Sequence record: OL856099
Reading direction: 5' to 3' (one strand)
Origin: Shigella phage CWP003
Length of the DNA: 64,000 nt
How positions within the stretch are numbered: position 1 is the stretch's first letter; each line of letters starts with the position of its first letter. The notes beneath the pieces were generated by a model. The model had not been told where the DNA came from. It worked only from the letters and a program-made list of their open reading frames with translations, and made no database searches. Made by a program: the position numbers and the translations under genes. This document shows, piece after piece, positions 1-64,000 of the stretch.

Positions 1-327
1 AGGAATATGACGGTTGCTGTCATTATTTGGTTTAATAATGAGCATAAAAACGATTAGAAAGATGATGGCTGATATACTTAATTCAATCAGCGCGGCCTGA
101 GATATGGATTGATCTTCATGATACTGCTTTTGCATTTCTGCTTTCTTCTGAGCGCAAACTTCAGGCGATATATAATCGCCTTTTGAGTTGCCATAATAAA
201 TCTCGCCATTCTCAGAAATAAGTCTGCCGCAAATATCCGTTTCAGCCTTTGCGCTTGACATCATAATAACGGTGCCGATGATAGCCGCAATGGTCCAGAT
301 TAGCAGTTGCGATAAAGTGTTGTTCAT
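1..327 (-). CDS. Partial CDS (N-terminus in window, 3' end beyond window start); small membrane or secreted protein
   Basis: ATG at complement 327..325 preceded by AAAGAGG; open for 109 codons to the window edge by manual translation; hydrophobic N-terminal segment (LLIWTIAAIIGTVIMM) and a second hydrophobic stretch (AIIFLIVFMLII). Not in the ORF track because it has no stop in the window. Confidence 0.4.
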   Translation of the reverse strand, partial: MNNTLSQLLIWTIAAIIGTVIMMSSAKAETDICGRLISENGEIYYGNSKGDYISPEVCAQKKAEMQKQYHEDQSISQAALIELSISAIIFLIVFMLIIKPNNDSNRHIP

Positions 328-523
328 GATAACCTCTTTAAATTCCCTTCCCGATGTGGGAAGGGTGAATATTATTTTACGCGAAAGAATAAGCGCGTGC
401 CACACAGCGAGTCCCAACGGCCTTCACCATCCCATACCGACCCAATGCCAGCGGTGATTACACCAGCAGAATTGGCGGCATTGGCCCAGGCAAGTCGTTT
501 AAGCTTCCAACTGCACCAACGAT

Positions 524-787
524 TCACAGTTCGCCTCCAGACTTCAAAATTAATCCCGCATATATTATTGCCAGAGCTAAAGGCGCACCGTCGCCAGCCT
601 CTCTATTCTCTTTGATTTGAAGAGTATCTTTTAGGAATTGAAGTTGAACGTTAAACTCATTTTCGATTCCAAGCACAACAGCAAGTTCTTTTACAGAATC
701 TGCATATGCCTTGTCTAGCACTTCTTTTGGTAATGTTAAAGTCAATTCATTCGCCATTTTCTTTCCACTCCACAAATGTACTGCCAC
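524..787 (-). CDS. Hypothetical protein
   Basis: Track ORF; true start may be the internal Met (MANELT...). No recognised motif. Confidence 0.3.
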   Translation of the reverse strand: MAVHLWSGKKMANELTLTLPKEVLDKAYADSVKELAVVLGIENEFNVQLQFLKDTLQIKENREAGDGAPLALAIIYAGLILKSGGEL

Positions 788-968
788 TTGTTTCTCTATT
801 TAGCAGGTATCTGCCGCGCATTCCACGAAGGCTGAACTCAACCGTCGATGGATTAGATTTTGAAAGCCACATCACTTGACCGTCGAACGGTCCGCCAACG
901 CATGTGTATTTGGCCTTTGGCTCACTCCTTTTGGGCCGCTTTGCCCGCTCTTTGATTGATAGTCTCAT
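747..968 (-). CDS. Hypothetical protein
   Basis: Track ORF in a leftward tandem with neighbours. Confidence 0.3.
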   Translation of the reverse strand: MRLSIKERAKRPKRSEPKAKYTCVGGPFDGQVMWLSKSNPSTVEFSLRGMRGRYLLNRETSGSTFVEWKENGE

Positions 969-1183
969 CAGTCTTCACCTTGAGATTCAAGACAAGTAAG
1001 AACAAGCCACGTCATCGGAAGAATCAAAACCAGAGAAATAAGTGACCAAATGGACCAACACAAGATGACAGACTTGAATGTGTGAACGTCGCCAAACGCA
1101 GCAGTGAAACAAAATCCCATTACGAAAGCAATCGCTGTGGAGTGATTATCAATGGCTTTGATGGCGCGGTCGATGAGTTTCAT
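968..1183 (-). CDS. Small membrane protein (two predicted TM helices)
   Basis: Track ORF; hydrophobic stretches AIAFVMGFCFTAAF and LISLVLILPMTWLVL. Confidence 0.4.
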   Translation of the reverse strand: MKLIDRAIKAIDNHSTAIAFVMGFCFTAAFGDVHTFKSVILCWSIWSLISLVLILPMTWLVLTCLESQGED

Positions 1184-1331
1184 ATTACCTCCGGTTTTGA
1201 GTTAATATGATTATAATGCAGAATTTCAGAAAGGCAAACTTTTTGTGAATTTAAATTAAAAAAATGGCCAGAAATAATCTGGCCAAAAAGATCACCCTTT
1301 ATCCACTACTAAGCTGGAATCATAATTTTAC

Positions 1332-1361
1332 TTGATATAGCTGTCTCAAGCAAACTATAAT
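1332..1361 (+). promoter_or_regulatory. Sigma70-like promoter (TTGATA, 18 nt spacer, TATAAT) abutting the annotated terL ATG
   Basis: Read directly from sequence; the -10 ends 1 nt before ATG 1362. Confidence 0.3.
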
Positions 1362-2822
1362 ATGAATAAAATATTAACACATAATTGGAAAGTCATGTAC
1401 CAGTTGAATCCTGCTTTAAGAGAAGTCTGGAAGACGAAAGCGCGATACAAAGTCATATACGGCGGTCGTGCATCTTCCAAATCGCACGATGCCGCTGGTT
1501 TTGCTATTTATTTAGCGGCAAACTTCAAATTAAAATTCCTTTGCGTTCGACAATTCCAGAACAAGATTTCTGAATCAGTATATACGCTATTAAAAGATAA
1601 AATAGAGATTTCTGATTTTAAAGACGAGTTCAACTTATTAAAGAACTCTATCGAACACAAAAGAACAAAATCTGAATTTTTATTTTACGGTATCGCACGC
1701 AACGTTGACGAAATCAAATCAACAGAAGGTGTTGATGTTCTTTGGCTTGAAGAAGCGCATGCACTGACTGAAGAGCAATGGGACATTATTGAGCCGACAA
1801 TTCGTAAGGAAGGGTCCGAAATATGGATCATATTTAACCCTGATGAAGAGGCTGATTTCGTCTACCAGAACTTTGTCATGCGACCGCCGAAAAATGCCAT
1901 CGTTAAGAAGATTAACTGGCAGGACAATCCATTCTTGTCGCAAACAATGCTGGATGTTATCGCTGGCATGTATGAGCGCGACCCGAAAAAGGCAGAACAC
2001 GTTTATGGCGGAGTGCCGAAGACAGGCGGCGATAAGTCGGTCATCAACCGTGCATTCGTCAAAGCCGCGCTAAACCTCCACAAACACCCTACGCTGGGAT
2101 GGAGCTTGTCAGGGTCTAACCGTATAGGCTTCGACGTGGCGGACGACGGCGACGACTTAAACGCCACAGCATTTGTCACAGGCAACGTATTACGTGGCAT
2201 CAAGACATGGGAAGGTCTGGAAGATGAATTGCTTAAGTCCGCAAGCGGAGTCTGGAAAGACGCATTGACATTCGGCGCATCAATCACCTATGACGCCATC
2301 GGTGTTGGTGCATTTGCTGGTTCAAAATTTGATGAGCTTAATGAGTATGCAATCCATGAAAATCCAACATTCCCAAGAATCGAATTTAATGCGTTCAACG
2401 CGCAAGGTGCTGTTGATGATCCTGATGACGTTTTCCTTGAGTTACCACACGTTGAAATACTCAATAAAGACCATTTCGCAAACATAAAAGCGCAAAAATG
2501 GACTGAGATTGCCGAACGATTCAGAAAGACATATGAGTATGCGACAGGGCAGGCCGTATATCCGACTGATGAGTTGATTTCCATTGACACAGACGGCATC
2601 CCAGAACTTGGGATTCCTGCTTGGACTGCGGAAGAGATTGAGACGTTTCTTTTTGAGATGTCAGCGCCGCGCAAAGATACGTCTGTTCTTGGTAAGTTCA
2701 AAGTTGAATCGAAAAAAGATATGGCAAAGCGTGGAGTCAAATCGCCTAACAAAGCGGACGCAGCAATTATGGCATTGATGAAACCAATTGTTGCAGCATC
2801 CGGCTTCTTCTCTAACCTTTAA
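1362..2822 (+). CDS. terL: Terminase large subunit
   Basis: 486 aa; Walker A-like GGRASSKSHDA near the N-terminus, acidic ATPase-coupling region and C-terminal nuclease-like region typical of TerL; sits at the head of the structural module. Start may instead be Met12 (1395). Confidence 0.85.
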   Translation: MNKILTHNWKVMYQLNPALREVWKTKARYKVIYGGRASSKSHDAAGFAIYLAANFKLKFLCVRQFQNKISESVYTLLKDKIEISDFKDEFNLLKNSIEHKRTKSEFLFYGIARNVDEIKSTEGVDVLWLEEAHALTEEQWDIIEPTIRKEGSEIWIIFNPDEEADFVYQNFVMRPPKNAIVKKINWQDNPFLSQTMLDVIAGMYERDPKKAEHVYGGVPKTGGDKSVINRAFVKAALNLHKHPTLGWSLSGSNRIGFDVADDGDDLNATAFVTGNVLRGIKTWEGLEDELLKSASGVWKDALTFGASITYDAIGVGAFAGSKFDELNEYAIHENPTFPRIEFNAFNAQGAVDDPDDVFLELPHVEILNKDHFANIKAQKWTEIAERFRKTYEYATGQAVYPTDELISIDTDGIPELGIPAWTAEEIETFLFEMSAPRKDTSVLGKFKVESKKDMAKRGVKSPNKADAAIMALMKPIVAASGFFSNL

Positions 2823-2825
2823 CAA

Positions 2826-3065
2826 TTAAAGCATTCCGTGCTGAAGGTCGAGCTTTCTTGCGGCAAACGACCTGGCACGGAATCGCTTACCCGCCCTTAC
2901 TGCCTGTCGAATTTTCTTTTGCAAACACTTACGGTCAAAATCGTTGCGGTCGACGGCTTCGAGTAAATCGCGACGCAGTGCACCCAGTGTCGACTTTTCG
3001 GAGACTTCAACGCCCAGCGCGGCTGCAACATCTTTCAAAACATCGAGTTCGGTTAAAGTTCTCAT
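2826..3065 (-). CDS. Small basic protein with SAP/Rho-N-like helix motif
   Basis: 79 aa; LTELDVLKDVAAALGVEVSEKSTLGALRRDLL resembles SAP/Rho_N; lysine/arginine-rich C-terminus; overlaps the upstream gene by 4 nt. Confidence 0.45.
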   Translation of the reverse strand: MRTLTELDVLKDVAAALGVEVSEKSTLGALRRDLLEAVDRNDFDRKCLQKKIRQAVRAGKRFRARSFAARKLDLQHGML

Positions 3066-3478
3066 TTGATAATCCCCTTGATGTCCGATTCTGCCATAAA
3101 GATTGGAGTGCTGCCGCCAGGAACAATCGAGCGCGTGACCTTGTCAAACATATCGTTTTCTTCAACTTGAATACGATAAAATTTATTTTTGGATGAAGAT
3201 GGGCACAATCCCATAAATTTGCCGATGCCGCGAACGCATTCATCTTCAAAGTATACTGTTTCACCTTGAATGGAGTCGATGTCGTCTACTGGATAGACCT
3301 TGCGACCCAATAGCCACTCATCCAAAGTCGCCTGCAAGACGTTGCGCGCATCTAAAATCCACGGGTCAATAGTAGCACCTTCATATCGCGCAGCAGTGGC
3401 CTTTGCCAGTTCTTCATATTCGCATACGTTAACGACTTCGCCGTTGTGCAAGACGACAAATACAATTGTTGTGCTCAT
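3062..3478 (-). CDS. Hypothetical protein, first gene of a convergent two-gene cassette
   Basis: 138 aa track ORF on the opposite strand to flanking terL and portal; no recognised motif. Confidence 0.45.
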   Translation of the reverse strand: MSTTIVFVVLHNGEVVNVCEYEELAKATAARYEGATIDPWILDARNVLQATLDEWLLGRKVYPVDDIDSIQGETVYFEDECVRGIGKFMGLCPSSSKNKFYRIQVEENDMFDKVTRSIVPGGSTPIFMAESDIKGIIK

Positions 3479-3573
3479 TTCAATCTCCTTTCGTTTGGTT
3501 AACTAAAATATAACTCAAAATGATACAAAAGCAAAATATTTTATGAACTATTTATGATCACCATACATATCAT

Positions 3574-3602
3574 TTGCTTACAAACACATGAATATTTATA
3601 AT
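3574..3602 (+). promoter_or_regulatory. Sigma70-like promoter upstream of portal (TTGCTT, 17 nt spacer, TATAAT)
   Basis: Read from sequence in the divergent intergenic region 3479-3640. Confidence 0.4.
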
Positions 3603-3607
3603 ATAGA

Positions 3608-6016
3608 TTGATTCCCTTTCACTGTCAGGTGGCGTTAACAATGAAAATTCTTGGCATAAAACTCTGGGAGAAGACGCAACCAGAAGCCGAACCAGCGGAG
3701 ATGCCGCCAGGCGACCCATTGGCACCGTTTGAACGCCTTGAAAGGCGCGGCAGCGGTCAACGCTGGGAAAAGACTGAAAGCAATCGACCGACCTTTAAAA
3801 CGGTTGATGACTTCCCTTTATATGAGCCTGATATTAATGGCGATGGTGTTGCAATCATAAAAGGTCGTTCAGTCGATTCCGCAACAGTATCCAAAAAGGT
3901 TATGGATAATGCCTTAAAGAACATCAGTTCAGAAGGGCAAGTAAACCCATACACAGTACCTATTCAACTTCAAAACTGGTATTTGTCACAGTCATTCATC
4001 GGCTATCAAGCTTGTGCCATCATCGCACAGCATTGGCTGGTGAACAAGGCGTGTTCCATGGTAGGCCGCGATGCGGTCCGTAAAGGTTGGGAAGTAAAAT
4101 CCAGTTCTGAGTCAGAATTGTCAGTACAGGCAAGCGAACGCCTAAAGCAAATTGATAAAGAATTTAATATCAAAGAGCACTTAGTTGAAGCCGAACGATT
4201 CAAAAATATTTTTGGTATCCGCGTCATCATATTTGATGTGCGTAGCGATGACCCAGAATATTACAGCAAGCCTTTTAACATTGATGGCGTGACAAAGGGG
4301 TCTTATAAGGGAATCATTCAGGTTGACCCTTATTGGATGATGCCGTTTCTGACGTCTGAAAACACAGCAGACCCTGCATCACAGCACTTCTATGACCCAG
4401 AATATTGGGTAATCAGCGGACAACGTTATCATCGCAGCCACCTCATAATCTTGCGCAACGATGAGCCAGCTGATATTCTCAAGCCGACTTATATTTACGG
4501 CGGCATTCCTCTGACTCAGCAGATTTATGAACGCATCTATGCCGCTGAACGTACCGCCAACGAAGCGCCATTGCTGGCGATGTCCAAGCGTACAACGACG
4601 CTGCGGACCGACGTTGACAAGGCTATTGCCAATGAGCGGTCTTTTGCAGAACGTCTGATGATGTGGATCAAGTACCGCGACAACTATGCAGTCAAAGTGC
4701 TTGGCCAAAAAGAAGAGATGGACCAGTTTGACATCAACTTGTCAGACTTCGACAGCATCATCATGAACCAGTACCAGCTTGTGGCCGCAATCGCAAAAGT
4801 TCCGTCGACCAAACTGCTTGGGACTTCGCCAAAAGGCTTTAACGCCACTGGTGAATTCGAGATGGTCAGCTATCACGAAGAGTTGGAAACGTGCCAGCAG
4901 CATGACCTGACAAAAATTCTCGACCGCCATTACAAAATCCTTCTCAAATCAGAAGGGGTGAATGTCGATGTTAAGGTTGCATGGGAACCAGTTGGCTCAC
5001 TTACTGCTACTCAACTTGCAGAAATCAATGATAAGCGAGCCAACACTGGCAAAACTCTTATTGATGCTGGCGTCATTTCTCCTGATGAAGAGCGCGACCG
5101 CATCAAAGACGACAAAAACAGCGGCTACAACCGTCTGCCGGAAGACGCAGCAGAAGAAACCCCAGGGATGTCTCCAGAGAATATGGCATTGCTTGGCAAG
5201 TCTGCTGGTGAAGTCCTGCAAGGTAAGGCCGATATTGAACAGGCGAAAGCTGATGTCGTTAAGATGGGCGGCCAGTTCTATAGCGAAACAGGTATTATGC
5301 CAGAGGGTGCCGCGCGTGGTGAGTTGGCGGAAAACCCTGACAAAGCGCCTGTCGAAATCAACATGGACGATACCGATGATGAATCAAGCCATCAGGTTGA
5401 TGTCCTAACGCAGTTGAAAGAAGGGCTGGAGGGTATTGCGGATTACTACCTGAAAGAAGGTCAGGATGTGGATTTTGACCCTCAAAAAGATTCACGGTCG
5501 GTGCAACCGTCTACCCTTCCAAGCGTTAAAGGACACGTCGTCAACTTACGCCACAACGTGGGTAAAATGGACGCAGCATCATTACCTAAGATGAAGTTGC
5601 ACGGAATGATTCTTGGCATTGAGAATCCGCGAAACAGCATTCGTAGAGGAAACAGCCTTGACGGTGAATGGGCCGTGAAGATGCCGCACCACTACGGATT
5701 CATCAAGGGCACCAAGGGCGCAGACGGTGATGAAGTCGACTGTTTTGTGGGTCCAAATCTTAAGTCGCCGAAAGTCTTTATCGTGAACCAAAACGATAAC
5801 TACTCTGGCGAGTTTGATGAACACAAGTGTATGCTTGGATTCGATTCAGCAGAAGAAGCGAAAGAAGCTTATCAAGCATCATTTGGTAACGGTTGGAACG
5901 GATTCGACTCAATCCACGAATTAGATGTGAACTCATTCAAGGAGTGGTTGAAGGGTGATTGCTCTCAAGCATACGGAGCACTCAATAATCCTACTAATTC
6001 ACCGAAGCAAGGTTGA
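3608..6016 (+). CDS. Portal protein
   Basis: About 790-800 aa; position directly after terL and before a Mu F-like gene. Track start is TTG; a likelier start is ATG 3641 (MKILG) with AGGTGG upstream. Confidence 0.7.
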   Translation: MIPFHCQVALTMKILGIKLWEKTQPEAEPAEMPPGDPLAPFERLERRGSGQRWEKTESNRPTFKTVDDFPLYEPDINGDGVAIIKGRSVDSATVSKKVMDNALKNISSEGQVNPYTVPIQLQNWYLSQSFIGYQACAIIAQHWLVNKACSMVGRDAVRKGWEVKSSSESELSVQASERLKQIDKEFNIKEHLVEAERFKNIFGIRVIIFDVRSDDPEYYSKPFNIDGVTKGSYKGIIQVDPYWMMPFLTSENTADPASQHFYDPEYWVISGQRYHRSHLIILRNDEPADILKPTYIYGGIPLTQQIYERIYAAERTANEAPLLAMSKRTTTLRTDVDKAIANERSFAERLMMWIKYRDNYAVKVLGQKEEMDQFDINLSDFDSIIMNQYQLVAAIAKVPSTKLLGTSPKGFNATGEFEMVSYHEELETCQQHDLTKILDRHYKILLKSEGVNVDVKVAWEPVGSLTATQLAEINDKRANTGKTLIDAGVISPDEERDRIKDDKNSGYNRLPEDAAEETPGMSPENMALLGKSAGEVLQGKADIEQAKADVVKMGGQFYSETGIMPEGAARGELAENPDKAPVEINMDDTDDESSHQVDVLTQLKEGLEGIADYYLKEGQDVDFDPQKDSRSVQPSTLPSVKGHVVNLRHNVGKMDAASLPKMKLHGMILGIENPRNSIRRGNSLDGEWAVKMPHHYGFIKGTKGADGDEVDCFVGPNLKSPKVFIVNQNDNYSGEFDEHKCMLGFDSAEEAKEAYQASFGNGWNGFDSIHELDVNSFKEWLKGDCSQAYGALNNPTNSPKQG

Positions 6017-6017
6017 T

Positions 6018-6869
6018 ATGGCTTTTAAAGCTTCGAAAAAACGTGAACGCCGCGCACCCGATAGAGTCGGGCGCGGCAGTCCGATAATCCCATCAAACGC
6101 TATTGCGATGGCCTACCGTCGTGAGATGAAAGGTCTTTGCTATGCGATGATTGATGACTATCAGGCAGGAATTTCAGAGTGGCTTGAAAAGAAGCAGGTG
6201 CAGAAGTTCTTTGCGCAAGACTCTGCTGATTCAACATTCCAAACTCTTATGAAACGTCTGCAGCTGAAATGGGCAAAGGCGTTTGCTCGTGTTGGGTCGA
6301 AGATTGCCGCTGATTTTATCAAGTCGGTTGAAAAGGGGGCTACTTCTGCTACATTCGCCAGCCTTAAGTCCGCAGGCATAGAAGCGCCAAAGGCCACATA
6401 TAACAAATTCGTTGAGAACACTCTTAGAACAAGCGAGACGTTTAACACGACTCTAGTGACTAAGGTCGGCGAGGATATTCACAACAGAGTGTACGAAGCA
6501 GTCATGCTTTCGCTGACTTCGCCCGACCCAGCCCAGCAAGGCACGTCAGGCATTCAGGCGGCGCTGCGAAACGTAAAACACTTCTCTGCAAAGAGAGTCG
6601 ACTTAATCGCTAAAGACCAGACAAGCAAATTGTATTGCGTTCTAAGCGATGAAAGGATGCGCCAGAATGGAGTTGAAGAATTTGAATGGGCGCACTCAGG
6701 AGCAGGAAAGGAGCCGCGAATCTCTCATGAACATGTCGACGGAATGAGATTCAAACTTGATGACAAGCGTCTATGGGAAGTGGGCGGAGAGTTGAAGTTC
6801 AAAAAGGGTGACATCGGTCCTCCTGGATGGGCGATACACTGCAAGTGCAGAAAAATACCAATCATTTGA
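6018..6869 (+). CDS. Head morphogenesis protein (Mu gpF / SPP1 gp7 family)
   Basis: Start taken at ATG 6018 just after the portal stop; C-terminal region (...GPPGWAIHCKCRKIPII) resembles the conserved F-like C-terminus; portal-adjacent position. Confidence 0.7.
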   Translation: MAFKASKKRERRAPDRVGRGSPIIPSNAIAMAYRREMKGLCYAMIDDYQAGISEWLEKKQVQKFFAQDSADSTFQTLMKRLQLKWAKAFARVGSKIAADFIKSVEKGATSATFASLKSAGIEAPKATYNKFVENTLRTSETFNTTLVTKVGEDIHNRVYEAVMLSLTSPDPAQQGTSGIQAALRNVKHFSAKRVDLIAKDQTSKLYCVLSDERMRQNGVEEFEWAHSGAGKEPRISHEHVDGMRFKLDDKRLWEVGGELKFKKGDIGPPGWAIHCKCRKIPII

Positions 6870-6876
6870 GGTCATT

Positions 6877-7797
6877 ATGACGATACCAATCAGCACGTTT
6901 CCTCTATCTGGACAAACGCCAGTATTGCCTGCTGTATATGCTAACGGTTTGGCGATTGTTTCGGAATTCACATCCGATAAAAACCTGATTGTTCCATTGA
7001 GTCCGCCATTGGCGTCTGGATACAATTCAGTTGGCCAGTTCTTTATGATCGGTAATGATGGCGATTCTACCAGCAAGCCGAATCTGACACTTTCAGTTCC
7101 CAAAATGAACATAACAGACGTGCAGACTGGTTTAACTGCATCTACGATCACCATCGCTTTTGGAGAAGCAGTGATTATAGGCATGGAGTCTGGAGGGTCC
7201 AAGAATGCTGTCGCCGTTAAGGTAGTCAAATCCAGCAGCAACCAATACACACTACCAGCGGCAACGGCTTCTGTTCTTGGCGGCGTCAAAATAGGAAGTG
7301 GCATAAGCGTTGCAGGTGACGGTACAATTAGTGTGACTCAATACTCATTACCGATTGCATCAGCATCAACCTTGGGTGGCATAAAGGTAGGAACGACACT
7401 ATCAATTGATGGTTCTGGCGTCCTTAATGCTGCTGCAAGCACTGTGCAGAACGCAAGCAACAGCGTAAGCAATCCTCCGACAACTCTGGTGAATCTGGCA
7501 ACCTTAAACCTGCCTGCAGGGAAATGGCTTGTGACAGCAAGTCAGTTGACTGTCGCGACAGCAGGAGTTCAAGCGAATACCGGAATTACAGTCAAGCTGT
7601 CAACAAGTAATTCAGATATTACGGATGATGCATTTACAATGTCAGCTGGCATTCGGGCTGCAGGTCGTTTCGGCGGCAATATCCCAACAAAGATAATTAC
7701 TCTTGCCGCGCCTGGCAACGTGTATCTAAACTATCAATGCACAGACGCATTGACATCTACCGTTTACGGACAGATCACCGCAATTAAGTTGAACTAA
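6877..7797 (+). CDS. Structural protein of unknown role
   Basis: Start ATG 6877 (MTIPIST) in frame with track ORF 6808..7797; Ser/Thr/Gly/Val-rich. Confidence 0.45.
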   Translation: MTIPISTFPLSGQTPVLPAVYANGLAIVSEFTSDKNLIVPLSPPLASGYNSVGQFFMIGNDGDSTSKPNLTLSVPKMNITDVQTGLTASTITIAFGEAVIIGMESGGSKNAVAVKVVKSSSNQYTLPAATASVLGGVKIGSGISVAGDGTISVTQYSLPIASASTLGGIKVGTTLSIDGSGVLNAAASTVQNASNSVSNPPTTLVNLATLNLPAGKWLVTASQLTVATAGVQANTGITVKLSTSNSDITDDAFTMSAGIRAAGRFGGNIPTKIITLAAPGNVYLNYQCTDALTSTVYGQITAIKLN

Positions 7798-7807
7798 AGA
7801 GGAAGTT

Positions 7808-7945
7808 ATGCAAAAGATTATTCAGTCACGTTACGTTAAAGTGCGAAATATTAATTGCAACTCTTTGCTTTCTTGGAAATGGGCTGTTTACGACTCGATG
7901 CTGATTGGCGTTTTAGTTGCTGGAGTGCTTTTTAATATTCACTGA
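7808..7945 (+). CDS. Possible small membrane ORF (45 aa)
   Basis: ATG with AGAGGAAG upstream; hydrophobic stretch LIGVLVAGVLF; below the track length cut-off. Confidence 0.2.
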   Translation: MQKIIQSRYVKVRNINCNSLLSWKWAVYDSMLIGVLVAGVLFNIH

Positions 7946-7952
7946 ATCGCCT

Positions 7953-7966
7953 GGCAATGGATTGCC
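7953..7966. other. Perfect palindrome GGCAATGGATTGCC
   Basis: Seen in sequence downstream of the 6877..7797 operon; possible terminator stem or protein-binding site. Confidence 0.35.
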
Positions 7967-7988
7967 GCAGGATTTTACGCGTATAATG

Positions 7989-8256
7989 ACGTATCATCCG
8001 TATCAAGTAAGTAGTTGTTTTCAAAAGAATCTTACGGATGATACGGATGATACGCGTTGCCGCGATACTTTATAGGAATTCAAATAAATTAATTTAAAAT
8101 TATATATCTAATTTAATTTTATTTTTTTATAAACTCTTATATATGAAAAGTATCCGTATCATCCGTATCATCCGTAGCACACCAGTGATAGCGCGGCTTA
8201 TACACTGATACGGATAAAAATACGCCTCATTTTATCCGTATCATCCGTATCACACT
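7989..8256. repeat. Iteron locus 1: tandem and inverted 9-mers ATCCGTATC/GATACGGAT flanking an AT-rich core
   Basis: Seen directly: TATCATCCGTATCA (7991), CTTACGGATGATACGGATGATACG (8031), AT-rich 8080-8150, GTATCCGTATCATCCGTATCATCCGTAGC (8151), TGATACGGATAAAAATACG (8206), TTATCCGTATCATCCGTATCAC (8232). Confidence 0.65.
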
Positions 8257-8309
8257 AATTAAGGCGCGGCTATATCGGTTGTTATACATATTCAAACCAT
8301 AATTATTGT

Positions 8310-8338
8310 TTGCCTAAGTTTTTTTCATTAGATATAAT
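8310..8338 (+). promoter_or_regulatory. Sigma70-like promoter (TTGCCT, 17 nt spacer, TATAAT) for the scaffold/capsid operon
   Basis: Read from sequence about 25 nt upstream of ATG 8362. Confidence 0.45.
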
Positions 8339-8361
8339 ACACAATACTTATTTGAGGGTGG

Positions 8362-9780
8362 ATGCGAATGCAAACGGCACGCGAAATTGACAAAAATGGA
8401 TTCTTGACGATTGTGGGTTGTCCCATTTCGTCATTTGGCATTTTTGATTATTCTGCAGGTCAGGTTGGACTTGATGGTGATCCGAATCGCATCGTAAAAG
8501 TTTATCGCCCAGAGTCAGCGGTGAAAGACCCCGAAGCGATAGATTCATTCAAAAATATCCCTTTCATCGACAATCACGAAATGCTTTCTGGATTCGAAGG
8601 TGATGAGGATAACACAGCACCCGAAGAGTATGGCGTTGATGGCGTTCTAACTGGCAATGTTTATTATGACAAGCCATGGATGCGCGGCGACCTTAAAGTT
8701 TTTAGCCGTCGTCTGAAGAAAGCCATCGATTCTGGAAAGGTTGACTTGTCTTTGGGCTATGACTGTGAATTCATCATACAGTCTGGAGAGTTTGACGGGC
8801 AGCCGTATGAAGTGGTACAGACAACTCTTCGCGGCAACCACATTGCTCTCGTGGACGTTGGTCGAGTACCAGGTGCACGGGTGCTGGATGGTCGTTGCTT
8901 TGACCATCTTTGTTTGACGACTGTAACACCATCCAACGAGGATTTAGACATGCCAAAACCGTTAAAAGGTAAAGCGCGTGATAATGCTGTTGAACAGCTG
9001 AAATCACTGATCCCTGCGCTCGAACAATTTCTGAATGAAGAGAGCACCGAAGCTGCTCATCAGGACGAAGTTGAAGTGAAAGCAGAAGAGAAGGATTCAA
9101 CCGAAGAACGTGAAGAAGTGATGGTTGATCCAGAAGTTAAAGCAGAAGCTGAAGAGACTCCAGAAGGTGAAGAGAAGTTTGAAGTTGAATCTGAATCTCA
9201 CGCTGGCGGCGAGCTTCCGCAACTGATCAGCCAAATCGAAGCACTTATTGCAAAACTGAAAGGTGGCGCGGTAGGTGATGAAGAAGAAGTTGAAGCCGAA
9301 GTCAAAGACGAAGAAGTTGAAGTCAAGGCTGAAGATGTATCACCTTGCGACAAAGCTGAAGATGTGGTTAGCGGCCTGCAAAACAGCAACGTAAAGGGGG
9401 CTTCGGTCGAAAAAGATGACAAACCGACAAAAGCGGCGAAAGCGTCGCCAGGTCCAGCAAAAGGGGAACACTCAATGGCATCTGATTCAGCAGTTGCTGC
9501 TTTCTACGCTGATTCTGCTCGTAAGAATAGCCTCTACCAGCGCCTGTCTAAAGTTGTTGGTGCCTTTGATCATGCAACTATGGACTCCAAGTCCGTAGCG
9601 AAATATGGCGCTAAAAAGTTAGGCTTGAAGTGCGTTGATGGTGCTGAGTTTGACGTGGTGGATAATTATCTGCGCGGCGTTGAACACGGTCAAAAACAGC
9701 GTGTAGTCGCAAAACAAAAGGCCGCTGCGGATTCTGCAGCAACTGACGAAGCATTTGAAGCTTGGTTGAAAGGGGAATAA
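8362..9780 (+). CDS. Head scaffolding protein, possibly fused to an N-terminal protease-like domain
   Basis: 472 aa; globular N-terminal domain of about 200 aa followed by a highly acidic Glu/Lys/Ala-rich helical region; position between the F-like gene and the capsid gene. Confidence 0.55.
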   Translation: MRMQTAREIDKNGFLTIVGCPISSFGIFDYSAGQVGLDGDPNRIVKVYRPESAVKDPEAIDSFKNIPFIDNHEMLSGFEGDEDNTAPEEYGVDGVLTGNVYYDKPWMRGDLKVFSRRLKKAIDSGKVDLSLGYDCEFIIQSGEFDGQPYEVVQTTLRGNHIALVDVGRVPGARVLDGRCFDHLCLTTVTPSNEDLDMPKPLKGKARDNAVEQLKSLIPALEQFLNEESTEAAHQDEVEVKAEEKDSTEEREEVMVDPEVKAEAEETPEGEEKFEVESESHAGGELPQLISQIEALIAKLKGGAVGDEEEVEAEVKDEEVEVKAEDVSPCDKAEDVVSGLQNSNVKGASVEKDDKPTKAAKASPGPAKGEHSMASDSAVAAFYADSARKNSLYQRLSKVVGAFDHATMDSKSVAKYGAKKLGLKCVDGAEFDVVDNYLRGVEHGQKQRVVAKQKAAADSAATDEAFEAWLKGE

Positions 9781-9782
9781 AT

Positions 9783-10400
9783 ATGACTTTCCAAACTAGT
9801 GTAGGCCGTCAATATACAACTGGCTTTCCTGGCGACATCGTTCGCGACGGCCCACAGCGTGGGAAGCCAGGTCGAATCGTTAGCGCCAACGACGGTGCAA
9901 ACGTAAACGCCATCAGCCGTGTGTTTGGTTTTAAAGCTGACGTATCTTTAATGGGTACTGGCCAAACCAAAACTTTGGGCGCGCAGGACTTTGAAGTTGA
10001 GCTGGGCGGCACCAACTACTACGGCATCCTCGGCAATAGCAAGCGTTATGCGCTGTATGGCAACTCTACTGGTCCTTTGGGCGCCAGCATGGTTCTGCCT
10101 CAATATAGCGAAGGCGAGTTCTACGATATGTGCACGGGCCTCGTAGTTGAAGTATTCAACCCTGGCACCAGTCCGCAGACGCTGAACTACGGCGACCTGC
10201 TCGCTTATGTACCTAAAGGCATCTCAAGCGTGAACAACCCGAACAACTTGCCTATCGGTGCAATTATCGCCTATACTGGCTCACTGCCAACTGGCATGGT
10301 TGCCATTCCAGGCGGTATCGTGATTGACCCGACTGCTATTGCCCTTTCCGGCCCAAGCGTCCAGTCTTCCACTTATACCATTGTACAATTGACTCGTTAA
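9783..10400 (+). CDS. Capsid accessory or decoration protein (putative)
   Basis: Start ATG 9783 (MTFQT) right after the scaffold stop; placement between scaffold and capsid. Confidence 0.4.
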   Translation: MTFQTSVGRQYTTGFPGDIVRDGPQRGKPGRIVSANDGANVNAISRVFGFKADVSLMGTGQTKTLGAQDFEVELGGTNYYGILGNSKRYALYGNSTGPLGASMVLPQYSEGEFYDMCTGLVVEVFNPGTSPQTLNYGDLLAYVPKGISSVNNPNNLPIGAIIAYTGSLPTGMVAIPGGIVIDPTAIALSGPSVQSSTYTIVQLTR

Positions 10401-10414
10401 TAGGCAGGTGAATA

Positions 10415-11554
10415 ATGACTCGCATTAGCCAAACACACTCTCGCCTCCCAGCGAGCAAGGTGCGCCCTTTTGATATGCAATCCGTTACCGACGCGGCTGT
10501 TTCCCAGCTTGCTCGTATCGGTATTGTGTTTGATTCCGCGATTGTGCGTGATCAGATTGAGCACTTAAACCGTGCAGGCGCTTTCCGCGTAGGTGACGCC
10601 GCGTTTACCGCGCCGCAGACCACGCCATCAATCCCGACCCCGCTGCAGTTCCTGCAACAGTGGCTGCCTGGCTTCGTCAAAATCATGACCGCTGCCCGTA
10701 AAATTGACGAGCTGGTTGGTATTGACACCGTTGGTCAGTGGGAAGATGCAGAAATCGTTCAGGGCATCGTTGAACCAGCTGGCACCGCAGTTGAATATGG
10801 TGATTTCACCTCTATTCCTCTGGCAAGTTGGAACGTGAACTTTGAACGTCGTTCCATCGTTCGCGGTGAAATGGGCATGGCAGTCGGCATGCTGGAAGAA
10901 GGCCGCGCGTCTGCGATGCGTCTGAACTCCGCAGAGACCAAGCGCCAGCAGGCTGCTGTATCTCTGGAAATCATGCGTAACGCAATCGGCTTCTATGGTT
11001 GGTACAACGGGAACAACCGCACGTTCGGCTTCCTGAATGATCCAAACCTGCCAGCGGCGATGACTTCAAACACCACTTCCGGCTGGGCTACTGCGACCTT
11101 CCAACAGGTGACTGCAGACATCCGTTTGATGGTCCGTCAAATTCGTGTAAACTCTCAGGATCAGATTGATCCAGAGAAGGTTGACATGACTCTGGCGTTG
11201 CCGACCAACTCTATTGATTGGCTGTCAAACACCACCGACTTCGGTATTTCTGTACGTGACTGGATCACCCAGACTTATCCGAAGATGAAGATCAAATCTG
11301 CACCGGAACTCAACGGCGCACTTGGCAGTGACCCGACTTTCCTGAACGTGGCATATCTGTATGCTGATCACATCGATTCCTCGATTGATGGCTCAAGCGA
11401 TGATGGTTCCGTATTCAGTCAGCTGGTCCAGACTAAGTTCATGACTCTGGGCGTTGAGAAACGTGCTAAGAGCTACGTTGAAGACTACGCAAACGCAACA
11501 GCAGGCGTTCTGCTCAAGCGTCCTTTCGCAGTCGTCCGTATGACTGGTATCTAA
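10415..11554 (+). CDS. Major capsid protein (putative)
   Basis: 379 aa; AGGTGA RBS; follows scaffold and accessory genes; stem-loop GGGGCG...CGCCCC follows the stop (11580-11610). Confidence 0.55.
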
Positions 11555-11669
11555 TTGCTGTGATTACACAGTAAAACACATGGGGCGTGGTCGAAAGGCT
11601 TCGCCCCATATCAATAGACCTCAAGGGCTGTAGGGGCTTATCTGAGGCTTATATAAATAGGACTACAAA

Positions 11670-12134
11670 ATGCCAAAATACATCGTTTCAACTATGTCTA
11701 TGTCAGTCAACTACACTTTCTATACGGAAGTGAAAGAAAACCCGAACGCAAAAGCTGGTTCAGGCGCGCTTCCAAATATTCGCAAACAGATTCTGATTAA
11801 GGGCGGCGCTGGTCTTACTTCGGCAACTTCCGGCTTTGGTGAAATGGCAAAAGGCGCTGATGGGGCACCTTTGTGGACTCCTGAAGGAATCGTCACCGTT
11901 GTAAGCGATGCTGATTTTGAACATCTAAAAGATCATCACGTATTCAAGCAGCACCTTGAAAAAGGTCTGGTTAAAGTGGTTAACCACGACATCGTTGGCA
12001 ATCACAAAGCTGTTGCTAAAGAAGTGCGCAGCATGTCAGATGACCCGTTCGCACCTATGACGCGTGAAACTGCTGACAAGCGCATCAAGGTTAAATTGAG
12101 CGGCGAACAAGAAAATGATTTGTTCCGCGTTTAA
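11670..12134 (+). CDS. Virion structural protein (hypothetical)
   Basis: Track ORF in the structural operon. Confidence 0.4.
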   Translation: MPKYIVSTMSMSVNYTFYTEVKENPNAKAGSGALPNIRKQILIKGGAGLTSATSGFGEMAKGADGAPLWTPEGIVTVVSDADFEHLKDHHVFKQHLEKGLVKVVNHDIVGNHKAVAKEVRSMSDDPFAPMTRETADKRIKVKLSGEQENDLFRV

Positions 12135-12139
12135 ATAAG

Positions 12140-12604
12140 GTGAATGCCATGTCATTAGATTACGAAAAGTTCAGAATAAAATTTCCACAGTTTGCTGATC
12201 AGGTAAAATTCCCTGACACAACGCTTCAAGTATTCTATGACATGGCATGTGAATTTATTGAATCACAAGACAGTCCTTGTCGTGTTTTAAATGGCAGTAA
12301 ATTGGAGCTGGCATTGGAATATATGACGGCTCATCTTTTATGCATAGCCACAGACCAACAGGTGTCTGTGTCTTCTGGTGACGGAGTTGAACAAGGCGGC
12401 TTCGTGACTGGTGCAACAATCGGTGACATCACCGTGAATAAGGTAGCGCCGCCAGCAAGTGATGGTTGGGAATACTGGCTTTCAAGCACTCCTTATGGCA
12501 TGGCGCTTTGGGCGTTTCTGCAAGCACTGGCTGTCGGCGGCTTGTCGTTTGGCGGTCTTCCAGAGCGCGAAGGATTTCGTAAAATTGGTGGGGTATTCTG
12601 GTGA
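12140..12604 (+). CDS. Head-tail joining or completion protein (hypothetical)
   Basis: Track ORF; position only. Confidence 0.35.
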   Translation: MNAMSLDYEKFRIKFPQFADQVKFPDTTLQVFYDMACEFIESQDSPCRVLNGSKLELALEYMTAHLLCIATDQQVSVSSGDGVEQGGFVTGATIGDITVNKVAPPASDGWEYWLSSTPYGMALWAFLQALAVGGLSFGGLPEREGFRKIGGVFW

Positions 12605-12987
12605 GGATTCCTGGCGTAAACTTATATCGAGTTGCGACAAAGGTCATCGGTCGCCAACCGATTCAATATTACATGTACAAGGGGCGCACTCTTGATAAAA
12701 TGCGCAACTACGTTACAACTTATGAAGAACCAATCACGCTACTTGCTTCGGTGCAGGCTGTTCTTCGAAATCAATACGTCGAGCTTGGATTAGAGCTTCA
12801 AAAGAACTATGTCAAAATCTGGGTAGACAAAGACATTGTTGACCTTGACCGCGATGCTTCCGGCGACTATTTTGTGTTTGGTGGGAAAACGTATAAAATG
12901 GAAGATGAAACGACATGGTTTGACCAAGATGGTTGGACGTCTTGCCTTGCCGTGGAAGTAAAACAAAGCTTTCCAGTGTCTACTTGA
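12601..12987 (+). CDS. Head-tail joining or completion protein (hypothetical)
   Basis: Track ORF; 4-nt overlap with the previous gene. Confidence 0.35.
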   Translation: MRIPGVNLYRVATKVIGRQPIQYYMYKGRTLDKMRNYVTTYEEPITLLASVQAVLRNQYVELGLELQKNYVKIWVDKDIVDLDRDASGDYFVFGGKTYKMEDETTWFDQDGWTSCLAVEVKQSFPVST

Positions 12988-12988
12988 G

Positions 12989-13570
12989 GTGCATATGACA
13001 GATGTCGACCTGATTGACATGCTGGCAACGAGAATTGAAGAAGGTCTGGCGGCGTATAGTCGTGCAGACCTTTCTGCTGTTCCGGTCCAGAAAAAGTATC
13101 AACCGACTCAACAGGGCATTCCGACTGGTGATCAAATTTGGTTTAACCTTTTATTCTCAGTTCCTTTTGGATGGTCCATGAGGAAAAGTGAATTTGTCAA
13201 TGATGAGTCTCAATTCGTAAACGGCAAATTTAAAGATATTGAAGATCAGATATACGCAACACGTTTTCAAATCAGCGGCTTATTTCCAGAAGTTCCTGGC
13301 AATCCAGAAAAGCCTACTGCTAATGACGTGTTGACTTATTTGGCAAGATTCATAACTCATAAAGCTAATCTGAGAGATTGGTTCAAAAAGCATCAGGCAT
13401 CAGTATATCGAATCGACATGAATAATAATGAAAAGTTTTATGATGACATGTCACAATTCGAATCATTCCCTTCTTTTGATTTAGTAATACTTCACAGAAA
13501 CGCAATTTCAATTGATACTCCTGCAGTGGCAAGAGCTGTTAATAATGATTTGGGTGACGTTCCGGTGTAA
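12989..13570 (+). CDS. Structural protein (hypothetical)
   Basis: Track ORF. Confidence 0.35.
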   Translation: MHMTDVDLIDMLATRIEEGLAAYSRADLSAVPVQKKYQPTQQGIPTGDQIWFNLLFSVPFGWSMRKSEFVNDESQFVNGKFKDIEDQIYATRFQISGLFPEVPGNPEKPTANDVLTYLARFITHKANLRDWFKKHQASVYRIDMNNNEKFYDDMSQFESFPSFDLVILHRNAISIDTPAVARAVNNDLGDVPV

Positions 13571-13571
13571 T

Positions 13572-14057
13572 ATGACAAAATCAAAAATGATAGAAAAACA
13601 GATTAAGGCACTTCAATCTATGAAGGGTCTTACTGTTGAGGCAGGATGGTTTGATTCTACCAGATACCCTTCAGAAACTGGTGGAGAAGGCATGCTGGTG
13701 TCAGAAGTCGCGCGGCTTAACGAGTTTGGTCACATAGCCGTTTTGAACTTTGGACAAGGCCCAGTCAGGGTAGAAGTGCCACCCAGACCATTCATGAGAT
13801 ATGCCTATGAATTATTCGTTAGTGAGCGCAGTGAAATAGAGAATAAAATTGCTAAAAAGATTTTTTCCGGTAAAATAGACGCTAGACAGGCATTGGGTCA
13901 AATTGGGCTTGCGATGGAAGCAAAGATTGTCGAATCAATTAAAAACGGACCGTGGCAACCAAACGCCAGATATACTGTACGTGTGAAGGGATTCGACAAG
14001 CCTTTGATTCACACTAGCCTCATGTGGCAATCTGTCAGCAGCCAAGTCATTAAATAA
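13572..14057 (+). CDS. Structural protein (hypothetical)
   Basis: Start ATG 13572 (MTKSK) after the previous stop; in frame with track ORF 13512..14057. Confidence 0.35.
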   Translation: MTKSKMIEKQIKALQSMKGLTVEAGWFDSTRYPSETGGEGMLVSEVARLNEFGHIAVLNFGQGPVRVEVPPRPFMRYAYELFVSERSEIENKIAKKIFSGKIDARQALGQIGLAMEAKIVESIKNGPWQPNARYTVRVKGFDKPLIHTSLMWQSVSSQVIK

Positions 14058-14069
14058 GAGGACACCGAC

Positions 14070-15608
14070 GTGATCAGTCAATCTCGTTATATTAAAATTG
14101 TATCAGGGGTCGGAGCAGGCGCGGCTGTTGCAGTTCGCAAACTGTCGCTTCGCGTCATGACTTCTAATACAGTTCTGCCGCCAGGCATTGTAGCAGAATT
14201 TTCAACGGCTGATGCTGTTGGATCATATTTCGGTTATTCTTCCGAAGAATATAAGCGCGCAGCATTATATTTTGGATTCATCAGCAAGCAAATTAACTCG
14301 CCTGATTCAATCAGCTTCTCGCGTATTGTTTCAACTGCGATTCCAGCAATGGTCATCGGTGATACTGAGCCTAAAGTGCTTGCTACGTTCCAAGCATTCA
14401 CTGGCGCTATTTTAAGCATCACTTATGATGGCACAGACTACCTGACTGACGCAATTAACCTTTCAGCAGCAACAAGTCTGGCGAATGTGGCTGAACTTCT
14501 GGAAACGGCAATCAATACTAAATTTGCAGCAGAAGGGGGCACGTCGGTGCCTGCACTTGCTGATGCAGAAGTGTATTGGAACGCTAATACTCAGCAGTTC
14601 ACGCTGGAAGCAGCGCCGTCGACCGCTGGCGCAGGCAATCTGTCTATCAACGTCACAGGCCAACCGACCGACCCGTCTCAAGCATTAGGTTGGACCACCA
14701 CTGGCACCGTAACCGTTGCAGGCCAGGGCGTTTCAAGTCCGGTAGAAGCCATCGCGGCATCTGTGGAAATCTCCAACAACTTTGGCTCATTCCTTTTTGC
14801 TGGGGCTGACCGAACTCTGGAAGAAATTACCGCTGTGGCAGCGTGGACTCATTCGCAGAATAATATGTACATGTATTTATTCTCGACTTCGTTCGCTAAT
14901 ATCGGGTCATACTACACCGCTCTGAAAGGGTACTCAGGCGTTGGCATGATGATTCGCGCAACTAACCTTGCAAACGATTACATCGACCAAGCACCTGCTG
15001 AAATCCTCGCGGCGACAAACTATAATACTGTGAATGCGACTCAAAACTACATGTATTATCAGTTTGATACTCGCAACGTGACTGTTTCAACTGACTCTCG
15101 TGCAGACACTGCTGATCAAAACCGTGCTAACTACATCGGTGCAACTCAGCAGGCCGGACAAACCTTGGCATTCTTCCAGCGCGGCGTATTGATGGGCGGG
15201 TCTACCGCAGCAGTTGACATGAATACTTATGCCAACGAGATGTGGCTTAAATCTGCTATCACTTCTCAGCTGTTCAGCATGTTCTTGAATCTTGGTCGCG
15301 TGCCTGCAAACGAAGAAGGTAAAGCGACTGTACAAGCAATGATTCAAGTTGCTGTTGACAATGCGAAGGTTAACGGCACCATCTCTGTTGGCAAGGCGCT
15401 GACTGAGATTCAGAAACAATACATCACGCAAACTTCCGGTGACAGCACTGCTTGGCGGCAGGTTGAAACTATCGGTTACTGGCTGACTGTAGATTTTGAT
15501 ACTGAAACCACTTCCGATGGGCGCACCGAATACTATGCAACATACACGCTAATCTACTCTAAAGATGATGCTGTGCGTCGCGTTGAAGGTCGTGACGTCC
15601 TTATCTAA
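14070..15608 (+). CDS. Putative tail sheath protein
   Basis: 512 aa; GTG start with AAGAGGA RBS; immediately followed by a tube-like gene. Inference from size and order only. Confidence 0.4.
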   Translation: MISQSRYIKIVSGVGAGAAVAVRKLSLRVMTSNTVLPPGIVAEFSTADAVGSYFGYSSEEYKRAALYFGFISKQINSPDSISFSRIVSTAIPAMVIGDTEPKVLATFQAFTGAILSITYDGTDYLTDAINLSAATSLANVAELLETAINTKFAAEGGTSVPALADAEVYWNANTQQFTLEAAPSTAGAGNLSINVTGQPTDPSQALGWTTTGTVTVAGQGVSSPVEAIAASVEISNNFGSFLFAGADRTLEEITAVAAWTHSQNNMYMYLFSTSFANIGSYYTALKGYSGVGMMIRATNLANDYIDQAPAEILAATNYNTVNATQNYMYYQFDTRNVTVSTDSRADTADQNRANYIGATQQAGQTLAFFQRGVLMGGSTAAVDMNTYANEMWLKSAITSQLFSMFLNLGRVPANEEGKATVQAMIQVAVDNAKVNGTISVGKALTEIQKQYITQTSGDSTAWRQVETIGYWLTVDFDTETTSDGRTEYYATYTLIYSKDDAVRRVEGRDVLI

Positions 15609-15655
15609 ATAATTGCCGCCGTAACTGGCGGCCATCTCTCTGAGAGGAATCTGTA

Positions 15656-16123
15656 ATGATTAACGTTTCCGGTTTTGGCGCTTCGATTCGTTTAGTGGCA
15701 TCAAACACTTTTCCAAATGGTGTAACTCTTTCTGATTTCGCAGATGATGCTGATCCGATTGACGCGCCTGATCTTCAAATCTCTGAAGCGGCAATGGGAT
15801 TGAACGGTGACTTGGTAGTCTGGAACCGTGCCAACCCTCTTGAAGTAGGCGTCAACATCATCCCTACTTCTGAAAGCGATGTAAACTTAGATGTTCTGGC
15901 AGCGGCTAACCGTGTAGGCAAGCGCAAGAACTCTGCGAAAGACGTGATCACCCTTATTCTGACCTACCCTTCTGGCATGGTCATCACACTGAACAAGGGA
16001 ACTTTGACTACTGGTTCAGTGATTCCTGGCATCCAGTCTCAGGGTCGTGTAAAAACACGTCAATATCGCTTTAAGTTTGAGAACGTAGTCAAAACTGGCG
16101 TGAGCAACCAAGAGATTTTATAA
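15656..16123 (+). CDS. Putative tail tube protein
   Basis: 155 aa; follows the putative sheath; paralogous to 17074..17571 (shared MxNxSGFGxSIRxVA N-terminus and LITYPxG motif). Confidence 0.45.
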   Translation: MINVSGFGASIRLVASNTFPNGVTLSDFADDADPIDAPDLQISEAAMGLNGDLVVWNRANPLEVGVNIIPTSESDVNLDVLAAANRVGKRKNSAKDVITLILTYPSGMVITLNKGTLTTGSVIPGIQSQGRVKTRQYRFKFENVVKTGVSNQEIL

Positions 16124-16452
16124 TGTATCAAATACCACTTGACAGCGTACCTAACCAGAATATCAGCTTTAACGTTGACGGTGCTTATTGGCAGCTGCAC
16201 ATATTCGCCGCAATTGAGCACATGTGCGCAGATGTTTACCGCAATGGCGAATTGTTGATTCAGGGGGTACGTTGTTTTGGTGGTATACCAATGGTGCCTT
16301 ATAAATATCTCATGATTGGGTACGGCAACTTTATTTTTGACAGCGTACCCGATTATGAGCATTTTAACTCTGGCGGCTGTAATTTATATTACATGTCAGA
16401 ATCTGAGTTGGCTGAATTCCAGAAAACTGCTGAAGCGGAGTTTGCAATTTGA
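16123..16452 (+). CDS. Hypothetical tail protein
   Basis: Track ORF. Confidence 0.35.
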   Translation: MYQIPLDSVPNQNISFNVDGAYWQLHIFAAIEHMCADVYRNGELLIQGVRCFGGIPMVPYKYLMIGYGNFIFDSVPDYEHFNSGGCNLYYMSESELAEFQKTAEAEFAI

Positions 16453-16805
16453 CAACTCTAACGATTGAAGTTAATGATAACAATGACCTTTTTCTGCCTG
16501 ATGGAAGAAATTTGAATATTCTGTCAGGAGAAAAGGCCATGGTACAAGTTATCAAGGCGGCGCATCAAATGCGACTTGGTGAAGACTTGTACGATGTTGA
16601 AAACGGAGTCGATTATTTAGGCACTGTTTTCAAATCGCCCGTTGATGAAGACGGTGCGAGAAAGTCGATTGCAGATGCTATTCTGAAGAAAGCAGACGTT
16701 GCCGGAATCGACTCATTGACTGTCACCATCCAAAACGGTATTCTTGGATTCACCGCTGAAGTGGTGACTATTTATGGCGAACGTATAAAGGTGAGTAATC
16801 AATAA
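16449..16805 (+). CDS. Hypothetical tail protein
   Basis: Track ORF. Confidence 0.35.
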   Translation: MTTLTIEVNDNNDLFLPDGRNLNILSGEKAMVQVIKAAHQMRLGEDLYDVENGVDYLGTVFKSPVDEDGARKSIADAILKKADVAGIDSLTVTIQNGILGFTAEVVTIYGERIKVSNQ

Positions 16806-17071
16806 TGGCACAAGTAATTCATTTTGCTAATGGCGTCATGAAATTTGGCGAAAAATTTGAAGACGCATCGGAATTATTCAAAAAGACTTCAAACCCTGTT
16901 GCGGAGAAGAAAGAACAGGTTGAAGAGAAGGCAGTAGAATCGAAAGTTGATTTCGATTCAATGAGCGTCTCTGAATTGAAGGCTTATGCAAAGGAACATG
17001 AGATTGACATTAAAGGTCTTTCTTATAAGGATGAAATTCTTGCAGCAGTTAAATCTGCATCTGCGGAGTAA
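16805..17071 (+). CDS. Small protein with SAP/Rho_N-like motif
   Basis: 88 aa; MSVSELKAYAKEHEIDIKGLSYKDEILAAV matches the SAP/Rho-N helix-extended-helix pattern. Confidence 0.4.
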   Translation: MAQVIHFANGVMKFGEKFEDASELFKKTSNPVAEKKEQVEEKAVESKVDFDSMSVSELKAYAKEHEIDIKGLSYKDEILAAVKSASAE

Positions 17072-17073
17072 AC

Positions 17074-17571
17074 ATGGTCAATATTAGTGGATTTGGCACA
17101 AGCATTAGAATTGTCGCTCTCCAATCTTTTCCTGTTGGGCTGAATATCAGTTCTTTGTCTGATGACCAGGATTCGCTAATTATTGAGGAAGTTGAATCAG
17201 TAGGCTATCAACTTACTTATGACGGCGGCATTTGTATTTATGACAAGGCCGCCGTCGTTCGCGTATCCATTGCAGTGATCCCAAACACTGAAGACGACAT
17301 AAACCTAAAGCTTTTGCTTTCCGCTCGTAAAGGCGGATTCAAGTGGCTTCCTATACAGGATGTCACATCAATGCTTATTACATATCCTGATGGCGGCAGA
17401 GTAGCATTTTCGAACGGGACCATCATCAGCGGTCCGCTTGGCGACTCCATTGAGCAATCAGGTCGTCGCAAGACAAACAGATACACATTCGTGTTTGCCA
17501 GCTACGGCGGCGCACAGAGTACATCGCAAATTGCAAAAGGCGTGGTGCAGAGCATATTGGGGTCAATTTAA
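17074..17571 (+). CDS. Tail tube-like paralog (possible tube initiator)
   Basis: 165 aa; clear paralogy to 15656..16123. Confidence 0.45.
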   Translation: MVNISGFGTSIRIVALQSFPVGLNISSLSDDQDSLIIEEVESVGYQLTYDGGICIYDKAAVVRVSIAVIPNTEDDINLKLLLSARKGGFKWLPIQDVTSMLITYPDGGRVAFSNGTIISGPLGDSIEQSGRRKTNRYTFVFASYGGAQSTSQIAKGVVQSILGSI

Positions 17572-18104
17572 TGGCTATCGATTTATTGTCATATAGTCTT
17601 TCAAACAGAAGCTTCAAAATAAGAAGCTTCAACCTTGGGGAAGTGTCAACGCTTGGTTGGGCTATTGTTAACGTAAAAATAAGACTCCAAGCAAAGATAT
17701 TCAAAAACCAAAGGGAAGACGGAAGCTATATCGTCGATGGCAGAGTCAAAATGCCTAGAATATTGACTGTGACTGTAATAGCACAGACAAAAAGCGCGTC
17801 CGACGCAATCACAAAGATGTTGCAGAACAGGTCCACGATATACACAATAAATTCTCGTGGGCTAATATTTGAACGTATGGTGCTGCAAAATAACAATTTC
17901 AGCCAAGATGCTGACAATATAACTTCACAACCCATACAACTGGTATTCCACGAAATATTAACACAGCAGGATGTGTCTATTCAAACAGCGCAAGCAGCCG
18001 ACTCAACTGTCATCGAGCGCGGCATAGCTTATATAAAAGAAACCACTGCCAGCGTCACTGGCGTTGCAACAAAGGTGATGAATGGCATCAAGGGGATGTT
18101 CTGA
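17571..18104 (+). CDS. Hypothetical tail protein
   Basis: Track ORF. Confidence 0.35.
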   Translation: MAIDLLSYSLSNRSFKIRSFNLGEVSTLGWAIVNVKIRLQAKIFKNQREDGSYIVDGRVKMPRILTVTVIAQTKSASDAITKMLQNRSTIYTINSRGLIFERMVLQNNNFSQDADNITSQPIQLVFHEILTQQDVSIQTAQAADSTVIERGIAYIKETTASVTGVATKVMNGIKGMF

Positions 18105-18664
18105 TGGACTTTGTTTCGATTCTGCTCTCTGGTCAATCTTTGACCATAACGAATGAGTCAACAGGGATTTCTGTATGGACAAAGCTTTCTCCAGTATCTG
18201 CAGAAATAACATCACCAGCAGAAACCACTCAATTTCCACTTGCTGGAACGGCAATGCAGGTGGTGGAAGTATCAAGCACATCCTCAGTAAGCAATCTACA
18301 GGCGGCAAAAGTAATAATGCCAGCGCACATGGCGCTAAACGTAATTTGCAACGACCAATCGACTATTGAAAACATAATTAATACATTCGACAATGATGAA
18401 GTTACATTTTCAATAACTTCTCGAAGCATAATTGCAAGCAAAATGTCGATGTCTGATGTTGAAATAACTCAGTCAGAAGAAAACCTGAATGGAGTCTCAA
18501 TTGTAATAACATTTGAACAGACGTCATTTAGTATTCAAGGAAGCTTTGACCCTAAACAGTCCGCAGATGAATCGTCAAATGGCGTTGCCATTAAAGAGCC
18601 AGTCAGTTTGACTACAACTGTGAGTTCGTTATATAATAAAATAAAATCAACAGTAGGAATATAA
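18104..18664 (+). CDS. Hypothetical tail protein (possible assembly chaperone)
   Basis: Track ORF; position upstream of tape measure. Confidence 0.35.
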   Translation: MDFVSILLSGQSLTITNESTGISVWTKLSPVSAEITSPAETTQFPLAGTAMQVVEVSSTSSVSNLQAAKVIMPAHMALNVICNDQSTIENIINTFDNDEVTFSITSRSIIASKMSMSDVEITQSEENLNGVSIVITFEQTSFSIQGSFDPKQSADESSNGVAIKEPVSLTTTVSSLYNKIKSTVGI

Positions 18665-18665
18665 A

Positions 18666-19082
18666 ATGAAGATCACCAATAAACAAACTGGTCGTAAAGT
18701 AGAAATTAAAATCAGCAAAATGACTGCGATGGAAGGTTGGAACATACAGCGCCGATTCATCGAATTTGCAATGTCAAAAGACCCTGCATTTCGTTCAGAA
18801 TACACAATGGAAGTATTAAGCTTTGCAAAGGTTGAACTTGATGTAGGGCAAGAAATTCCTCTGAGCACTGGCGCACTTATTGACAACCATCTTGGCGACT
18901 GGGAAAACTTGAAATTGGTTTTCGAAGCGGTGTTGATGGAAAACGGAATAAACCCAGAGACTCATGCTGAACGTGAAGGATACTGGGAACAAGCTGGCGG
19001 CGAAATGGCTGCAGCATTCATTGGCGAATCGATGCGATTAATCGCGCCATTCCTCAGCGGCGAGACTCCAAACAAGGGGTAA
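18666..19082 (+). CDS. Hypothetical tail protein (possible assembly chaperone)
   Basis: Track ORF immediately upstream of tape measure. Confidence 0.35.
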   Translation: MKITNKQTGRKVEIKISKMTAMEGWNIQRRFIEFAMSKDPAFRSEYTMEVLSFAKVELDVGQEIPLSTGALIDNHLGDWENLKLVFEAVLMENGINPETHAEREGYWEQAGGEMAAAFIGESMRLIAPFLSGETPNKG

Positions 19083-19085
19083 ACT

Positions 19086-21266
19086 GTGTCTGACTCATTA
19101 GAAAAATTTGTTCTTCAATATACGGTGGACTTGAAAGAGTCCATCAATCGTCTTGAGCAATTGCAAGATAAGGTTGATCAGACAAATAAAAAGGCAAAGT
19201 CCGCTGGCAAAGACTTCACCGGAGCATTCAAAGATGTGTTCGGTGAGCTGAAGCCTCTCACAGCTGAACTGGGGTCTATTGACGGAATCCTTGCGCGGCT
19301 TACTTATCGCTTTGCCGCGCTCGTCCCTGTTGTCGCAGGATTGGCTGTCGTAGTCAAATCTATCGTTGATGTTCGAAAAGAATACGAAGCGCAAAGGAAG
19401 CTTGGATTTGAAGCAGGTCTTTCACCAATTGGCGTAGAGCAATTACAGCGGCAATTGAATGAAAGTTCAGGCGGAGTTCTTGGTGCGCAAGGGTCAAGGG
19501 ATTTAATCAGCAAGGCTTCTAATCTCGCATTCAATGCATACACCAACCCCGATGTGATGAACAAGGATAACTTGCTGCTGAACAAGATGGGGACCAGTCC
19601 TTTCAACAGTAACGGCGGCATCAAAGACACAAACCAGCTGCTTGATGAAATTGGCACAAAGCTGAGAAGTGTGAATGAGCAAACCGCTCGTGCTATTGGT
19701 GCTCTGGCAGGTTTTACCGCCGATGAAGTCCGTGCGCTTCGTGAGCGAAATCAATCAGTCAAAGAAAGCACCCGTATAAGCGACGAAGAAACGGCGAAGC
19801 TGCAAAGACAGCAGGCTGCGCTTGAAACGATACGAAACAGCATGGGCCAAATTCAAGAAGACTGGCGACGCATTGAACTGGTAATCGGCGAGAACGTGAT
19901 GCCAGCATTCTCGACGCTTGTCAGCAAGACTGCCGATACAGTCGAAGGATTCCAGATGATGTTCCAAAGAATGTCTGATGGATGGTCTGAATTTGTCGAC
20001 AATTTCATCGCTGACTTGAAGCACCCGTTTGATAAACAGGCGGCTGTCAACGAGCGCCACGAGCGTGCCGTTGACAGATGGATCACACAGATGGCAGACG
20101 GCGATGTGAAACGTCAGAGGAACCAGGAGCAAAACGCGGCTGAACAACGCTCTGCGCAAGCACTTTTCACTCGCGACATCAACCTGTTTTCAAGCGCCGT
20201 TTCAACCTTTGCTGGTGTTATTGATGAGCGACAAGCGTGGGCTGCATGGGCTGGTGAGATAGGACGAAGCGCAGGCCAATCCGCAATGCCTGGAACGCCA
20301 GCACTAAGCACTGGTGCGACCGTAGGTAACAACTTGGGGTCAGGCAATCCGACTGCATATGACTCAATCTATGAGGAAGCATCCAAGCGTTATGGAATCC
20401 CTGTTGCGATGATGAAGGCCGTAACAGAAGTCGAATCTGGATTCAACCCAAATGCCGTAAGCGGAGCAGGCGCGACCGGACTGATGCAAATAATGCCTTC
20501 CAACTTCAAGGGTCTTGGCATCACAGACGGTAACGACCCAAGACAAAACATTATGGGCGGCGCTCAACTTCTCAAGGAATATTTAACTGCTGCCAATGGC
20601 GATTGGAATCTTGCTCTGACGATGTATCACGGCGGATACGACCGCAGCGGATGGGGAAAGAACACCCGTGCATATCCTGGCAAGGTCATGGCTGCTCTCG
20701 AACGACAGGCGAATGGAGAATACGCCACGGGAGCGCCGCAAGGTGCACCAGTTACTCCAGTGCTTAGCGGTAGCGGAGCAGAAGCGCCGAAAGGAAGCTA
20801 TGCACCAGTACAAGGCCAATCCCGCCAAACGGTGCAATACAGACAGTTGCAAGAAGCCATTGCAGGATACCTAAACGTGCCAGTTGAGCAGCTGATGCAA
20901 GGGCAAGTTAACAAAGGTGATATTGACTTTGCTCAAACTTACCTTAAACTTGGAACGCAAAGGGATTATATTAAAAACATGCAGCTGGCTTCAACTCCAG
21001 GTGTAAGACCGAACATTCAGGCCGAAGCGATGAAGAATGCTCGTCTTGCGGCATTCCAGCTTGAGGCGTTCCAGAAATACGGCGGCGACCTCTCCGCGAA
21101 TAGTCGACCTGGTGGGCGTGATATTACTATGGGTCAGAAAAACGTTGTCATCAACGTCAACGGCGCTCAAGACCCACGAAGCACGGCTATTGAGACTAAG
21201 CGCGTGCTTGAACAAGATGATATCAACGACATAAACAACCTTACTGCTACACCTTTGAAGTGGTGA
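19086..21266 (+). CDS. Tail tape measure protein with C-terminal lytic transglycosylase (SLT) domain
   Basis: 726 aa; helical N-terminal part with a hydrophobic segment (ALVPVVAGLAVVV); C-terminal region contains SLT-type motifs (EVESGFNPNAVS...GLMQIMPSNF...YHGGY). Confidence 0.6.
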   Translation: MSDSLEKFVLQYTVDLKESINRLEQLQDKVDQTNKKAKSAGKDFTGAFKDVFGELKPLTAELGSIDGILARLTYRFAALVPVVAGLAVVVKSIVDVRKEYEAQRKLGFEAGLSPIGVEQLQRQLNESSGGVLGAQGSRDLISKASNLAFNAYTNPDVMNKDNLLLNKMGTSPFNSNGGIKDTNQLLDEIGTKLRSVNEQTARAIGALAGFTADEVRALRERNQSVKESTRISDEETAKLQRQQAALETIRNSMGQIQEDWRRIELVIGENVMPAFSTLVSKTADTVEGFQMMFQRMSDGWSEFVDNFIADLKHPFDKQAAVNERHERAVDRWITQMADGDVKRQRNQEQNAAEQRSAQALFTRDINLFSSAVSTFAGVIDERQAWAAWAGEIGRSAGQSAMPGTPALSTGATVGNNLGSGNPTAYDSIYEEASKRYGIPVAMMKAVTEVESGFNPNAVSGAGATGLMQIMPSNFKGLGITDGNDPRQNIMGGAQLLKEYLTAANGDWNLALTMYHGGYDRSGWGKNTRAYPGKVMAALERQANGEYATGAPQGAPVTPVLSGSGAEAPKGSYAPVQGQSRQTVQYRQLQEAIAGYLNVPVEQLMQGQVNKGDIDFAQTYLKLGTQRDYIKNMQLASTPGVRPNIQAEAMKNARLAAFQLEAFQKYGGDLSANSRPGGRDITMGQKNVVINVNGAQDPRSTAIETKRVLEQDDINDINNLTATPLKW

Positions 21267-21270
21267 TCAT

Positions 21271-22143
21271 TTGAAAAAGAGAATCCTTAAAGTCACCTTA
21301 TCCATGCCGGATGGCACAAGCCAAGTTCTTGATGAAGGATTGATGCTCAGATGCCGAATCAAAAAGGCAGCACTTTCCGTTCAGAATAAGGCCACGATTG
21401 AAGTCGCAGGATTGACAGGGTACTTGAGAGAGTACCTGCTTTCCAACTTCACGGCATTCAACAAACGTCTGCGTGATCAAGGTCAGTTGGCGGCGAACTA
21501 TGTTAACGTGACTATTGAAGCTGGATACAGAGAGGGGAGCGTAATCAGCAGCAACTTGGTATACAAGGGACAGGTGACGACGGTGGAGATAACAGCGCCG
21601 CCGCCGAATATCGTCATCAGAATCACGTGTTACACAAACCAAATAAACAGAACGAAGTTCATAACTCAAGCCGCGCCATCCAACCCGACTTTCAAAGAGT
21701 TTGTGGAATGGTCTGCAAAACAAATGGACATCGATACTGTTATTTGTGATACGTCGATTAACAATCAGCGACTTGTGAATCCAGGAAGGACGACATATGT
21801 TGCTGCTGCGCTGCTGCTTGAGATCCAGAACTATCAACGCAACTCCATCGCGGCATACATTGATGACGATACGTTAATTGTTAAGGATAAAGACAAAATT
21901 CTAAATCCAGACCAGATTACAGTCATTGAGGAATTTGTCGGAATACCGATGTGGAACGAGTGGGGTGCAGACTTCACTTGTATGTATAACGCAGATTTGA
22001 AGCTTGCACAAGGTGTTAAATTCAAATCAGTCTTAAACCCAAGCTTGAACGACACCACATTTGTCATCATGCAACTTGAATATGATTTAGCAAGTCGTGA
22101 TGATATATTTACGGTGACGGGCGGCGTTGCACCATCGGCATAA
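21271..22143 (+). CDS. Baseplate or tail-tip protein (hypothetical)
   Basis: Track ORF (TTG start per track); position after tape measure. Confidence 0.35.
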   Translation: MKKRILKVTLSMPDGTSQVLDEGLMLRCRIKKAALSVQNKATIEVAGLTGYLREYLLSNFTAFNKRLRDQGQLAANYVNVTIEAGYREGSVISSNLVYKGQVTTVEITAPPPNIVIRITCYTNQINRTKFITQAAPSNPTFKEFVEWSAKQMDIDTVICDTSINNQRLVNPGRTTYVAAALLLEIQNYQRNSIAAYIDDDTLIVKDKDKILNPDQITVIEEFVGIPMWNEWGADFTCMYNADLKLAQGVKFKSVLNPSLNDTTFVIMQLEYDLASRDDIFTVTGGVAPSA

Positions 22144-22145
22144 AT

Positions 22146-22667
22146 ATGAGAAAGAATAAAGTAATTGACTTGTTTGGCGTTACTTATGAAATTCATCAAT
22201 TCAGCGCAATAGATGCATTCGAAATGGTGGACGACATAAGCATATTAACTCCACTTGAATTATTGAGTGAATGTTATGTCATCAAATATGACGGGTCCAA
22301 AGTAAGGCTTAATTCTGAAAAAGTAATTAGTGAGGAAGTGAAAAGCATACCTAATCACTTGCCGCCTAATCTTGTGTTGAAAGTATTAATGGAAGCCGTT
22401 AAAAAGCACAACTTTGGATTCCTTAGCGATTGGAAAGGCACCAAGATTCCAAATAGATTCTTGGCGGATGCACCGACAGTAGAGCCTAATTATCTTGAGC
22501 CAATGGTTGCAAGTCTAATAAATAACGGCCTTGCCTCTTTAAAGGAGTTGGAAGAATACTATTCATTGCGTGATGCATTTGCCATGTTTGATGGTTTAAT
22601 AGCAAAATCACTTAATGAAGCCTACTCAAACGAAGCTGCCATTAAAGAATCAAAGTCAAATCGCTAA
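22146..22667 (+). CDS. Baseplate-associated protein (hypothetical)
   Basis: Track ORF. Confidence 0.35.
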   Translation: MRKNKVIDLFGVTYEIHQFSAIDAFEMVDDISILTPLELLSECYVIKYDGSKVRLNSEKVISEEVKSIPNHLPPNLVLKVLMEAVKKHNFGFLSDWKGTKIPNRFLADAPTVEPNYLEPMVASLINNGLASLKELEEYYSLRDAFAMFDGLIAKSLNEAYSNEAAIKESKSNR

Positions 22668-22724
22668 AATATTGCTTATAGACTCCTTATAGATTATAAT
22701 TTGTTGATCAGATATAAGGAGTCT

Positions 22725-23453
22725 ATGATGGCAGAAAAGTTAACCCAACTTACAAGCCCCAACCAAACTGACAAATCAAGTATGTTTGCCGCGCTTCAGG
22801 GAATGCTGGACCGTGGCAAGTATACCACTGATGGTATGATTCCTGCGCAAGTAATATCTTATGACCGCAAGAAAAATTTAGCAGTCATAAAACCTGTTAT
22901 TCATTTCGTAAGTCTTGATGATAAGCCAGTGGAGCGTCAACCTTTGGTGTCAATTCCGGTACTGGCAATCGGCGGCGGCGGATTCGTGATCAACTTCCCT
23001 TTGAAGGAAGGGGACTTGGGCTGGATATTCGCTGGCGACCGCGAGTTGTCGACATTCCTTGAAGAATTGAAGCCGACTGCGCCTACCAATGGCCGTGTAA
23101 AAACTTTCGCTGATGGACTGTTCATACCGGATGTATTCCGAAAATACACCATAAGCGGAGAGGATGCAGGGTCAATGGTAATTCAATCCCTCAGCGGCGC
23201 TGTGAGAATTGCACTAAGCGATGACTCAATAAACATAACTGCGTCTGCTGGAGTAAACGTCAAGACCCCGATAACCACTATCGATCAACAATTGATAGTA
23301 AATGGAAAGGCAACATTCAATGGTGGGATAGAAGGCAAAGAAGGAACGACGGCAACGCTTCCGACTGGTACAACGGTCGGCGGCATTGATGTATCCACTC
23401 ACGGGCATATCGGTAACGGGCCTGGAAACAGAACTGGGAATATGATAGAATGA
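22725..23453 (+). CDS. Baseplate central spike protein (gpV-like)
   Basis: Start ATG 22725 after an AAGGA RBS; C-terminal ...GIDVSTHGHIGNGPG is an HxH-type spike-tip motif. Confidence 0.45.
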   Translation: MMAEKLTQLTSPNQTDKSSMFAALQGMLDRGKYTTDGMIPAQVISYDRKKNLAVIKPVIHFVSLDDKPVERQPLVSIPVLAIGGGGFVINFPLKEGDLGWIFAGDRELSTFLEELKPTAPTNGRVKTFADGLFIPDVFRKYTISGEDAGSMVIQSLSGAVRIALSDDSINITASAGVNVKTPITTIDQQLIVNGKATFNGGIEGKEGTTATLPTGTTVGGIDVSTHGHIGNGPGNRTGNMIE

Positions 23454-24721
23454 GTGCACAATATTCTTACATAGTAAGCACTGGTGTGATCACCATTGAC
23501 ACGGCAGATTTATTGGCTGATGTTCAAGGTGAATGGATTGAGTCTTTAGGGGTCGGGCTTGATGTTGATGCTTCGACGCCGCAAGGCACGCTAATCGCAA
23601 CAGAAACGTTGGCAAGAACTTCAGTGATGAAGAACAATGCCGAATTGGGAAGTCTCATCAACCCTAACTACTCATATGGAGTATATCTTGATGCAATCGC
23701 GGCGCTTCTTGGTATCGAGCGCACAAAGAACGTAAGCACGATGTTGAAAGGTGTGACTGCAGAGGGAACGCCGCTGCTGGAAATTCCTGCTGGAAGTCTT
23801 CTTACTGATTCAAATGGTACATACTGGTATGTTCTGGAAGACGTTCAAATCACTTCGACTGGCAAGACAAGCAATATGACTCTTGCGTCAAAAGATTATG
23901 GATCATTCACTGTTACGCCTGATGAAGAGTTTACAGTGGTGCAAGGTTATGATGTCATCGGATGGTCAAGAACTTATTCAACGTCGGCAACAACGACCGT
24001 GCCAGGAACACAATACATGAGCGACGGAGCATTAAAGGCCGCTCGTGTTAAGCGTCTTTACCAGCAGGGCATTGCATCGCTTGGTGCCATTCGCGCTCGC
24101 GCCATGTCGGTCGACGGTGTAGAATCTGTGATGGTCGTTGAGAACGACACAGGAGCGCCTGGAACGGTGCGCGGCATCACCTTCTCAACGCCTAACGGTG
24201 TTTGGGTGTGCGCAAGCGGAACATTTGACAAGCAAGTGTTTGCGGAGACGATATTCAAGGCGAAGATGGGCGGTCAACCTTGGGACTTTGGCGCTGCTAA
24301 TCAAGGTGATCCGGTAAACTCGCCTGATGGAATCGAAGTGGTCGATGCAGAATCACAACTGTCTTATTTCGTCAAATTCAACACTGCAGTGATATATGAT
24401 TTGTATGTTGATATAACCGTTTCAAGAGGAACGGCTACCGCTGATGCTGAGTCTATTATTGCCGCTGTACTGAATTACGGCAATGGCAATTTTAACGGTG
24501 AGCAGGGGTATACAGTAGGGCAATCTCAATCTTCTTTTGAAATTGCTTCAGCAGTATCCTGCGAATATCCAGGACTTTACATCAAAGATTGCAAAATTGC
24601 AGCAGTCAAAAGCGGACAGGCAGCGCCAACTTATCCTTCCGATTATGGCAGCGAGTGGATTGCCAATCCATGGGATAAGGCCAATACCATGCGCGGCTTC
24701 ATCAACGTTAAATTTGTGTGA
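23450..24721 (+). CDS. Baseplate wedge protein (J-like, putative)
   Basis: 423 aa; follows the spike gene with a 4-nt overlap; position-based. Confidence 0.4.
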   Translation: MSAQYSYIVSTGVITIDTADLLADVQGEWIESLGVGLDVDASTPQGTLIATETLARTSVMKNNAELGSLINPNYSYGVYLDAIAALLGIERTKNVSTMLKGVTAEGTPLLEIPAGSLLTDSNGTYWYVLEDVQITSTGKTSNMTLASKDYGSFTVTPDEEFTVVQGYDVIGWSRTYSTSATTTVPGTQYMSDGALKAARVKRLYQQGIASLGAIRARAMSVDGVESVMVVENDTGAPGTVRGITFSTPNGVWVCASGTFDKQVFAETIFKAKMGGQPWDFGAANQGDPVNSPDGIEVVDAESQLSYFVKFNTAVIYDLYVDITVSRGTATADAESIIAAVLNYGNGNFNGEQGYTVGQSQSSFEIASAVSCEYPGLYIKDCKIAAVKSGQAAPTYPSDYGSEWIANPWDKANTMRGFINVKFV

Positions 24722-24727
24722 GGAACT

Positions 24728-27466
24728 ATGCAAAAGTTTGACACAAACCTGTTGCAAAACCTTAAGTGGATGCAGAACAACGCGCCAAACATCACATCTT
24801 TGGTTCAGAAGAAGAGTGACTGGTATGAGCGATATCAAGATCAGTTTTGGATTGACTGGTACAAGAACATATTCAACATTGATACTTGTGATGCAATGGG
24901 CATCTATATTTGGTGTGACATCCTATGCATACCAAGGGATTTTGTTGACTTAAGCAACTATGAGCACAACTGGGCGTTTGGACCCACACGCGACAACTTC
25001 GAAGGGCCGGACAATATCGGCGGCAACTTCTTTGGTGCTGGCGGAAAGGTTGTGAAAAACATCGAAGAAGCCCGCATCCTTCTGAAGCTTCGTTATCTGA
25101 CGCTTACAAGTGATGGCCGCATAGAAAGCATCAACCGTATGCTTAAGTGGATTTTCAACCGTGGAGAAGATTGGGATTACTCTTCATCGCGCTACGCATA
25201 TGTGACAGATAATACTCAAGGCGCGGTGTCTTCTTCTGAAGCAACAAACGGCTCATTCCTTCTGTACGACTGGCAGGGGTCAACTGAGATTCAGCACGAT
25301 TATAAACAAGTTCTTTTGAGCCACGGCAACAACGCAGGACTTACCATAAGTGGGGTGGCAGGGACCGTTTCGCGAATGGCACACCCAGACTGGTATTCAT
25401 GGGGCAATGGTTCCGGCGCTGGTATTGTCGGCGGCGATACACGACAATATGGCGGCCCTGACTATTACGGCCAACTGTGCGGTGACTACCCAGGAGAGGC
25501 CATAGAGAATTTCGCCAACGCAGTACGGGTCATCAAGACCGCTTCCAGCGGCGAGCCTGTGTATTCTTTGGCCAATAATCCAAGCGCCCAATCTATTGCG
25601 CTTCCTTCTCAGGCTGGTGTCAACGTTTGCTATAGCTTCTACATAAAAGTGCTTTCTGAAAACGTGGCTTCTGTTTCCGTAACAGAGAACAGTGATGCAT
25701 CGAGTAATGGAAAACTTTTCGACCCAGTGACTGGGCAGTTCAATCTTGACTCTTCTTTGAGTTATTTCATCACAGGCAAGTTCGACGGTGTGAGAAGGGA
25801 ATCAAACCGTGGTGGCATCAAGGCAATCGGCGGCGATTGGTACAGAATCTGGATTGTAGAGCAAACTGCAAACGCTACGGCTGGGGTGAAAACAAGCTTT
25901 TCAATTGAGTTGAAAGCAACTGCCGCTGGATCAACCCAGACTCGCGAATTGCCTGAAGGGTCTGATGCGCTTCTTTTTGGATACTCCATTTGTGTTTGCG
26001 ACCCTGTTCAAAATCCTAATGGGCCTGAGCCTTATTTCTATGGGACTCAAAATCCTCCTGCAGATGGAACGGCAATCCTGTCTGTTACGGCAGGAACGCT
26101 CAACAACATATCTTGCGCAAACGGTCCGTTGACCACAAGGGATGGCGTGGTAGGTGAATCATTCATGCAGCCTGGTTCATCGCTTGCATACTCTGGTTCA
26201 ATCGGCGGCTACCCGTACCCAGGAAACGCAACATTGATTGCAGAGACAGATGGAATCAGACGCTCATGGAACGTTAGCCGACTGGACGGCGTACCGCCGC
26301 CGCCGACCGCTGACTATTACATGGAATATGTCATCGGGCCTTATTTCGCCAACAACTTATCCGACAACTTTAAGACGCTAGTTGGCGACAGGAATGAAGG
26401 ATTCTTGCCAGCAAATGCCGGAATACGTTGGCAGCTTTACCAAGAAGTCGCAGACTTATCTGATATTGATTTGACCGTCAGCAACATAACAGACACGCGA
26501 GTAGGATTCGAAACGGAAGGTGTCGCATGGATTAACACTGACGGCATCATCAGAGTTGGCGGCATAAACGAGTGGCCGTTGAACAACTTCAAAGGTGTTA
26601 TACGACAGCTTGAATCTTTGAAAGGTGTGAACCAAGTTATCGACGGCGCACTTGTCAACGACTATTCAATCTCAAAAGCATCAAGAGATGACTTTGGTCG
26701 TGAAATCCCACGTGCTGCGATCACAAACTACTGGCGATACACACAGCCCAATGACGGCACATCTTTTGGAAATATCGTCAAGGACGGAGATAACACGGTA
26801 ACGGCGACGCCAATCAGCGGTGTGCCCAACCAGTTCCCATCATTCAAGCTTTCCGCTACAATAGGGACTGTGCCAGCGTCCGGCTATGCACGTGCTGTAC
26901 TTGCTACTAAATACACTGGCAACCTGACTGGTCCTTTGTCATTTATCGCAATAGTTAAAAACAACACGGTAAACGGTCAAAAACTTTTCGTAACCGTACC
27001 GGATGGTATGGGCGGCTATATCCCTAAATTCTACAGCATAGGCGCAGGTGATTTGCAACGCATCGAAATTGACCTTGCCGCTGAGATTGTTGCAGGAACG
27101 ACTTGGGATGGTTCGACAGGTGGAATCAGCATTGGTTTGATATCAGGGAAAGACTTGCCGACCGAAGTCGGTACGACTCTTGAACTTGATATTTTAAGCT
27201 TGATGCTTGTTTCTGGTAATACGATGAATGCGCTTGCGATTTCAACAAGCGAAGACTTTGCAAAGAAAACTGCAACTTCTATATACATCAAAAACCCAGG
27301 GTCACTGGCGACTGGAGTTCAATTGATAGCTTCGAATGGGGATGTTGTAGCGACAGTAAACTTTCCAAGAAGTGCTGCTGGCGGTTATGTTTCAAGCATG
27401 AATATAACTGACTCAACTGGTGATTGGGCATCAACCCTTTTATCAAAAATTAAATACATCGTGTAG
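24728..27466 (+). CDS. Large tail fibre or baseplate protein
   Basis: 912 aa; Gly/Ser/Thr-rich; precedes the distal tail fibre gene. Confidence 0.45.
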   Translation: MQKFDTNLLQNLKWMQNNAPNITSLVQKKSDWYERYQDQFWIDWYKNIFNIDTCDAMGIYIWCDILCIPRDFVDLSNYEHNWAFGPTRDNFEGPDNIGGNFFGAGGKVVKNIEEARILLKLRYLTLTSDGRIESINRMLKWIFNRGEDWDYSSSRYAYVTDNTQGAVSSSEATNGSFLLYDWQGSTEIQHDYKQVLLSHGNNAGLTISGVAGTVSRMAHPDWYSWGNGSGAGIVGGDTRQYGGPDYYGQLCGDYPGEAIENFANAVRVIKTASSGEPVYSLANNPSAQSIALPSQAGVNVCYSFYIKVLSENVASVSVTENSDASSNGKLFDPVTGQFNLDSSLSYFITGKFDGVRRESNRGGIKAIGGDWYRIWIVEQTANATAGVKTSFSIELKATAAGSTQTRELPEGSDALLFGYSICVCDPVQNPNGPEPYFYGTQNPPADGTAILSVTAGTLNNISCANGPLTTRDGVVGESFMQPGSSLAYSGSIGGYPYPGNATLIAETDGIRRSWNVSRLDGVPPPPTADYYMEYVIGPYFANNLSDNFKTLVGDRNEGFLPANAGIRWQLYQEVADLSDIDLTVSNITDTRVGFETEGVAWINTDGIIRVGGINEWPLNNFKGVIRQLESLKGVNQVIDGALVNDYSISKASRDDFGREIPRAAITNYWRYTQPNDGTSFGNIVKDGDNTVTATPISGVPNQFPSFKLSATIGTVPASGYARAVLATKYTGNLTGPLSFIAIVKNNTVNGQKLFVTVPDGMGGYIPKFYSIGAGDLQRIEIDLAAEIVAGTTWDGSTGGISIGLISGKDLPTEVGTTLELDILSLMLVSGNTMNALAISTSEDFAKKTATSIYIKNPGSLATGVQLIASNGDVVATVNFPRSAAGGYVSSMNITDSTGDWASTLLSKIKYIV

Positions 27467-27476
27467 AGGAACGGCA

Positions 27477-29261
27477 ATGCCAACACTTATTAACAGACCT
27501 TTCGCGCAAAGCGGTGATGTATCCGTGGTGCCGGATGCAAGCCCAAGCGGTTACGTGAACTTCCAGCGCGGCTACACACCTGACTATGCGCTTGCCCTGG
27601 AGGCTGGAAACGTCGCCGCGAAAGCTGTTGAGCGCGAATCCATGAACTGGTTGCTGAATTTGATTACAGACAACCTTATGTTTATTCAAGATCATGGCGC
27701 TCAACAATATTTCTCTTCTGACTTGAAGCCGGATGGATACCCGAAAAACGCCATCGTAGTAAGCAACTCTGGAACGCCTTCAGCGCCTGAGTGGCGCATC
27801 TTTCAAAGCGTGGTCGACGGCAACACAAGCGCCGTACCAGCCAACGGAGAAACGGAATCTTGGCAGGAATTAACGCTGCCCAGCGAAGCGCGAAAATACA
27901 TTCCGATGCCTGCTGGCGGCGATGCGCAAAACCCGTACTTTGTTCGTGGATTGATTTCAAGTTTTGTGGACTTCGATAATATCACGACTTCCACAACTAT
28001 CGTGATTCAATCCGATTCCGTCGCCGCTCTGTGCTCTAACATCCCGAATGCGGTTGGCGCAACGAAGGTTGCAGGTCGGCTGCAGGTCTGCGCTTGGCAG
28101 GTCGATGCGCAGACCTTTGCCTTGCAGCAATATACATCAATGAATGGCTATTTGTTTACTCGCTCTTATGCTTCTGGTGCTTGGAGTGCTTGGATTCAAA
28201 ATGCCACTGTTCAAGACGTGCAAATTGGAACGCCGAATCTTGCATCAGGTAAAGGAGCGCAAGACATAATCCTTACCGTCCCAGCAGGTTATTCATGGCC
28301 TCCGTCAGCAGGTAGTCGCCTGACAATCGTCAATGATGTAACGACTACCGGACCTGTCACAGTGACCATTGGTGTAAACAAAGTTGCCGTTCTTGGATTC
28401 GACGGCAGCGAGTTGCCAGCTGGCGCTATCGTAGGCCTGTTGCCATTCACCATCATCTATGACGGCACTGTTTGGCGTCTTCTTCAGGCATTCGGCGCGG
28501 CGCAAATCGGCGTTGATGCTACGGAGCCGCAGCAGTTTGTTACCAAAAGGCAACTTGACGCGCTTGCCGCGAAGTTGATTACCATGGGCGACGTATTCGA
28601 AGTTGGTGAGACTCGATTCCTTACCAACGGTACTAACCCAAACACTAAACTGGGCGCTTACGGTCAGGTATGGACAAGGTTGCCTGATAACATGGTGATT
28701 CGCACGTCTGGCACGGCGCGAAACGGTCTTGATACAGGCGGTGCAGACTCTGTTACTCTTACCGCTGCAATGCTTCCACTCCACAATCACAGTGTGAACA
28801 TTACCACGCGACAAAGTGGTCCATGGTCAAATACCACTGGAGACGCAGGCAACCATAACCATATAGGTGATACAAGCCAAAACGGTGCTCACTCTCACGG
28901 TATGGATGCGGCTGGCAACCACCATCACGACAGTGGATGGGGCGAGGCGTTTGCCGACCAAGCTCGATACGGAGTTTATGATGGAACAAACAACAACATT
29001 GGAAGCAGAAAGACGGATTATGATAACTACAAGTTCAACACTTCAACTAACGGCAACCATGTCCACAATATTCAATCTTCTGGTTCACACACCCATGGCT
29101 TGAATATTCAATTTTCCGGCAATCACAGCCACAGCTATACACTTCCCGCTCACACTCACGATGTGGTCGGTAACACTGGCGATGCAGGACAGTCCGTGCC
29201 GACGGCTGTTGCTACTTTGCCGCGATACGTTGTTTTGAATGGCTGGTACAGAAGCGCATAA
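27477..29261 (+). CDS. Tail fibre protein with His-rich HxH repeat tip
   Basis: Start ATG 27477 (AGAGGA RBS) after the previous stop; C-terminus carries repeated HxH motifs (HNHS, GNHNHIG, AHSHG, NHHHD, NHVHN, SHTHG, NHSHS, AHTHD) like metal-binding fibre tips. Confidence 0.6.
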   Translation: MPTLINRPFAQSGDVSVVPDASPSGYVNFQRGYTPDYALALEAGNVAAKAVERESMNWLLNLITDNLMFIQDHGAQQYFSSDLKPDGYPKNAIVVSNSGTPSAPEWRIFQSVVDGNTSAVPANGETESWQELTLPSEARKYIPMPAGGDAQNPYFVRGLISSFVDFDNITTSTTIVIQSDSVAALCSNIPNAVGATKVAGRLQVCAWQVDAQTFALQQYTSMNGYLFTRSYASGAWSAWIQNATVQDVQIGTPNLASGKGAQDIILTVPAGYSWPPSAGSRLTIVNDVTTTGPVTVTIGVNKVAVLGFDGSELPAGAIVGLLPFTIIYDGTVWRLLQAFGAAQIGVDATEPQQFVTKRQLDALAAKLITMGDVFEVGETRFLTNGTNPNTKLGAYGQVWTRLPDNMVIRTSGTARNGLDTGGADSVTLTAAMLPLHNHSVNITTRQSGPWSNTTGDAGNHNHIGDTSQNGAHSHGMDAAGNHHHDSGWGEAFADQARYGVYDGTNNNIGSRKTDYDNYKFNTSTNGNHVHNIQSSGSHTHGLNIQFSGNHSHSYTLPAHTHDVVGNTGDAGQSVPTAVATLPRYVVLNGWYRSA

Positions 29262-29269
29262 GGTGATTT

Positions 29270-29914
29270 ATGATTAATGCAAACGTAATATCTAAAGGGA
29301 CCGGATGCAGCATGGATGTTGCAGAGAAATGGGTGGACCATTTCAAGCAGGCTTGTGAGCACTACGGAATCAAAAGCAAGAATGCCATCGCGGCATTCCT
29401 TGCAAACGTAGGAGTAGAGACGGGCAGCTTGAAGACCTTTGTGGAAAATCTCAACTACTCTGCTCAAGGTCTTGCCAATACATGGCCTAGTCGTTACAGC
29501 GTCAACGGTCGCTCTGGAAGTGCCCCGAACTCATTGGCCCTGTCGATTGCCCGTAAACCTGTGGAAATCGCCAATAATACATATGCAAACCGCATGGGCA
29601 ACGGTTCAGTAGCATCTGGCGACGGTTGGAAGTACCGTGGCCGTGGTGCCATTCAGCTGACTGGAAAGGCCAACTATGCGGAATATACGCGTCAATCAGG
29701 CTATGATGCATTGAACAATCCTGATATTCTGACTGAACCAAAATACATTGCTGACAGCGCGGCATGGTTCTTTAAGAATAGCGGCTGTATTCCTCTTGCG
29801 GATGCAGGAAATTTTGATTCAACCGTTAAGCGGATTAACGGGGCCGCGCCGAACGCAGCAAACCACGGCGAGTTGCGAAGAAAGCGTTACAAGGATGCAT
29901 TAGCAGTTATGTAA
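29270..29914 (+). CDS. Endolysin, glycoside hydrolase family 19-like lysozyme
   Basis: 214 aa; motifs FLANVGVETGSL, NLNYSAQGL, DGWKYRGRGAIQLTGKANY, SAAWFF match GH19 phage endolysins as recalled from memory (no search run). Confidence 0.8.
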   Translation: MINANVISKGTGCSMDVAEKWVDHFKQACEHYGIKSKNAIAAFLANVGVETGSLKTFVENLNYSAQGLANTWPSRYSVNGRSGSAPNSLALSIARKPVEIANNTYANRMGNGSVASGDGWKYRGRGAIQLTGKANYAEYTRQSGYDALNNPDILTEPKYIADSAAWFFKNSGCIPLADAGNFDSTVKRINGAAPNAANHGELRRKRYKDALAVM

Positions 29915-29915
29915 G

Positions 29916-29946
29916 AAAAAGGCCCATATGGGCCTTTGTTTATTTT
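29916..29946. terminator. Bidirectional intrinsic terminator (AAAAAGGCCCATATGGGCCTTTGTTTATTTT)
   Basis: Perfect 6-bp GC stem with 2-nt loop flanked by an A-run and a T-run; lies between convergent genes. Confidence 0.55.
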
Positions 29947-30170
29947 ACGGCTTCAACTTGGACGGGCGGAGCGGAACTTGTATCAATGTCTGGCAAGTCG
30001 AAGTAATACCCCGCCATACCAATTGCACCCACAATCGCGGCCCGTGCCACCTTGTTGCTAATTGACTCCCCAATAAGCTTTACCAACAGGGATAAGATTT
30101 GAGACGTCAAAGCCTTTTTCAGCCTTTTGTTTTCTTCCAAATCTTTCTGCATAACTACCACCCATGTCAA
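29940..30170 (-). CDS. Small membrane protein, holin-like candidate
   Basis: 76 aa; hydrophobic segment AAIVGAIGMAGYYF; convergent with the endolysin. Confidence 0.3.
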   Translation of the reverse strand: MTWVVVMQKDLEENKRLKKALTSQILSLLVKLIGESISNKVARAAIVGAIGMAGYYFDLPDIDTSSAPPVQVEAVK

Positions 30171-30709
30171 CGCACTTCCTGTGTCTTAACATTACCTGAA
30201 GCATCTCTCAAGGGCAGTGGATAGTAGGCCATTTGGTAGTCTGATACGCCTTCAATGTGATAAAACACGATTACGTCTTTGCTGTTGATGAGCATGTTAA
30301 CGACATCTGATTTATCTTCTGGAGTGAGTATTAGTGCGCCGCCTGTCCTGCTGTCTACTGCAACAGGGTATGTCTTGTCGACAAGGCCGCTGTCCAATGT
30401 ATTATACCTGACAACGATTTCAGGGGCATCAACTTTTGCCATTGACATTCCGAACACAAACGACACGACCTGCCGACCGCGATCATTCATTACGCACATC
30501 TTTTCTTTGTCAAATCTTTCTTTTATTACGTCGTATTTATTCCAGCAAAACTCAAATGACTGCCCATTGTTAAAATATCTTGTCAAAACTTTTGCACTTC
30601 CATTCGGCGGCGTAAACATATTTTCAGCCGATGCAGTCTTGGTGAAGAATATAACTGTCAGCATAGCCATGATGATGATCAAAACAATCTTTAATTTGTT
30701 CGCTTTCAT
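30167..30709 (-). CDS. Secreted or periplasmic protein with N-terminal signal peptide
   Basis: 180 aa; N-terminus MKANKLKIVLIIIMAMLTVIFFTKTASAEN fits a signal peptide with an A-x-A cleavage site. Confidence 0.5.
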   Translation of the reverse strand: MKANKLKIVLIIIMAMLTVIFFTKTASAENMFTPPNGSAKVLTRYFNNGQSFEFCWNKYDVIKERFDKEKMCVMNDRGRQVVSFVFGMSMAKVDAPEIVVRYNTLDSGLVDKTYPVAVDSRTGGALILTPEDKSDVVNMLINSKDVIVFYHIEGVSDYQMAYYPLPLRDASGNVKTQEVR

Positions 30710-30780
30710 TATAATTCACCTTTTGATTATGAATATTAATAGTATAGGCTTAAGGTTTTGAAAGTAAATACGCCGAAAGT

Positions 30781-30813
30781 AAATAAAAGAAAAGCCGGAA
30801 ATTTCCGGCTTTA
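30781..30813 (-). terminator. Intrinsic terminator after the ligase gene (AGCCGGAAATTTCCGGCT hairpin)
   Basis: Perfect hairpin; on the minus strand it is followed by a U-rich tract. Confidence 0.5.
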
Positions 30814-30884
30814 TGTATACACTGTATATTAAATTCTAGAAAACGGCGCGATAGATTATACGCAACAATTATTTATCCAGTGTG

Positions 30885-31862
30885 TTAAAAATACTCCATA
30901 TCGGTAATATCACGGAAGCACTTATACAAGGCAGAGCGCGGCACGTCAACTATGCCAAAGTTAAAGAATTTATATGTCAAATACTTGTTTCGATAATTCT
31001 CGCGATTCTCCCAAAGCATTTTTCTCTCTGCCATAGGCATTGAACCAGCGGAGACGCGGAAGGGAATCATTTCACCTTTCTCATCAACATATTTTGGATT
31101 GACAACCACAAATGATCCAAGGTATCCTTTTGCAACTAAGCCTTCAGCCTCTTTCGAACGCTTAGTGCGACCCAACTCATCAATGAATGCTTCGTTGTTA
31201 TTCTCCATCATCTCAACGAAGTCTATGATCAGTCCTTCTTCATCGGTCCACGGCTTGTCCTTCCACACATCACGTGACTTTGGCGTCGCGCGGCCATGCT
31301 TGTATTTGCCCGTCCAAGACTTGCCATACAAGCCTTCATAGCCAAGCTGGTCTGCTTCGATTTGCATCGCCGCGTACTGTTCCATATTTTCGATGTTTCG
31401 ATATTCGAGAGCGCGAAGGAATGGGCGTCGACCATGGTTGATGAGGTGCTGATTGACTTCAGCAACTCTAGCGCGATAGTTTGCATAACGCTTTTCAAAA
31501 GGCAAATCAGGGTCGCTGAAGTCATCAAACACCCACCATGTAAAGTTAGTGATTGCATCAGTGTTCATGCATGCAGTATAGGCCTGTTGCATGACGTTCT
31601 TGTCATTCGGATTACCGTCAATTAGCTCTCCATCAAGTCCGTGAATCAATTCACCCAAGAATAGGAACTCTTTTTTGATTTGAATGTTGCGCAGTGCCAT
31701 GCCGGATGTGCCCATTGGCAAGTTGTCATACGCCATCGCGCGTATTCCATCGACCTTGAAGGATAATCCGCAAGGCAGCGGCACATCTTCGCCGCGCTCG
31801 ATGATTTGTTTACGCTGGCAACCTTTCATTGGTTTTAATGCTTTGATTTCTCCTGCCATCAC
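30885..31862 (-). CDS. ATP-dependent DNA ligase
   Basis: 325 aa; nucleotidyltransferase motif I KVDGIRA (KxDGxR); size typical of phage ligases. Confidence 0.75.
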   Translation of the reverse strand: MMAGEIKALKPMKGCQRKQIIERGEDVPLPCGLSFKVDGIRAMAYDNLPMGTSGMALRNIQIKKEFLFLGELIHGLDGELIDGNPNDKNVMQQAYTACMNTDAITNFTWWVFDDFSDPDLPFEKRYANYRARVAEVNQHLINHGRRPFLRALEYRNIENMEQYAAMQIEADQLGYEGLYGKSWTGKYKHGRATPKSRDVWKDKPWTDEEGLIIDFVEMMENNNEAFIDELGRTKRSKEAEGLVAKGYLGSFVVVNPKYVDEKGEMIPFRVSAGSMPMAERKMLWENRENYRNKYLTYKFFNFGIVDVPRSALYKCFRDITDMEYF

Positions 31863-32452
31863 TCAAACTCCTTATTCATCACTTGTTCCAGCGCATAGGC
31901 ATAAGCCTGATCAGTCGATTTAATAAACGTTCCGTTGTACATCACACCTTTACGGTCCTTGATGTCTTCATAGGCGGCTTGAGCGCAATCAGACAGTCGA
32001 AGTCCATAATCATGCGCTACGCCGGAAAGATAATCGACTGCGGCCATGATAGTGACATCAATATCCATGCTTTGATTTTTAGCAATGGCGTCACCAAGCC
32101 GTCCGAGAGTCTTCGCCAAGCGAAGGATAAAGGAATGAGGGTGAGCGCCTTTGTCAGCGCAACCGCCTCCGTTGATGTCTTCGATTTTTGCACCATTTTG
32201 CGCGGCAAGAATAGTTAACACAACAAGGCAATCACCGATGTCGTCCTTGATTGCGGCTTGCAAATCACAAATGGCCTGCTCTGTATATCCGATTTCAGGG
32301 TCAAAGAACACAAGGTCATGGAGTTGATCCACGTGGTCGGTCAACTCCCCAAACTCGCTAATAAGCTTCGGGTATTGGTCTTTAAGGCCGCAACCTTTGA
32401 TGATGTTACGGTCAGAAGCCCATTGGCGAATGTTTGCATAAATCTGGTTCAT
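31859..32452 (-). CDS. mazG: MazG-like nucleotide pyrophosphohydrolase
   Basis: 197 aa all-helical protein; recalled similarity to phage MazG-family proteins; adjacent to ligase. Confidence 0.6.
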   Translation of the reverse strand: MNQIYANIRQWASDRNIIKGCGLKDQYPKLISEFGELTDHVDQLHDLVFFDPEIGYTEQAICDLQAAIKDDIGDCLVVLTILAAQNGAKIEDINGGGCADKGAHPHSFILRLAKTLGRLGDAIAKNQSMDIDVTIMAAVDYLSGVAHDYGLRLSDCAQAAYEDIKDRKGVMYNGTFIKSTDQAYAYALEQVMNKEFE

Positions 32453-32967
32453 TTATTTTCCTTTGATGCGTTGAATTGGTCGATTTTAATTTTAGCCTGA
32501 TTATAAGTATCAATCAAGCTATTAACTTTCTCTTTTAATCGGTTCGTTTCTGCGGCGAACTGAACAAGAAATCGGACATCCTCTTCTGATAGTCCACAGT
32601 TTCCTTCTGGGATAGAGAGGCGTCCAGTGGTCGCAGAGTAGGGCACACTCCTGAGTAATTCACGGGAACAGCTGAGTTGCTCGCGCAGCTTGATATTCCC
32701 AGACTTGTAACGAGCAATAGTGTCATCAGCAACCAGTTGCGCTTCCTGGCGACCCTTCTCATATGCCGATGCCGATTCAACCTGTAAAGATGCAATTTGC
32801 TCTTCGAGTGCATTTATCTTGTCCTTACGCTCATTAAGCGATGTCAGATATTGATTGTCCTTGGCCAGTGATGCGTTGGTTTGCTGAAGGTCTTCAACGT
32901 ATGATCCAGCGGCGAACGCGCCAACAAGGGCCAGAATCTTCAGTAGCGGTACAATTCTTTCTATCAT
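32449..32967 (-). CDS. i-spanin (Rz-like)
   Basis: 172 aa; N-terminal TM helix (IVPLLKILALVGAFAAGSYV) followed by coiled-coil; fully contains an out-of-frame lipoprotein ORF. Confidence 0.55.
   Translation of the reverse strand: MIERIVPLLKILALVGAFAAGSYVEDLQQTNASLAKDNQYLTSLNERKDKINALEEQIASLQVESASAYEKGRQEAQLVADDTIARYKSGNIKLREQLSCSRELLRSVPYSATTGRLSIPEGNCGLSEEDVRFLVQFAAETNRLKEKVNSLIDTYNQAKIKIDQFNASKENK
32535..32762 (-). CDS. o-spanin (Rz1-like) embedded in the +1 frame of the i-spanin
   Basis: Within track ORF 32535..32813; from internal Met: MRRVARKRNWLLMTLLLVTSLGISSC with a lipobox-like ISSC, then a short proline-containing mature region. Confidence 0.45.
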   Translation of the reverse strand: MRRVARKRNWLLMTLLLVTSLGISSCASNSAVPVNYSGVCPTLRPLDASLSQKETVDYQKRMSDFLFSSPQKRTD

Positions 32968-33024
32968 GATGCACCAGATAAATAAAAGGCCGCCAATCGG
33001 CAGCCTTGTTGATTTGATTGTCGA

Positions 33025-33885
33025 TTAAAACTCTTCTGCGTCGGTCGGAGTTTCATTGACAGGACCAGCGGCACCACTTGCTTCTTCCTGCTTGCTGCGG
33101 TCAATGTTAACGTTGCCGCCAACCACGTCGTTGTGGAATGCTTTGGCGACTTCGTACAGGCCTTTGTCCTGCACCAGACCTTCCAGCTCAAACTTCAGGA
33201 CGGACCAGGTGTTGCCGTCTTTGGACTGAGACGCAGTACCCATGCGAACGATGTTCATGAAGGTCGGCGGCGTTTTCAGGCCCTGCGGAGTCTGAACTTT
33301 CTTCTGCTGCAGAGCGGTCATCAGCATGCGAGACGGCTTGATCATGGAAGAAGTCAGAGACAGCATTGCACTACCAAATTCACCAGTTTCTTCGTTCAAC
33401 AGAATCACGAAGTGGTTACGTGTATCTGCGTAGTAAGGTGATTTCTTCTCGTGCACCTTGCCGTTTTCGTCTGGCACAAACACCTTACCGTTGATCTCAA
33501 CAGCGCGGCCTGCCGCGACTTCTGCATCAACGTGCTCTTTGGTGAATTCACCTTTAAAGCCTTTATCGTCGGACTCGCGACCGCCCCAAAGGATGAAGGT
33601 GCGTTTGAATGCGCAAGGGATGATCTGCACGCCCTTCTTGCCGTCATACAATTCACCAGTAACGGTGTTGTACAGCATACCAGCTTTTGCGCCAGGAACG
33701 TGTTTTGGATCATCTTCGTCGACCATCGGAGACATCTTTTGCAGTACGACGATAAAAGGAATGGCATAAGCGTCGGCATCGGCACCTTCAAAACCAGCGC
33801 CAAAATCGGTCATATCGACAAAATCAGCCATAGCGGACATCTGGGTGTTTTTTGCTGCAACTTCGGTAGTTTCTTTCTTAGACAT
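33025..33885 (-). CDS. Putative ssDNA-binding protein (T7 gp2.5-like architecture)
   Basis: 286 aa; acidic C-terminal tail ending in Phe (...ETPTDAEEF); sits in the replication operon. Architecture-based inference only. Confidence 0.35.
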   Translation of the reverse strand: MSKKETTEVAAKNTQMSAMADFVDMTDFGAGFEGADADAYAIPFIVVLQKMSPMVDEDDPKHVPGAKAGMLYNTVTGELYDGKKGVQIIPCAFKRTFILWGGRESDDKGFKGEFTKEHVDAEVAAGRAVEINGKVFVPDENGKVHEKKSPYYADTRNHFVILLNEETGEFGSAMLSLTSSMIKPSRMLMTALQQKKVQTPQGLKTPPTFMNIVRMGTASQSKDGNTWSVLKFELEGLVQDKGLYEVAKAFHNDVVGGNVNIDRSKQEEASGAAGPVNETPTDAEEF

Positions 33886-33944
33886 TTGGTGTTTTCCTAT
33901 AGTATCAAGTTTCGTGGCAACCTGATTTCAAGATAAAGGTTAAA

Positions 33945-34502
33945 TTACTTTTTGCTTTTAGGCAAGGTTATTTTAGCTTCTTTATACTCAAAAACGCTAA
34001 TATCTTCACTAACTGGATTACCCGCTTCCAGCTGTTCTTTAACAAATGACTTCAGTGTAGCAGAATGAACGCCTTGTTTCAACGTGGCTTCAACACCGTC
34101 TTCACGCAGCGCGGCAACAATCTCTTGCGCTTGCTCGATTTCTTCGCGACCGAACTCAGCCGTGACGCTGGACTTGATCAAGCCGCCGTAACCGTTGTTG
34201 ACGAGCCAATCGAATACCTTCAATTCATTTTCTTTCTTGATTGAAGCATTTACTTTTGACTCGACCTTGATTTTGGTCTTGTCTTCAAGCTTGATTTCGG
34301 ACACGCCAAGCTCATCCATGACGCCAGGAAGCAGAACAGTTTTGATTTCACTGATGCGCTGCTTTTGCATATCAGCTTCATCTTCAAGCTCTGTCAAAGC
34401 TTCTTGGCGTTCTGCCAATTCCGATACTAAGCGCGCAAGGCGCTCTTGAATGCTCTCAGGAGCGACCTGCGGCAAATCATCTTCCCAATTAATATTGCTC
34501 AT
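33945..34502 (-). CDS. Hypothetical acidic protein
   Basis: Track ORF; position in the replication/recombination block. Confidence 0.4.
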   Translation of the reverse strand: MSNINWEDDLPQVAPESIQERLARLVSELAERQEALTELEDEADMQKQRISEIKTVLLPGVMDELGVSEIKLEDKTKIKVESKVNASIKKENELKVFDWLVNNGYGGLIKSSVTAEFGREEIEQAQEIVAALREDGVEATLKQGVHSATLKSFVKEQLEAGNPVSEDISVFEYKEAKITLPKSKK

Positions 34503-34762
34503 ATTTTACCTTCTTGCATTAGCCCTTCAACACGGGTCATTTGATAACGTTCAGGTTTCCAAGCCGCCAAAGCCTTCTCAGCGCCTTTTAAAGTCTTATA
34601 TGCCTTGATGCCAGGCATAATTACGGTATTCACCCCAGCACCGTTGCCATAATCAAACTCTTTTACAACGCGGAACATGCCGTCAATTTCTTTGACCAAA
34701 AGACGTTTGAACGCGATTGCGCCAGTAGCTTCATTTTTGTAACGTTCAAGGATGCGTACCAT
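34499..34762 (-). CDS. Hypothetical protein
   Basis: Track ORF, overlapping the downstream gene by 4 nt. Confidence 0.4.
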   Translation of the reverse strand: MVRILERYKNEATGAIAFKRLLVKEIDGMFRVVKEFDYGNGAGVNTVIMPGIKAYKTLKGAEKALAAWKPERYQMTRVEGLMQEGKI

Positions 34763-34836
34763 TTTGTATTCCTCTATTTCGTTTCGATGAAGTAATTATG
34801 ACTCATCTTCCGTGACAAGTCAAATTATTTTTGATA

Positions 34837-36360
34837 TTAATTCATCTTTTTGCCGTCGAGGATGTGATCAGCAAGCATTGACTTCATACTGAGTGAACGC
34901 TGAATTTCTTCGTCGATGGTATCAACACCAATAAAATCAACATACAACACGCTTGATTTGGTGCCGATGCGGTGATTTCGGTCTTCGGATTGTTTGCGCA
35001 GCTCGTTGTCGTAGTTGCAAGAATAATAAATTGCCAAGTCAGCGGCGGTAAGCGTGATGCCGATGCCTGCCGCTGCAGCGTGGCAAACCAATACCTGTGT
35101 TCCACCATTCGCGACTGTGTTCTTCTGGAAGTCATCAATTAAGAACTCGCGCTGCTCTTTGGACGTTTCACCGTTGTATACACCAGTGACCACGCCTTCA
35201 GACTCAAGCCAGTCCTTAATCTGGTTCATCTCTTCCTTAAAGATGGCCCAAACGATGAATTTGCGCTCTGGGTCGTCTTCCAGCACCCCTTCCACATAAT
35301 CCTTAAAGGCCGTGAATCGTGGGTTGTCTTCCATGTAGACCATCTCATCATACACCTTAACAAAACCGGATGTCACCTGCTTCATCTTAGTGCGCGACGC
35401 GATCATCTCAAACTTGACGTTTTCTTCTTCGCCCTTGTATTCCATCAAATAGTTGTACTCATTCTTGAGTTCATCGTAAACATCGCGTTGTTTAGGCGAC
35501 AACTCGAAGTCAATAAACTTGTACACCTTCTCTGGAAGGTCAGGCAAGTATTCTGCTTTTGTTGCACGAAAATAGTGCGGTTCCATCAGCCGGATAAGCT
35601 TGTCAAGGTTCTTGTACATCGGTCGGCCAAACTGGTCTTTGCGCGGCACTTGCGGAATCCCATAGCCATTGCCGCCGATTTTCTTGAGGATGGCTTGCAT
35701 CTCTGGGTCGTGCGCTTCAAGCAGCACAGTGAATTCAGAGTTAAAGGCACGGAATGATTTGGTGCCGAGCAATCCTGCTTCAAGGAAGTGGTATTGCATG
35801 TAAATATCCGCAGGCGAGCGCGGCAACGGCGTGCCAGAAAGGATTCGACGGGCCTTTGCCAGCCGTCCCAATTCCACAACCTTGATGGAGCGTTTGGCTG
35901 TGTTATTCTTGATGCGCGTTGATTCGTCGATGATCATCAGGCAGCGGTACTTCTTCAAGACCGACTCGATGTGTTGATAACCGACTGGTGTGTTGACAGT
36001 ATCGATGTTGAATGAGAAGATGCGCGCAGGCACTTCGCCTTCGGGGTAGTGATCAGCAAACATCTTCTCCCAAAGCGCCTTGCCCTTTTTAGTTTTCATC
36101 TTGTCGTTGCCGCGCCAGTAGTGCCCAATCCACTTGATGGAAAGGTGCTCTGGCGCTTCACGACGAATCCAGTTTGAGTGGACACCGTTTGGAGCGATGA
36201 CTACCATGGCATCGAACGCGCCAGCGGTGAAGTGCTTTTCAAACTCTGCCAAAGCGGTCCAAGTTTTACCAAGACCCTGTTCCATGAAATAGGCAAAGTA
36301 TTTTCTGCGGCCTGCTTTATCAAGCGCCAGAAGCTGGTGGCGCATCCCTTGTGTTTTCAT
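34837..36360 (-). CDS. SNF2-family helicase / DNA-dependent ATPase
   Basis: 507 aa; Walker A-like GLGKT, DExx-like MIIDESTRIKN, SNF2-type ILSGTPLPRSPADIY. Confidence 0.8.
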   Translation of the reverse strand: MKTQGMRHQLLALDKAGRRKYFAYFMEQGLGKTWTALAEFEKHFTAGAFDAMVVIAPNGVHSNWIRREAPEHLSIKWIGHYWRGNDKMKTKKGKALWEKMFADHYPEGEVPARIFSFNIDTVNTPVGYQHIESVLKKYRCLMIIDESTRIKNNTAKRSIKVVELGRLAKARRILSGTPLPRSPADIYMQYHFLEAGLLGTKSFRAFNSEFTVLLEAHDPEMQAILKKIGGNGYGIPQVPRKDQFGRPMYKNLDKLIRLMEPHYFRATKAEYLPDLPEKVYKFIDFELSPKQRDVYDELKNEYNYLMEYKGEEENVKFEMIASRTKMKQVTSGFVKVYDEMVYMEDNPRFTAFKDYVEGVLEDDPERKFIVWAIFKEEMNQIKDWLESEGVVTGVYNGETSKEQREFLIDDFQKNTVANGGTQVLVCHAAAAGIGITLTAADLAIYYSCNYDNELRKQSEDRNHRIGTKSSVLYVDFIGVDTIDEEIQRSLSMKSMLADHILDGKKMN

Positions 36361-36779
36361 GACAATTCCTCTAAATACTTGATGATGTGATGAATAGTGC
36401 CCTTCACGATTATCTCACGTTGAACGTCTGCAATATTATAACGCTTTAATTCAATCGAAGGGTGGACTAAATAAAACATCTTCTCAGAATCGACTTTAAG
36501 CAAAACAAATGATGGGTATTTCCAATCATTCCACGAAGAAAGAAAGCTGCACTGACCTTTCTCAAATGCATTTCTGAAAGGTGCAGTGGTGGCCCTTGCA
36601 GGCCACGATTCAAAGAACTTCATTTCAAGCCAAAAGCCGCGCCCTTTCCGGTTGGTGCCGATTACGTCCGGCACACCATCACCCGTCATTGATTCGATTC
36701 TTTGAAGCTTCAAGATTGATTCTGAATGCTTCTTCAAAGGCACGAATATGTATTTCTGTTCACGGTTATTTGTTGCCAT
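36357..36779 (-). CDS. VRR-NUC domain nuclease
   Basis: 140 aa; GVPDVIG...GFWLEMKF matches the PD-(D/E)xK-like VRR-NUC core; coupled to SNF2 as is typical. Confidence 0.65.
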   Translation of the reverse strand: MATNNREQKYIFVPLKKHSESILKLQRIESMTGDGVPDVIGTNRKGRGFWLEMKFFESWPARATTAPFRNAFEKGQCSFLSSWNDWKYPSFVLLKVDSEKMFYLVHPSIELKRYNIADVQREIIVKGTIHHIIKYLEELS

Positions 36780-39663
36780 CTGGATACACCTGTTTGATCA
36801 CGTCGACGATAAACATGTCAATACCTTCAAGCTTGCGGCCTTTCATCAGAAAGAATGCGCCGTTCCCGACGTTCTCTGCAATGTACTTACCGTATTTCTG
36901 GAACTTCTCTGGGCGAATCCTGAAGCGCATTGGCGAGTCGGTCGAATCGTCCTTGCACATAAGGTCAATGAACTGAGTCTCAAGCTTGTTTCCATACTGG
37001 TCAAACTCTGCGTAGCGGCCATCAGCTTGAAGACCCTTTTTAAGTTTGCCGTGCTTTGTATAAATGCCGCGCTCAAGACGTTTACGGATGCGTGTCGCTT
37101 CGTTCTCGTCAGCCAGCACTTTCTTGGTCAACTTGCCGATTACTATTGCACGCTCGTCATCGCCGACTTCCTTCATCTGGCGTATTGAAGCACCGGAAGT
37201 AACGCCAATCAGATAGGGGTCATTATACGCCCAGCCAAACTTGGTGTGCATCTCTGTAAGGTCGCCGTATTTGACTTCAGCATTGGCCAATGCATCCTTT
37301 TGTTTTTGCGTTAAGGTTCCGGCTTCACGCGCTTCGATGTACTTCATCGCCTTCACCATTCCGTACCCTTTGGCATTCATTATGCCGCCGATTAGCTTTC
37401 CGTTAGCGATGGTCCAGTTCATTGAAGAGTGATCAGGGTCGATTGGCACATAATCCACGCCTTCCTTTGCAAGTTCACGTAATATCGCAATCGTCTGGTC
37501 TTCGTCCTTAGCAGCGCGTAAGCAAGCAGCGGCAAATTCCAACGGGTAGTGTCGTTTAAGCCACAAGGTCCAGTAAGTCACGACCGCGTATGACACGGAG
37601 TGTGACTTGTTAAAGCCCCATGACCCGAACGTCGCCATCGCCTGCCAAAGCTTTCTTGCATCCGCTTCCGGTACGCCGTTATTTATTGCGCCTGCAACGA
37701 AGTCTTCGCCAAGCTTGTTAAAGTATTCCTCACCCTTACGACCTGACATCGCCTTACGCACAGCTGACGTTTTCGCCCAGTCGAATGAACCAATCTCTTT
37801 AACCACGGCCATGATTTGCTCTTGGTAAAGAAACACGCCATAAGTCTCTTTTAAGTACGGCTCAAGCTGCGGCACGTCGTACTCAATCGGCGCACGTCCT
37901 GCCGCGCGTTCAATGTATTTCTGGGCCATACCGGACGACAACGGGCCAGGTCGGCCAAGTGCTGTCAGGTTATCGATTTTGTTAAAGTTATCAACGTGCA
38001 CAAAGTTGGTCACTGAGCGTACAGCGTCGCCTTCAAACTGGAAGATGCCTGACATCTTGTTTTCGTTAAGGATGTCAAGGACGCTTTGGTCATCAAGCTT
38101 GATTCCGTACAGCGTTTCAGCATCTATCACGCCAGTATCAGAAATGATTCCGAGGGTGCGAAGACCCAATGCATCAAGCTTCAAAAGGTTAAGGTATTCG
38201 CTGTCAGGCTTATCAATTTGTGCAATCCCTTCCGCCGTTACCGTACAGTAATCAGAGATTGGGTCATTACAAACGATGATTCCCGCTGCGTGAACGCCAG
38301 TGTGGGAAGGGTGAATCTCAAGGTCACCCATGCATCGCGCGGCATCGGGATATTTAGCCACAAACTCTTGGCCCGTGGTCGTTGTTGCAAAGGTGTCCTC
38401 CAGGCCGTGGCCATAACGGGCGTCACCGGATGAGTATTCAAGCAATGCGTTTTTAATGTTGGCCGTTTCGTGATATCCAATGTTGAATTTCTTACCAACC
38501 TGAGCCATTACTGAGTTGGCCTTAAGCGTGTTGATGTTGCCAAGTTTTGCAACGTTCATTTCGCCGTATTTTTCTTTAAGGTAATCAAACACCATATAGC
38601 GTTTGGTATCCTCAAAGTCAATATCAATATCAGGAAGGTCTGCGCGGCTTACGTCAATGAATCGGGCAAACAGTAGCTTATACGGGATTGGGTCGACCTC
38701 CGTGATGCCGAGGCAATAACAAACCAGTGAACCAGCCGATGAGCCGCGAGCGGGTCCGACGAGCATTTTTGTTTTTGCGAATCGTACAAGGTCCGCTACC
38801 ACCAGAAAGTATGAGTCGAAATCTTTCAGCTGAATCTGGTGAATCTCTTCGTTGAATCGGTCCTCATATTCCTGAGTCCATTCTTTGATGTGACCTGCCT
38901 TAAGGCGGTACTCCATCCCCTCACGAGCAAGCTTTACCATGTCACCAGCAAGGTGGATAATCGGTGCCTTGCGCAGCTTCAGGTCAAGCCCAACGATTCC
39001 ATTTGCAATATCAACCGCATTGGCCGTTGCTTGATTCAACTCGTCTTCGGTCAGGATTCCTTTAAGCTGTTTGCGCAAGTCTTCCGCGTCAACGATGCAG
39101 TGCGGCTTAACCGTGTCTCGAACTTCCCATGCATAAGCAAAGTCAACGTGCTCAGGTGAAGGCATGTGGTTGTATCCGGTTAAAACCAGCGGCCTTCCGT
39201 TGCTGCGGTGAGCCAATACCTGGCGCTTGGCCAAAAGGAACGATGATGGGTTGACGTCTATATAATCATAGTCCTCTGGCCGCAGCAGCTCCACGGCCCC
39301 GCCACAGAATTTAACGACGCCATCGAGCGCCCCGAACTCTGCACGGGTCAGTCCGCCGCGCTGTGTTGCAAGCGTGGTCGCGTTGTAAAAGGATTTCAGG
39401 TCAAGCGCCAATATCCAAGCCTTCGGTTTGAATCCCTTTTTCGGGTCCGCATCAGGGTCAATGATTGGAATCTCCATACCGAACATAGGCTTGATATCAT
39501 TCTTCTGACATTCCTTTTCCCATCGAACGTGACCCCATGTATTGTTATCAACTAATGCCGCGACTTCGCAGCCCAACTCTTTGAGCCGTGCTATAATTTC
39601 AGGATGCCGTCCATATACTTCTTTGAACGTGTAACCGCTGCGAACTCTCAATTGTGGAAACAT
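36766..39663 (-). CDS. dnaE: DNA polymerase III alpha-like replicative polymerase (DnaE family, PHP domain)
   Basis: 965 aa; N-terminal PHP-like region (VRSGYTFKEVYGRH) and overall DnaE-like core. Confidence 0.8.
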   Translation of the reverse strand: MFPQLRVRSGYTFKEVYGRHPEIIARLKELGCEVAALVDNNTWGHVRWEKECQKNDIKPMFGMEIPIIDPDADPKKGFKPKAWILALDLKSFYNATTLATQRGGLTRAEFGALDGVVKFCGGAVELLRPEDYDYIDVNPSSFLLAKRQVLAHRSNGRPLVLTGYNHMPSPEHVDFAYAWEVRDTVKPHCIVDAEDLRKQLKGILTEDELNQATANAVDIANGIVGLDLKLRKAPIIHLAGDMVKLAREGMEYRLKAGHIKEWTQEYEDRFNEEIHQIQLKDFDSYFLVVADLVRFAKTKMLVGPARGSSAGSLVCYCLGITEVDPIPYKLLFARFIDVSRADLPDIDIDFEDTKRYMVFDYLKEKYGEMNVAKLGNINTLKANSVMAQVGKKFNIGYHETANIKNALLEYSSGDARYGHGLEDTFATTTTGQEFVAKYPDAARCMGDLEIHPSHTGVHAAGIIVCNDPISDYCTVTAEGIAQIDKPDSEYLNLLKLDALGLRTLGIISDTGVIDAETLYGIKLDDQSVLDILNENKMSGIFQFEGDAVRSVTNFVHVDNFNKIDNLTALGRPGPLSSGMAQKYIERAAGRAPIEYDVPQLEPYLKETYGVFLYQEQIMAVVKEIGSFDWAKTSAVRKAMSGRKGEEYFNKLGEDFVAGAINNGVPEADARKLWQAMATFGSWGFNKSHSVSYAVVTYWTLWLKRHYPLEFAAACLRAAKDEDQTIAILRELAKEGVDYVPIDPDHSSMNWTIANGKLIGGIMNAKGYGMVKAMKYIEAREAGTLTQKQKDALANAEVKYGDLTEMHTKFGWAYNDPYLIGVTSGASIRQMKEVGDDERAIVIGKLTKKVLADENEATRIRKRLERGIYTKHGKLKKGLQADGRYAEFDQYGNKLETQFIDLMCKDDSTDSPMRFRIRPEKFQKYGKYIAENVGNGAFFLMKGRKLEGIDMFIVDVIKQVYPDGNK

Positions 39664-40205
39664 TATTTACTCCAGATGTCATATACGCCAATTTGTTGGC
39701 AGACTTTGTGCAGTAATATTACGTCGTCTAATGCACGGTGTTTCTGTTCATATTTTCCGAAATATAATTCATACAGCTCTTGAAGCTTAACTCTTCGGCC
39801 AAAAATAGGCAAGGTTTGCTCGACTGTACAAATGTTTATTTCTGGAAAATTAACATCACCAAGTGTAAGACCTTCGCGCTGTAGTGCATAATCAAGAATG
39901 TTCTTATCGAACGCATGGTTGTGCGCGATAGTTGCATCAGTCTTCTTGAAGATTTCTTTTAGCTGCGGAACGAAATGGATGAATGGTGGATTGCACTCAA
40001 GGTCTTCATTTGTTAATCCGGTAATCTTTGTGATGATTTCTTCAATCACAATTTCAGGATTAATTATGAACTCGAAAGTTTCAAGAATCTCTTTTCCATC
40101 CGTCAACAGGCCTGCAAATTCAATAGGGCGCGGCTGCATCCCAAGCGGCGCTTTCGGGTGCACGGTTAATCCGGTTGTTTCGAAGTCATAAGGGAGAAAT
40201 AACAC
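39663..40205 (-). CDS. DnaQ-like 3'-5' exonuclease (epsilon-like proofreader)
   Basis: 180 aa; Exo I motif LPYDFETTGL, later ...HNHAFDKNILD and ...HRALDDV; stop overlaps the dnaE start by 1 nt. Confidence 0.75.
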   Translation of the reverse strand: MLFLPYDFETTGLTVHPKAPLGMQPRPIEFAGLLTDGKEILETFEFIINPEIVIEEIITKITGLTNEDLECNPPFIHFVPQLKEIFKKTDATIAHNHAFDKNILDYALQREGLTLGDVNFPEINICTVEQTLPIFGRRVKLQELYELYFGKYEQKHRALDDVILLHKVCQQIGVYDIWSK

Positions 40206-40259
40206 ATTAGCCTCCTACAAAAAGGCCGCCCATTAGGACGGCCACAGATTCACGATTCG

Positions 40260-40811
40260 TTATACAGTGTACGGAGTACCGTCTTGATTCAACCGCACGA
40301 TGAACTTAAGGTCGACACCAATGATTTCACGCGTATCAAAGATCACATAGTTGTAACGACGCTGACCAGCAATGTTTGGGTTGGTGTGAGAGTCGGTCAC
40401 AACTTCCTGCGCAACCTGAATGCCTTCTTCTTTAAAGAACTTGCGCCATTCAGCAAGTTCAGCGGCAGTCACGTGCATACCAAGATGGCTAACCTGATTG
40501 TCGTGCGCATCGATGTATTCGATGTTTTCGTGAATCCAGTTGCAACCTTTTGTATAGTCAAGAATTTCAAGCTCAAGAGGCTTACCAGCTCCGCCATCGG
40601 TGCCGTTGCCAGCCTGATAGTTGAAGCGCAAGTCAGCTTCGTTGGTGCAATCGCCGCGCTGACCCTTAAAGACATCAGCTTCAAATACGCGACCAGTAGC
40701 AACAACGTGATCATGGAACCATTCTGTCAGGCCGATTTTAGCCAGGAAATTCTGTGCGCGCTGAGCACCTGGAATTGACAGGGCGATTTGTTCAATTTTA
40801 AAATGTGGCAT
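40260..40811 (-). CDS. Hypothetical protein (possible small-molecule-binding enzyme)
   Basis: 183 aa track ORF at the edge of the enzyme cluster; no confident motif. Confidence 0.4.
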   Translation of the reverse strand: MPHFKIEQIALSIPGAQRAQNFLAKIGLTEWFHDHVVATGRVFEADVFKGQRGDCTNEADLRFNYQAGNGTDGGAGKPLELEILDYTKGCNWIHENIEYIDAHDNQVSHLGMHVTAAELAEWRKFFKEEGIQVAQEVVTDSHTNPNIAGQRRYNYVIFDTREIIGVDLKFIVRLNQDGTPYTV

Positions 40812-40901
40812 TTTGTTTCCTTAATTAAATATTATTGATTAATTACTGTGTTGTCTTCGTCCTGTTTTTCAGGAGCAGCGACAACTTCAAATGTTCTTGA
40901 T

Positions 40902-41585
40902 TTATTTACCAAATGGAATATCAGTACCAGACATAAAGCGCCATGCGCCCGTAATTAAGATATGGCGAATGAAGTCAGCAATTACTTGCGGCTCAGTCTC
41001 CAATCCATTCATCAGCGCCTTTTTCTGGTATTCAGCAGCATACTCAGGAGTCCAGCCGCGAGTCGCGCAAACAGCATCTTCAATCTGTTTGGACATGCCA
41101 GTACCACGTAGCTTGTTAGGACTAATAGAGAATACCGTGATCCCGTATTTAGGCGTAAGCTCGTGAGCCATCTGCTTGCTAATCATGAGCGCAGCAGCCT
41201 TGGAAGCATTATAACACAAGCTGGACGTCATAGGAATATGCGCAGCGTTGGAAACGATGTTGATCACAAAACCTTTGTTGTCAATAAGACTTTTCAGCGC
41301 GGCCTGAGTCGTGTTGACGAAAGAGAAGGCGTTGGTGTGCATAACGCGATTGAACTCTTCGTAGTTAACATCTTCGAACCAGTTGTTGGAGTTGACGCCA
41401 GCGCAGTTGATCAAGCCTTCTACGTCGTATTGAGAGAGAAGCTCTTTCATCTGTTTCGCGTTACGGATGTCATAGCCGTTCTCCAAATCAATACCGACAA
41501 CTTCATGACCGTAAGCGCCAAGGGTGTCAAAAATGGATTTACCAAGACCGGAATTGCAGCCAGTTACAACAATTACTTTTTTCAT
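40902..41585 (-). CDS. Short-chain dehydrogenase/reductase (SDR)
   Basis: 227 aa; cofactor-binding TGCNSGLGKSI (TGxxxGxG) and catalytic YNASKAA (YxxxK). Confidence 0.75.
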   Translation of the reverse strand: MKKVIVVTGCNSGLGKSIFDTLGAYGHEVVGIDLENGYDIRNAKQMKELLSQYDVEGLINCAGVNSNNWFEDVNYEEFNRVMHTNAFSFVNTTQAALKSLIDNKGFVINIVSNAAHIPMTSSLCYNASKAAALMISKQMAHELTPKYGITVFSISPNKLRGTGMSKQIEDAVCATRGWTPEYAAEYQKKALMNGLETEPQVIADFIRHILITGAWRFMSGTDIPFGK

Positions 41586-41650
41586 TTATTTATCCTTTTT
41601 GGACTTCGTTTCGATGAGATAAATATAACTCATCGAAACGCACAAGTAAA

Positions 41651-42523
41651 CTATTTATTGAAATTAATATTATGGGTGTTGACAAGACGTTCACACATGG
41701 CGCTGTAAACACCATCATCGTGTATTGAGTCTTCGTGCTTCAGGCCGCTGATTGCGAAGCGTGTAAGCTTGACAATCTTAAGCTCGAACAGATGCCACAT
41801 GTGGTAGTCTTCCGGCGTTTTCAACGTCACGCCATTAGGGAAAAGCACCTGCATAACCTGACCTACCATCACAGCGTTATCGCCATAGACCGCGTTGCGC
41901 TCACGGAAGGTTGCTGCCATCGCATCAAGAATATCGGCGGCAGTTGCCGGAGATTGTTCAACTTCCACAGCCTTAGTCTCTTCTTGCCCTGTTGCACTTG
42001 GATCAATTGCTAATTGTTGCACCACTTCACCTGCCTTGCAAAGATTAAATGTAAAAGCGATTTTATTTTGAGCAACGGAATTATAATACAATGCTTCATC
42101 TTGCATCCGCGCGAGTACGTCTTGTCGGTCGTCGAATACATTGATGATTCGATAATCGCCGTGCCGCAATGCGTGCGACAGCCATGCAGATTTCATAATA
42201 GTTGATGGACGTTTGTCGCCATAGTCTCTCATCTTGATTGTAAATTCATCAAAAGGGAAAACATTGTCCAGACGTTCAAAAGTCACTTGTCTGTATTTTT
42301 CTGGCCTTGCAGTCCAATATTCAACCGCCTCACCGCGAAGAGAGGCCGACTCTACTGCTGATGCAATGTGAGGATAGAACTGATCATAACCAATACCGCT
42401 GTGATAATCATCATAGTCTGACAACGGACCTGCCACCTTGATGCGGTCTAAGCGCCAACGGTCATCAAACAGCGTTCCGTCAAGGTCGAATACGTTTAAG
42501 ATTTCGCTGTTTTTAATGCTCAT
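41651..42523 (-). CDS. HAD-superfamily phosphatase
   Basis: 290 aa; motif I VFDLDGTLFDD (DxDGT) near the N-terminus. Confidence 0.6.
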   Translation of the reverse strand: MSIKNSEILNVFDLDGTLFDDRWRLDRIKVAGPLSDYDDYHSGIGYDQFYPHIASAVESASLRGEAVEYWTARPEKYRQVTFERLDNVFPFDEFTIKMRDYGDKRPSTIMKSAWLSHALRHGDYRIINVFDDRQDVLARMQDEALYYNSVAQNKIAFTFNLCKAGEVVQQLAIDPSATGQEETKAVEVEQSPATAADILDAMAATFRERNAVYGDNAVMVGQVMQVLFPNGVTLKTPEDYHMWHLFELKIVKLTRFAISGLKHEDSIHDDGVYSAMCERLVNTHNINFNK

Positions 42524-43323
42524 CCTTTTGATACTCCATCTTTAGCAACTGGATTGTTGGTGATTGGCATCGCACTCCAAAACTGGATGCGCAACTCTTC
42601 TTGCTGTGCCGTGGTATCCATCCAATCACGATACCAAGGGCAATGGGCTTTACCGTGACGAGGAAATGCGCACTTACCCATACCAATGCATTGCGGCTGC
42701 AGTAATGGATTCGCCCAAGGGTGCACCTTGAGGACTTCCGCAACCATTGCGCGGAATACTTCTTGATACTCTCCTTGCGTGCGCGTGCACAAGCGGTTTG
42801 ACGCCATCTGCTGCAGCGTGCGCAAGTTGAACTTTGCCATGATATGCGTTTGCATATTAGAAGGCAACACGGCACGTGCATCTTGAATCTCTGCGCCAGC
42901 CGCGCGAAGCTCTTGATACAAAGCGTCGATAGTCGCCATCGCATCATCCCACTTCTCTGCCAGTTCAGCTGCCTTCTCGTCATGGCGAGTCCATCCCTTT
43001 GGATCATCCTCTGGGTAAGTGAATTTAGCAGGACGAATCGCATCAAATGCAGACGACTCCTGAGCGCGGCTGGTGCGTTCTTGATATGCGCCTGTGCGTG
43101 TGCGTACCATCTGATGGGTCATGTTCTTTGATACAGCTGTGATATCAAAGATATAGTCCACAAAGTCAAAAGGCGACTTGATTGTATCAAGCATGTAGCG
43201 CCAATGCTCTTGCTTCTCTGATTCCGTCATCTCAGAGACAGGCTTACCAGTCATGCGCGTGTTCTTTGTTTCCAGCAAAAGGTCAAGTGCATCTTGGGTG
43301 TATCGAATTAATTCAACTTTCAT
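42520..43323 (-). CDS. ThyX-like flavin-dependent thymidylate synthase homolog with divergent signature
   Basis: 267 aa; VRTRTGAYQERTSRAQ aligns to the ThyX signature RHR-x7-S-x-R with His-to-Thr and Ser-to-Thr changes; a second ThyX-like stretch LRTLQQMASNRLCTRTQGEYQEVFRAM. From memory of the family, not a search. Confidence 0.55.
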   Translation of the reverse strand: MKVELIRYTQDALDLLLETKNTRMTGKPVSEMTESEKQEHWRYMLDTIKSPFDFVDYIFDITAVSKNMTHQMVRTRTGAYQERTSRAQESSAFDAIRPAKFTYPEDDPKGWTRHDEKAAELAEKWDDAMATIDALYQELRAAGAEIQDARAVLPSNMQTHIMAKFNLRTLQQMASNRLCTRTQGEYQEVFRAMVAEVLKVHPWANPLLQPQCIGMGKCAFPRHGKAHCPWYRDWMDTTAQQEELRIQFWSAMPITNNPVAKDGVSKG

Positions 43324-43336
43324 TTTAATTGTCCTA

Positions 43337-43783
43337 TTAACGGTAATTCACTAGTTGCTGATCACCAGAGAAGGTGCAATGATAAACGAATTGTGCGTTA
43401 TAAAGCAACTGAAAACTTTTCTTTGGTTCATTATTAGAACTCATTGATGTAAAGATTTCTGCACCAGAACGGTTTTCACCAATCAGATTGATAAAGCCGC
43501 CAGTTGAACGAGGTTGAACGAAAGTGAAACGTTGCATCCACGGAGTCCGGTTGACACCTTTTCCGGTGAATCCTTGAATCTGAATATTCAGACCTTCTTG
43601 CTCATTCACACCGATGTAAGTGGTAATCTTCGCACCAGTCGTTGCTGCGGTCTTACCGTCCATCGCTTCGCAATCGTAAACAGCGATTGAATCGGAAGTA
43701 CGGATGGCGGCTTCAGTCGCTTCCATATACATGGTGCCGAGAATAGCAGTTGCGGCAAGCGCGATTCCAGTGATTCGTTTCAT
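43337..43783 (-). CDS. Secreted protein with signal peptide (function unknown)
   Basis: 148 aa; N-terminus MKRITGIALAATAILGTMYMEA; no enzyme motif recognised. Confidence 0.5.
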   Translation of the reverse strand: MKRITGIALAATAILGTMYMEATEAAIRTSDSIAVYDCEAMDGKTAATTGAKITTYIGVNEQEGLNIQIQGFTGKGVNRTPWMQRFTFVQPRSTGGFINLIGENRSGAEIFTSMSSNNEPKKSFQLLYNAQFVYHCTFSGDQQLVNYR

Positions 43784-43848
43784 TTTCGTTTCCTCTATGA
43801 GTTCTGCTTCAATGATTAAAGTATACGCCCATTGAAGCAGAAAGCAAA

Positions 43849-44844
43849 TTATTTATTAGCAATATAAGCAAATTTTTGATAGTTATTTGCTTTGATGAGT
43901 TTTTCGACTTCAACAAGGTCATGAGCGACGTCATCAAGCAAGATATTGCGCCAGGTCGCGAATCGACCGACACTAAACACGTTTAAATCCATAGTCAGCT
44001 GCAGGAGTAGGGCGTGTCGCAAGTCTTTCGGAATGTCGACAATCTTGCCATATTTCTGGTCGACCTTTTCAACTTCTTCAAGAGCAATGTCACTCCATGA
44101 AAGGCCAAAGGCCGTCAACACTTCGTCGACTTCTGCGCGCAGCTTCATGTCACGGTAACGAGTGATGCCGCCTGCGGCTTCAACTGCAGCTTCACTCACG
44201 CTGACCAAAGGAATTGTTTCAATGATAAGCGTGTCACCAGTAATTGATGCGCGGTAAGTTCTGACGGAGTAGTCAGGGAAGTAAATTGTCTGATACAAAT
44301 CACACTTACGTTTAATCTTAAAGCGGTAAACGCGAATGTTTGCTTTATCAAATGAGAAATCAAGCTTTTGATCAATTCCAGCAAGCTTCATCATGACTGG
44401 CAGCGGCGACGTGTTGATGATTGGCGTCTCGCTATAGCCGCAAAGAGTATCAACCGGAGTATTAAAGAATATGCGGTCACCCAGTTTGTCGACAAGCTGA
44501 TCATAAAAGTCATCAGGCGCAATATAACGCGTTGCAGTCTTAAGCTTCATGATTGAACGGCTGCCAAATTGATTGGTGACCTTCATGGAATACATATTGG
44601 CAAGGTTGATTGGGCAATGGTCGTGATAGTAGTTGCCGCGAAAATACACAGCCTTGTCAACTGTCACGGCCTTAAAAGGGATTCCGGTAATACGGCTTAC
44701 TTCTTCGCCGCGAAAGCGTAGCAGCGCCTTGTGCTGTTGCGCTCGTTCCCCTGCTTCGTACACAATAGAGTTCGGGAAGTGACACGCGGTGATAAGTCCT
44801 GCCAATCCGCCGCCGATAATCATTACAGGTTGTTTCATGTTCAT
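43849..44844 (-). CDS. FAD/NAD(P)-binding Rossmann-fold oxidoreductase
   Basis: 331 aa; N-terminal dinucleotide-binding motif VMIIGGGLAGL (GxGxxG). Confidence 0.6.
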   Translation of the reverse strand: MNMKQPVMIIGGGLAGLITACHFPNSIVYEAGERAQQHKALLRFRGEEVSRITGIPFKAVTVDKAVYFRGNYYHDHCPINLANMYSMKVTNQFGSRSIMKLKTATRYIAPDDFYDQLVDKLGDRIFFNTPVDTLCGYSETPIINTSPLPVMMKLAGIDQKLDFSFDKANIRVYRFKIKRKCDLYQTIYFPDYSVRTYRASITGDTLIIETIPLVSVSEAAVEAAGGITRYRDMKLRAEVDEVLTAFGLSWSDIALEEVEKVDQKYGKIVDIPKDLRHALLLQLTMDLNVFSVGRFATWRNILLDDVAHDLVEVEKLIKANNYQKFAYIANK

Positions 44845-44976
44845 TTGTCCTTTGTGGGTGATATGAGAAGTATAATAGCTAAATTATTTTACAGCAACAA
44901 GTCATTTTATTTAGTACAGATGAAAAAAGACCCACAACAAGTGTGGGTCAATTACCGCTGCATAACCGTCCTAAGG

Positions 44977-45822
44977 TTATTCCGCTTGATCACCGTCTTC
45001 GGCATCTTCGTTGGGTTCAACATCGACAAACTCGATGTGGCCCATCTCTTCCAGCTTGCTCAGGTAGGAGCGAACGGAAGCGCCAAACAGTTGATCTTTA
45101 ACTTTTTCGCCCAGCTCATCGATAGACTGCGCCACGCCAACTTCGCCTTCTTTGATCGCCGCCAGAACGCGTCCACGGGTGGAATGCTCTTGCGGCTGGC
45201 TCAGGCCATTGCCAGTGTAGATGAAGTGAGTAGCTTTTGCACGACGTTGACCGTTTGCCTTTTTAGCGGCCTTACGTTCTGCGATGGCTTTGCGACGTTC
45301 TTCAGCTTCTTTCTTACGCTGTTCTTTCTGTTGTTCTGCAGCTTCTTTCGCCGCAATCTTAGCAGCTTCACGCTCTGCCTTGCGTTTCGCTTTAGCTTCT
45401 TCTTTGGCCTTCTCTTTTTCGGCCTTCGCTGCAGCACGGGCTTGATCACGCTCTGCTTTCTTAGCAGCAGCTTGTTCAGCTTTCAGGCGCTTGGCTTCTT
45501 CTTTAGCCTTTGCCTTTTCGATTTCTTTTGCTGCTTTAGCGGCTTCACGCTCTGCTTTCTTAGCAGCAGCCTTTTCTGCACGCTCTTTAGCTTTCTTAGC
45601 TGCTTCTTCAGCACGCTTCTGAGCCTTCTCATCAGCAGCCTGCTTGCGTTTCAGGGCAGCTTCTTCACGCTTGGCTTGTTTTTCCTGCTCACGCTTCTGG
45701 CGTTTTTCTTCGGCTTCTTTCTTTTTAGCCAGACGTTTTTCTTCAGCCACGCGACGGCGTTCTGCTGCAGCTGCTTGCTTTTCTTCTTTAGATAATACTT
45801 TGATTGCTTCGGCCATATTCAC
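44977..45822 (-). CDS. Lys/Ala/Glu-rich histone H1-like protein with globular C-terminal domain
   Basis: 281 aa; about 180 residues of KAAE/KAKE-type repeats, then a globular C-terminal region and an acidic tail (EDAEDGDQAE). Confidence 0.55.
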   Translation of the reverse strand: MNMAEAIKVLSKEEKQAAAAERRRVAEEKRLAKKKEAEEKRQKREQEKQAKREEAALKRKQAADEKAQKRAEEAAKKAKERAEKAAAKKAEREAAKAAKEIEKAKAKEEAKRLKAEQAAAKKAERDQARAAAKAEKEKAKEEAKAKRKAEREAAKIAAKEAAEQQKEQRKKEAEERRKAIAERKAAKKANGQRRAKATHFIYTGNGLSQPQEHSTRGRVLAAIKEGEVGVAQSIDELGEKVKDQLFGASVRSYLSKLEEMGHIEFVDVEPNEDAEDGDQAE

Positions 45823-45975
45823 AGTCCTTAAATAAATTAGTTTATTTTATATTCCCCGTTTGGGATAACTTAATTATGCCTTCAGTCGCCGCCAGTAGCA
45901 ACTAAAAACTCTGGCGGCAATGCCACTTTAATTAAACTGATTTTCAGTTTTATTTTTCGTAAATTTACGTCAACA

Positions 45976-47160
45976 TTAACGCGCTTTCAAATCACGGTAC
46001 ACGGTCAGATTCTTCTTAGCGCGGGTGATGGCTGTGTACATCATCTTGGCATACGGAACGCCGCGCAAGATTTCTTCTAGCACGCACACATTGTCCCACT
46101 CGCTGCCTTGCGATTTGTGCACCGTTATGACATAGCCATAGTCCATGCCTCCAACAGCGCGTTGAGCCTCTTTGCGCACTTCCTGATCAGTAGAGAAGGA
46201 AAGAGGATTTATCTTCACCTTTATATCTTTGCCATCGGTAAGCGAGCGCAAATTGACATACATGATTTCATTAGACTCGTCTTCATCCCTTTCAAAGTCC
46301 GGTACTGGCTCATAACTAATAACAATCCCTTGCTCGCCATTACAGAATCCTGGACCGTGTTGATTGAATGTGCAAATAACTTTCTCGCCGATTCCTGGCA
46401 TTGGCGTTATACGTCCGCTCACTTGGCGCAATAATGAATTCCATTTATCTTTGGTGCTATTATAAGAGCAAATAATTTGATCATCTTCGCCCATGAATTT
46501 CTTCAGTGCGGTAACGCGCGGCGATTCAGCCAACACCTTTACGTCATCGTATTCACGCGGAGGAAGTCGGTTGCCCTGTCGCACGAAGAAGGAAGCGCGG
46601 ATTATGTTTGACTCTTTCCCCTGCCGCATGATTTCGGTTAACAGTACGTCAACGGCATCTTCAGTGAAGTAGGCGGCGGCTTTTACCGGAGGGACTTGTC
46701 CAATGTCGCCTAATGCCAGGACAGGGATGCGGTGATCAAGAAGGCGCTCTGTGTCCCACTCACCGACCATTGAAGCTTCATCAAGGACGACAAGGTGCGG
46801 CCTTTCATCAAGCGTTGACTTTCTTGCGAAGATTGGTTCATTGTCATCGTTAACGCCGCGCACGTTATAGATGAACTGGTGAAGGGTCTTAGCGCCACGA
46901 CAACCTTTTTGCTTTAATCGGCTGGCGGCCTTTCCGGTCGGCGCAATATAAATGGCACCGTACTCACCGACACAACGGCGCACAATCTCACGCGCAATAG
47001 AGGTTTTACCTGTTCCTGCATAGCCAGCGATGAAAAACACGCGCTTCGTCGTTTTACCGTCCTGCAATCGCTTGTACCATGCAACGGCCTTTTCGATGGC
47101 ATCAATCTGTTGCGCGTTGAACTGAATCACTGGCTCATTATTAAATTCTGGAATGTTCAT
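45976..47160 (-). CDS. SF1 DNA helicase (RecD/Dda/Pif1-like)
   Basis: 394 aa; Walker A GYAGTGKTS, Walker B-like VVLDEASMV. Confidence 0.75.
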   Translation of the reverse strand: MNIPEFNNEPVIQFNAQQIDAIEKAVAWYKRLQDGKTTKRVFFIAGYAGTGKTSIAREIVRRCVGEYGAIYIAPTGKAASRLKQKGCRGAKTLHQFIYNVRGVNDDNEPIFARKSTLDERPHLVVLDEASMVGEWDTERLLDHRIPVLALGDIGQVPPVKAAAYFTEDAVDVLLTEIMRQGKESNIIRASFFVRQGNRLPPREYDDVKVLAESPRVTALKKFMGEDDQIICSYNSTKDKWNSLLRQVSGRITPMPGIGEKVICTFNQHGPGFCNGEQGIVISYEPVPDFERDEDESNEIMYVNLRSLTDGKDIKVKINPLSFSTDQEVRKEAQRAVGGMDYGYVITVHKSQGSEWDNVCVLEEILRGVPYAKMMYTAITRAKKNLTVYRDLKAR

Positions 47161-47486
47161 TATAACTCCACTACGCTTTCAAGGTCCAGATATACTGGAA
47201 TAAAATGGCAATCTTCTTTTCGTTCAAACATCTCACCGTCAACGTGACTGAAGAAAACAGTCGTGTTTGGTATCTTCCACCCTTTCTCGTCGCGCACCAG
47301 GTACGCCATGGATTCAACAGGGATGTAAAGCGATACCGGATTTGCGGCAAAGATGAATTTGATTCTGTCTGGTTGACCCAGGAATCGCATAATTGTAAGA
47401 CTTGAATTCAGTCTTGTATTAAGGAAGGACTCAACGATTCCGACGTGTGTCGCACGTTCGCGTTGCTTCGTATCTTTTTCGTTCAT
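47160..47486 (-). CDS. Hypothetical protein, first gene of the leftward replication operon
   Basis: 108 aa track ORF directly downstream of a leftward promoter. Confidence 0.45.
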   Translation of the reverse strand: MNEKDTKQRERATHVGIVESFLNTRLNSSLTIMRFLGQPDRIKFIFAANPVSLYIPVESMAYLVRDEKGWKIPNTTVFFSHVDGEMFERKEDCHFIPVYLDLESVVEL

Positions 47487-47524
47487 TTCAGGCGACCTTT
47501 GTTAGTGCGGAAATATTTTCTGAT

Positions 47525-47553
47525 AGTATAATTGCAGATATAGTATAAAGCAA
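47525..47553 (-). promoter_or_regulatory. Leftward sigma70-like promoter (TTGCTT, 17 nt spacer, TATACT on the minus strand)
   Basis: Read from the reverse complement of the divergent intergenic region. Confidence 0.4.
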
Positions 47554-47589
47554 AGTAAATCGAAATTGTGAACTAAATGGTAAATATTG

Positions 47590-47617
47590 TTGACTTTGTA
47601 TCACTCAATATTATACT
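47590..47617 (+). promoter_or_regulatory. Rightward sigma70-like promoter (TTGACT, 16 nt spacer, TATACT)
   Basis: Read from sequence about 30 nt upstream of ATG 47647, with AAGGAAAG RBS. Confidence 0.45.
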
Positions 47618-47646
47618 GCAGGTATTGATCACCGAAGGAAAGAAAG

Positions 47647-48729
47647 ATGGCTAGTTTAAGAGAAGAAGCAAAAATAATCGAAGAGTTTTTGACGGAACTC
47701 CAAAGAGGCATTCCAGAAGATGAACGCGTCATGACCGTGTTTGCTCCTGAAGCAACAGTGCAGACTGACGAGCGCGGCAAAAAGATTAACAGCAGCTTCT
47801 GGCCTAAGCCTTGGAAGCTTGGCAAGCCGCTGATGCAACATCAGAACGGTTACGCCTGCATAAGTTCAATGCGTAAGTCTCCCAACCCAAAGACAGGCGA
47901 GATGCGATACTGGCGCACGGAATCGGCTTTCGGTCATGGCATGGCGATGATGGTCGACGACATCGGACACGGTAAAGGGTCCAAAGGCGATTTGGATTTG
48001 GAGTTCTTTTTCGAGCGCCTAAAACCAACCGTCATTGTCGAGACTTCGCCGAACAACCACCAGCTGTGGTACTTCTTTAAAGACCCGATTGACCATCTTA
48101 TCCAGTTCAAGGCATTTCTTGGGTCTTTCGTAAACATGGTACTCAAGAAGGGCGGCGACAACACGATTAAAGATGTGACGCGCGTTGGCCGTGTTCCTGG
48201 GTGTATCAACAACAAACGTGTGACTCACGACGGACCTTACAAATATGTCGATGAGAACGGCGACCCGTTCCGCTGCCGACTTGTTCATGCAGACTACTCT
48301 TTGCGCTACACAATCGAAGAGATTTGCCAAGCCTTCGGTTTCCACGTCGTTATGCCGCAAAAGCGTGAAATTCAAATCGACGTTGACGAATACAAATATG
48401 ACGCTGTTTGGTATAAGATAGCCCAGCAAATCCTTGCGCGCAATAAGATGGGCGAAGGGTCCGATGGCGATGTGGTTGAAAACATGTCAGGTAAATGCCG
48501 CATCATCTGTCCTTGGGGTGAAGAGCACACCAACGGCGACCCATACGGCGCTTATTTTCGCGGCCCAATCCCTGGCGCTGAACATGAATTCGTTTTCGGT
48601 TGCGCTCACGACTGCCACCGGAAAGGGGAAGGCAAGAAAGGATGGACCGCTTTTGTTGAAGCAGTAGTTATGCCTTATATTGAGAATCAACTTGATATGA
48701 TAAATCGTCGCGCAGGTGGCATAAAATAG
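47647..48729 (+). CDS. Primase-polymerase (archaeo-eukaryotic primase-like) with C-terminal zinc-binding region
   Basis: 360 aa; MMVDDIGHG (hhhDxD-like), SPNNHQLWYFF (sxH-like), C-terminal Cys/His cluster (CRIICPWGEEH...CAHDCH). From memory of AEP motifs. Confidence 0.5.
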   Translation: MASLREEAKIIEEFLTELQRGIPEDERVMTVFAPEATVQTDERGKKINSSFWPKPWKLGKPLMQHQNGYACISSMRKSPNPKTGEMRYWRTESAFGHGMAMMVDDIGHGKGSKGDLDLEFFFERLKPTVIVETSPNNHQLWYFFKDPIDHLIQFKAFLGSFVNMVLKKGGDNTIKDVTRVGRVPGCINNKRVTHDGPYKYVDENGDPFRCRLVHADYSLRYTIEEICQAFGFHVVMPQKREIQIDVDEYKYDAVWYKIAQQILARNKMGEGSDGDVVENMSGKCRIICPWGEEHTNGDPYGAYFRGPIPGAEHEFVFGCAHDCHRKGEGKKGWTAFVEAVVMPYIENQLDMINRRAGGIK

Positions 48730-48787
48730 TTTGCTTTTATTTTTCTAGCAACTATAATCATTTTATGAACTGAAGCAGAGGTGATTT

Positions 48788-48934
48788 ATGCAAAGCGAAG
48801 AATTGAACATCGAGCTTGAAGGTCTGTTAAATTCGTTAGAACCTAAGCACGTAGAGCTTCCCACCCTTGAAGGTGTCATGGCTCACCACCAATCGGCTGC
48901 GGCCAAACACTACTCTGAATTTGTTAAGGAATAA
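48788..48934 (+). CDS. Small hypothetical protein (48 aa)
   Basis: ATG with GAGGTGA RBS; below the track cut-off. Confidence 0.3.
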   Translation: MQSEELNIELEGLLNSLEPKHVELPTLEGVMAHHQSAAAKHYSEFVKE

Positions 48935-48936
48935 AA

Positions 48937-49227
48937 ATGAACGAACCAAAAATGATGACCACTGAAGAAGCACAAAAACTTCGCGTGGAGAACGAGCTGA
49001 AGCTTGTCAATGAAATTCTTCCTCTGTTTAAAGGCTATGCGGTTGAAGAAGTCGTTGGCGCAATCCTTAATGTGTCGACTCACGTGGCGATGAATCTGAA
49101 TGCAGAGCGTTTCAATACTTTGCTGACGATCAACAACTTTACTGTCAGTGCGACATTTACCGTTGAGCCAGTCAATTTTGAAGAGGCTGCAGCCGCGATT
49201 CAACAACAGAGAAATCAAGAGGTGTAG
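48937..49227 (+). CDS. Hypothetical early protein
   Basis: Track ORF. Confidence 0.45.
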   Translation: MNEPKMMTTEEAQKLRVENELKLVNEILPLFKGYAVEEVVGAILNVSTHVAMNLNAERFNTLLTINNFTVSATFTVEPVNFEEAAAAIQQQRNQEV

Positions 49228-49492
49228 CATGGGCGCTTTCCGCAACGAGTTCATTTGGAACGTTACAAGCAGTCTTTCGACTTGTCCTAACTGTACGAGC
49301 GATGTTATCAAGGTGCGGCAGCATCGCAATGCAGAGGAAGGTGCCTGGGAGGACGGCGACCTTGTAGAGTGCCAGTGCTGCTCTCACGAAGGCGTGGTGG
49401 AGCTTTACGCCGGAGAAGGTTGCCCACCAGCAGACCGTTCAGCACGCGTTGAATGGGATGCGACAGACTCCATCGGTGATACTCAACAGTAA
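49228..49492 (+). CDS. Small zinc-ribbon protein
   Basis: Start ATG 49228 (MGAFRNE) in frame with track ORF 49148..49492; CPNC...CQCC cysteine pairs. Confidence 0.4.
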
Positions 49493-49611
49493 ATTTAGGT
49501 ATAGATACATATGAAAGCCGTAAAGAAATACACATTAATCATTTCCCTTGTAATCATCCTGGGGCTATTATATGTATTGGATATGGCATATTATTTGGCA
49601 GGGGTGAGTAA

Positions 49612-49902
49612 ATGAATATTGTAATTCTTTATGGTGAGAATATCAGCGATGACGACATCGAAGTTGCCGTTGATGTTTACGGTATCGATGAGGTGAAACG
49701 TGTTGAAGAAATTAATGGCTCAAATCTTAATGAGATTGCCAAAGAAGCTGGTTGCCCTTCTGAAGAGATTCTGGTGGTTACTAACGATGACCTGTCTTCT
49801 ATGGATTGTTTGCGTCGCATCTTCACCGATTGCCAATACCTTCATTCTGTTCAGTCAGTAAACAAATTGAGAAAGGCATACGCTGACCAATTTCCTTGCT
49901 GA
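49612..49902 (+). CDS. Hypothetical early protein
   Basis: Track ORF with GGGGTGAG upstream. Confidence 0.45.
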   Translation: MNIVILYGENISDDDIEVAVDVYGIDEVKRVEEINGSNLNEIAKEAGCPSEEILVVTNDDLSSMDCLRRIFTDCQYLHSVQSVNKLRKAYADQFPC

Positions 49903-50038
49903 TAGTTCACCAGTTATATTGCTTTAAACTGAGTTTTACTATATTAATATACAACGCCAGATTTCTGGCGTTTATTTACCGCACCCTGAAAGGATATATC
50001 CATGCAACAATATAACAAAGCCGTATCAGGAGGATTAA

Positions 50039-51709
50039 ATGTCAATTGAACATGACAATCTTCCAGAGGATACAGGTGATGAATTTGGTGCAATCTTTGA
50101 CGAAATTCAAGACGCTGGTGTTTCAGAAGAAATGCAAGCGGCAGAGCAGCAAGGCACCAGAGCTAAAATCAGCCTACAGCACAAGGCTGTTGAGAAAGAT
50201 GCAGAGCGCATGGAATGCTACGGTGAAGAAGACTTGGTTGAAAGAGCACGTTTGCTCGCCTCACTTCAGGTAATCAAGTTCCCTCATTATAAACCGACGA
50301 AAGATGATTTTGTTCTTCAGGCGGACCGGACGAGTGACATGAACCGTTATGCGGTTTTCGACGCGTTGTTTGATAAGGGAAGCGGCATCGTCCCATTCCC
50401 TCACAAAGATACTTTTCGTGGACGCTTAGTCGACCATCGCGGCGAAACATTCACCGACCGGACGTTGGAAGTCACAGAGATAGTTGCCGCTGTCGATGCA
50501 GCAGGCCTGTCCAACCCAAACTCACGTCAGGTCGCTCAATCCTATAAGGAATGGGCCATGCGTTATCAGCGCGACGACCTGATGGACTTCTTCTACAAGA
50601 AGCTTCCTGAATGGGACGGTACTGCGCGCATTGAGAAATACCTTATCGAGCTATTCCGACCGTTCGATACAGAGTTAAACCGACAAATCGGTGTGTATTT
50701 TTGGCTATCGCTCTATAACCGCCTGACCAACCCTGGCTGTCAAGCGCCAATCTCCATCGCGCTCATCGGCGGCCAGAACGCAGGGAAGAGTTATTTTAGT
50801 AAGCTGCTTTGCGAAGCTATTATGAACGACCGCCACGCAACACCGATTCCGTTGAACTTGGCCGCGCAGAACTTCAACCCGTTCTTGCGAGCTATTACGG
50901 GTCGCTCAATTATCGCGAACGTTGGCGAGATGACGGGCTTTAAAAAGGCCGACATCGAAAACATGAAGGCATTCCTGACTAAGACGGAAGATGACCTGGA
51001 CTTCAAATTTGAAGACACGCAGGTCAAACCACGCCAGTGGATTGCTATCATGGACGGCAACGAATACGCAGGCATGCAGCGTGACGATACGGGCAACCGT
51101 CGTGTGTATCCTATCTTTGTTGGCCAACTCGCCGACAAGGACGGGCAACCGAACTGGTCAAAAGACTTCCAAGCTGACCTTTCCACTTTGAAAGAAGACG
51201 TTTGGCAACTGATGGCTGAGTGTGCTGCGTGGATGGAGAAGCACGGCGAAGCAGGTTACAACGCGTTTGTCGGTGAAACGTCTCGCATGCTTACTGAGTT
51301 CAGTAAGAACGAAATGGAACGCGCTCGCGGCGTTATCCGTGATGAGATGGTCGACAACGACCTTGTTGAAGTCGTCATTACCGCGCCTTATGACCGACAT
51401 CACAGCGGACGCTGGCACATCACCAGTGGTGCAATCGCTATGGGATTCAGAGCTAAGTGCGGCAAGTCGCCTTTCTCACGTACCCTTGCGCCGCACATGT
51501 CGAAGCTTGGATTTGAGCCTGCAACCTATCGCAACCAGCGCGGCTACTTTACGCCGCTGATTAAGAATGAAGCAGGGGAATACATTTCTGACTTGATGAC
51601 TATCTTAGCGTATCTTATTCGCGACGAGTCTGACCCTGAAGATATTGAATTCTTGAAGAAGGTTATTGAACGCAAACGTTCTTTAGGAAGAGATAAGGAT
51701 GAATTCTGA
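50039..51709 (+). CDS. VirE/D5-like P-loop NTPase (primase-associated helicase)
   Basis: 556 aa; central Walker A IGGQNAGKS with a downstream acidic Walker B-like stretch. Confidence 0.65.
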   Translation: MSIEHDNLPEDTGDEFGAIFDEIQDAGVSEEMQAAEQQGTRAKISLQHKAVEKDAERMECYGEEDLVERARLLASLQVIKFPHYKPTKDDFVLQADRTSDMNRYAVFDALFDKGSGIVPFPHKDTFRGRLVDHRGETFTDRTLEVTEIVAAVDAAGLSNPNSRQVAQSYKEWAMRYQRDDLMDFFYKKLPEWDGTARIEKYLIELFRPFDTELNRQIGVYFWLSLYNRLTNPGCQAPISIALIGGQNAGKSYFSKLLCEAIMNDRHATPIPLNLAAQNFNPFLRAITGRSIIANVGEMTGFKKADIENMKAFLTKTEDDLDFKFEDTQVKPRQWIAIMDGNEYAGMQRDDTGNRRVYPIFVGQLADKDGQPNWSKDFQADLSTLKEDVWQLMAECAAWMEKHGEAGYNAFVGETSRMLTEFSKNEMERARGVIRDEMVDNDLVEVVITAPYDRHHSGRWHITSGAIAMGFRAKCGKSPFSRTLAPHMSKLGFEPATYRNQRGYFTPLIKNEAGEYISDLMTILAYLIRDESDPEDIEFLKKVIERKRSLGRDKDEF

Positions 51710-52356
51710 TGAATAAAGCAATCAACATCGCTAAATTCTTTCAACATCTCGGTGAACTGAACAAAGAGAGTGACGTTCACGGAGAAGAAATGAACCGGAT
51801 GATTTCAACCGTGTTGCGTGGTTTTGGTTACGATAAGGACTCAATCACCTGTAAGCGCACGAAGCTTGTCGATGAGACATACCTTTACTACGTTGAATTG
51901 CGCGTAGGCAAAGATTTGATGATCATCGACCCTAAATTGGAAGGGGCGCACTGTTTTGGCGCTCACCCTCGTGCGAGTGAATTCAAGGGTCGCGGTCGCA
52001 ACCGACTCCAGAAGCTTGATGATGCAGGCGACCTGAACATCTCGATGTTCCTCAAAGAGTTCCTTGCTCTGCCGAAGGTTGCATCTTCAACGGGCCGTGA
52101 TGACCTGTGCAAGATTGGATTCAGAACTAAAGATTTGCGCAATGCGCTACGCAAGAAGGGATTTGTGCCTTCTTATGATAACGTCGCCGCGCTGATGGCT
52201 TCCATGGAGGAAGCTGAAGCAATGGACAAGGTGCGCGGCTATTTCCTGAATACAGGCTACACAATGTATGAGTGGCACACCAAAGGATTGACGGTCGCCG
52301 ACTTCATCTATTCATTAGAGCAGAAGTATGTACGCAATATGCAGGCCACAGGATAA
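51709..52356 (+). CDS. Hypothetical early protein
   Basis: Track ORF, overlapping the upstream stop. Confidence 0.45.
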   Translation: MNKAINIAKFFQHLGELNKESDVHGEEMNRMISTVLRGFGYDKDSITCKRTKLVDETYLYYVELRVGKDLMIIDPKLEGAHCFGAHPRASEFKGRGRNRLQKLDDAGDLNISMFLKEFLALPKVASSTGRDDLCKIGFRTKDLRNALRKKGFVPSYDNVAALMASMEEAEAMDKVRGYFLNTGYTMYEWHTKGLTVADFIYSLEQKYVRNMQATG

Positions 52357-52395
52357 TTATCATCAAAATATTTGCTTTTCTGACGAGGTGATATT

Positions 52396-52620
52396 ATGAT
52401 TAATTTAGACAGGATTGAGTTAGCACTTAGTACCTTAATCAAATATTACCAGTTTGCTTTTAAGGCTAGTTTATTTGGCTTGTTCAATCCTCATCAAGCA
52501 GCAAAGGCGCGAAGCAATGCCAACCGCCTGCGCTGCACTGGTATAGTCATCCACGACCGGATATTGACAGAGGGTAGATTCAGCCATGAATACACAAGGG
52601 AGAATAACAAAGCAACGTAG
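52396..52620 (+). CDS. Hypothetical small protein
   Basis: Track ORF; GAGGTGA RBS. Confidence 0.4.
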   Translation: MINLDRIELALSTLIKYYQFAFKASLFGLFNPHQAAKARSNANRLRCTGIVIHDRILTEGRFSHEYTRENNKAT

Positions 52621-52791
52621 AGCTTTACAAGTCCTCATCCACTACCTGACACGCCTTTATCCAACGGCGCACGAGCAGAATCCATCAACTGGTCACCTGT
52701 TTAAGCGCCGTAACCTTTCGTTGAAAACATTCGCTTTAATCCAATACGACCGCTACCTGGACGGGCGCTACTGTGGCCCGAAGGACTCACT

Positions 52792-53070
52792 ATGATTACT
52801 ACATACAAAGTGTTCTTTGTCAAGTGCACATCATCGATTGATGACCAGTTTACTGCTGGAAAGAATTATCCCGTGATTTCTGAGTCAAGACTAGATATAA
52901 TCTTGAACGATCATGAAATCTATGAGCCGATGCCAGCAACTGCGTTTGATGTTATCGGTCACGTTCGGATTAAGACGAATATTGAAACGATGCATGACCC
53001 GTTGTTCAAGAAGCAGATTAAGAATGCCATGCAAGACTTTTGCGCAGCAATGTTTAAATACTATAAGTGA
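52792..53070 (+). CDS. Hypothetical small protein
   Basis: Track ORF. Confidence 0.4.
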   Translation: MITTYKVFFVKCTSSIDDQFTAGKNYPVISESRLDIILNDHEIYEPMPATAFDVIGHVRIKTNIETMHDPLFKKQIKNAMQDFCAAMFKYYK

Positions 53071-53447
53071 GTTGAAGATGAGAAAGAAAACTCTTAAGGC
53101 TGGGGACCGCATCCGTTGGATGTCAGGACAGAATATGCGCGCAGGCACCATCCTTGAGCTGGATCAATACCTTACTGATTCGCGTGGTCGCAATCACTAT
53201 CGCGTTCGAATCGATACGGTAAAAGAAGATGACAAGTCACTGGTTGGTGAAGTGGTCATCGTTACTCCACGTCAAATTAAGGCGGCTTGCGAAGCATGAA
53301 TAAATTTCAGTTCAAAGATAACAAGATCAGTAAAGCAGACGCAATCAAGCAGCTTCGCCGCGTACTTGAAGCCAGCGGCCATACAAAAGAGCGTGCACGC
53401 GTCTTAGCCAAAGAACATTATAAACGTTTTGTGTCACAAATCAGAGG

Positions 53448-53801
53448 TTGACCATGGCTCATGTTAAAGATGAAACGCTGTATGGCGCAGAGATTAAGAA
53501 GCGCGTGCGTGAGATGGCTGAAGGCGGTACGTTGATACCGTCGCGAGTCCGCTGCGACCACGTGATTGGCGTGTCCGGTACGAAGGAGATGGGCGTGTTG
53601 GTAAAAGACATTCGCGTTGGCGATGTCATGGTCATCGACCGACAAGCGCGAGTTGTTATCCAGGTGCAACCGAACGATGATGAAGGATGTGTCCTATTGA
53701 AGCTGAAGAAGCTTTCATCCAGCCCAGCAAAGGCCGTCATCAAGAAGGTCTGGCCCGAAGGATTACGCAAACTCATTCGTCGACCAGTGGAGAATGCATA
53801 A
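53448..53801 (+). CDS. Hypothetical small protein
   Basis: Track ORF; the real start may be an internal ATG. Confidence 0.4.
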   Translation: MTMAHVKDETLYGAEIKKRVREMAEGGTLIPSRVRCDHVIGVSGTKEMGVLVKDIRVGDVMVIDRQARVVIQVQPNDDEGCVLLKLKKLSSSPAKAVIKKVWPEGLRKLIRRPVENA

Positions 53802-54079
53802 TGAATAAAGATACCTTCAACGAAAGATTGGCGAAATTTGAAAAAGAGCAAGGTGAAAGGCCGTTAAAAGTACGTTTGAATGTTGATAGAAATTACGGTT
53901 TGGACATTCAGACTTATAGCTTGTGGCTGGTAGGTCGTTCGAGCTTTGACGATGCATTAATAATGGGAGTTGACACGCTTTTCTTAGAAAGATTTAAAAG
54001 CAATAAAAAGGCTATCGATTGCTTATCACGATATGAAAAATGGCTTGTTAAGTATTATAAAGAACGGGAGAATGTATAA
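53801..54079 (+). CDS. Hypothetical small protein
   Basis: In frame with track ORF 53687..54079; start placed at the ATG overlapping the upstream stop. Confidence 0.4.
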   Translation: MNKDTFNERLAKFEKEQGERPLKVRLNVDRNYGLDIQTYSLWLVGRSSFDDALIMGVDTLFLERFKSNKKAIDCLSRYEKWLVKYYKERENV

Positions 54080-54315
54080 TGGAAGATTATATTAATTCTA
54101 TGTACATGGCATTCTATGTCGTGCAACTTCCCAATGGCGCGGTATTTTATGGCGAGTATACCTTTGACGTTCAATATGACGTCTCAGAGCGTACAGTGTT
54201 AACAAGGGAGTTGATTGCGGACCTTAAGGACGACATCAAGCGCGTCGCGCGGCAGCAGTTCAATTTGGATGACACCGTCATCGTTCGAATTACCGGAATA
54301 ACAGAGGTGCAGTGA
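54079..54315 (+). CDS. Hypothetical small protein
   Basis: Track ORF. Confidence 0.4.
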   Translation: MEDYINSMYMAFYVVQLPNGAVFYGEYTFDVQYDVSERTVLTRELIADLKDDIKRVARQQFNLDDTVIVRITGITEVQ

Positions 54316-54644
54316 TGACCCGTGATCAGATACTCGCCGCGCATGAGCGTGGGTTGATAAAGGAAGTGTGGAAGAAGGCCAATGCCTTTGCTGATTCTTA
54401 TTACTTCTTAAAGAAGTGCATCAAGCAAAACGCAAAGATGGATAACACTGTATTGACATTCAACCTTTTGTCTAACGGAGCGAAGCTTGATGCAATATGC
54501 GGTTGCAGAATTGCCAGTGTGATGTTTGAACGAGGTGCTCACAAAGACTCTTTCTTCTATCAATTCTCTCACCGGACGGGTGATACAAAGATAACAAGGA
54601 CGCGTGAAGAGCTGGAGATTGACCTACTCCACTATGTAAAATGA
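54312..54644 (+). CDS. Hypothetical small protein
   Basis: Track ORF, followed by a terminator. Confidence 0.45.
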   Translation: MMTRDQILAAHERGLIKEVWKKANAFADSYYFLKKCIKQNAKMDNTVLTFNLLSNGAKLDAICGCRIASVMFERGAHKDSFFYQFSHRTGDTKITRTREELEIDLLHYVK

Positions 54645-54650
54645 ATATCA

Positions 54651-54683
54651 AAAAGGTGAGCTAAATGCTTGCCTTTTCTTTTA
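54651..54683 (+). terminator. Intrinsic terminator (AAGGUGAGC stem, UAAAU loop, U-run), copy 1 of a repeated terminator-promoter cassette
   Basis: 9-bp stem with two G-U wobbles followed by TTTTCTTTT; near-identical copy at 56164. Confidence 0.55.
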
Positions 54684-54697
54684 TCAATACTTATACT
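54669..54697 (+). promoter_or_regulatory. Promoter overlapping the terminator (TTGCCT, 17 nt spacer, TATACT)
   Basis: -35 lies inside the terminator 3' stem; same TTGCCT -35 as the scaffold promoter at 8310. Confidence 0.4.
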
Positions 54698-54729
54698 CTT
54701 TTCATCAAGACTAACAAGCGAGGTGAATT

Positions 54730-54978
54730 ATGGAACGTTATATAGATGCAGAGTGCTTGATAAGTGCAGGTTTGAATGAGGCTGTAGAAGGAAGTAAATA
54801 TGCCATCTGTCAATCTGATTATCCGTACAAAGATACTTTTTGGATTGAATTTGGATCAAAAGGGAGTAAGCACCACGTCACTTATGACGTTTGGAAAGCA
54901 CCAAGCGGACTTTTTTACATTTTAAAACGTCATTGCCAGCCAGAGTCAGGCGCATTGGCCATATTCAAGGAGGTGTGA
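54730..54978 (+). CDS. Hypothetical small protein
   Basis: Track ORF with GAGGTGA RBS. Confidence 0.45.
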   Translation: MERYIDAECLISAGLNEAVEGSKYAICQSDYPYKDTFWIEFGSKGSKHHVTYDVWKAPSGLFYILKRHCQPESGALAIFKEV

Positions 54979-54980
54979 TT

Positions 54981-55298
54981 ATGATTTACTTAGGCATCGA
55001 CAAGGAACAAGACGAGCGGTTAGGAAGCGTATTAAACGTGGACTTAAACACATCTGTACACATCAAGCCTTGGCCAGAGGCGCACCCCGACGTAGTTGTA
55101 CCCGTTGCGCCTTGGGCGCGTTACGTTGCCATTGACAATGATGGACTTGTCCATTGTTACTCAGAAAAGCCGACATACTTCGAAAAGTATCACCAATGGC
55201 TTATGACTGGATGGGCATTGGTGCGCTGTTGCGGCGAAGTCGGTCTGGAAGGCTGGAGCTTCGAGGCCAGTGAATCGTGTGTCGAGGTGCAATTATGA
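54981..55298 (+). CDS. Hypothetical small protein
   Basis: Start ATG 54981 (AAGGAGGTG RBS) in frame with track ORF 54891..55298. Confidence 0.45.
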   Translation: MIYLGIDKEQDERLGSVLNVDLNTSVHIKPWPEAHPDVVVPVAPWARYVAIDNDGLVHCYSEKPTYFEKYHQWLMTGWALVRCCGEVGLEGWSFEASESCVEVQL

Positions 55299-55513
55299 AT
55301 GCCGCGCTGGGTAAGTTGTCTTTTAACAAGCGCAATGAGCTGCGCATGGTATCGCGCTTTCAACAAACGCATTTATCACTAATCAAGATTGCAAACAAGG
55401 CCTACTCTCTAAATTGTCCTGAAGAAGAATGGAAAGAATTGAATGAGCGTCGTAAACAATTACAAAAGGCTGCATTCAAGCTGCAGCAATATGCTATGGA
55501 GTATGCAAAATGA
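55295..55513 (+). CDS. Hypothetical small protein
   Basis: Start ATG 55295 in frame with track ORF 55277..55513. Confidence 0.4.
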   Translation: MNAALGKLSFNKRNELRMVSRFQQTHLSLIKIANKAYSLNCPEEEWKELNERRKQLQKAAFKLQQYAMEYAK

Positions 55514-55902
55514 GAATGAAACGTTGCCCGTATTGCCACGATGTGATGCGTCTATCACACGAAGGATTTGTTAATCACATGAATGGCTGTGATAAGAATC
55601 CTAGAAATGAAAGCAACCTTGAAGAAAGAATGTTTCTGGTGTCATTCAAGTATTCAGCTTATGACGCGCAACTGGCTTACGGTGCGAGCGGTGCACCAAG
55701 TGCTATTAACTGCCCAACGACATTGAGAAGTGACATCGACTCAATCCAACTTGCGGCTTGGATTAACGTTAAGGAAGGAATCACGCCGCACTTTATCGCG
55801 CGCATCCAATCCCAGATTCTACAAATCAAGCGCGAATACAACCGTGACATCACTGAAGTGAAGGTGCTTTCCATTACGCCGATGAATAAGGAGTTGCCGT
55901 GA
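55510..55902 (+). CDS. Small protein with N-terminal zinc-finger-like motif
   Basis: CPYCHDV...HMNGC near the N-terminus. Confidence 0.4.
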   Translation: MRMKRCPYCHDVMRLSHEGFVNHMNGCDKNPRNESNLEERMFLVSFKYSAYDAQLAYGASGAPSAINCPTTLRSDIDSIQLAAWINVKEGITPHFIARIQSQILQIKREYNRDITEVKVLSITPMNKELP

Positions 55903-56159
55903 ACAAGGGTCCGATGACTAAGTTAGCCGTTGCCGCGCGGAAGCTTCGACAAGCCGTTAATGGGTCGCGGCCCGTGGTGTTAACACTCGACGATGCAAAG
56001 GCACTGGTAGAGCTACTCGACGAGCACAACCGACGCAAGAATCTGGAGAACACATTACGCTGGCGCGTCACTCCAGCCGGGCGGGAGAGCGAGAAGAAAG
56101 CTTACTTGCGACGCAAACTAAGGTCAGTCGGCCTCCACGAAGAGGCGAAGAAGATTTGA
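55899..56159 (+). CDS. Hypothetical small basic protein
   Basis: Track ORF followed by terminator copy 2. Confidence 0.4.
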   Translation: MNKGPMTKLAVAARKLRQAVNGSRPVVLTLDDAKALVELLDEHNRRKNLENTLRWRVTPAGRESEKKAYLRRKLRSVGLHEEAKKI

Positions 56160-56163
56160 TTCA

Positions 56164-56196
56164 AAAAGGTGAGCTAAATGCTTGCCTTTTTATTTA
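56164..56196 (+). terminator. Intrinsic terminator, copy 2 of the repeated cassette
   Basis: Same stem-loop as 54651..54683 followed by TTTTTATTT. Confidence 0.55.
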
Positions 56197-56209
56197 CCTG
56201 TATTATACT
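56182..56209 (+). promoter_or_regulatory. Promoter overlapping terminator copy 2 (TTGCCT, 16 nt spacer, TATACT)
   Basis: Read from sequence. Confidence 0.4.
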
Positions 56210-56237
56210 TATTTCATCAAGCAAAGGAGAATTGATT

Positions 56238-56543
56238 ATGAGTTATGACGAAAGGTTTGGCAGAAGCGGATTATTTCATGACGCTGTACACAAAGACAGC
56301 CAAGATGTTGTCTGCGTAGCATTTAATGAATCTTATTACGGCGTGTTCAAGCCGTTTAAGGTCGGTGAGACATACGAATTGTTTCACGGCTGGTTGACGC
56401 GTCGCAACAACTTGCCTGATATGGAAGTATGGTGGATAGAATACAAGGGTCAGGCTCATCGGTGCAAAGTTGTAGAGATGCACGGCGTCAAATACTATCA
56501 ATCTATTATCAGCGGCTTTGTTTTTAAAGAGGGTGAGCTATGA
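56238..56543 (+). CDS. Hypothetical small protein
   Basis: Start ATG 56238 (AAGGAGA RBS); track ORF 56178..56543 begins inside the terminator loop and is probably too long. Confidence 0.45.
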   Translation: MSYDERFGRSGLFHDAVHKDSQDVVCVAFNESYYGVFKPFKVGETYELFHGWLTRRNNLPDMEVWWIEYKGQAHRCKVVEMHGVKYYQSIISGFVFKEGEL

Positions 56544-56845
56544 GTACAGAAGCAATGAAGAAAAAGGTTTTGAACGCTTTGCAAGAAGCCGTGAACTGTG
56601 GTGCCATTAAAACGTTCACAGAAAGGAACGTCGGTGAAGTGACGGTGCACGGATTTAACAATAACAAAAATGGAATTGCAGCCATCATGCTTTTAAAGAA
56701 TAGCGATGACACATTCATCCTTTACGTTGGCGGATATGAGCTTATCGTTGATGATTTGTTTATCACTTGCGCTGACGGCCTTAACCCGATGTTAACGTTC
56801 GAGCGTCGCGGCATCCGTGTTGCAACATTTGGAGGGAAGTTATGA
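56540..56845 (+). CDS. Hypothetical small protein
   Basis: Track ORF. Confidence 0.4.
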   Translation: MSTEAMKKKVLNALQEAVNCGAIKTFTERNVGEVTVHGFNNNKNGIAAIMLLKNSDDTFILYVGGYELIVDDLFITCADGLNPMLTFERRGIRVATFGGKL

Positions 56846-57027
56846 GTACCGAAGTCCACAACGCATCAGCCTTGGTAAGCTTTTACCGTAACAAAGGCGT
56901 GTCGCTCGTTAAAACGCCGCAAGGGATGTTGTTCTTTGGCACGCGATTCCTGAAAGCATCGGAGCGTGAAACGCTGTCCAAGTTCGACCAGAAAACATTA
57001 CACGCAGTTTGGAGAAGACAACAATGA
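56842..57027 (+). CDS. Hypothetical small protein
   Basis: Track ORF. Confidence 0.35.
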   Translation: MSTEVHNASALVSFYRNKGVSLVKTPQGMLFFGTRFLKASERETLSKFDQKTLHAVWRRQQ

Positions 57028-57317
57028 GACTAAGCCTAGCGCAAATTCAAACATTGTACCGAATGGAAGATGGAACGCCATACATGCTGCGCGGCGACCG
57101 CAAGAAGGCTTATGAAAAGCGGCCATCACTGTTCCACGACATCAATGCGCCGTCAATCCCTGTCTTATTCCGGTTGGGCCTTGTTGATTGGGCAGCGCCA
57201 GGAGAGAAAGACCCGACGCGCTATTCATCCGTGGTGATGACAAAAGCAGGTCGCGCGGCATTAAAAGAAATTAAAGAGAGTATGGCTGGAGGTAAATATT
57301 ATGGCATCAAATCTTAA
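57024..57317 (+). CDS. Hypothetical small protein
   Basis: In frame with track ORF 57009..57317. Confidence 0.4.
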   Translation: MRLSLAQIQTLYRMEDGTPYMLRGDRKKAYEKRPSLFHDINAPSIPVLFRLGLVDWAAPGEKDPTRYSSVVMTKAGRAALKEIKESMAGGKYYGIKS

Positions 57318-57537
57318 AGCCCGTTTATTATTCATCAAGCCGCATGTGCCGTATAAGATTAGCAAACGCACCTGGCTTAATATTTACAACCGCAGCGGCG
57401 ACCGTTGCTTGTACAAGGCGAAGCGACGCAAGAAGGTATATTTAAAAGCGGTGATGTCGAAGCCCGTCGATGCATTCACCATCGGCGAAAATGAATTGTC
57501 AATCGGCTATCAAATTGAACTCGGAGTAAAGAAATGA
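57301..57537 (+). CDS. Hypothetical small basic protein
   Basis: Track ORF. Confidence 0.35.
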   Translation: MASNLKARLLFIKPHVPYKISKRTWLNIYNRSGDRCLYKAKRRKKVYLKAVMSKPVDAFTIGENELSIGYQIELGVKK

Positions 57538-58043
57538 AAATCGAACAACTCGAAGCAGTATTGGAAATGGCCGTAAAGGCAGGCGCAATCAAAAGCTATC
57601 GTCGCGAGAAGTCAGATAGCGACAGGGTGTTTTGTCGCAACTTCTATATCGTCGGCAACCTTAACGACCACTACGCCATCGAGTGGTATATTAACATAAT
57701 GACCCTTAAGTCGCGCACAATGGAGCTTTGGTGCGATGACATCTGTCTTTCGAATACTCACCCAAGCTATGATGTCGCCCTGGCATTCTATCACGGAAGC
57801 CGTCAACCTGTCGCCCACATCGGTGAGAAGCATGAGCATCTTAAGGCGCAACCAGAGGAATCAATGGAAGGCTGGATTGAATGGGCTGGCGGCGAGAATC
57901 CGGTGCCTGGTAAGAAGGTCAAGTATAAGTTGCGCGACGGCGATGAATCAAGAAAGCCTGTTCTTTCAGATGATTTGAGATGGGAGATGGTTGACGATTC
58001 TTATGCAGCTGACATCATCGCTTATCGCGTCGTGGAGGAATGA
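57534..58043 (+). CDS. Early protein with conserved C-terminal W-x2-W-GGENPVPG...DIIAYRVV module
   Basis: Shares a C-terminal module of about 55 aa with 58927..59502. Confidence 0.5.
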   Translation: MKIEQLEAVLEMAVKAGAIKSYRREKSDSDRVFCRNFYIVGNLNDHYAIEWYINIMTLKSRTMELWCDDICLSNTHPSYDVALAFYHGSRQPVAHIGEKHEHLKAQPEESMEGWIEWAGGENPVPGKKVKYKLRDGDESRKPVLSDDLRWEMVDDSYAADIIAYRVVEE

Positions 58044-58384
58044 TGGAAGAGCAAGAAGGCCGTGAACTAACGTTCGACGAGCAAATGAAAGAGCTTCAGC
58101 GCACATCGCCTCTGCGCGGTAAGGTTGTTGACATTGAGGCGAGCGAATCCAATCTCACCAAGTGGCGGCTCAAGTGCACCAGCACAAGCAAGGATATGTT
58201 AAGCTTCAAAGTCGGTCAGACTTATTTGCTTTATGAGGCAAAAGGACTTATTATTGATGGAAGGCAAATTGTCTTCACGGTCGTCAACGGGATGCGTTGG
58301 TTCGTGAAGCGTGATGTCGAGGGTCGTGACATGTTTGTCGCAGGCTTTCCAGAAGCAAGATTCCAATTGGAGAAGATTAAATGA
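58040..58384 (+). CDS. Hypothetical small protein
   Basis: Track ORF. Confidence 0.4.
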   Translation: MMEEQEGRELTFDEQMKELQRTSPLRGKVVDIEASESNLTKWRLKCTSTSKDMLSFKVGQTYLLYEAKGLIIDGRQIVFTVVNGMRWFVKRDVEGRDMFVAGFPEARFQLEKIK

Positions 58385-58713
58385 AATTGAAATGGTATGT
58401 GGACCCTGAGCCAACAGGCCAATACAGGTCATTCCAACGTCGCGGCTGGCCGACTTGTTACAACGGTAATCCCGATAAAGAAGATTGCGAGCTGCTTGCC
58501 GCCATCGTAAGCCTCGACCATCACGGCTATGAAGGCCACTACGCGAGAGCAACCAACCTTCGGCTCAAGGTGCGCATCCATTTCAAGGTCGCAGGCGAGG
58601 ACCGCACCGGACTCTCCAAGGAAGAGTTCAGCAGCATCGCTGAAGCAAAGGCATGGCTCAAGGCATTCTATAAGAACAACCCTAAATTCTATCCAACTAA
58701 GGATGCGTCATGA
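58381..58713 (+). CDS. Hypothetical small protein
   Basis: Track ORF. Confidence 0.4.
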   Translation: MKLKWYVDPEPTGQYRSFQRRGWPTCYNGNPDKEDCELLAAIVSLDHHGYEGHYARATNLRLKVRIHFKVAGEDRTGLSKEEFSSIAEAKAWLKAFYKNNPKFYPTKDAS

Positions 58714-58943
58714 CCGATAAACAATACGCAGTCGGGCAGCGTGACATCGAGCAACTCGACGAGGGCGGCTATTATACGCGCCACATCTATGCCATGACGC
58801 ATGAAGGACTTTACAGCAAGTCTGACATCGCTGCTGAACTGGCCCATCGTGACTTGCAAATTGACATGTTGCGTCTTGCTCTTGAGAAGCAAACACAAAT
58901 CGCCATCGAAATTTTGGAGAAGTTAAATGATACAACGTTATGA
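58710..58943 (+). CDS. Hypothetical small protein
   Basis: Track ORF. Confidence 0.4.
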   Translation: MTDKQYAVGQRDIEQLDEGGYYTRHIYAMTHEGLYSKSDIAAELAHRDLQIDMLRLALEKQTQIAIEILEKLNDTTL

Positions 58944-59502
58944 TGTTGATTATTGCACGCAGCACGCTTGCACATGCGAAGTTGTAAAGGATGATGAAGG
59001 CGGCTATGTTGAATATGAGGACTATGCCGCGTTGGAAGCGAAATACAGTGAAGTAAAAAGTCGCGTCGAGCTGGAAGCGAAACATAGTGAAGTTAAAACG
59101 TATGCAGTAAACTGCAACGACGCGTGGCTTAATACAAAGGGTGATGACACCTCTGGTTCATATGTCAAGTTTTCTGATTATGCCGCGCTGGAAGCGAAAT
59201 ATAGTGAAGCGCAACGCGAGTTGGTTGCATTACGCTCACAGGTCCGTGATGCATCGGCGCTCGTTAAGCAGTTGCACGATGTTGTTGCTACTATAGTCGT
59301 GGATGTTGATGCGCCGAAGGAAGAAGCGTGGACCGTGTGGCACGGTGGAGAGAATCCGGTGCCTGGGGAAATGGTTGAATACAAGCTGCGCAATGGAGAA
59401 GATAAAGTGCTGTCAAGACTCTCTGACCATCTTCACTGGGGTCATATAGGCGCGTTAAAGGGCAGCGACATCATCGCTTATCGGGTCGTTAAGGAGGGGT
59501 GA
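58927..59502 (+). CDS. Early protein with internal DYAALEAKYSE repeats and the shared C-terminal module
   Basis: Three copies of (E/S)DYAALEAKYSE-like repeats; C-terminus WTVWHGGENPVPGEMVEYKLRNGED...DIIAYRVVKEG. Confidence 0.5.
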   Translation: MIQRYDVDYCTQHACTCEVVKDDEGGYVEYEDYAALEAKYSEVKSRVELEAKHSEVKTYAVNCNDAWLNTKGDDTSGSYVKFSDYAALEAKYSEAQRELVALRSQVRDASALVKQLHDVVATIVVDVDAPKEEAWTVWHGGENPVPGEMVEYKLRNGEDKVLSRLSDHLHWGHIGALKGSDIIAYRVVKEG

Positions 59503-60035
59503 TGGGTAACAATGCAGGATGGGGCAAGCCGCGATACTCCAAACTTGCCCACTACTTTGACAATGGCGAACAAATCAGCTTGTGCGGCAAATTCAATAAG
59601 GGCAATACGGAGTTGACCGACTCTCAAGAAATGGAGTCAAGTTTAACAATTGGTGATTGCGCGAAGTGTCGCAAGGCATTATATGAATTATTAACTCTAA
59701 AGGGATTGAAAGTTGCAAAATCAAGGGATGAATGGGTCATGAACGTCTGTGAAGGGAATACAGAATTAATGGATGAATGGCTAAAGACGGATGCGGTCAA
59801 TGCCATATTCAAAAGGAATTATAAGACCTGTATGCGTTACAAGATGAAAGATGATATTATTTTTATGGTATTATCTTATTCAAGGAACACAACGGACGTC
59901 AAAAAGCTTCGACAATATCGCCACAAGGTCATGTGTGAATTGCGCCGTTTAGGAGTGATTGTTGATAATAATGTCATTAAAACGGAGTTGGAGAAGCGGG
60001 ATAAAAGGAATGGTGACTGGAAGGTCAGCGGATAA
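59499..60035 (+). CDS. Hypothetical protein with N-terminal Cys pairs (possible zinc ribbon)
   Basis: Track ORF; ...LCGKF...DCAKCRKA. Confidence 0.4.
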   Translation: MMGNNAGWGKPRYSKLAHYFDNGEQISLCGKFNKGNTELTDSQEMESSLTIGDCAKCRKALYELLTLKGLKVAKSRDEWVMNVCEGNTELMDEWLKTDAVNAIFKRNYKTCMRYKMKDDIIFMVLSYSRNTTDVKKLRQYRHKVMCELRRLGVIVDNNVIKTELEKRDKRNGDWKVSG

Positions 60036-60300
60036 AGAACACTGTATTGCGTGTTTTGAATAATGGGATGTGTACAATTGGTCGCTTTACGCGGCCTTTT
60101 GTTGTTGTTTGGGTCGTGTTTCGTGATTGAATAATTATGAGGCGATGTTTTATTTATTAATTGTGCGGAAATATTTAGAAATATATATAGACAGGATTGT
60201 TAATATTTTAATAGTGTATGGCTATCGGTCCGTGGTGTTTGTTAGGAATTATCTATGGATTGAAATTTTAGTGTCGTGAAACGTGGTGTTTGAACATATT

Positions 60301-60660
60301 TGATACGCGTAAAATACGGCTAAAAATTAAGCGTATCATGGCTGCAGGCCGCGCCGTTCCTGGATTCCTCTTTTCCAAATTGGTACACCCTTACGTCATG
60401 ATACGTCATGGTTTTTTATCCGTATCAGTGTACAGCCCTTGCCGCGCCTGGCTTGTACATTAATCTTACGGATGATACGGATAAAACTGGGCATCGTTAT
60501 ATATATAATTTGAAAAATTAATTAACTCCATTTTGAATTAATTTAAATTAATTTTTTTCTACATCCTCATACTTATGTTAATTTATATATAACGTATTAT
60601 CCGTAAGATATAAGTAAAAACAAAGACTTGCGGCAATACGGATGATACGTCATGATACGC
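60301..60660. repeat. Iteron locus 2: GATACGGAT/ATCCGTATC and GATACGTCATG repeats around an AT-rich core; shares a 21-mer with locus 1
   Basis: Seen directly: ACGTCATGATACGTCATGG, TTTTATCCGTATCAG, AATCTTACGGATGATACGGAT (identical to 8029-8049), AT-rich 60490-60590, TTATCCGTAAGAT, CAATACGGATGATACGTCATGATACGC. Confidence 0.65.
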
Positions 60661-60806
60661 TTCAACCAGCCAGTAGCGGCTAAGTCATTGATTTGCATAA
60701 CAAGCGGCGAAAGGGATGGACTTCTTTTATACGTATCAAACAGTACACCACGCACCACGGTCCGATATTCATTCAGCACTATGATTTATGTACGTTTACA
60801 GCCAAT

Positions 60807-60835
60807 TTGAACATCAATCTGCACTTGAATATAAT
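60807..60835 (+). promoter_or_regulatory. Sigma70-like promoter (TTGAAC, 17 nt spacer, TATAAT)
   Basis: Read from sequence; followed by two tandem TTGCACTAT motifs overlapping the RBS and ATG of the downstream gene. Confidence 0.45.
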
Positions 60836-60887
60836 GTTCAATCATTATATAATTCACACTATTAATTTGCACTATGGGATTTGCACT

Positions 60888-61361
60888 ATGAGTCAAGATT
60901 ATGTAGCAATGCCTGAAGACTTTGAAGACCCGCGATTTGCAGAGCATAATCAGGCATTATTCGATGAGTTCATCGACCTTGTTATTCAGGGCCATGACAT
61001 GCGCGCAGCTTTTGCACTAGTATTTGGCATGGAGGTTGCGACCGATAACTACACTGGCCAGCGAATCCTGTGCACTCAGCGCAATCCGTACTACAAGATG
61101 CGCTACAAAAAGCGTATGGAAGAGATGCCATTGAAGGAATTGTGGAGCGTAAAGAGTTCCATTCACAATTTAGTGAAGCTTGTGCGTGATCCAGAAGTCG
61201 CAGCATCAGCCAAGCTTAATGCCATTCGTGAACTGAATATCATCTACGGCATTACGATGATTGATGAAAACGGCAATAGTAAAATGGGCCGTTCCATGGA
61301 TGATTTCTACAAGGATTTTGGAGAGGCGGCCAAAGAGGGTGAGCAATTCTCCCGCCACTAG
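60888..61361 (+). CDS. Small helical DNA-binding-like protein (possible regulator or small terminase-like protein)
   Basis: 157 aa from ATG 60888 in frame with track ORF 60693..61361; central stretch IDLVIQGHDMRAAFALVFGMEVATDNYTGQRIL reads as an HTH-like segment. Functional call speculative. Confidence 0.4.
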   Translation: MSQDYVAMPEDFEDPRFAEHNQALFDEFIDLVIQGHDMRAAFALVFGMEVATDNYTGQRILCTQRNPYYKMRYKKRMEEMPLKELWSVKSSIHNLVKLVRDPEVAASAKLNAIRELNIIYGITMIDENGNSKMGRSMDDFYKDFGEAAKEGEQFSRH

Positions 61362-61380
61362 CCAATTTGCACTATAAAAC

Positions 61381-61414
61381 GGCCCTAGAACACATTTTCT
61401 CCACTTCTAGGGCC
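61381..61414. other. Perfect 10-bp hairpin (GGCCCTAGAA...TTCTAGGGCC, 14-nt loop) just after a motif copy
   Basis: Seen in sequence; no U-run follows on the plus strand. Confidence 0.4.
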
Positions 61415-61475
61415 ATCGGTAATACGACGGGGAAGGCTGCAACCATAAACGCGTTAGAAAGTGTATTATTATAAG

Positions 61476-61739
61476 TCATCTTTTAGTCACTTTACGTAAC
61501 AATTTACGACCTTCCGCCGTCCAGTCGAACGACTCCACCAGCAAATTTGCACTATAACCTAAGACGATGCGCCCTTTCTCGTTATCTACCCGCCAACAAG
61601 TCTCAAATAGCATTCGATTTGCACTATTAACTATCGCCGCAACGCGCGTTGGGTAAGCGCAATTTGCACTATGGTCATAAAGGGATAAGGTGCGACCACT
61701 TCCGATGGACAACGTAGCGATGAGAATAAGCGTATTCAT
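61476..61739 (-). CDS. Possible small ORF overlapping three motif copies (each read as Ser-Ala-Asn)
   Basis: Track ORF; GGTGG RBS before the ATG; coding status uncertain because the repeated motif dominates. Confidence 0.3.
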   Translation of the reverse strand: MNTLILIATLSIGSGRTLSLYDHSANCAYPTRVAAIVNSANRMLFETCWRVDNEKGRIVLGYSANLLVESFDWTAEGRKLLRKVTKR

Positions 61740-61789
61740 AAGCCACCAATTTGCACTATGAAAAGCGACCCCGAAGGGCCGCCATTCGA

Positions 61790-62416
61790 TTAGATAATCT
61801 GGAAGGTGTAGGACTTGTTGCCGAACTCGAAGTTCAAGCGTCCCGCTTCTTTAAGCTTCATGCGGAAGCGAATGTGCTTGCTATCCGGTAAGCCCAGCGC
61901 GGCGAACGCTACGCGGACTGATTTGAACTCGCCTACACCCTCGACCATAACGGCGTTACGGGTGAGACGCTTTTGCGCCACTTCCTTGTTATCCCAACTT
62001 TTTGCAATACCTTCGCTATTCGAACGGCGATGGGAAGGAGTTCCATTTTGCACTACGCAACTTGCACTATCGTTTAGGCCGCTTTTAACGAAGGCTTCAT
62101 ACTCTTCGTCGGTCATCGCGTCGAGTTCTTCCTGGGTCGGCTCGGCCTTTTTGACGACCGCACGCGCCTTATGCGTTTTTACATCGCTGGACACTTCCTC
62201 GCGCGGCTTCGCGTCTGGGATGGGCGATTCGTTGGACGGCTCATCGAGCGCGTTTAAGGACTCGATTAACGCGATTACGCGAGTCTCGGCGGTCCGGCGG
62301 TCCGCAAACTTCTTAATCGGTTTTGAGCCGGAATTTGCATTATAGAATGCAACGAGGTCGGCGGTCTTAGTTGCGATAACGTCGCCGCTAGTAGAAAAGC
62401 GATTTAAGCTAACCAT
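61790..62416 (-). CDS. Hypothetical protein (basic/acidic mixed), CpG-rich codon usage
   Basis: 208 aa track ORF; TAGGAG RBS 7 nt before the ATG; contains motif copies at 62048, 62062 and 62335. Confidence 0.5.
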   Translation of the reverse strand: MVSLNRFSTSGDVIATKTADLVAFYNANSGSKPIKKFADRRTAETRVIALIESLNALDEPSNESPIPDAKPREEVSSDVKTHKARAVVKKAEPTQEELDAMTDEEYEAFVKSGLNDSASCVVQNGTPSHRRSNSEGIAKSWDNKEVAQKRLTRNAVMVEGVGEFKSVRVAFAALGLPDSKHIRFRMKLKEAGRLNFEFGNKSYTFQII

Positions 62417-62496
62417 AATAAACTCCTATTTGTTAGGGCGCTAGGCGCGAAAGAATTTTATTAAAGCGCCGCGCACGACGCTCTAAAAATCCTCTC

Positions 62497-62811
62497 TTAC
62501 TCTTCGTCGTCTTCGATTAATTCGAGGGCGAAGGCGTAAGCTTTGCTATCGTAATTAACTAAAACGGCGAGTTCGAACTCGTTAATAAACGCCGTTTTAC
62601 CGCATAAATTTAATTCCGCATCGACTTCGAAGAATCCGTTTTCGTCGCGCTCTAAGCGAGAAGCAGCGAGTTGCTCGATTACCGTCGCGTCGTTAATTTC
62701 TTCGCCTAAGCGAACGCCGGAGAATTTCGCGAGAATTTCGCCGTAAGTAAGCGTAACGCCCTGGACTTCGGCGGTTGCGTTTTCGAGGGTAAAGCGGGTA
62801 ACGATAGCCAT
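62497..62811 (-). CDS. Small acidic protein
   Basis: 104 aa; TAGGAG RBS; acidic C-terminus (ELIEDDEE). Confidence 0.5.
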   Translation of the reverse strand: MAIVTRFTLENATAEVQGVTLTYGEILAKFSGVRLGEEINDATVIEQLAASRLERDENGFFEVDAELNLCGKTAFINEFELAVLVNYDSKAYAFALELIEDDEE

Positions 62812-62951
62812 AACAAACTCCTAGTTGGGAGAGGCGTTAACGACCTATTCGTTAACTCATCCCGTCCCGATATGAGTACATTATAATATAGTGTAGAAAA
62901 AAGTAAAGCACTTTTTCGATAAAAATGCGATAAATTATTTTATCTTTTTTC

Positions 62952-62979
62952 TTTACTTCTTCGTACACTCGCGTATACT
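62952..62979 (+). promoter_or_regulatory. Promoter A (TTTACT, 16 nt spacer, TATACT) followed by conserved box GTTTATATCGAGACGGG
   Basis: Read from sequence; paralogous to promoter B. Confidence 0.45.
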
Positions 62980-63035
62980 TGTTTATATCGAGACGGGCGA
63001 TGGCCCTTTCTTCTACTAGCATCGGGAGCTTTATT

Positions 63036-63338
63036 ATGACTACTTTAATCTCTTCCATCCTTACTTACGACGAAGACCGCTTAACCGTTCGCTCTCTTAT
63101 CGCCGCCGTTAACGCGGAACTCGAAACTAGCATTATTAAAGCGCGCGCCGTCGCCTTCGTCGGCCTTTCCTTCGACGATATTAAGTATGCAGAGTATAGC
63201 GCCATTCGCGTCGTTACTACCGACGATAACGCCGTTACCCTTATCGAGACGGTTACGCCTCGCGGCGAAGCGTTAATTATCGTCGAGTATATCGACGTAG
63301 AAGGCGATAAAGCTTATAAATATTTTATCGCAGAATAA
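63036..63338 (+). CDS. Small hypothetical protein
   Basis: 100 aa from ATG 63036 in frame with track ORF 62979..63338; CpG-rich codons. Confidence 0.45.
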   Translation: MTTLISSILTYDEDRLTVRSLIAAVNAELETSIIKARAVAFVGLSFDDIKYAEYSAIRVVTTDDNAVTLIETVTPRGEALIIVEYIDVEGDKAYKYFIAE

Positions 63339-63350
63339 CGAAAAAAGTGC

Positions 63351-63379
63351 TTTACTTCTTCGTACACTAAGACTATAAT
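63351..63379 (+). promoter_or_regulatory. Promoter B (TTTACT, 17 nt spacer, TATAAT) followed by conserved box GTTTTATATCGAGAGGGG and a 5'-UTR hairpin
   Basis: Read from sequence; hairpin GGTAGCGA-ATAGG-TCGCTACC at 63412-63432. Confidence 0.45.
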
Positions 63380-63446
63380 GTTTTATATCGAGAGGGGATG
63401 AGGTAGCGAATAGGTCGCTACCCTCCCGACTAACTAGGAGAATATT

Positions 63447-63737
63447 ATGATTACTTTAGCCGCTATCCGTTCCGCTCGCGTCGAAACTTCCGAAAACTCT
63501 AACGTATTTGGCGAAAAACTTAAAAACGTTTATCTCTTTAACGTAGATGCGACTATCGAAGAGCTTCATAGTCCTATCGATTTTAGCGAATTTACGGAAC
63601 TCGAAGAGGAAGATATTACTACCTTCCGCGTTACTATCGAAGGTAAGGTTTATTTTGCTACGGAGTTCGGCGGCGAATATCTCGCGGTATCCGAAGGCGA
63701 AGGCCGTTACTCTTTCTTTAAAATCGTCTCCTTATAA
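63447..63737 (+). CDS. Small acidic hypothetical protein
   Basis: 96 aa track ORF with AGGAGAA RBS. Confidence 0.45.
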   Translation: MITLAAIRSARVETSENSNVFGEKLKNVYLFNVDATIEELHSPIDFSEFTELEEEDITTFRVTIEGKVYFATEFGGEYLAVSEGEGRYSFFKIVSL

Positions 63738-63901
63738 TACCCTTCCGTTACTAATAGGCCGCGCTTAGTCGCGGCTTTTCTTCGTCCCTATCTCGATGCG
63801 CTTCTCCGCGAAAACTCCTTTATCCTTCCCTTCTTCGTCGCATAATCTTCGTCGAGATGCGCCTTAGTTCGCATAACAGGTATTACGTTAAATGGAGAAC
63901 A

Positions 63902-63975
63902 TCGCGTAAGTCCTTGTTTTATATAGACACCTATATCGGACCGTTAGGGAGGGTCGCGTAAGTCGTTGTTTTATA
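63902..63975. repeat. Two direct 22-bp repeats TCGCGTAAGTC(C/G)TTGTTTTATA
   Basis: Seen directly at 63902-63923 and 63954-63975; contain the same GTTTTATA core as the boxes downstream of promoters A and B. Confidence 0.5.
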
Positions 63976-64000
63976 AAGGCGCAAAACTTTCCCTTCGTTC

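Follow-up and report, generated by a model that had tools for sequence, protein, structure and literature searches.

Repeat Array Upstream of the Head Genes

The scaffold/capsid operon of Shigella phage CWP003 is preceded by a non-coding stretch (locus 1, positions 7953–8340 of the window, which is the whole 64,000 nucleotides of record OL856099 that were analysed), in which a 9-mer recurs in both orientations around an AT-rich core. The question raised by this locus is which protein reads the repeats and what the reading brings about. The first-pass annotation, made from the letters of the sequence, had proposed either an origin of replication or a multi-site binding platform.

The 3 kb around locus 1 was 99% identical to Escherichia phage WFH and 94–98% identical to 27 other Wifcevirus records. 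Wifcevirus comprises virulent myoviruses of about 68 kb, which are grouped with Pbunavirus in Lindbergviridae. The plus strand carries the structural genes (about 1.4–30 kb of the window) and a second block of genes (47.6–60 kb), and the replication genes lie between them on the minus strand (30–47.5 kb). The cumulative GC skew rose over 0–30 kb, fell over 30–47 kb, and rose again over 47–61 kb. It gave no origin signal and tracked the orientation of genes and transcription.

No ORF of at least 40 aa was found between 8076 and 8347, in agreement with the non-coding status first assigned to the stretch. Two small ORFs are annotated at locus 1 in the record of phage kaset; other annotators treated it as non-coding, and these ORFs were rejected. 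The array had been placed just upstream of the scaffold/capsid promoter, and such a promoter indeed separates it from the first gene of the operon:

8310–8338, plus strand: near-consensus sigma-70-type promoter (TTGCCT-17-TATAAT) serving the head protease/scaffold/capsid operon
8362–9780: head protease gene, the first of the scaffold/capsid operon

The promoter adjoins the repeat module and lies outside it, between the repeats and the head genes.

The 9-mer GATACGGAT occurred nine times in exact form in the 64-kb window, compared with 0.31 expected, and none of 100 shuffles reached nine. Seven of these copies belong to locus 1, at 7996, 8040, 8152, 8161, 8207, 8234, and 8243. With up to two mismatches, 10 sites (seven exact and three near) were counted within 7953–8340, whereas the rate over the whole window, about 146 such sites per 64 kb, predicts about 0.9. 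The array that had first been noticed is thus real, being present in both orientations and far above expectation. Its iterons form four sets:

7978–8004, minus strand: left outer set, three 9-bp-phased units (CGCGTATAA, TGACGTATC, ATCCGTATC), of which the last is exact
8031–8057, plus strand: left inner set, CTTACGGAT GATACGGAT GATACGCGT in 9-bp tandem, directed at the core
8152–8178, minus strand: right inner set, ATCCGTATC ATCCGTATC ATCCGTAGC in 9-bp tandem, directed at the core
8207–8251, mixed strands: right outer set, GATACGGAT (plus, 8207), an ATACGCC variant (about 8220), and ATCCGTATC ATCCGTATC (minus, 8234–8251)

Read on the minus strand, the left outer set also consists of GATACG-type words. 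The two inner triples face each other with the core between them, three words on the plus strand and three on the minus strand. The triple tandem with an exact 9-bp period that had been described is the right inner set; it contains a single mismatch, in its third unit. Moreover, a perfect 22-nt inverted repeat has its arms at 8033–8054 and 8155–8176, 100 nt apart, and as a single strand the inverted-repeat/right inner region gave a fold of −31.9 kcal/mol (z = −7.8). A search for an RNA gene at locus 1 was negative: no Rfam family reached the gathering score, and the best match had at most 32 bits against thresholds of 50–100; these sub-threshold matches arose because of the long inverted repeat.

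The features that are not repeats are as follows:

8066–8150, no strand: AT-rich core and putative DNA-unwinding region, 85 bp, 10.6% GC compared with 46.2% for the window
7964–7968 and 8059–8063: GCCGC boxes, left-side orientation
8193–8197 and 8266–8270: GCGGC boxes, right-side orientation
8282–8297: TTATACATATTCAAAC box, with the counterpart TTATACGTATCAAAC at 60727–60741 in locus 2; right edge of the paralogous stretch

The AT-rich core is present and flanked by repeats, as had been stated, and its length of roughly 70 bp is corrected to 85 bp. No convincing promoter was found inside this core, the best candidate being a weak 9-of-12 match at 8143–8171. In addition, IHF consensus sites were absent from locus 1, and a single match was found in locus 2 (60681–60693); the eight matches in the whole window were not significant compared with the 3.9 expected.

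Conservation within Wifcevirus

Across seven Wifcevirus genomes, 10 of the 236 columns of the core and right arm of locus 1 were variable, compared with 39 of the 473 third codon positions in the adjacent protease gene. The AT-rich core alone varied in 3 of 85 columns, and the promoter and leader (8301–8361) in none of 61. In phage Bas101, the left inner triple was short by exactly one 9-bp unit. The expectation that the repeats would be kept in relatives was borne out, and on the evidence of these alignments the array of locus 1 is real and under selection.

A Twin Module at the Genome End

A search for the 9-mer elsewhere in the genome had been suggested. The only other exact copies of GATACGGAT in the window were at 60418 and 60474, and both were confined to a second module:

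60280–60760, no strand: locus 2, non-coding paralogous twin with about 11 GATACG-type words, aligning with locus 1 over about 400 columns
60348 and 60441: GCCGC boxes of locus 2
60630, 60676, and 60704: GCGGC boxes of locus 2
60490–60591: AT-rich core of locus 2, 16.7% GC
60529–60530: left genome end and left boundary of a direct terminal repeat of about 3.7 kb, between AATTAACTCC and ATTTTGAA, as deduced from relatives

As judged from their alignment, loci 1 and 2 are paralogous modules. Both have the same order of elements, namely TCTTACGGATGATACGGAT, the AT-rich core with TAATTTAAnTTnATTTTTTT, and inverted CGTATnATCCGTA, followed by ATACGGAT...ATACGC, the GCGGC boxes, and TTATACrTAT(T)CAAAC. 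The motif TAATTTAAnTTnATTTTTTT is common to both cores. Iterons, AT-rich core, and GCCGC/GCGGC boxes are the parts held in common by the two loci. Seven exact words were present in locus 1 and two in locus 2. The loci are 15.2 kb apart, or 52 kb by the other way round the genome. A lone extra exact 9-mer at position 8297 of WFH was considered as a third module and rejected; it sits in a likely coding stretch.

The linear records of WFH, WFC, Ro157lw, SP13, and Mansfield all start at the same homologous base, ATTTT(G/A)AA. These five records come from at least three groups of origin, and that of Mansfield was opened at a PhageTerm boundary. Bases 1–3471 of WFH aligned to window positions 60530–64000, which places the left end midway through the locus 2 core, 47 nt past the left inner words and about 60 nt ahead of the right inner words. 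The small terminase gene begins 358 nt further on. For CWP003 itself, this position would follow from its relatives. The terminal repeat of WFC and WFH is about 3.7 kb long (Korf et al.), and bases 1–3701 of the WFH record equal bases 67583–71283. The right end of the repeat lies about 230 nt past the end of the window, and no words were found at this right end in WFH and Mansfield.

The cut context, AATTAACTCC followed by ATTTTGAA, occurred once in the window, in locus 2, and was absent from locus 1. It was kept in a sister lineage with 75% Rep identity. Its retention there and its absence from locus 1 suggest, therefore, that the parts shared by the two loci serve a purpose other than the cut. 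Two alleles of the DNA to the left of the cut, strongly diverged from each other, occur within Wifcevirus; the islands common to them comprise a word, GCCGCG, the cut context, and the left inner words. None of 28 Wifcevirus records started at locus 1, and PhageTerm reported terminal-repeat boundaries only. A virion end inside the site, as in a pac site, was thus found in locus 2, through the relatives, and not in locus 1.

The Same Architecture in Other Clades

The twin arrangement was found in four clades: Wifcevirus, Myosmarvirus, Pbunavirus, and one uncultivated lineage. Each has its own word of 8–9 bp, these being GATACGGAT, ACTTTTCG, GTAATTTGG, and GATAGTTGG, respectively. In Serratia phage MTx (Myosmarvirus), whose protease is 54% identical, a 450-bp non-coding stretch lies upstream of the head protease gene, and a second stretch spans the record junction, with the PhageTerm left end inside it. 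The two stretches align with each other and carry the word ACTTTTCG / CACTTTT, with an 8-bp tandem triple. Pseudomonas phage E217 (Pbunavirus) possesses the same pair of modules with the word GTAATTTGG. The record of the Pbunavirus Ab27 was opened at a fixed read end, which maps to the core of the corresponding module, about 45 nt ahead of the most AT-rich stretch. A genome end or fixed read end was accordingly located within the core of the sister module in three genera (Wifcevirus, MTx, and Pbunavirus Ab27). The uncultivated lineage is represented by a 69-kb contig with a module pair built on GATAGTTGG. The module core in this clade was not AT-rich, which weakens the argument from an unwinding element as a general rule.

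When the regions upstream of the terminase and protease genes were compared all against all, significant similarity was obtained within each of the four clades and never between them. Therefore, both copies seem to track one clade-specific reader. Furthermore, GCCGC to the left and GCGGC to the right of the core were found in all eight modules of the four clades (18 left, 25 right, one exception). Only the orientation pattern of these boxes is informative, because the GCGGC-type pentamer is common in the genome (4.6 per kb) and the enrichment by count is weak.

In Xanthomonas phage XcP1 a single module was found, and the protease gene is not preceded by one. This module adjoins the rep-like gene and is separated from the small terminase gene by 2.5 kb and seven genes. 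Nowhere else in that genome does the GC content of an 80-nt segment drop below 30%. In MTx, E217, XcP1, and the uncultivated lineage, the rep-like stop codon is followed after about 80–230 nt by the start of the sister module. In four of the five clades, the next gene downstream of the module is that for the small terminase.

Related observations have been made in Pbunavirus, for which AT-rich boxes were described together with conserved motifs in intergenic regions, their function being unclear (Garbe 2010, PMC3008698). In a Pbunavirus paper of 2025, origins were inferred from GC skew, and contradictory reports on the termini were listed. The twin modules and the clade-specific words were not described in the literature searched, which was mostly outside subscription journals, and within the same scope no link of the modules to a Rep-like helicase or to the genome end was found.

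Candidate Readers

The clade-specific words and the twins that align only within clades argue for a phage-encoded reader rather than host DnaA. A host protein is an unlikely reader because the words differ between enterobacterial and Pseudomonas phages and the canonical DnaA box is absent. The product of the gene at 60888 and the VirE/VapE-like product had been named as possible binders, and they are the two that the evidence leaves standing:

50039–51709, plus strand: gene of a SaPI-Rep-like self-loading helicase (VapE-like, PF05272, 556 aa), the favoured candidate reader
60888–61361, plus strand: small terminase gene, candidate reader, matching PDB 7UXE (phage E217 small terminase) with E = 9e-33

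The Rep-like protein matched PDB 7PDS (SaPI1 Rep1) by sequence, with E = 4e-11. Its AlphaFold model had a pLDDT of 87 and a pTM of 0.79, and the C-terminus of the model forms a helix-strand-helix-helix-strand-strand unit that resembles a winged helix. The top Foldseek match of the model was again 7PDS (E = 2.8e-16, about 480 columns, target-normalised TM 0.58–0.61), and the next matches were the NrS-1 helicase, SaPI5 PriRep, and the poxvirus D5/E5 helicases. The phage therefore appears to encode a Rep-family (VapE / D5-like SF3) helicase with a C-terminal winged helix on the same element as the repeats. The C-terminal third was the most divergent part of this protein among three genera; the C-terminal domain extends over about residues 430–556. 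Contigs with a length near 70 kb yielded roughly 200 Rep homologues. The rep-like gene is separated from locus 1 by 42 kb and from locus 2, which follows it downstream, by 8.6 kb. The stretch of about 8.6 kb between the Wifcevirus rep-like gene and locus 2 consists of small ORFs and is read as inserted. Neither locus 1 nor the Wifcevirus locus 2 thus occupies the place immediately downstream of rep.

The small terminase gene is the first gene after the left end and lies directly downstream of locus 2; it is annotated as such in Mansfield. No Pfam match was obtained for the small terminase or for the small neighbouring ORFs. Its putative recognition-helix region was variable between genera. According to a review, the small terminase of E217 showed no appreciable DNA binding in vitro, higher-order assemblies of it have been reported, and the pac site had not been identified (PMC9611059).

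Two comparisons failed to discriminate between Rep and the small terminase. Rep-like gene, module, and small terminase gene are contiguous in most clades, and adjacency is uninformative because genes are inserted on the terminase side in XcP1 and on the rep side in Wifcevirus. In the sister lineage (75% identity in Rep and 70% in the small terminase), the words were still of the GATACG type, and both candidate DNA-reading regions were conserved.

Function of the Module

The module is real and conserved, and very probably functional. Of the two functions first proposed, the multi-site binding platform is strongly supported by the repeat statistics, the conservation in the genus, the paralogous copy, and the occurrence in three other clades. 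The origin of replication is the best-supported mechanism, owing to the Rep homologue and the SaPI-like layout, and we infer on these grounds that Rep is the reader, that the core is melted, and that replication starts at locus 1. In known SaPI origins, 6–12 short iterons lie immediately downstream of rep around an AT-rich centre (Qiao et al. 2022, PMC9371898), and at least two opposed iterons on each side are read by the C-terminal winged helix of Rep (PMC9371898). Locus 1 has 10 sites with up to two mismatches, further degenerate units, and a central AT-rich region with at least two opposed iterons per side. Its layout agrees with the published rule in every part save position.

We put the chances at about even that replication is initiated at locus 1 from an iteron-type origin of the SaPI kind, read by the Rep-like helicase of the phage. 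In such an origin, the helicase (50039–51709) would read the GATACG-type 9-mers through its C-terminal winged helix and assemble on the two inward-pointing iteron sets that flank the 85-bp core. It would then melt the core and load itself, after which the phage primases and the DnaE-type polymerase would begin synthesis. Locus 1 would be the internal copy of a duplicated module. Locus 2 would be the copy still at its ancestral site, with the rep-like gene on one side and the small terminase gene on the other, and would additionally bear the specific cut box where the left end, that is, the terminal-repeat boundary, is made. The module is best filed under the Rep-iteron origin type, in an unusual duplicated arrangement with the second copy at the packaging cut.

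Several observations are in agreement with the origin. The phage encodes a full-length structural homologue of SaPI Rep, and the C-terminal region of this protein is the most divergent while each clade has its own word. The sister module comes directly after the rep-like gene in MTx, E217, XcP1, and the uncultivated lineage, and the single module of XcP1 lies beside the rep-like gene, at a distance from the small terminase gene. Moreover, locus 1 lacks the cut context and is richer in exact words (7 vs. 2), no related record begins there, and the E217 small terminase has no appreciable DNA binding in vitro. However, the 42 kb between locus 1 and the rep-like gene breaks the SaPI position rule, which locus 2 breaks too, and the core of the uncultivated clade is not AT-rich. 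The words of 8–9 bp are longer than the SaPI iterons of 5–6 nt, and the GC skew, which follows the direction of transcription, is uninformative on origins. Furthermore, an end central in the sister core is what would be expected of a pac site flanked by binding sites for the small terminase, whose gene is the other constant neighbour of the module.

A role in packaging is a serious rival because the sister module contains the left end and adjoins the small terminase gene. The repeats would then be binding sites for small terminase rings, with locus 2 as the pac site and locus 1 as a second, uncut site, which we regard as possible and rather unlikely. Locus 1 might pair with locus 2, or it might couple the expression of the head genes to packaging; an idea of pac synapsis by twin rings is said to have been put forward for T4. 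Five independent Wifcevirus records, and MTx as well, have the left end at the centre of the locus 2 core, and the fixed read end of Pbunavirus adds to this; a central end in the sister core of three genera is not predicted by a pure origin model. The small terminase gene stands directly downstream of the module in four of the five clades, and the variation of its putative recognition region between genera would fit the clade-specific words. By our estimate, the tandem spacing of 8–9 bp is close to the span of neighbouring subunits in a decameric ring, and the higher-order assemblies reported for the E217 protein point the same way (PMC9611059). The same protein, however, was without appreciable DNA binding in vitro (PMC9611059), and the XcP1 module lies beside the rep-like gene, 2.5 kb from the small terminase gene. 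Locus 1 lacks the conserved cut box and is not the starting point of any of the 28 Wifcevirus records, and PhageTerm gave terminal-repeat boundaries only. An inward-pointing dyad around an AT-rich centre is, in addition, a stated hallmark of Rep-type origins, and the phage encodes a Rep homologue with a predicted winged helix.

The two modules could also be a coupled replication–packaging device in which both are Rep-loaded origins, and we consider this improbable. The copy at the terminal-repeat boundary would fire rightward through the 3.7-kb repeat, and the repeat would therefore be duplicated on concatemers where terminase cuts in the opened core. As a variant, the decameric small terminase would bridge the internal and terminal copies and so license packaging. 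If true, such coupling would be an origin-driven answer to the problem of terminal-repeat duplication, which is handled in T7 by a nick or hairpin. It would also mean that replication and packaging use one clade-specific DNA code throughout a family of therapeutic phages.

We regard it as quite improbable that a phage transcription regulator uses the repeats as an operator or enhancer array and thereby times the head and packaging genes. Near-consensus promoters of the sigma-70 type do follow both modules, that of the head protease/scaffold/capsid genes at 8310–8338 and that of the small terminase at 60807–60853, and a putative sigma-70 promoter was earlier placed in the AT-rich core of the Pbunavirus equivalent (Garbe 2010, PMC3008698). 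Phage 14-1 has a second promoter class that is not of the sigma-70 type and may need a phage factor (PMC10914365). However, the array spans about 300 bp and ends 60–250 bp upstream of the promoters, and its roughly 16 sites around a 100-bp core are far above the usual needs of an operator. The core of locus 1 has no convincing promoter, a candidate for the regulator was not found, and the single module of XcP1 is not upstream of the head operon, which in that phage has no module.

Degenerate DnaA boxes in a host-DnaA-dependent origin are very improbable: the canonical TTATNCACA occurs in neither module and has its sole match in the window at 41336, the unrelated words ACTTTTCG and GTAATTTGG stand in the same architecture in phages of Serratia and Pseudomonas, DnaA specificity being conserved among these hosts, and the phage has its own initiator-like helicase. 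The resemblance to the DnaA box that had first been remarked was not sustained, although TCATCCGTA is said to fit the relaxed consensus of Schaefer and Messer from 1991 and TTATCCGTA is two positions off TTATCCACA.

Comparison with Known Systems

In the SaPI/PICI origins (SaPI1, SaPIbov1, and SaPI5), which are read by Rep self-loading helicases, Rep binds its iterons specifically and opens the AT-rich region in an ATP-independent manner, and replication is supported. Compared with these origins, the modules were similar in having two sets of short iterons, at least two per side and opposed, around an AT-rich centre. They were also similar in the Rep-family helicase with a C-terminal winged helix (predicted here), in the position of one module just after the rep stop codon in most related clades, and in a specificity that varies between lineages. 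The differences were that the modules are carried by a virulent myovirus of 68 kb rather than a satellite, that the words have 8–9 bp instead of 5–6 nt, and that there are two copies per genome, with locus 1 at 42 kb from the rep-like gene. Moreover, a family-wide GCCGC/GCGGC box flanks the words, and the sister copy contains the genome terminus.

If the origin is confirmed, the type formed by Rep, iterons, and a self-loading helicase extends from satellites to a family of virulent myoviruses, and the conserved intergenic motifs noted without a function since 2009–2010 are accounted for. Few phages are used or proposed for therapy and biocontrol as often as Wifcevirus and its Pbunavirus relatives, and confirmation would show phage engineers which non-coding segments to keep in rebuilt or minimised genomes. 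The candidates named for this purpose are two short cis-elements per genome, the Rep-like helicase as the initiator, and the small terminase as the rival reader.

In phage P4, both ori and crr are bound by the alpha primase-helicase, and crr is a required helper located a few kb from the sole origin. Like P4, CWP003 has two separate loci with the same short iteron in both orientations and one initiator of the primase-helicase type (a candidate here). Unlike in P4, the loci are 15.2 kb apart, each is a complete dyad with its own core, and XcP1 manages with one. The virulent Bacillus phage SPP1 has two distant origins, oriL and oriR, with common G38P-type initiator boxes beside an AT-rich stretch. 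This was similar to the two distant loci of CWP003, which share the boxes of one putative phage initiator and have an adjoining AT-rich stretch. However, the SPP1 initiator belongs to another family (G38P), and neither SPP1 origin is at the pac cut.

The pac site of phage P1 has flanking terminase-binding repeats. In pacL-pacC-pacR of SPP1, terminase-binding repeats are found on either side of the cut segment (PMC9611059). Locus 2 is comparable to both, with short repeats on both sides of a central cut segment and an adjoining small terminase gene, whereas locus 1 has no sign of cutting and no cut box.

In T7, a module of promoter and AT-rich sequence is found internally as the main origin (at 15% of the genome) and near the ends as phiOL/phiOR, which take part in concatemer processing. 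The T7 module consists of RNA polymerase promoters, unlike the iterons with a Rep-type helicase considered here. As in T7, one type of module is present both internally and at the terminal repeat of CWP003, and the internal copy lies at about 23%, compared with 15% in T7.

Terminus-Bearing Module and Genome End

Locus 2 (60280-60760) was the paralogous twin of locus 1, the iteron module at 7953-8340, and its cut position was placed at 60529|60530. Since five related linear records started midway through its AT-rich core, the DNA from 60530 to the end of the window was assigned to a direct terminal repeat of about 3.7 kb, whose right boundary lay approximately 230 nt past the window end. The terminus-bearing module alone was bordered by GT-rich DNA (GGTGG/GTGG) on the left flank and CA-rich DNA (CCACC) on the right, and these flanks were found at the following positions:

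Window: 60100-60300 and 60740-60770
MTx: record junction (L022 end/L021 start)
E217: L024 1800-2030 and 2480-2790
XcP1: L098 4960-5130

Tandem repeats were present within these flanks, namely two copies of a 39-bp unit in E217 and, in XcP1, four copies of the 11-bp unit ACAACCCCAGA. Furthermore, in WFH, Mansfield, and MTx, the terminal repeat had GT-rich DNA at its right boundary as well. The GT-/CA-rich DNA may be the part specific to packaging.

Conserved Boxes

A second motif was common to all four clades with twin modules. It read (TT)GCCGC(G) on the left side of the core and (C)GCGGC(A/T) on the right side. Across the modules of these clades, 18 boxes on the left and 25 on the right followed this orientation, with one exception. 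The boxes were located as follows:

Locus 1: window 7964, 8059, 8193, 8266
Locus 2: window 60348, 60441, 60630, 60676, 60704
Modules of relatives: stretches L021/L022, L024, L025, L048, L059

The GCCGC/GCGGC box may represent a separate conserved contact, apart from the clade-specific words.

Variation within Wifcevirus

Left of the cut, two strongly diverged DNA alleles occurred in Wifcevirus (window 60240-60465 versus WFH, L003 12250-12500). The window carried the WFC-type allele there, yet it was 99% WFH-like elsewhere. The left arm of the WFH-type allele (GATGATACGCGTCGCCGCTATACTTTATA) was similar to that of locus 1, and this resemblance suggests that sequence was exchanged between the twin modules. 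The copy number of the iterons varied by whole units, because exactly one 9-bp unit was missing from the left inner triple of Bas101 (L029, aligned to window 8035-8043). In Bas99, the third right-hand unit was an exact ATCCGTATC. In addition, WFH possessed one more exact GATACGGAT outside both modules (L002 8297-8305; the homologous window positions 235-243 read GAAACGGAT), which sat in an apparent small minus-strand ORF with no module around it.

Gene Neighbourhood

The genes and promoters considered here were as follows:

1362-2822: large terminase gene
47647-48729: RepB-type primase gene (PF16793)
50039-51709 (+): rep-like gene, encoding a Rep-like helicase
60807-60853: two near-consensus promoters of the sigma-70 type that overlap each other (TTGAAC-17-TATAAT and TTGAAT-17-TATAAT)
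60888-61361: small terminase gene (PDB 7UXE homologue)

On the window map, the two terminase genes were about 58 kb apart, and a distant small terminase gene has likewise been reported for phage E217. The small terminase had no Pfam family and belonged to a PHROG of unknown function. Its gene was preceded by the two promoters, which lay some 300 nt inward from the left end of the genome; if this end enters the cell first, they would drive an unusual first transcription unit.

In both Wifcevirus (window 51709-60035) and the sister lineage L099, the rep-like gene was separated from locus 2 by approximately 25 small ORFs on the plus strand, most of which matched no family. By contrast, the rep-like gene was directly followed by the module in MTx, E217, and XcP1. 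The separate RepB-type primase gene lay 1.3 kb upstream of the helicase gene, and together the two echo the primase-plus-Rep pair of SaPIs.

Follow-up and report, generated by a model that had tools for sequence, protein, structure and literature searches.

A conserved Wifcevirus tail fibre with a Pa193-like baseplate anchor and a probable T4 gp37-type metal-bearing tip

Introduction

In bacteriophage T4, three chains of gp37 form a six-stranded needle in which each HxH triple holds one buried iron, seven in total, and the needle histidines are essential and needed for folding (PMC6957217). The small head of this protein attaches to LPS and OmpC, with a specificity that point mutations in the head alter (PMC6957217). 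Cryo-EM of the Felixounavirus Bas63 reveals collar–needle–head tips with HxH motifs on both of its fibres (PMC12609058). Within the genus Wifcevirus, Humolli et al. 2025 (PLoS Biol, PMC11990801) report a tip that resembles that of T4 and bears conserved HxH motifs in the orthologue from ManiWeber (Bas99), its architecture being described from an AlphaFold-Multimer model. These authors regard the HxH fibre as highly conserved and as probably playing 'a more mechanical role', and they assign variable O-antigen glycan recognition to a T-shaped fibre; all four BASEL Wifcevirus isolates are totally dependent on the O16 O-antigen (PMC11990801). Escherichia phage vB_EcoM_WFH (hereafter WFH), of the same genus, has a rather broad host range, being among the phages that lyse more than 10 strains, with no serotype-dependent lysis detected (PMC6563267). 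For the opposite end of the fibre, the relevant system is the Pbunavirus Pa193, in which residues 1–340 of gp47 form three 'beads' and a hydrophobic loop (I41, L43) docks onto the attachment loop of gp46 (PMC11456595).

The Wifcevirus fibre gene analysed here very probably encodes a conserved, baseplate-attached fibre that joins a Pa193-like anchor to a T4 gp37-type metal-bearing tip, with the head of the tip contacting the receptor. The tip as such is a textbook T4-type fibre tip already in print for the sister-phage orthologue, and describing it again has little discovery value; the recombining head cassette reported below goes beyond the published account. Wifcevirus phages are candidates for the biocontrol of O157/STEC strains and are relatives of therapeutic Pbunavirus phages.

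Results and Discussion

Gene organization and genomic context

The fibre is encoded in a single frame that runs from the ATG at 27477 to a stop codon at 29259–29261 of the window, the whole 64,000-nt stretch of DNA that was analysed (Table 1). The gene shares 99.9% identity with gp048 ('tail protein') of Escherichia phage vB_EcoM_WFH. The window as a whole matches the WFH genome (NC_048194) from position 8063, around the genome, to 3471, with approximately 97.7% identity in those end regions, and by this sequence match it is a close relative of WFH, distinct from the deposited record. Comparison with PHROGs assigns the product to tail protein and tail fibre families, while Pfam detects no significant domain either in the whole 594-aa protein or in its C-terminal 219 aa alone.

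The surrounding gene order is that of a baseplate locus. A Baseplate J gene precedes the wedge gene, which in turn precedes the fibre gene, and the endolysin ATG follows at 29270, 9 nt beyond the fibre stop. The Bas99 gene, a direct orthologue with 94.2% nucleotide identity over its full length and the same eight HxH motifs, occupies the same position between the wedge and endolysin genes; the Gp32 of Humolli et al. presumably corresponds to this GenBank entry, Bas99_0031, because it is the sole HxH-dense ORF. The fibre–endolysin order is also kept in a distant relative on a metagenomic contig (P0004, 32% identity). Whereas T4 has the gp38 chaperone, no gp38-type chaperone gene stands beside the fibre gene here, its neighbour being the endolysin gene, and none is annotated nearby in WFH or Bas99. 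A gp57A-like factor encoded elsewhere, or a host factor, may act as folding helper.

Table 1. Features of the fibre locus and of the encoded protein (window coordinates)
Feature	Coordinates	Strand	Remarks
Upstream baseplate wedge/triplex protein, 912 aa	24728..27466	+	Pfam DUF2612; Pa193 gp46 homologue
Shine-Dalgarno sequence GAGGA	27466..27470	+	6 nt 5' of the fibre ATG; overlaps the wedge-gene stop codon
Tail fibre gene, 594 aa plus stop	27477..29261	+	Orthologue of WFH gp048 / HOV51_gp048 and ManiWeber Bas99_0031
N-terminal baseplate anchor, beads-on-a-string shaft and short neck (putative), aa 1–375	27477..28601	+	Homology to Pa193 gp47 residues 4–368 (PDB 9b45)
Collar, N-terminal half (putative), aa 376–435	28602..28781	+	gp10_C / gp12-collar-like; motifs VGETRFL, NPNT, W..LPD, GGADSVTLTAAMLP
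Ascending needle strand (predicted), HxH 1–4, aa 436–484	28782..28928	+	Motifs at 436, 460, 472, 482
Head (predicted apex), aa 485–527	28929..29057	+	DSGWGE...RYGVYD...NN.GS...DNYKFNTSTNG; most variable part
Descending needle strand (predicted), HxH 5–8, aa 528–561	29058..29159	+	Motifs at 528, 538, 550, 559
Collar, C-terminal half (putative), aa 562–594	29160..29258	+	GNTG.AG...LPRYVVLNGWYRSA

The N-terminal region resembles the Pa193 baseplate anchor

Residues 2–372 of the fibre are homologous to gp47 of Pseudomonas phage Pa193 (PDB 9b45; E = 1.2e-31), and in the alignment L39/L41 of the fibre stand opposite I41/L43, the hydrophobic residues of the Pa193 docking loop. The partner is likewise represented: residues 4–186 of the upstream wedge protein, comprising the DUF2612 region, are homologous to Pa193 gp46 (9b45; E = 9.6e-42), and the fibre-attachment loop of gp46 is conserved in it as WAFG...NF...GGNF. 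The gene order of gp46 and gp47 in Pa193 is the same as here. Together, the gp47-like N-terminus and the gp46-like upstream gene argue for a baseplate-anchored fibre of the Pbunavirus type, in which the first ~370 residues, forming the anchor and beaded shaft, would dock on the attachment loop of the upstream-encoded wedge protein as they do in Pa193.

The two systems differ in their dimensions, the fibre having 962 aa in Pa193 but 594 aa here and the wedge partner 504 aa in Pa193 but 912 aa here. Past residue ~372 no significant match to Pa193 gp47 is found, and the C-terminal parts of the two fibres are unrelated in sequence.

Eight HxH motifs occupy the C-terminal region

The initial annotation had noted eight or more HxH motifs near the C-terminus; the count is exactly eight, namely HNH at residues 436 and 460, HSH at 472, HHH at 482, HVH at 528, HTH at 538, HSH at 550 and HTH at 559, spanning aa 436–561 and all lying within the last 159 aa. 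These motifs hold 17 of the 18 histidines of the protein, and seven of the eight stand in a G/A-x-H-x-H context. Shuffling of the whole protein yields a mean of 0.5 HxH and a maximum of 4, and shuffling of aa 420–594 alone yields a mean of 1.5 and a maximum of 7, so that eight is reached in 0 of 20,000 shuffles of either kind. The spacing is nearly mirror-symmetric, with intervals of 24, 12 and 10 residues, a 43-aa insert, and then 10, 12 and 9. Among the ORFs of the window, no other is HxH-dense.

Conservation of the motifs is strict. All eight are retained in 16 of 16 Wifcevirus orthologues, and among the matches listed, three distant full-length homologues (54, 51 and 32% identity by BLASTP; 55, 51 and 35% in the alignment) keep all 16 motif histidines invariant, while the residue between the paired histidines and the flanking residues are variable. 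Members of the wider family carry between 4 and more than 10 motifs each, with differences both before and after the head, which fits rungs being gained or lost in a hairpin needle.

An iron-loaded spike apex of the P2 gpV or T4 gp5.4 type was considered for this gene and rejected: the gene lies after the wedge genes, the N-terminus is that of a fibre, and the protein carries eight motifs rather than one.

The C-terminal tip resembles that of T4 gp37

Homology to T4 supports reading the C-terminal ~220 aa as a gp37-type tip, consisting of a collar, four HxH motifs running up, a 43-aa head, four HxH motifs running down and the collar again. The family profile matches the T4 gp37 tip (2XGF) with E = 5.2e-12, accompanied by a high HMMER bias term, and composition-adjusted BLASTP against gp37 869–1017 gives E = 1e-4 and 28% identity with the motifs in register. 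In the alignment, the descending motifs 5–8 pair one-to-one with gp37 H966/968, H980/982, H989/991 and H998/1000, the numbering offset having been checked against H929/H931 of PMC6957217. As in gp37, the predicted hairpin has HxH motifs along its ascending and its descending strand, which flank a small head; T4 gp37 has seven motifs (3+4) as against eight (4+4) here, and 34 residues between the innermost histidines as against 43. Outside the tip the comparison ends, since the T4 long fibre consists of four proteins, whereas the present one is a single 594-aa protein with a Pbunavirus-type anchor, the rest being unrelated.

The collar segments show a weak match of the family profile to the gp10 C-domain (2FKK; E = 0.074). 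Pfam Gp10_C scores above its cut-off in three homologues (P0005, P0011 and P0019) and below it in the fibre protein. A gp12-type tip was also considered and rejected, there being no Pfam match and a many-motif needle that fits gp37 rather than a short-fibre tip. T4 gp12 has a single metal site.

A structure model of the monomer alone has a pLDDT of 55, falling below 50 in the needle, and a Foldseek search with this low-confidence model returned 0 matches. The disorder of the model across the HxH stretch, together with the bias term on the 2XGF match, could be read as favouring a His-rich low-complexity or generic metal-binding tail that lacks a gp37-like needle, the similarity to gp37 being compositional. 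Such a tail is scarcely credible, however. The spacing is nearly mirror-symmetric around the head, at 10, 12 and 24 residues on the ascending side versus 10, 12 and 9 on the descending side; every motif histidine is invariant while its neighbours vary; the composition-adjusted alignment still keeps the motifs in register; and homologues, with 4 to more than 10 motifs, differ in motif number both before and after the head. Since needles of this kind do not fold except as trimers, the monomer model would be expected to be poor. The gp37-type reading is thus preferred. It supports the earlier proposal of a metal-coordinating tip of the T4 gp37 type, and the alignment with T4 tips suggested there as a check gives the profile and BLASTP matches and the one-to-one pairing described above; the motif layout, the baseplate-fibre N-terminus and the published AlphaFold-Multimer description (PMC11990801) point the same way.

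Proposed architecture of the fibre

By homology, the fibre is most likely a homotrimer. The collar would hold, as an insertion, a hairpin that reaches to the apex and returns, the three chains together forming a six-stranded needle. Each HxH motif, contributed by all three chains, would place six imidazoles on one buried metal ion (Fe2+ in T4), giving up to eight metal rungs (four on the ascending and four on the descending strand) where T4 has seven. The eight motifs probably hold metal ions in this manner, and as such rungs the histidines would act as structural rivets, giving the needle its fold and its stiffness. We therefore infer that the HxH motifs are structural rather than receptor-contacting. 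Receptor contact would instead be made by the 43-aa head (aa 485–527), which lies between motifs 4 and 5.

Conservation of the fibre among Wifcevirus phages

Each of the 28 phage records that match, of which 27 are named Escherichia phages and one is a Wifcevirus WFH record, carries the fibre gene in full, with 86–99.9% nucleotide identity. For protein comparison, orthologues were retrieved individually; among 16 Wifcevirus orthologues the pairwise protein identity is at least 94.6% with a mean of 96.8%, and the gene-wide dN/dS is 0.04. The fibre ranks with the best-conserved structural proteins of Wifcevirus and is under purifying selection. The hosts named in the orthologue records include O157:H7, K-12 with restored O16, an ESBL strain and Shigella flexneri. 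Near-invariance across such different E. coli and Shigella hosts suggests that the fibre most likely recognizes a conserved surface structure, for which the LPS core or an outer-membrane protein is the putative receptor, and that strain-specific O-antigen recognition would be left to a second, mosaic T-shaped fibre. Instead of such recognition, or besides it, the HxH fibre may relay the binding signal to the baseplate.

A variant role would resemble that of T4 gp12, in which the fibre would bind a conserved LPS-core structure irreversibly after the T-shaped fibres have engaged the O-antigen, thereby triggering the baseplate, instead of serving as the first reversible sensor. This role is a tentative possibility. 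At 594 aa the fibre is short beside Pa193 gp47 with its 962 aa; it presumably attaches directly to the wedge, is extremely conserved, has a putative collar related to gp10/gp12 collars, albeit through the weak 2FKK match (E = 0.074), and has been credited with 'a more mechanical role' by the BASEL authors (PMC11990801). Its long multi-HxH needle and small head, on the other hand, are the architecture of the T4 gp37 long-fibre tip, the protein contains no significant Pfam domain, and the relationship of the two fibres is termed 'unclear' by the same authors (PMC11990801). The gp37-type fibre with a receptor-contacting head remains the favoured account.

A two-allele cassette in the head

Variation within the fibre is concentrated at its tip. 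Variable columns amount to 2% in the anchor, 8% in the shaft, 7–9% in the collar, 14–15% in the needle and 34% in the head, where the mean pairwise identity drops to 84% and the minimum to 70.5%. This variation resides in a sharply bounded two-allele cassette of ~130 nt, at approximately aa 478–520 (nt ~28908–29036). One allele carries F/Y-A-D-Q without an extra Gly, the other N-T/V/I-x-D with an extra Gly, and their distribution is incongruent with the clustering of the remainder of the gene. For example, WFC and FEC19 share 98–100% nucleotide identity along the gene but 65–78% at aa ~475–520. Humolli et al. call the fibre invariable, whereas its 43-aa head behaves as a recombination cassette.

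The head has a dS of 1.1, rising to 1.9 between alleles, as compared with 0.46 gene-wide, and a dN/dS of 0.09. Raised dS with low dN/dS and a swapped cassette indicates that the alleles are old and have been moved about by recombination, and that positive selection is not in progress. The O157 phages include carriers of each allele (ECML-117 versus FEC19 and Ro157lw), as do the O16-dependent BASEL phages (Bas99 versus Bas98, Bas100 and Bas101), so the alleles do not track O-serotype. Nor, in the comparison across hosts that had been suggested for this gene, do they follow the hosts named in the records.

The exchange of two old head alleles by recombination points to two variants of a conserved contact. 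The head could, as a rather improbable extension of this idea, act as a second-layer specificity switch, with the alleles selecting between variants of a conserved secondary receptor, such as E. coli LPS core types or alleles of an outer-membrane protein. If so, the 'invariable' fibre would have a share in host range that O-antigen-focused assays overlook. The cassette is the sole part of the fibre gene that is exchanged in nature and thus offers a natural minimal swap site for tests of secondary receptors.

A second fibre and the host-range question

The second Wifcevirus fibre is WFH gp013 (NC_048194 5685–8009), which contains a Peptidase_S74 intramolecular chaperone domain and shows strong homology to an L-shaped fibre assembly. 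It is mosaic: of the 38 records that match it, only 5 cover at least 80% of it, and unrelated phages share its distal half. It is encoded in the adjacent 4.6 kb, beyond the window, and was therefore invisible to the initial annotation. The second fibre is T-shaped as well as mosaic, with gp12-like and T5-like receptor-binding domains. A shared N-terminal anchor for the two WFH fibres was considered and rejected, as the only similarity between them is a local, bead-like match of 53 aa (E = 8e-4).

The earlier proposal that the HxH fibre is the probable host-range determinant holds at best in part. What stands is the 43-aa head, which is hypervariable and recombining; what does not is the fibre as a whole, which is full-length in 28 of 28 records, at least 94.6% identical and constrained at a dN/dS of 0.04, next to a second fibre that is variable. 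High divergence or modular replacement between close relatives with different hosts, the mark of a strain-specific receptor-binding protein, is seen in the second fibre; in the HxH fibre the head alone is swapped. In its strong form, the proposal would make the fibre tip the principal determinant, its differences deciding which strains are infected. The homologous T4 head does bind LPS and OmpC, with point mutations changing specificity (PMC6957217), and here the head is the sole hypervariable part (34% variable columns versus 2–15% elsewhere) and is swapped as a cassette between genes otherwise 98–100% identical. That form is nevertheless unlikely, because the protein stays at least 94.6% identical across 16 phages of diverse hosts (O157:H7, K-12 with O16, ESBL, Shigella flexneri), both head alleles are found among O157 phages and again among O16-dependent BASEL phages, and a head dN/dS of 0.09 with raised dS marks old alleles and not ongoing diversification. 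Variability is far greater in the second fibre, which is also mosaic, and the O16 dependence of the BASEL Wifcevirus isolates is attributed to the T-shaped fibre (PMC11990801). The HxH fibre is probably not the main host-range switch of the phage. For engineering, it is the conserved one of the two fibres, the variable T-shaped fibre being encoded elsewhere in the genome.

Distribution of the tip and head module

A full-length, word-indexed homology search recovers at least four proteins, and a C-terminal query and an exhaustive search are more productive, the exhaustive search returning 247 representative proteins at E <= 1e-3. With tblastn, the C-terminal module is found in 291 phage records, including Felixounavirus/Felix O1-like fibres, and a scan of IMG/VR adds four loci, three of them apparently duplicates of GenBank genomes. 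Relatives of the C-terminal 219 aa are tail fibres, such as the Photorhabdus and Xenorhabdus 'tail fiber proteins' that carry Pfam Gp10_C.

Felixounavirus fibres (Felix O1, Bas63) align with the C-terminal 219 aa over its full length at 28–35% identity; their N-terminal anchors and shafts are unlike those of the present fibre, and Bas63 has 6–7 motifs. Among database matches outside Wifcevirus-like phages, the nearest relatives of the head domain are the chromosomal Photorhabdus/Xenorhabdus proteins (P0005–P0014), in which Gp10_C is combined with Pfam Phage_fiber_2. These are 33–38% identical over 219 aa by BLASTP (42–47% in the alignment) and share the head motif DSGWGE..RYG.YD.T.NN.GS..DNYKFNTSTNG, but have only four HxH motifs, presumably making for a short needle, and their N-termini differ. 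This head module thus also occurs in chromosomal, apparently orphan fibre genes of Xenorhabdus and Photorhabdus; at least the copy in X. nematophila is an orphan, located between speB and speA without phage neighbours.

Allelic variation and relatives of the fibre head

The head cassette of the HxH fibre, the segment encoding the apex of its tip, has sharp borders and occurs as two alleles, which are swapped between fibre genes that are otherwise 98–100% identical (WFC versus FEC19). The published description of the fibre protein terms it invariable (PMC11990801). Beyond phage genomes, a chromosomal protein of Xenorhabdus nematophila has its head domain in common with the WFH fibre but carries only four HxH motifs. 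Its gene is flanked by an arginase-family gene (speB-like) on one side and an arginine decarboxylase gene (speA) on the other, with metK close by, and no phage or tailocin genes lie within 6 kb of it.

Positions of the features considered here (window coordinates unless a record or locus is named)
Feature	Position	Strand	Remark
T-shaped (second) tail fibre	NC_048194 5685–8009 (locus L003)	-	
Head cassette of fibre tip	28908–29036	+	~130 nt
Wedge/triplex protein	24728–27466	+	bears the fibre-attachment loop
X. nematophila "tail fiber protein"	L020 and L021, 6001–6921		306 aa
Small proteins labelled "tail fiber protein"	NC_048194 gp034, gp038–gp040 (L001 2180–5188); Bas99_0006 (L019 5483–6403)		155–306 aa; tail-tube/baseplate and head modules
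GH19 endolysin	29270–29914	+	start ATG 29270
Opposite-strand ORF just 3′	30167–30709	-	180 aa; hypothetical in WFH and Bas99 annotation

The wedge protein and the second fibre

The wedge/triplex protein encoded upstream of the HxH fibre comprises 912 aa, compared with 504 aa for Pa193 gp46 and 578 aa for the homologue in a distant relative (locus L022). Similarity to gp46 is confined to residues 4–186 and, more weakly, 509–572, and searches of Pfam and PDB with the roughly 400 additional residues returned no match; these residues could serve to dock the second fibre or could constitute a further binding domain. The second, T-shaped fibre matches PDB 8hqz (E = 1e-125), contains a Peptidase_S74 chaperone domain and is strongly mosaic among Wifcevirus genomes. 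Its gene falls outside the window, within the 4.6 kb of genome absent from it, with the start codon about 55 nt ahead of window position 1.

Annotation and relation to the WFH record

The window ends (1–3939 and 60530–64000) share only 97.6–97.8% identity with the WFH GenBank record, whereas the fibre gene shares 99.9%; therefore, the window represents a close relative of WFH, or divergence is uneven. The small proteins labelled "tail fiber protein" all lack HxH clusters and, judging by their position, look like tube or baseplate parts bearing transferred annotations. The gene numbering of the BASEL paper (PMC11990801) disagrees with the locus tags in GenBank PQ850618.1: the HxH fibre, Gp32, corresponds to Bas99_0031, and the T-shaped fibre, Gp114, to Bas99_0109, while tags 0032 and 0114 denote the endolysin and a 71-aa hypothetical protein, respectively.

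Downstream of the fibre, the endolysin start codon lies 9 nt past the fibre stop codon, and the same start is annotated in Bas99, whereas RefSeq WFH places it 42 nt further downstream (201 aa versus 214 aa). The N-terminus of the opposite-strand ORF is hydrophobic and signal-like (MKANKLKIVLIIIMAMLTVIFFTKTASA).

Follow-up and report, generated by a model that had tools for sequence, protein, structure and literature searches.

Embedded Rz/Rz1-type spanin genes in the replication gene cluster of Wifcevirus

The spanin pair considered here is real and already catalogued; it is not new. Its closest described counterpart, that of phage ECML-117, was assigned to the embedded class ("emb") by Kongari et al. 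(2018, BMC Bioinformatics 19:326, Table S1), with an EIS of 172 aa and an EOS of 75 aa, the latter made up of a 25-aa signal and a 50-aa mature part. The same table gives the ECML-117 i-spanin a 24-aa N-terminal TMD region and a 148-aa periplasmic domain, and the supplement of that study adds a helix content of 62.8% and one coiled-coil region (Kongari et al., 2018). Two other described systems frame the problem. In T4, the spanin genes pseT.3 and pseT.2 are functional though they lie away from holin and endolysin (PMC6139136, Fig. 8 legend), and the Pbunavirus (PB1 family) phages were reported to carry a unimolecular u-spanin with an AWAC lipobox (Kongari et al., 2018). Annotation of the embedded pair is uneven. 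An i-spanin and an o-spanin are annotated in GenBank for Mansfield (MK903282) and for Bas98–101. The RefSeq record of Escherichia phage vB_EcoM_WFH (Wifcevirus), hereafter WFH, annotates the outer gene only and labels it "Rz-like spanin", the same gene being called "i-spanin" in Mansfield; the WFH RefSeq and GenBank entries and most other Wifcevirus records carry the outer gene alone, or both genes as "hypothetical protein". A literature search for papers joining "Wifcevirus" and "spanin" found none and turned up no experimental work on the pair or on the spanins of any Wifcevirus phage, and lysis genes are not discussed in the Mansfield announcement or the BASEL paper.

The DNA analyzed is a 64,000-nt stretch of Shigella phage CWP003 (OL856099), referred to below as the window; it is 100% identical to WFH over the 2.2 kb tested. 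Carried by the ORFs, TM helix, lipobox, homology and dual-frame constraint observed here, the main reading is that the two genes encode a functional two-component spanin of the lambda Rz/Rz1 type with embedded architecture, at a probability of about 0.93.

Two nested genes on the minus strand

An original prediction, made from the sequence letters, had described an outer type II membrane coiled-coil protein whose gene fully contains a +1-frame ORF, itself endowed with a signal peptide, a lipobox-like ISSC and a short proline-containing mature peptide, and had read the whole as an embedded two-component spanin. All of these elements are present where it had placed them (Table 1), and the spanin reading draws further support from conservation of both frames across genera and from homologues that reside in lysis cassettes.

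Table 1. Positions of the spanin genes, their signals and related loci in the window
Feature	Position	Strand	Basis or remark
MazG-like pyrophosphatase gene	31859..32452	(-)	phrog_1992, E 5e-63
i-spanin (Rz-like) gene	32449..32967	(-)	172 aa; phrog_1327 match and homology
o-spanin (Rz1-like) gene	32535..32813	(-)	embedded, +1 frame; longest ORF 92 aa
Lipobox I-S-S-C	32685..32696	(-)	codons 40–43 of the 92-aa ORF; regex and alignment
i-spanin N-terminal TM helix	32899..32955	(-)	codons 5–23, IVPLLKILALVGAFAAGSY
Terminator-like hairpin	32976..33007	(-)	AAGGCTGCCgattGGCGGCCTT then TTATTTATCT; best site of terminator scan
GH19-type endolysin gene	29270..29914	(+)	phrog_181 "endolysin", E 2.5e-70; Pfam Glyco_hydro_19, E 9.6e-8

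The product of the outer gene directly matches the PHROG family "Rz-like spanin" (phrog_1327, E 1e-26). Its N-terminal TM helix is the sole hydrophobic stretch of the protein, with a Kyte–Doolittle 19-residue maximum of 1.8, and the only segment to exceed 1.6. Directly after this helix comes an acidic YVEDL, in keeping with type II (N-in/C-out) topology, and the i-spanin is accordingly predicted to be a type II protein, most of it periplasmic. In a single-sequence AF2 model of moderate confidence, helices span residues 5–88, 94–107 and 128–170 (pLDDT 70–89), and a disordered, low-pLDDT linker occupies residues 108–127; the modeled layout runs from an N-terminal TMD through helix alpha1 and a flexible linker to helix alpha2. 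The predicted periplasmic portion bears two cysteines, Cys100 and Cys124, the former invariant in alignments with homologues. Assignment to the Rz family is by a chain of relatives. The Pfam scan of the WFH i-spanin returned no match to PF03245 (Phage_lysis, Rz lysis protein) at E<=1, and scans of both spanin proteins gave 0 matches in NCBIfam and likewise 0 in Pfam. A tblastn search with the outer protein, however, reached PY54-type Rz (E 4e-14 to 1e-13), a LIET2 Rz-like spanin (E 6e-12) and the Mica i-spanin (E 1e-6). Since PF03245 is matched by these LIET2, Mica and PY54 homologues (best E 6e-17) and not by the WFH protein, membership of the latter in the family is only transitive, as befits a divergent relative.

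The inner ORF lies wholly inside the outer one and begins 154 nt into it; as 154 mod 3 = 1, it is read in the +1 frame. Its 92-aa form, beginning MHSKSK as in GenBank, starts at the ATG at 32813, with an AAGGA Shine–Dalgarno sequence 8 nt upstream. An alternative ATG at 32762 yields the 75-aa form beginning MRRVARK, as given by Kongari et al. (2018); the mature lipoprotein comprises the same 50 aa with either start. The signal consists of a basic n-region, MRRVARKRNW, and a hydrophobic core, LLMTLLLVTSLG, followed by the lipobox, so that the protein reads ...MRRVARKRNWLLMTLLLVTSLG-ISS/C-ASNS... across the processing region, the slash preceding the cysteine that is the predicted site of lipidation and cleavage. 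This cysteine aligns with those of ISGC in LIET2, MSGC in Mica, ISGC in PY54 and VVGC in lambda Rz1. The mature peptide contains 4 prolines and one cysteine beyond the lipidated one, and this second cysteine is invariant in the homologue alignments. Its N-terminus is C-A-S. The Lol +2 rule is the established basis for inferring where a lipoprotein is sorted, and with Ala rather than Asp at the +2 position, delivery of the o-spanin to the outer membrane is predicted. In all six frames of the whole window, this is the only credible lipoprotein ORF.

Conservation and selection on both frames

Within the genus, the inner ORF is intact and retains its lipobox cysteine in 13/13 Wifcevirus genomes, where position -3 of the lipobox tolerates a change from I to M and the cysteine is invariant. 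WFH itself departs from the others at single residues, with Y109 in the i-spanin against D in all other Wifcevirus i-spanins, and V49 rather than A in the o-spanin. The comparison within Wifcevirus has 42 variable sites, and variability at codon position 3 falls from 0.177 outside to 0.105 inside the overlap, a trend in the expected direction with small numbers. Because these sequences are 96–100% identical, neither the intact inner ORF nor the substitution pattern within the genus is significant alone. A scan of IMG/VR added no diversity: it gave just four loci, all near-identical.

It is the distant homologues that answer the question of conservation. A homologous +1-frame lipoprotein ORF occupies the same relative position in Pantoea phage LIET2, Burkholderia phage Mica and Yersinia phage PY54, and its product shares with that of WFH the motif C..S...CP..PP.D..L.Q.ET.D(Y/F)Q..MS.FLF. 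Between WFH and PY54, the o-spanins are 55% identical (BLASTP E 5e-19), against about 29% in the Rz frame. Taking the overlap as the part that codes for the mature o-spanin, identity at the third codon position of Rz amounts to 51–66% inside and 25–34% outside across three distant comparisons: 33/50 versus 20/81 in one (Fisher test, p 3e-6), 27/53 versus 23/86 in another (p 0.0035), and 33/54 versus 31/92 in the remaining one (p 0.0011). Both frames are thus clearly under selection, as expected of dual coding, and the constraint is confined to the overlap. Conservation of the two frames and synonymous constraint in the overlap were among the checks that the original prediction had proposed. 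It had also named what would speak against it, namely an inner ORF that is not conserved or lacks a lipoprotein signal, or an outer replication-associated protein with no TM helix; instead, the inner ORF is conserved with its lipobox cysteine kept, and the outer protein combines a TM helix with homology to Rz.

Genomic setting and proposed function

The pair sits between a Pam3_gp34-like gene and MazG in a minus-strand cluster of replication and nucleotide-metabolism genes, with DNA ligase beyond MazG. Of the two neighbors originally named, MazG was borne out, but the "SSB-like" label of the upstream gene was not: Pfam matched its product only to the Pam3_Gp34 family, whose function is not assigned there (PF23977, E 4e-86), and no sequence relative was found in the PDB. 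The ATG of MazG shares 4 nt with the TGA of the i-spanin gene (ATGA), suggesting co-transcription and translational coupling of MazG with the spanin genes. On the other side, the Pam3_gp34-like gene is set off from the spanin–MazG–ligase block by a terminator-like hairpin, whose stem has 9 pairs, 6 of them GC, and stops 19 nt short of the i-spanin ATG. In WFH and Mansfield this hairpin bears a terminator annotation, and Pbunavirus LBL3 likewise has an annotated terminator at this position.

The partner lysis enzyme of the pair is the GH19 endolysin, which the annotations of WFH, Mansfield and Bas100 also call an endolysin. Its gene is the last of the tail operon and lies on the opposite strand, about 2.5 kb from the spanin genes, in agreement with the predicted placement away from the endolysin. 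No holin match in PHROG or Pfam was obtained among the small TM-containing ORFs of the window; small membrane ORFs are present at 968–1183(-), 29940–30152(-) and 30167–30709(-). The arrangement that is typical of spanin genes without defining them, adjoining holin and endolysin, is thus not the one found here; the unlinked spanin genes of T4 indicate that such adjacency is not a requirement. Placement of a spanin among DNA-replication genes is uncommon, with precedent.

Such a setting invites the suspicion that the outer gene codes for a coiled-coil membrane protein with a role in replication or in some other process than lysis, and that the inner ORF is open by chance and its lipobox a coincidence. 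The company of replication genes and the want of a direct Pfam or NCBIfam match for the WFH protein would both fit, as would the length of the inner ORF: when the outer gene was shuffled among synonymous codons, 7% of shuffles produced a +1-frame ORF of 92 codons or more, which makes the length alone unremarkable. The combination of signal and lipobox, however, appeared in only 0.06% of them. A fortuitous frame, moreover, sits poorly with an inner protein better conserved than the outer one between WFH and PY54, with a third-position constraint limited to the overlap, and with PF03245-matching homologues located in classical lysis cassettes. Dual-frame conservation across genera effectively refutes this reading, which appears hardly credible.

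A subtler possibility is that the pair, though truly homologous to spanins, has become vestigial or redundant, is poorly expressed, and leaves disruption of the outer membrane to a disruptin-like peptide or an unrecognized u-spanin. The strong terminator just upstream, the weak Shine–Dalgarno sequence of the i-spanin gene (GGT), an endolysin encoded on the other strand, and the u-spanin reported instead from the related Pbunavirus all lend it some color. A decaying gene pair would scarcely be expected, however, to remain intact and sequence-conserved in both frames in all 13 Wifcevirus genomes examined, or to bear the selection on both frames that the distant comparisons reveal, and no frame of the window offers another lipoprotein or u-spanin candidate, the search for a homologue of the Pbunavirus-type u-spanin or a comparable ORF having been negative throughout its 64 kb. 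Distance from the endolysin carries little weight either, the unlinked spanin genes of T4 being functional. Redundancy or decay is therefore judged very unlikely.

With a functional embedded spanin as the preferred reading, the following course may be proposed for localization, complex formation, membrane fusion and timing of expression. The outer gene would give rise to a type II inner-membrane i-spanin whose periplasmic part is a pair of long helices with a flexible linker between them. The inner gene would encode a prolipoprotein that is exported by Sec, lipidated at the lipobox and cleaved by signal peptidase II, after which Lol sorting would deposit the 50-aa o-spanin in the outer membrane. 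By analogy with lambda, the C-termini of the two proteins may bind each other across the periplasm, and disulfides formed by the cysteines in the periplasm may stabilize homodimers. The peptidoglycan mesh would restrain the complex until the GH19 endolysin degrades the wall, whereupon the complexes would collapse, the inner and outer membranes fuse, and lysis be completed. Given the intrinsic terminator directly ahead of the pair and the ATGA overlap with MazG, read-through of that terminator would probably supply modest amounts of the two proteins, either before the endolysin or independently of it. Early production would be harmless, since spanins are inert until the wall has been removed.

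Conceivably, the arrangement "Pam3_gp34-like, terminator, X, MazG" constitutes a conserved envelope or lysis slot of Wifcevirus and Pbunavirus, in which X has been replaced non-orthologously. In Pbunavirus LBL3, the syntenic position is held by ORF50, an unrelated 201-aa membrane protein with a coiled coil, two hydrophobic segments and a PHROG match of unassigned function; its match to GTA_holin_3TM is sub-threshold (E 0.018). If the idea held, X would be the embedded spanin pair in Wifcevirus and ORF50 in Pbunavirus, and a replication-phase transcription unit would pre-load the envelope with spanin complexes. Synteny, together with the non-homology of the spanin pair and ORF50, is what suggests such a slot, and the proposal is regarded as doubtful.

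The significance of the locus is mostly one of annotation. As most Wifcevirus records lack an o-spanin label, the gene should be added at the position given in Table 1, or from the start at 32762. Beyond this, the locus cleanly illustrates selection on both frames of an embedded spanin, as well as a spanin pair encoded apart from its endolysin, and for Wifcevirus engineering or studies of lysis timing it locates the genes for the outer-membrane step.

Comparison with known spanin systems

The u-spanin of Pbunavirus, a sister genus that shares its genome organization with Wifcevirus, has the same function, but is one protein combining a lipobox with a C-terminal TMD. T4 PseT.3/PseT.2 resembles the present pair in its unlinked placement; unlike it, the T4 system has the "separated" rather than the embedded architecture, and no sequence similarity to it was detected here. 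The likeness to lambda Rz/Rz1 is one of design: Rz1 likewise lies embedded in Rz in the +1 frame, the i-spanins agree in the TMD–helix–linker–helix layout and in having two periplasmic cysteines, and both o-spanins are short lipoproteins bearing one additional cysteine. Lambda Rz1 can be aligned under the pattern C...C.(K/P)..PP..(A/D)..(I/L)MQP..D(W/Y)Q, whereas its penta-proline stretch is absent from the mature o-spanin of WFH, which is less proline-rich (4/50). Similarity to lambda Rz is marginal: with an alignment of four i-spanin sequences, hhalign aligned the right motif at a probability of 17% and E 0.0014, a result set aside as too weak to serve as evidence of membership. Nor is the pair part of a cassette of the lambda S-R-Rz type.

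Far closer are the ORF63 Rz/Rz1 of PY54 and the i-spanin/o-spanin of Mica, the nearest relatives outside Wifcevirus in both frames. They share the embedded position and, in the o-spanin, the motif ...CP.LPP.D.SL.Q.ET.D(Y/F)Q..MS.FLF.S, but differ in setting, as the PY54 and Mica pairs come directly after holin and endolysin while that of WFH has the Pam3_gp34-like gene before it and MazG and DNA ligase after it. Closest of all are ECML-117, Mansfield and Bas98–101, members of the same genus in which the locus is orthologous and, in ECML-117, encodes an i-spanin of 99.4% identity. Differing from WFH at single residues (i-spanin 109 and o-spanin 49, as above), they agree with it in length, +1 embedding, ISS/C lipobox, 50-aa mature o-spanin and flanking genes.

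Architecture of the two overlapping genes

The 172-residue product of the outer gene carries a sole hydrophobic segment, residues 5-23 (IVPLLKILALVGAFAAGSY; Kyte-Doolittle 19-residue mean 1.8), after which comes an acidic stretch. In a single-sequence AlphaFold2 model (mean pLDDT 66; helices 70-89), helices span residues 5-88, 94-107 and 128-170 and a low-confidence linker occupies 108-127, and as modelled the protein matches the TMD-helix-linker-helix layout of Rz-type i-spanins. This agrees with the type II membrane coiled-coil protein of the original prediction. The inner ORF begins 154 nt into the outer one and therefore lies in the +1 frame, wholly embedded, just as had been described. 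Its layout, MHSKSKLHLYRLNRHRH-MRRVARKRNW-LLMTLLLVTSLG-ISS/C-ASNS..., comprises a basic n-region, a hydrophobic core, the expected ISSC lipobox and an Ala at +2, and the short proline-containing mature peptide that had been foreseen amounts to 50 residues with four prolines and one extra cysteine. The o-spanin start is ambiguous: the ATG at 32813 (92 aa) has a good AAGGA Shine-Dalgarno 8 nt upstream, while that at 32762 (75 aa) is without one at proper distance and gives a canonical 25-residue signal, as in homologues. The mature product is identical from both.

When the codons of the outer gene were shuffled synonymously 5000 times, an ATG-initiated +1-frame ORF of at least 92 codons arose in 7% of cases, so that ORF length by itself is insufficient; the signal-plus-lipobox pattern arose in only 0.06%. 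Searched across the 64 kb window in all six frames, the same pattern has three matches. Since the other two, an off-frame ORF within the helicase gene and a cytoplasmic enzyme's Rossmann motif, GGGLAGLITAC, are not credible, the embedded ORF is the only credible lipoprotein gene there.

Coordinates of the features discussed (window positions unless marked)
Feature	Position	Strand	Remarks
i-spanin (Rz-type) gene	32449..32967	-	
o-spanin (Rz1-type) ORF	32535..32813	-	
Strong terminator-like hairpin	33007..32986	-	T-tract to ~32976; ends 19 nt before i-spanin ATG
Second terminator-like hairpin	30812..30791	-	after ligase
Pam3_Gp34 protein	33025-33885	-	upstream of spanin pair
Pam3 gp33-like protein (DUF7307)	33945-34502	-	orthologue of LBL3 ORF52
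GH19 endolysin	29270..29914	+	last gene of tail operon; convergent with spanin block
70-aa protein	29940-30152	-	one weakly hydrophobic segment; phrog_5165
180-aa protein	30167-30709	-	N-terminal signal or anchor (MKANKLKIVLIIIMAMLTVIFF...ASA); no family match
71-aa small ORF	968-1183	-	strongly hydrophobic; two-TMD-like profile
109-aa ORF	~1-327	-	strongly hydrophobic; signal-like N-terminus, C-terminal TM segment
LBL3 ORF50	4108-4713 (LBL3 locus)	-	201 aa; syntenic with window 32449-32967
LBL3 ORF52	5755-6375 (LBL3 locus)	-	size and position of JJ01 'U-spanin'

Family membership and constraint on both frames

Window positions 31800-34000 (2.2 kb) are 100% identical to Escherichia phage vB_EcoM_WFH (Wifcevirus WFH; MK373776, NC_048194) and 93-98% identical to ~25 further genomes of Wifcevirus, a group of PB1-like myoviruses infecting E. 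coli. The outer protein matches phrog_1327 'Rz-like spanin' in PHROGs (E 1e-26) and has no match to Pfam PF03245 (Rz) at E<=1. A tblastn search of phage genomes recovered four groups of relatives beyond Wifcevirus: Rz of Yersinia phages P840 and PY54 (E 4e-14 and 1e-13; 29% identity), Rz-like spanins of Pantoea phages LIET2 and Nafs113 (6e-12 and 1e-11), the i-spanin of Burkholderia phage Mica (1e-6), and a Serratia phage MQ-4 match without annotation in its record (1e-6). In PY54 and Mica, the homologue stands immediately after the holin and endolysin genes. Set directly against lambda Rz, the profile scores poorly (probability 17%), with the conserved G-x-x-R-L...C motif still aligned. Although the WFH protein itself escapes PF03245, its LIET2, Mica and PY54 homologues do match (best E 6e-17) and phrog_1327 is hit directly; on these sequence comparisons it is therefore a divergent Rz-family relative, which PHROGs recognises directly and Pfam only by way of the homologues.

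The 92-codon inner ORF, its lipobox Cys and all three possible ATG starts are kept in 13/13 Wifcevirus genomes, a comparison of little power because these are 96-100% identical. Farther afield, LIET2, Mica and PY54 each have a corresponding +1-frame ORF, identically placed relative to the outer gene, that encodes a signal peptide and a lipobox (ISGC, MSGC and ISGC, respectively), and their mature parts share with WFH the motif C..S...CP..PP.D..L.Q.ET.D(Y/F)Q..MS.FLF. Between WFH and PY54 the o-spanins share 55% identity across 55 residues (BLASTP E 5e-19), versus ~29% for the i-spanins. In outer-frame codon alignments, third-position identity to WFH was higher inside than outside the mature-o-spanin overlap (one-sided Fisher): 33/50 versus 20/81 for LIET2 (p 3e-6), 27/53 versus 23/86 for Mica (p 0.0035) and 33/54 versus 31/92 for PY54 (p 0.0011). 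As Rz position 3 is Rz1 position 2, raised identity within the overlap is the expected signature of second-frame selection, and we read the pattern, from alignment, as that signature on the Rz1 frame. Conservation thus extends to both frames, and with the phrog_1327 match and the lysis-cassette homologues it makes the embedded spanin-pair reading the right one.

In one Wifcevirus subgroup (phage WFC, at 3001-3520 of its sequence, and also Eco4M-7, F13 and SP13), a 1-nt indel close to the 3' terminus of the outer gene yields a 170-aa i-spanin ending ...NASKEK in place of ...NASKENK. Bas99 and AV128 retain the 172-aa form; independently of this, their MazG gene is longer, 624 bp versus 594 bp.

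Genomic setting and the corresponding Pbunavirus slot

The pair belongs to a co-directional minus-strand run encoding DNA polymerase III alpha, two helicases, Pam3 gp33-like and gp34-like proteins, the spanins, a MazG-like pyrophosphatase and an ATP-dependent DNA ligase. An ATGA overlap joins the i-spanin stop to the MazG start, and a stop-start overlap likewise links MazG to the ligase. Of the location originally predicted, between SSB-like and MazG genes rather than next to the endolysin, the MazG neighbor and the distance from the endolysin (~2.5 kb) stand; for the other neighbor, an SSB function is neither supported nor refuted by any tool. That protein falls into Pfam Pam3_Gp34 and phrog_2402, both unknown-function families, and no PDB sequence relative was found for it. 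Its acidic C-terminus (...ETPTDAEEF; ...ATEAEEF in the orthologue of Pseudomonas phage LBL3, of the sister genus Pbunavirus) is SSB-tail-like in resemblance only. Both hairpins carry terminator annotation in WFH and Mansfield. Because the first lies so close upstream and a scan of the interval to the i-spanin ATG revealed no promoter-like site, spanin-MazG-ligase transcription probably depends on read-through.

Between endolysin and ligase lie the genes for the 70-aa and 180-aa proteins, neither of which carries a functional annotation. The positional counterpart of the former is LBL3 ORF47, which adjoins the endolysin and has no significant similarity by tblastn. As no holin is annotated within the 50 kb of the Wifcevirus phage Bas100 that were checked, both products are putative envelope or lysis candidates. 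The 71-aa and 109-aa ORFs, which have no PHROG match, could likewise be holins or other membrane proteins.

In LBL3, no spanin gene separates the orthologues of the gp34-like protein (56% identity) and MazG; the slot between them is taken by ORF50. ORF50 combines a coiled coil with a Gly/Ala-rich N-terminus and two hydrophobic segments at its C-terminal side; its only family hints are GTA_holin_3TM (E 0.018, sub-threshold) and the unknown-function phrog_1544, and no homologue was found in the window. Ahead of ORF50, LBL3 likewise has an annotated terminator in the equivalent position. This suggests a replaceable envelope-gene slot, at which ORF50 and the spanin pair may represent non-orthologous replacement; its occupation by an unrelated membrane protein in Pbunavirus is the one mildly new observation here. 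A paper on the Pbunavirus phage JJ01 assigned a 'U-spanin', via PHASTER, to the 621-bp gene that comes immediately after that for the SNF2 helicase (PMC9583000). Since neither LBL3 ORF52 nor its WFH counterpart has a lipobox or TMD, and the 10 kb LBL3 locus contains no AWAC motif in any frame, that label looks like a mis-annotation.

Earlier records and known spanin systems

The embedded pair is real but already known. Exactly this pair was catalogued in Wifcevirus phage ECML-117 (Kongari et al., 2018; PMC6139136), with architecture 'emb', an i-spanin of 172 aa (TMD region 24 aa, periplasmic domain 148 aa) and an o-spanin of 75 aa from MRRVARKRNW (signal 25 aa, mature peptide 50 aa), each listed as a singleton family. 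ECML-117 is 96.8% identical in DNA, and its i-spanin 99.4% identical. GenBank annotates both genes, as i-spanin and o-spanin, for Mansfield (2019) and BASEL phages Bas98-101. The WFH records (NC_048194 / MK373776) lack the o-spanin, the outer gene alone being annotated there, as 'Rz-like spanin' (RefSeq) or hypothetical, and many other Wifcevirus records call both 'hypothetical protein'.

Every step of the likely mechanism is borrowed from the established lambda model. The i-spanin would insert into the inner membrane; the o-spanin would acquire its lipid at the Cys, lose its signal to signal peptidase II and, given Ala at +2, be directed by Lol to the outer membrane. The two would bind via their C-termini across the periplasm, with disulfides stabilising homodimers (available cysteines are i-spanin Cys100 and Cys124 and one in the mature o-spanin), and once endolysin had removed the peptidoglycan the complexes would fuse both membranes. 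In the unlinking of spanin genes from the endolysin, the window resembles T4, whose pseT.3/pseT.2 spanin genes lie apart from holin and endolysin (PMC6139136).

Follow-up and report, generated by a model that had tools for sequence, protein, structure and literature searches.

Four overlapping genes on the minus strand follow a terminator-like hairpin in Shigella phage CWP003 (sequence record OL856099; the window, i.e., the whole stretch of DNA that was analysed, is 64,000 nt long), in the order exonuclease, dnaE, small nuclease, and SNF2 helicase. Over the window, identity to Escherichia phage vB_EcoM_WFH (genus Wifcevirus) is 99.9%, and other Wifcevirus genomes share 94–97% identity with the region. 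The hairpin (40224–40243, minus strand; an 8-bp stem with 7 G-C pairs followed by TTTTT), found by a scan and in the sequence itself, separates the exonuclease gene from the upstream gene (end at 40260) and defines where the exonuclease–dnaE–nuclease–SNF2 block begins; a terminator is annotated at the equivalent place in phage Mansfield. The exonuclease gene (39663–40205, minus strand, 180 aa) starts with GTG, and direct reading of the sequence places an AGGAGG Shine-Dalgarno element (40211–40216, minus strand) 5 nt ahead of it, which is a strong ribosome-binding site. Its TAA stop codon (39665–39663) shares one base with the ATG (39663–39661) of dnaE (36766–39663, minus strand, 965 aa) in a TAATG junction (39661–39665, minus strand); the minus-strand sequence here is GGAGTAAATAATG, with a GGAG located 6 nt ahead of the dnaE start codon. 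The gene of the 140-aa nuclease (36357–36779, minus strand) overlaps dnaE by 14 nt and the SNF2 gene (34837–36360, minus strand, 507 aa) by 4 nt (ATGA), so that the SNF2 ATG lies over the nuclease stop codon. The open reading frames described in a first-pass annotation of this DNA all exist on the minus strand, and the stop/start overlap that it placed at 39663 is real; the SNF2 gene is situated just beyond the range that it gave. Nothing substantive differs from the myoviruses of Wifcevirus and of the PB1-like Pbunavirus (WFH, Mansfield, Bas98, chumba, and JJ01), which have the same genes in the same order with the one-base overlap; this junction is also annotated in Bas98, Mansfield, and the Pbunavirus chumba, and ORF86–89 of the Pbunavirus JJ01 have the matching gene order (PMC9583000).

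The 965-aa product is a DnaE-type C-family DNA polymerase. It was matched by the Pfam models DNA_pol3_alpha (3e-63, 214 bits, cut-off 23.9) and DNA_pol3_finger (1e-37, 129.5 bits, cut-off 22), by phrog_405 (3.8e-271), by the alpha subunits of Taq and E. coli in the PDB (sequence matches at 1e-85), and by TIGR00594 (475 bits, cut-off 434), while the Pfam PHP model barely passed its threshold (8e-6, 26.7 bits vs. 26.4). The AlphaFold2 model (mean pLDDT 86) aligned with full-length Pol III alpha of Mtb, Taq, and E. coli in Foldseek (TM 0.68–0.74), and its PHP fold aligned with the PHP domains of the alpha-epsilon chimera 4gx9 and of full-length alpha structures. The layout is approximately a variant PHP (residues 1–240), palm/thumb (240–500), fingers (500–730), a helix-hairpin-helix region (735–830), and an OB fold (838–959), the latter with five strands and one helix in the model and with local Foldseek matches to the OB domains of RPA. 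Hence the PHP, palm, and OB elements that the first-pass annotation had proposed to look for were all found by Pfam, AlphaFold2, and Foldseek, and the catalytic aspartates on which it had made the polymerase assignment depend are present: D345 (38629–38631), D347 (38623–38625), and D497 (38173–38175; all minus strand) align with the palm residues D401, D403, and D555 of E. coli and are invariant in the alignment of all 114 family members.

The PHP domain has lost most of its metal ligands. At the nine metal positions, taken from PMC3666897, the phage DnaE carries R6, R8, E15, N40, E64, a gap, G122, H166, and P168, and the family consensus is similarly degenerate. Because of this degenerate ligand set, the domain counts as a variant PHP as the term is used in the same study, in which ligand loss was found to co-occur with a separate epsilon. 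The best overall structural matches, the DnaE1 of Mycobacterium and Thermus (7pu7, TM 0.74; 2hpi, TM 0.70), have all nine ligands and proofread in cis, whereas at least five were lost in the phage protein. The Pol III core of E. coli (DnaE as alpha, DnaQ as epsilon, and theta) shares with the phage proteins the three aspartates, the loss of metal ligands in the PHP, an OB fold at the C-terminus, and a DEDDh exonuclease encoded by a gene of its own, at approximately 30% identity for DnaE and 26% for the exonuclease vs. DnaQ. In contrast to E. coli alpha, no tau-binding C-terminal domain was found in the phage DnaE, whose chain ends with the OB fold (965 vs. 1160 aa), and no QADMF-like (Qxx[LM]F-type) beta-clamp motif is conserved across the 114 homologues. 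When the alignments of both the DnaE and the exonuclease families were searched for clamp-binding patterns, no conserved match turned up where such a motif could plausibly lie; an E-I-G-x-F with partial conservation was dismissed as it is located within the fingers domain. PolC of Firmicutes is likewise a C-family polymerase with a DEDDh exonuclease, but there the exonuclease is inserted in the PHP of a single polypeptide with an N-terminal OB fold, whereas the phage encodes its exonuclease separately and its polymerase follows the DnaE topology (PolC models score approximately 45 bits).

We considered whether this homologue could be an accessory polymerase, either error-prone (DnaE2-like) or host-modulating, with the phage genome being replicated by the host Pol III. 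Such a role was raised for Pbunavirus, where the subunits were speculated to "modulate or interfere with host DNA polymerase" (PMC9583000), and the score of 496 bits on the bacterial DnaE1 equivalog falls below its cut-off of 1002. Nevertheless, the DnaE1 models are preferred over the error-prone DnaE2 model (496 vs. 331 bits), the tau-binding domain and clamp-binding motif required to join the host holoenzyme are missing, the gene is universally conserved in the lineage, and it is part of a complete phage replication module that also comprises a primase, helicases, and a ligase, all of which make an accessory role highly improbable. In the complete Bas98 genome, DnaE is the only polymerase annotated.

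The gene upstream of dnaE encodes a DnaQ-like DEDDh 3'-5' exonuclease, a putative proofreading subunit. The DEDDh set is complete, with D7 and E9 (Exo I DxE, 40179–40187), D100 (Exo II, 39906–39908), and H156 and D161 (Exo III-epsilon Hx4D, 39723–39740; all minus strand), and is conserved across 72 exonuclease homologues; the protein was matched by Pfam RNase_T (1.6e-21, 77.9 bits, cut-off 24) and by phrog_192, "DNA polymerase exonuclease subunit" (1.9e-37). The claim that the DnaE alpha subunit comes with its own exonuclease of DnaQ type in a separate gene was thus borne out by Pfam, PHROG, residues, fold, and gene overlap. The relationship to epsilon itself is less close: TIGR00573 gave 35.3 bits (cut-off 71.5), the scores stayed below all NCBIfam epsilon cut-offs and, for the epsilon equivalogs, far below, and the best sequence match in the PDB was the PolC-type exonuclease domain 2p1j (6e-6). 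The chain ends 19 residues past the Exo III motif (180 aa vs. 243 in E. coli epsilon), so that residues 190–243 of E. coli epsilon have no counterpart in the alignment; this missing C-terminal segment of approximately 55 residues is the one that binds the PHP of alpha in E. coli. As there is no epsilon-type tail, a physical complex between alpha and the exonuclease is not implied by homology, although the two proteins may associate. The clamp motif of E. coli epsilon is absent as well.

These differences leave room for a free-standing DEDDh nuclease that is not a proofreader and acts instead in the degradation of host DNA or RNA, in primer or flap trimming, or in the destruction of immune nucleotide signals. 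This would agree with the lack of the alpha-binding tail, with scores below the epsilon cut-offs and about equal similarity to PolC-type, DinG-type, CRISPR-associated, and epsilon exonuclease domains, and with the observation that none of the 120 closest DnaE homologues is fused to the exonuclease. The genomic context argues otherwise, as the exonuclease gene was found directly upstream of dnaE on the same strand in 76/76 related IMG/VR viral loci that hold the upstream DNA, down to a DnaE identity of 35% and often with overlapping codons, which strongly suggests that the two genes form a functional pair. Moreover, with a degenerate PHP in DnaE no other proofreader is evident, and the reported co-occurrence of ligand loss with a separate epsilon points in the same direction. 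We therefore regard a free-standing nuclease as unlikely and a proofreading function as the probable one. A PADLOC scan returned only generic DEDDh and SNF2 domain matches and no sign of defence or anti-defence.

The first-pass annotation had also described the two genes as translationally coupled. The overlap of stop and start codons is consistent with such coupling in this phage, but judging from the sequences of relatives it may not be a general property of the pair: the genes overlap or lie within 30 nt of each other in 41 of the 76 loci, the overlap being absent in about half, and in Wifcevirus AV128 a 50-aa ORF is located between them. The E. coli genes dnaE and dnaQ, at chromosomal positions of approximately 205 kb and 236 kb, are not linked, in contrast to the overlapping phage genes.

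The 140-aa protein downstream of dnaE has a PD-(D/E)xK core fold with a GxPD...ExK...Q signature, in which D38 (36666–36668), E52 (36624–36626), K54 (36618–36620), and Q76 (36552–36554; all minus strand) are invariant. The assignment is based on an exhaustive HMMER homologue search, a family profile, and a structure model, as a word-indexed search recovered only 6 homologues; a PDB search with the single sequence gave nothing or spurious lectin repeats and was discarded. Over its whole length the protein is similar in fold to the Holliday-junction resolvases RecU and Hjc, at only 13–20% sequence identity to the structural matches. None of the Pfam models of RecU, Hjc, or stand-alone VRR-NUC resolvases reached its threshold on the protein, which had no Pfam match even at E = 10; among 85 homologues, VRR_NUC was matched by three (best 0.0027), and RecU and Hjc by one each. 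The family profile hit the VRR-NUC structure 4qbo marginally (E = 0.0044) and RecU at E = 0.012. The earlier VRR-NUC label is consequently right with regard to a RecU/Hjc/VRR-NUC-like PD-(D/E)xK fold, but not with regard to the VRR_NUC family (PF08774) itself, and the protein may cleave four-way junctions. Since other records usually mislabel this gene as "DNA helicase" or "hypothetical", its recognition as a predicted junction nuclease of the RecU/Hjc/VRR-NUC-like group is of some value for annotation. The SNF2 neighbour proposed in the first pass was confirmed as a SNF2-family helicase/translocase by SNF2-rel_dom (8e-22, 78.1 bits, cut-off 24.9), Helicase_C (6e-11, 43 bits, cut-off 23.5), and phrog_62 (2e-106), its start being given by the junction sequence. 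The Pfam matches of the polymerase, the exonuclease, and the SNF2 protein all exceed what chance would give by a wide margin.

Elsewhere in the replication region, we identified a 394-aa Dda-like SF1 helicase (45976–47160, minus strand; Pfam AAA_30 and UvrD_C_2, phrog_325 "Dda-like helicase" at 2.5e-99), a 360-aa RepB'-type primase (47647–48729, plus strand; RepB_primase 4.1e-36, 125 bits, cut-off 24.3; phrog_4861 "DNA primase" at 3.8e-198), and a 556-aa VapE/VirE-like P-loop NTPase, a candidate primase-associated helicase (50039–51709, plus strand; VapE-like_dom 1.6e-28, 100.1 bits, cut-off 25; phrog_4630 at 3.2e-255 and phrog_256 "DNA helicase" at 8.9e-36). The RepB' primase is one that we take to belong to the AEP superfamily, and the AEP primase and VirE NTPase announced for the other strand were accordingly both recovered. 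A 331-aa neighbour had no sequence match in the PDB. No clamp, clamp loader, DnaB, or DnaG was recognisable, the annotation of the complete Bas98 genome lists neither of the first two, and, in contrast to E. coli Pol III, the phage does not encode theta either. The description of a bacterial-type replisome is therefore appropriate for the polymerase core, but not for the primase and helicases, which are of plasmid/virus type, nor for the remaining replisome components.

Taken as a whole, the region is very probably the DNA-replication core of a virulent Wifcevirus myovirus (WFH), built on a DnaE-type polymerase with an exonuclease that would proofread in trans. According to this model, phage DNA would be synthesised by DnaE through the canonical three-aspartate palm, the PHP would be structural rather than catalytic because most of its metal ligands are lost, and the exonuclease would supply the proofreading; with its gene immediately upstream and often overlapping, both proteins could be co-produced in matched amounts. 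Priming and unwinding would be carried out by the RepB'-type primase, the VapE-like NTPase, and the Dda-like helicase instead of DnaG or DnaB, while branched intermediates of replication or recombination are probably the substrates of the resolvase-like nuclease and the SNF2 motor. The polymerase may also work independently of a sliding clamp, bearing in mind that the absence of a motif is not proof thereof. A more speculative extension, which we consider possible but somewhat doubtful, is that the clade carries a self-sufficient, minimal two-protein C-family replicase, in which DnaE needs no clamp, tau, or theta and the exonuclease binds through a contact unrelated to that between the C-terminal peptide of E. 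coli epsilon and the PHP. If true, processivity and proofreading would have been solved independently here within family C, and this could bear on reports of a very short latent period in Wifcevirus. We found no biochemical studies of this clade's clamp-less two-gene C-family core in the literature. Because none of the known holoenzyme interfaces (the epsilon tail, the clamp motifs, and the tau domain) is present in the pair, the two proteins would offer a compact system in which to study how a C-family polymerase proofreads and stays processive when the bacterial accessory subunits are missing.

C-family enzymes are rarer in phages than those of families A or B, as had been noted in the first pass and in agreement with the literature (28/415 viral polymerases; PMC3201878). 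The arrangement of DnaE with a separate exonuclease is nonetheless ordinary and already known, being common to hundreds of related phages, and as a discovery it is minor: sequence records with the same annotated genes exist already, labelled Pol III alpha and epsilon in the GenBank entries of WFH and Pol III alpha/epsilon or "DNA polymerase/exonuclease subunit" in other Wifcevirus records. Several hundred genomes sequenced from Pbunavirus and Wifcevirus carry the module, and some of these phages are used in phage therapy. Some longer relatives of the DnaE carry an insertion of approximately 255 aa at residues 686–689 (with an intein Pfam domain in P0115), and others one of 40–90 aa near residues 785–812. 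The split dnaE of phage Ro157lw was considered as a possible intron or mobile element, but is instead a tandem duplication of approximately 126–132 bp or an assembly artefact.

The ORF listing places four genes on the minus strand precisely as the first-pass annotation had described them, namely an exonuclease gene (39663–40205, 180 aa, GTG start), the DnaE-type polymerase gene dnaE (36766–39663, 965 aa), a small nuclease gene (36357–36779, 140 aa), and an SNF2 helicase gene (34837–36360, 507 aa), the identity of the last being likewise confirmed. The reported stop/start overlap at 39663 is present (minus strand, GGAGTAAATAATG): the TAA stop of the exonuclease gene and the ATG of dnaE share one base, and GGAG is located 6 nt 5′ of that ATG. 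The dnaE and 140-aa genes overlap by 14 nt and the 140-aa and 507-aa genes by ATGA, while upstream of the exonuclease gene a terminator-like hairpin (40243–40224, minus strand; 8 pairs, 7 of them G-C, then TTTTT) is followed by AGGAGG, 5 nt ahead of the GTG start. Given these overlaps and upstream elements, the four genes look like a single tightly packed expression unit, in which exonuclease and dnaE would be translationally coupled. The module very probably represents the phage's own replicative polymerase core, in which DnaE would perform DNA synthesis, the co-expressed DEDDh exonuclease would associate with it and proofread in trans, and the resolvase-like nuclease together with the SNF2 motor would process branched intermediates.

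The 965-aa protein matched Pfam DNA_pol3_alpha (3e−63) and the fingers domain (1e−37), with PHP borderline (26.7 bits vs. a cut-off of 26.4), as well as PHROG 405 "DNA polymerase" (3.8e−271) and, in a PDB sequence search, the Taq, E. coli, and M. tuberculosis Pol III alpha subunits (1e−79 to 1e−85). To see whether catalytic aspartates were missing, which would undo its designation as a polymerase, it was aligned with DnaE of E. coli (30% identity); all three were found, D345, D347, and D497 aligning with D401, D403, and D555 and being invariant in 114 family members, so the designation stands. Barros et al. (PMC3666897) list nine metal positions for the PHP domain; these read R6, R8, E15, N40, E64, a gap, G122, H166, and P168 in the phage protein and, for its family as a whole, R, R, N/D/E, variable, E, gap, G/A, D, and P. 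Judging by these residues, the PHP domain is of the "variant", presumably non-catalytic kind and would be structural; such domains are reported to go together with an epsilon-type proofreader encoded separately (PMC3666897). The AlphaFold2 model (input of 54 homologues; mean pLDDT 86, pTM 0.79) resembles the full-length Pol III alpha structures 7pu7, 2hpi, and 5fku (TM 0.68–0.74) and contains a five-stranded OB fold at residues 838–959, after which the chain stops, the tau-binding domain of the E. coli subunit having no equivalent. No conserved Qxx[LM]F-type clamp motif was found in the 114 homologues.

Among NCBIfam models, the polymerase scored above the cut-off of the C-family superfamily TIGR00594 (475 vs. 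434 bits) and below that of the bacterial DnaE equivalog (496 vs. 1002 bits), with DnaE1 (496 bits) ahead of error-prone DnaE2 (331 bits) and PolC (~45 bits), and the DnaE is the sole polymerase annotated in a fully annotated Wifcevirus genome; that it is an accessory or error-prone enzyme has little support and is very improbable. The same genome has no annotated clamp or clamp loader, no clamp turned up when the window's replication region was scanned with Pfam and PHROG, and the single match there to a clamp loader, on the Dda-like helicase (phrog_168, E 2.5e−4), was a marginal generic P-loop hit. A sole polymerase without a clamp, which would then act clamp-independently, is consistent with the survey of Kazlauskas and Venclovas (PMC3201878), where viral C-family polymerases were rare (28/415), kept the PHP-to-fingers architecture, had divergent C-termini, and mostly came without clamps. 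All of the closest 120 homologues belong to phage-sized contigs or named phages (hosts Pantoea, Serratia, Luteibacter, Xanthomonas, and Burkholderia), and the phage dnaE is an old phage lineage gene rather than a recent E. coli capture. Some relatives (P0096 and P0115) carry an insertion of ~255 aa at the equivalent of residues 686–689, inside the conserved GFNKSHS motif, that of P0115 being accompanied by an intein-splicing Pfam domain, and four others (P0049, P0050, P0053, and P0104) are longer by 40–90 aa where the helix-hairpin-helix region passes into the OB fold.

The 180-aa protein matched Pfam RNase_T (1.6e−21) and PHROG 192 "DNA polymerase exonuclease subunit" (1.9e−37), and its complete DEDDh set (D7, E9, D100, H156, D161) shows conservation across 72 homologues; the top PDB match was the PolC-type exonuclease domain 2p1j (6e−6). 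Unlike E. coli epsilon, it ends 19 residues past the last DEDDh motif and therefore has neither the clamp motif nor the C-terminal segment by which epsilon is held on the PHP domain of alpha. The earlier label "DnaQ" holds at the superfamily level, where "DnaQ-like" is justified; the protein fell under every curated NCBIfam cut-off for epsilon. The strong basis for a putative proofreading subunit is genomic context: of 80 related IMG/VR loci (DnaE identity down to 35%), 76 hold upstream sequence, and all 76 have an upstream same-strand exonuclease gene, which overlaps dnaE or sits within 30 nt of it in 41. Beside this conserved neighbourhood, a free-standing nuclease with another role, tether-less as the protein is, finds little support and appears improbable. 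The putative proofreading pair is of mild interest in that proofreading and processivity would be achieved by a polymerase and exonuclease lacking clamp, tau, and epsilon tail.

The overlap is not universal among relatives; in Wifcevirus AV128 a 50-aa ORF (locus positions 3611–3763) lies between exonuclease and dnaE, and the overlap is thereby lost. No exonuclease–DnaE fusions occurred among the 120 closest DnaE homologues. In another phage of the genus, Ro157lw, dnaE contains an internal tandem duplication of ~126–132 bp (locus ~1223–1480), which may be an assembly artefact, and is annotated as two CDSs.

Aligned along its whole length, the region shares 99.9% identity with Escherichia phage vB_EcoM_WFH (genus Wifcevirus; Korf et al. 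2019, PMC6563267) and 94–97% with ~25 further Wifcevirus genomes. The pair is annotated in Wifcevirus records as "dnaE: DNA polymerase III subunit alpha" and "polC", in Mansfield and SP13 as "DNA polymerase III alpha" and "DNA polymerase III epsilon", and in the BASEL phages Bas98-101 as "DNA polymerase" and "DNA polymerase exonuclease subunit". Pbunavirus phages of Pseudomonas have the identical order of exonuclease, dnaE (one-base overlap), small protein, and SNF2 helicase, published for phage JJ01 as ORF86-89 (PMC9583000). The finding of a DnaE with a separate exonuclease is thus correct, yet already known.

No Pfam domain was detected in the 140-aa protein, even at E = 10. An exhaustive HMMER search gave 96 homologues, and in an 85-sequence alignment drawn from them D38, E52, K54, and Q76 are invariant, a PD-(D/E)xK signature. 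VRR_NUC was weakly matched by 3/85 members, Hjc and RecU by one each, the family profile hit VRR-NUC 4qbo (0.0044) and RecU (0.012) in the PDB, and AlphaFold2 modelled the protein with confidence (pLDDT 94.9). It belongs with the Holliday-junction-resolvase-like nucleases of the RecU/Hjc/VRR-NUC neighbourhood and would cleave junctions; the proposed "VRR-NUC" label survives at the level of the PD-(D/E)xK superfamily, whereas membership of that family is not established. The public labels, "DNA helicase" (through PHROG 2165) or "hypothetical", therefore appear wrong. In phage Mansfield the gene is annotated from an internal start (110 aa), but E7 and E29, both N-terminal to the internal Met, are conserved in the family, which supports the 140-aa start as the probable one.

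On the opposite strand, the expected primase and VirE NTPase were recovered as a RepB′-type primase (47647–48729, plus) and a VapE/VirE-like NTPase (50039–51709, plus); a Dda-like helicase lies at 45976–47160, and an ATP-dependent ligase at 30885–31862 has weak Pfam matches and is annotated in the Wifcevirus genome. The replication machinery is a mosaic of a bacterial-type polymerase core and plasmid/virus-type priming and unwinding, so the term "bacterial-type replisome" fits the core and is otherwise too broad. Gene orientation flips at ~47.5 kb (47486–47647), where the minus-strand Dda-helicase block and the plus-strand primase block diverge, and at ~30 kb (about 29900–30200), convergent with the tail/lysis block; the GC skew changes sign at both switches.

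The genes immediately 5′ of the exonuclease gene (40260–44844, minus) form a nucleotide, redox, and flavoprotein-like cluster, perhaps a candidate pathway for modifying DNA or nucleotides. It encodes a 183-aa protein with a weak glyoxalase-like match, an SDR/FabG-like reductase (40902–41585, minus), a HAD/PNKP-type phosphatase (41651–42523, minus), a ThyX homologue (42520–43323, minus), a 148-aa protein of no assigned family, and a 331-aa protein whose N-terminus bears the dinucleotide-binding motif GGGLAG; for the last of these, the Mansfield annotators obtained an HHpred match to UDP-galactopyranose mutase. Farther downstream (31859–32452, minus) there is a MazG-like gene. The nucleotide-metabolism genes are separated from the Dda-like helicase gene by that of a 281-aa protein (44977–45822, minus), which consists of ~190 extremely K/E/A-rich low-complexity residues and then a short globular C-terminus, and matches phrog_4765 (function not assigned) and no Pfam family. 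The ThyX signature is RHRxxSxxxxSxRY; at its position (residues about 73–86) the phage homologue reads RTRTGAYQERTSRA, with His replaced by Thr, the first Ser by Ala, and the final Tyr by Ala, and despite these changes its Pfam Thy1 match is solid (2.9e−30).
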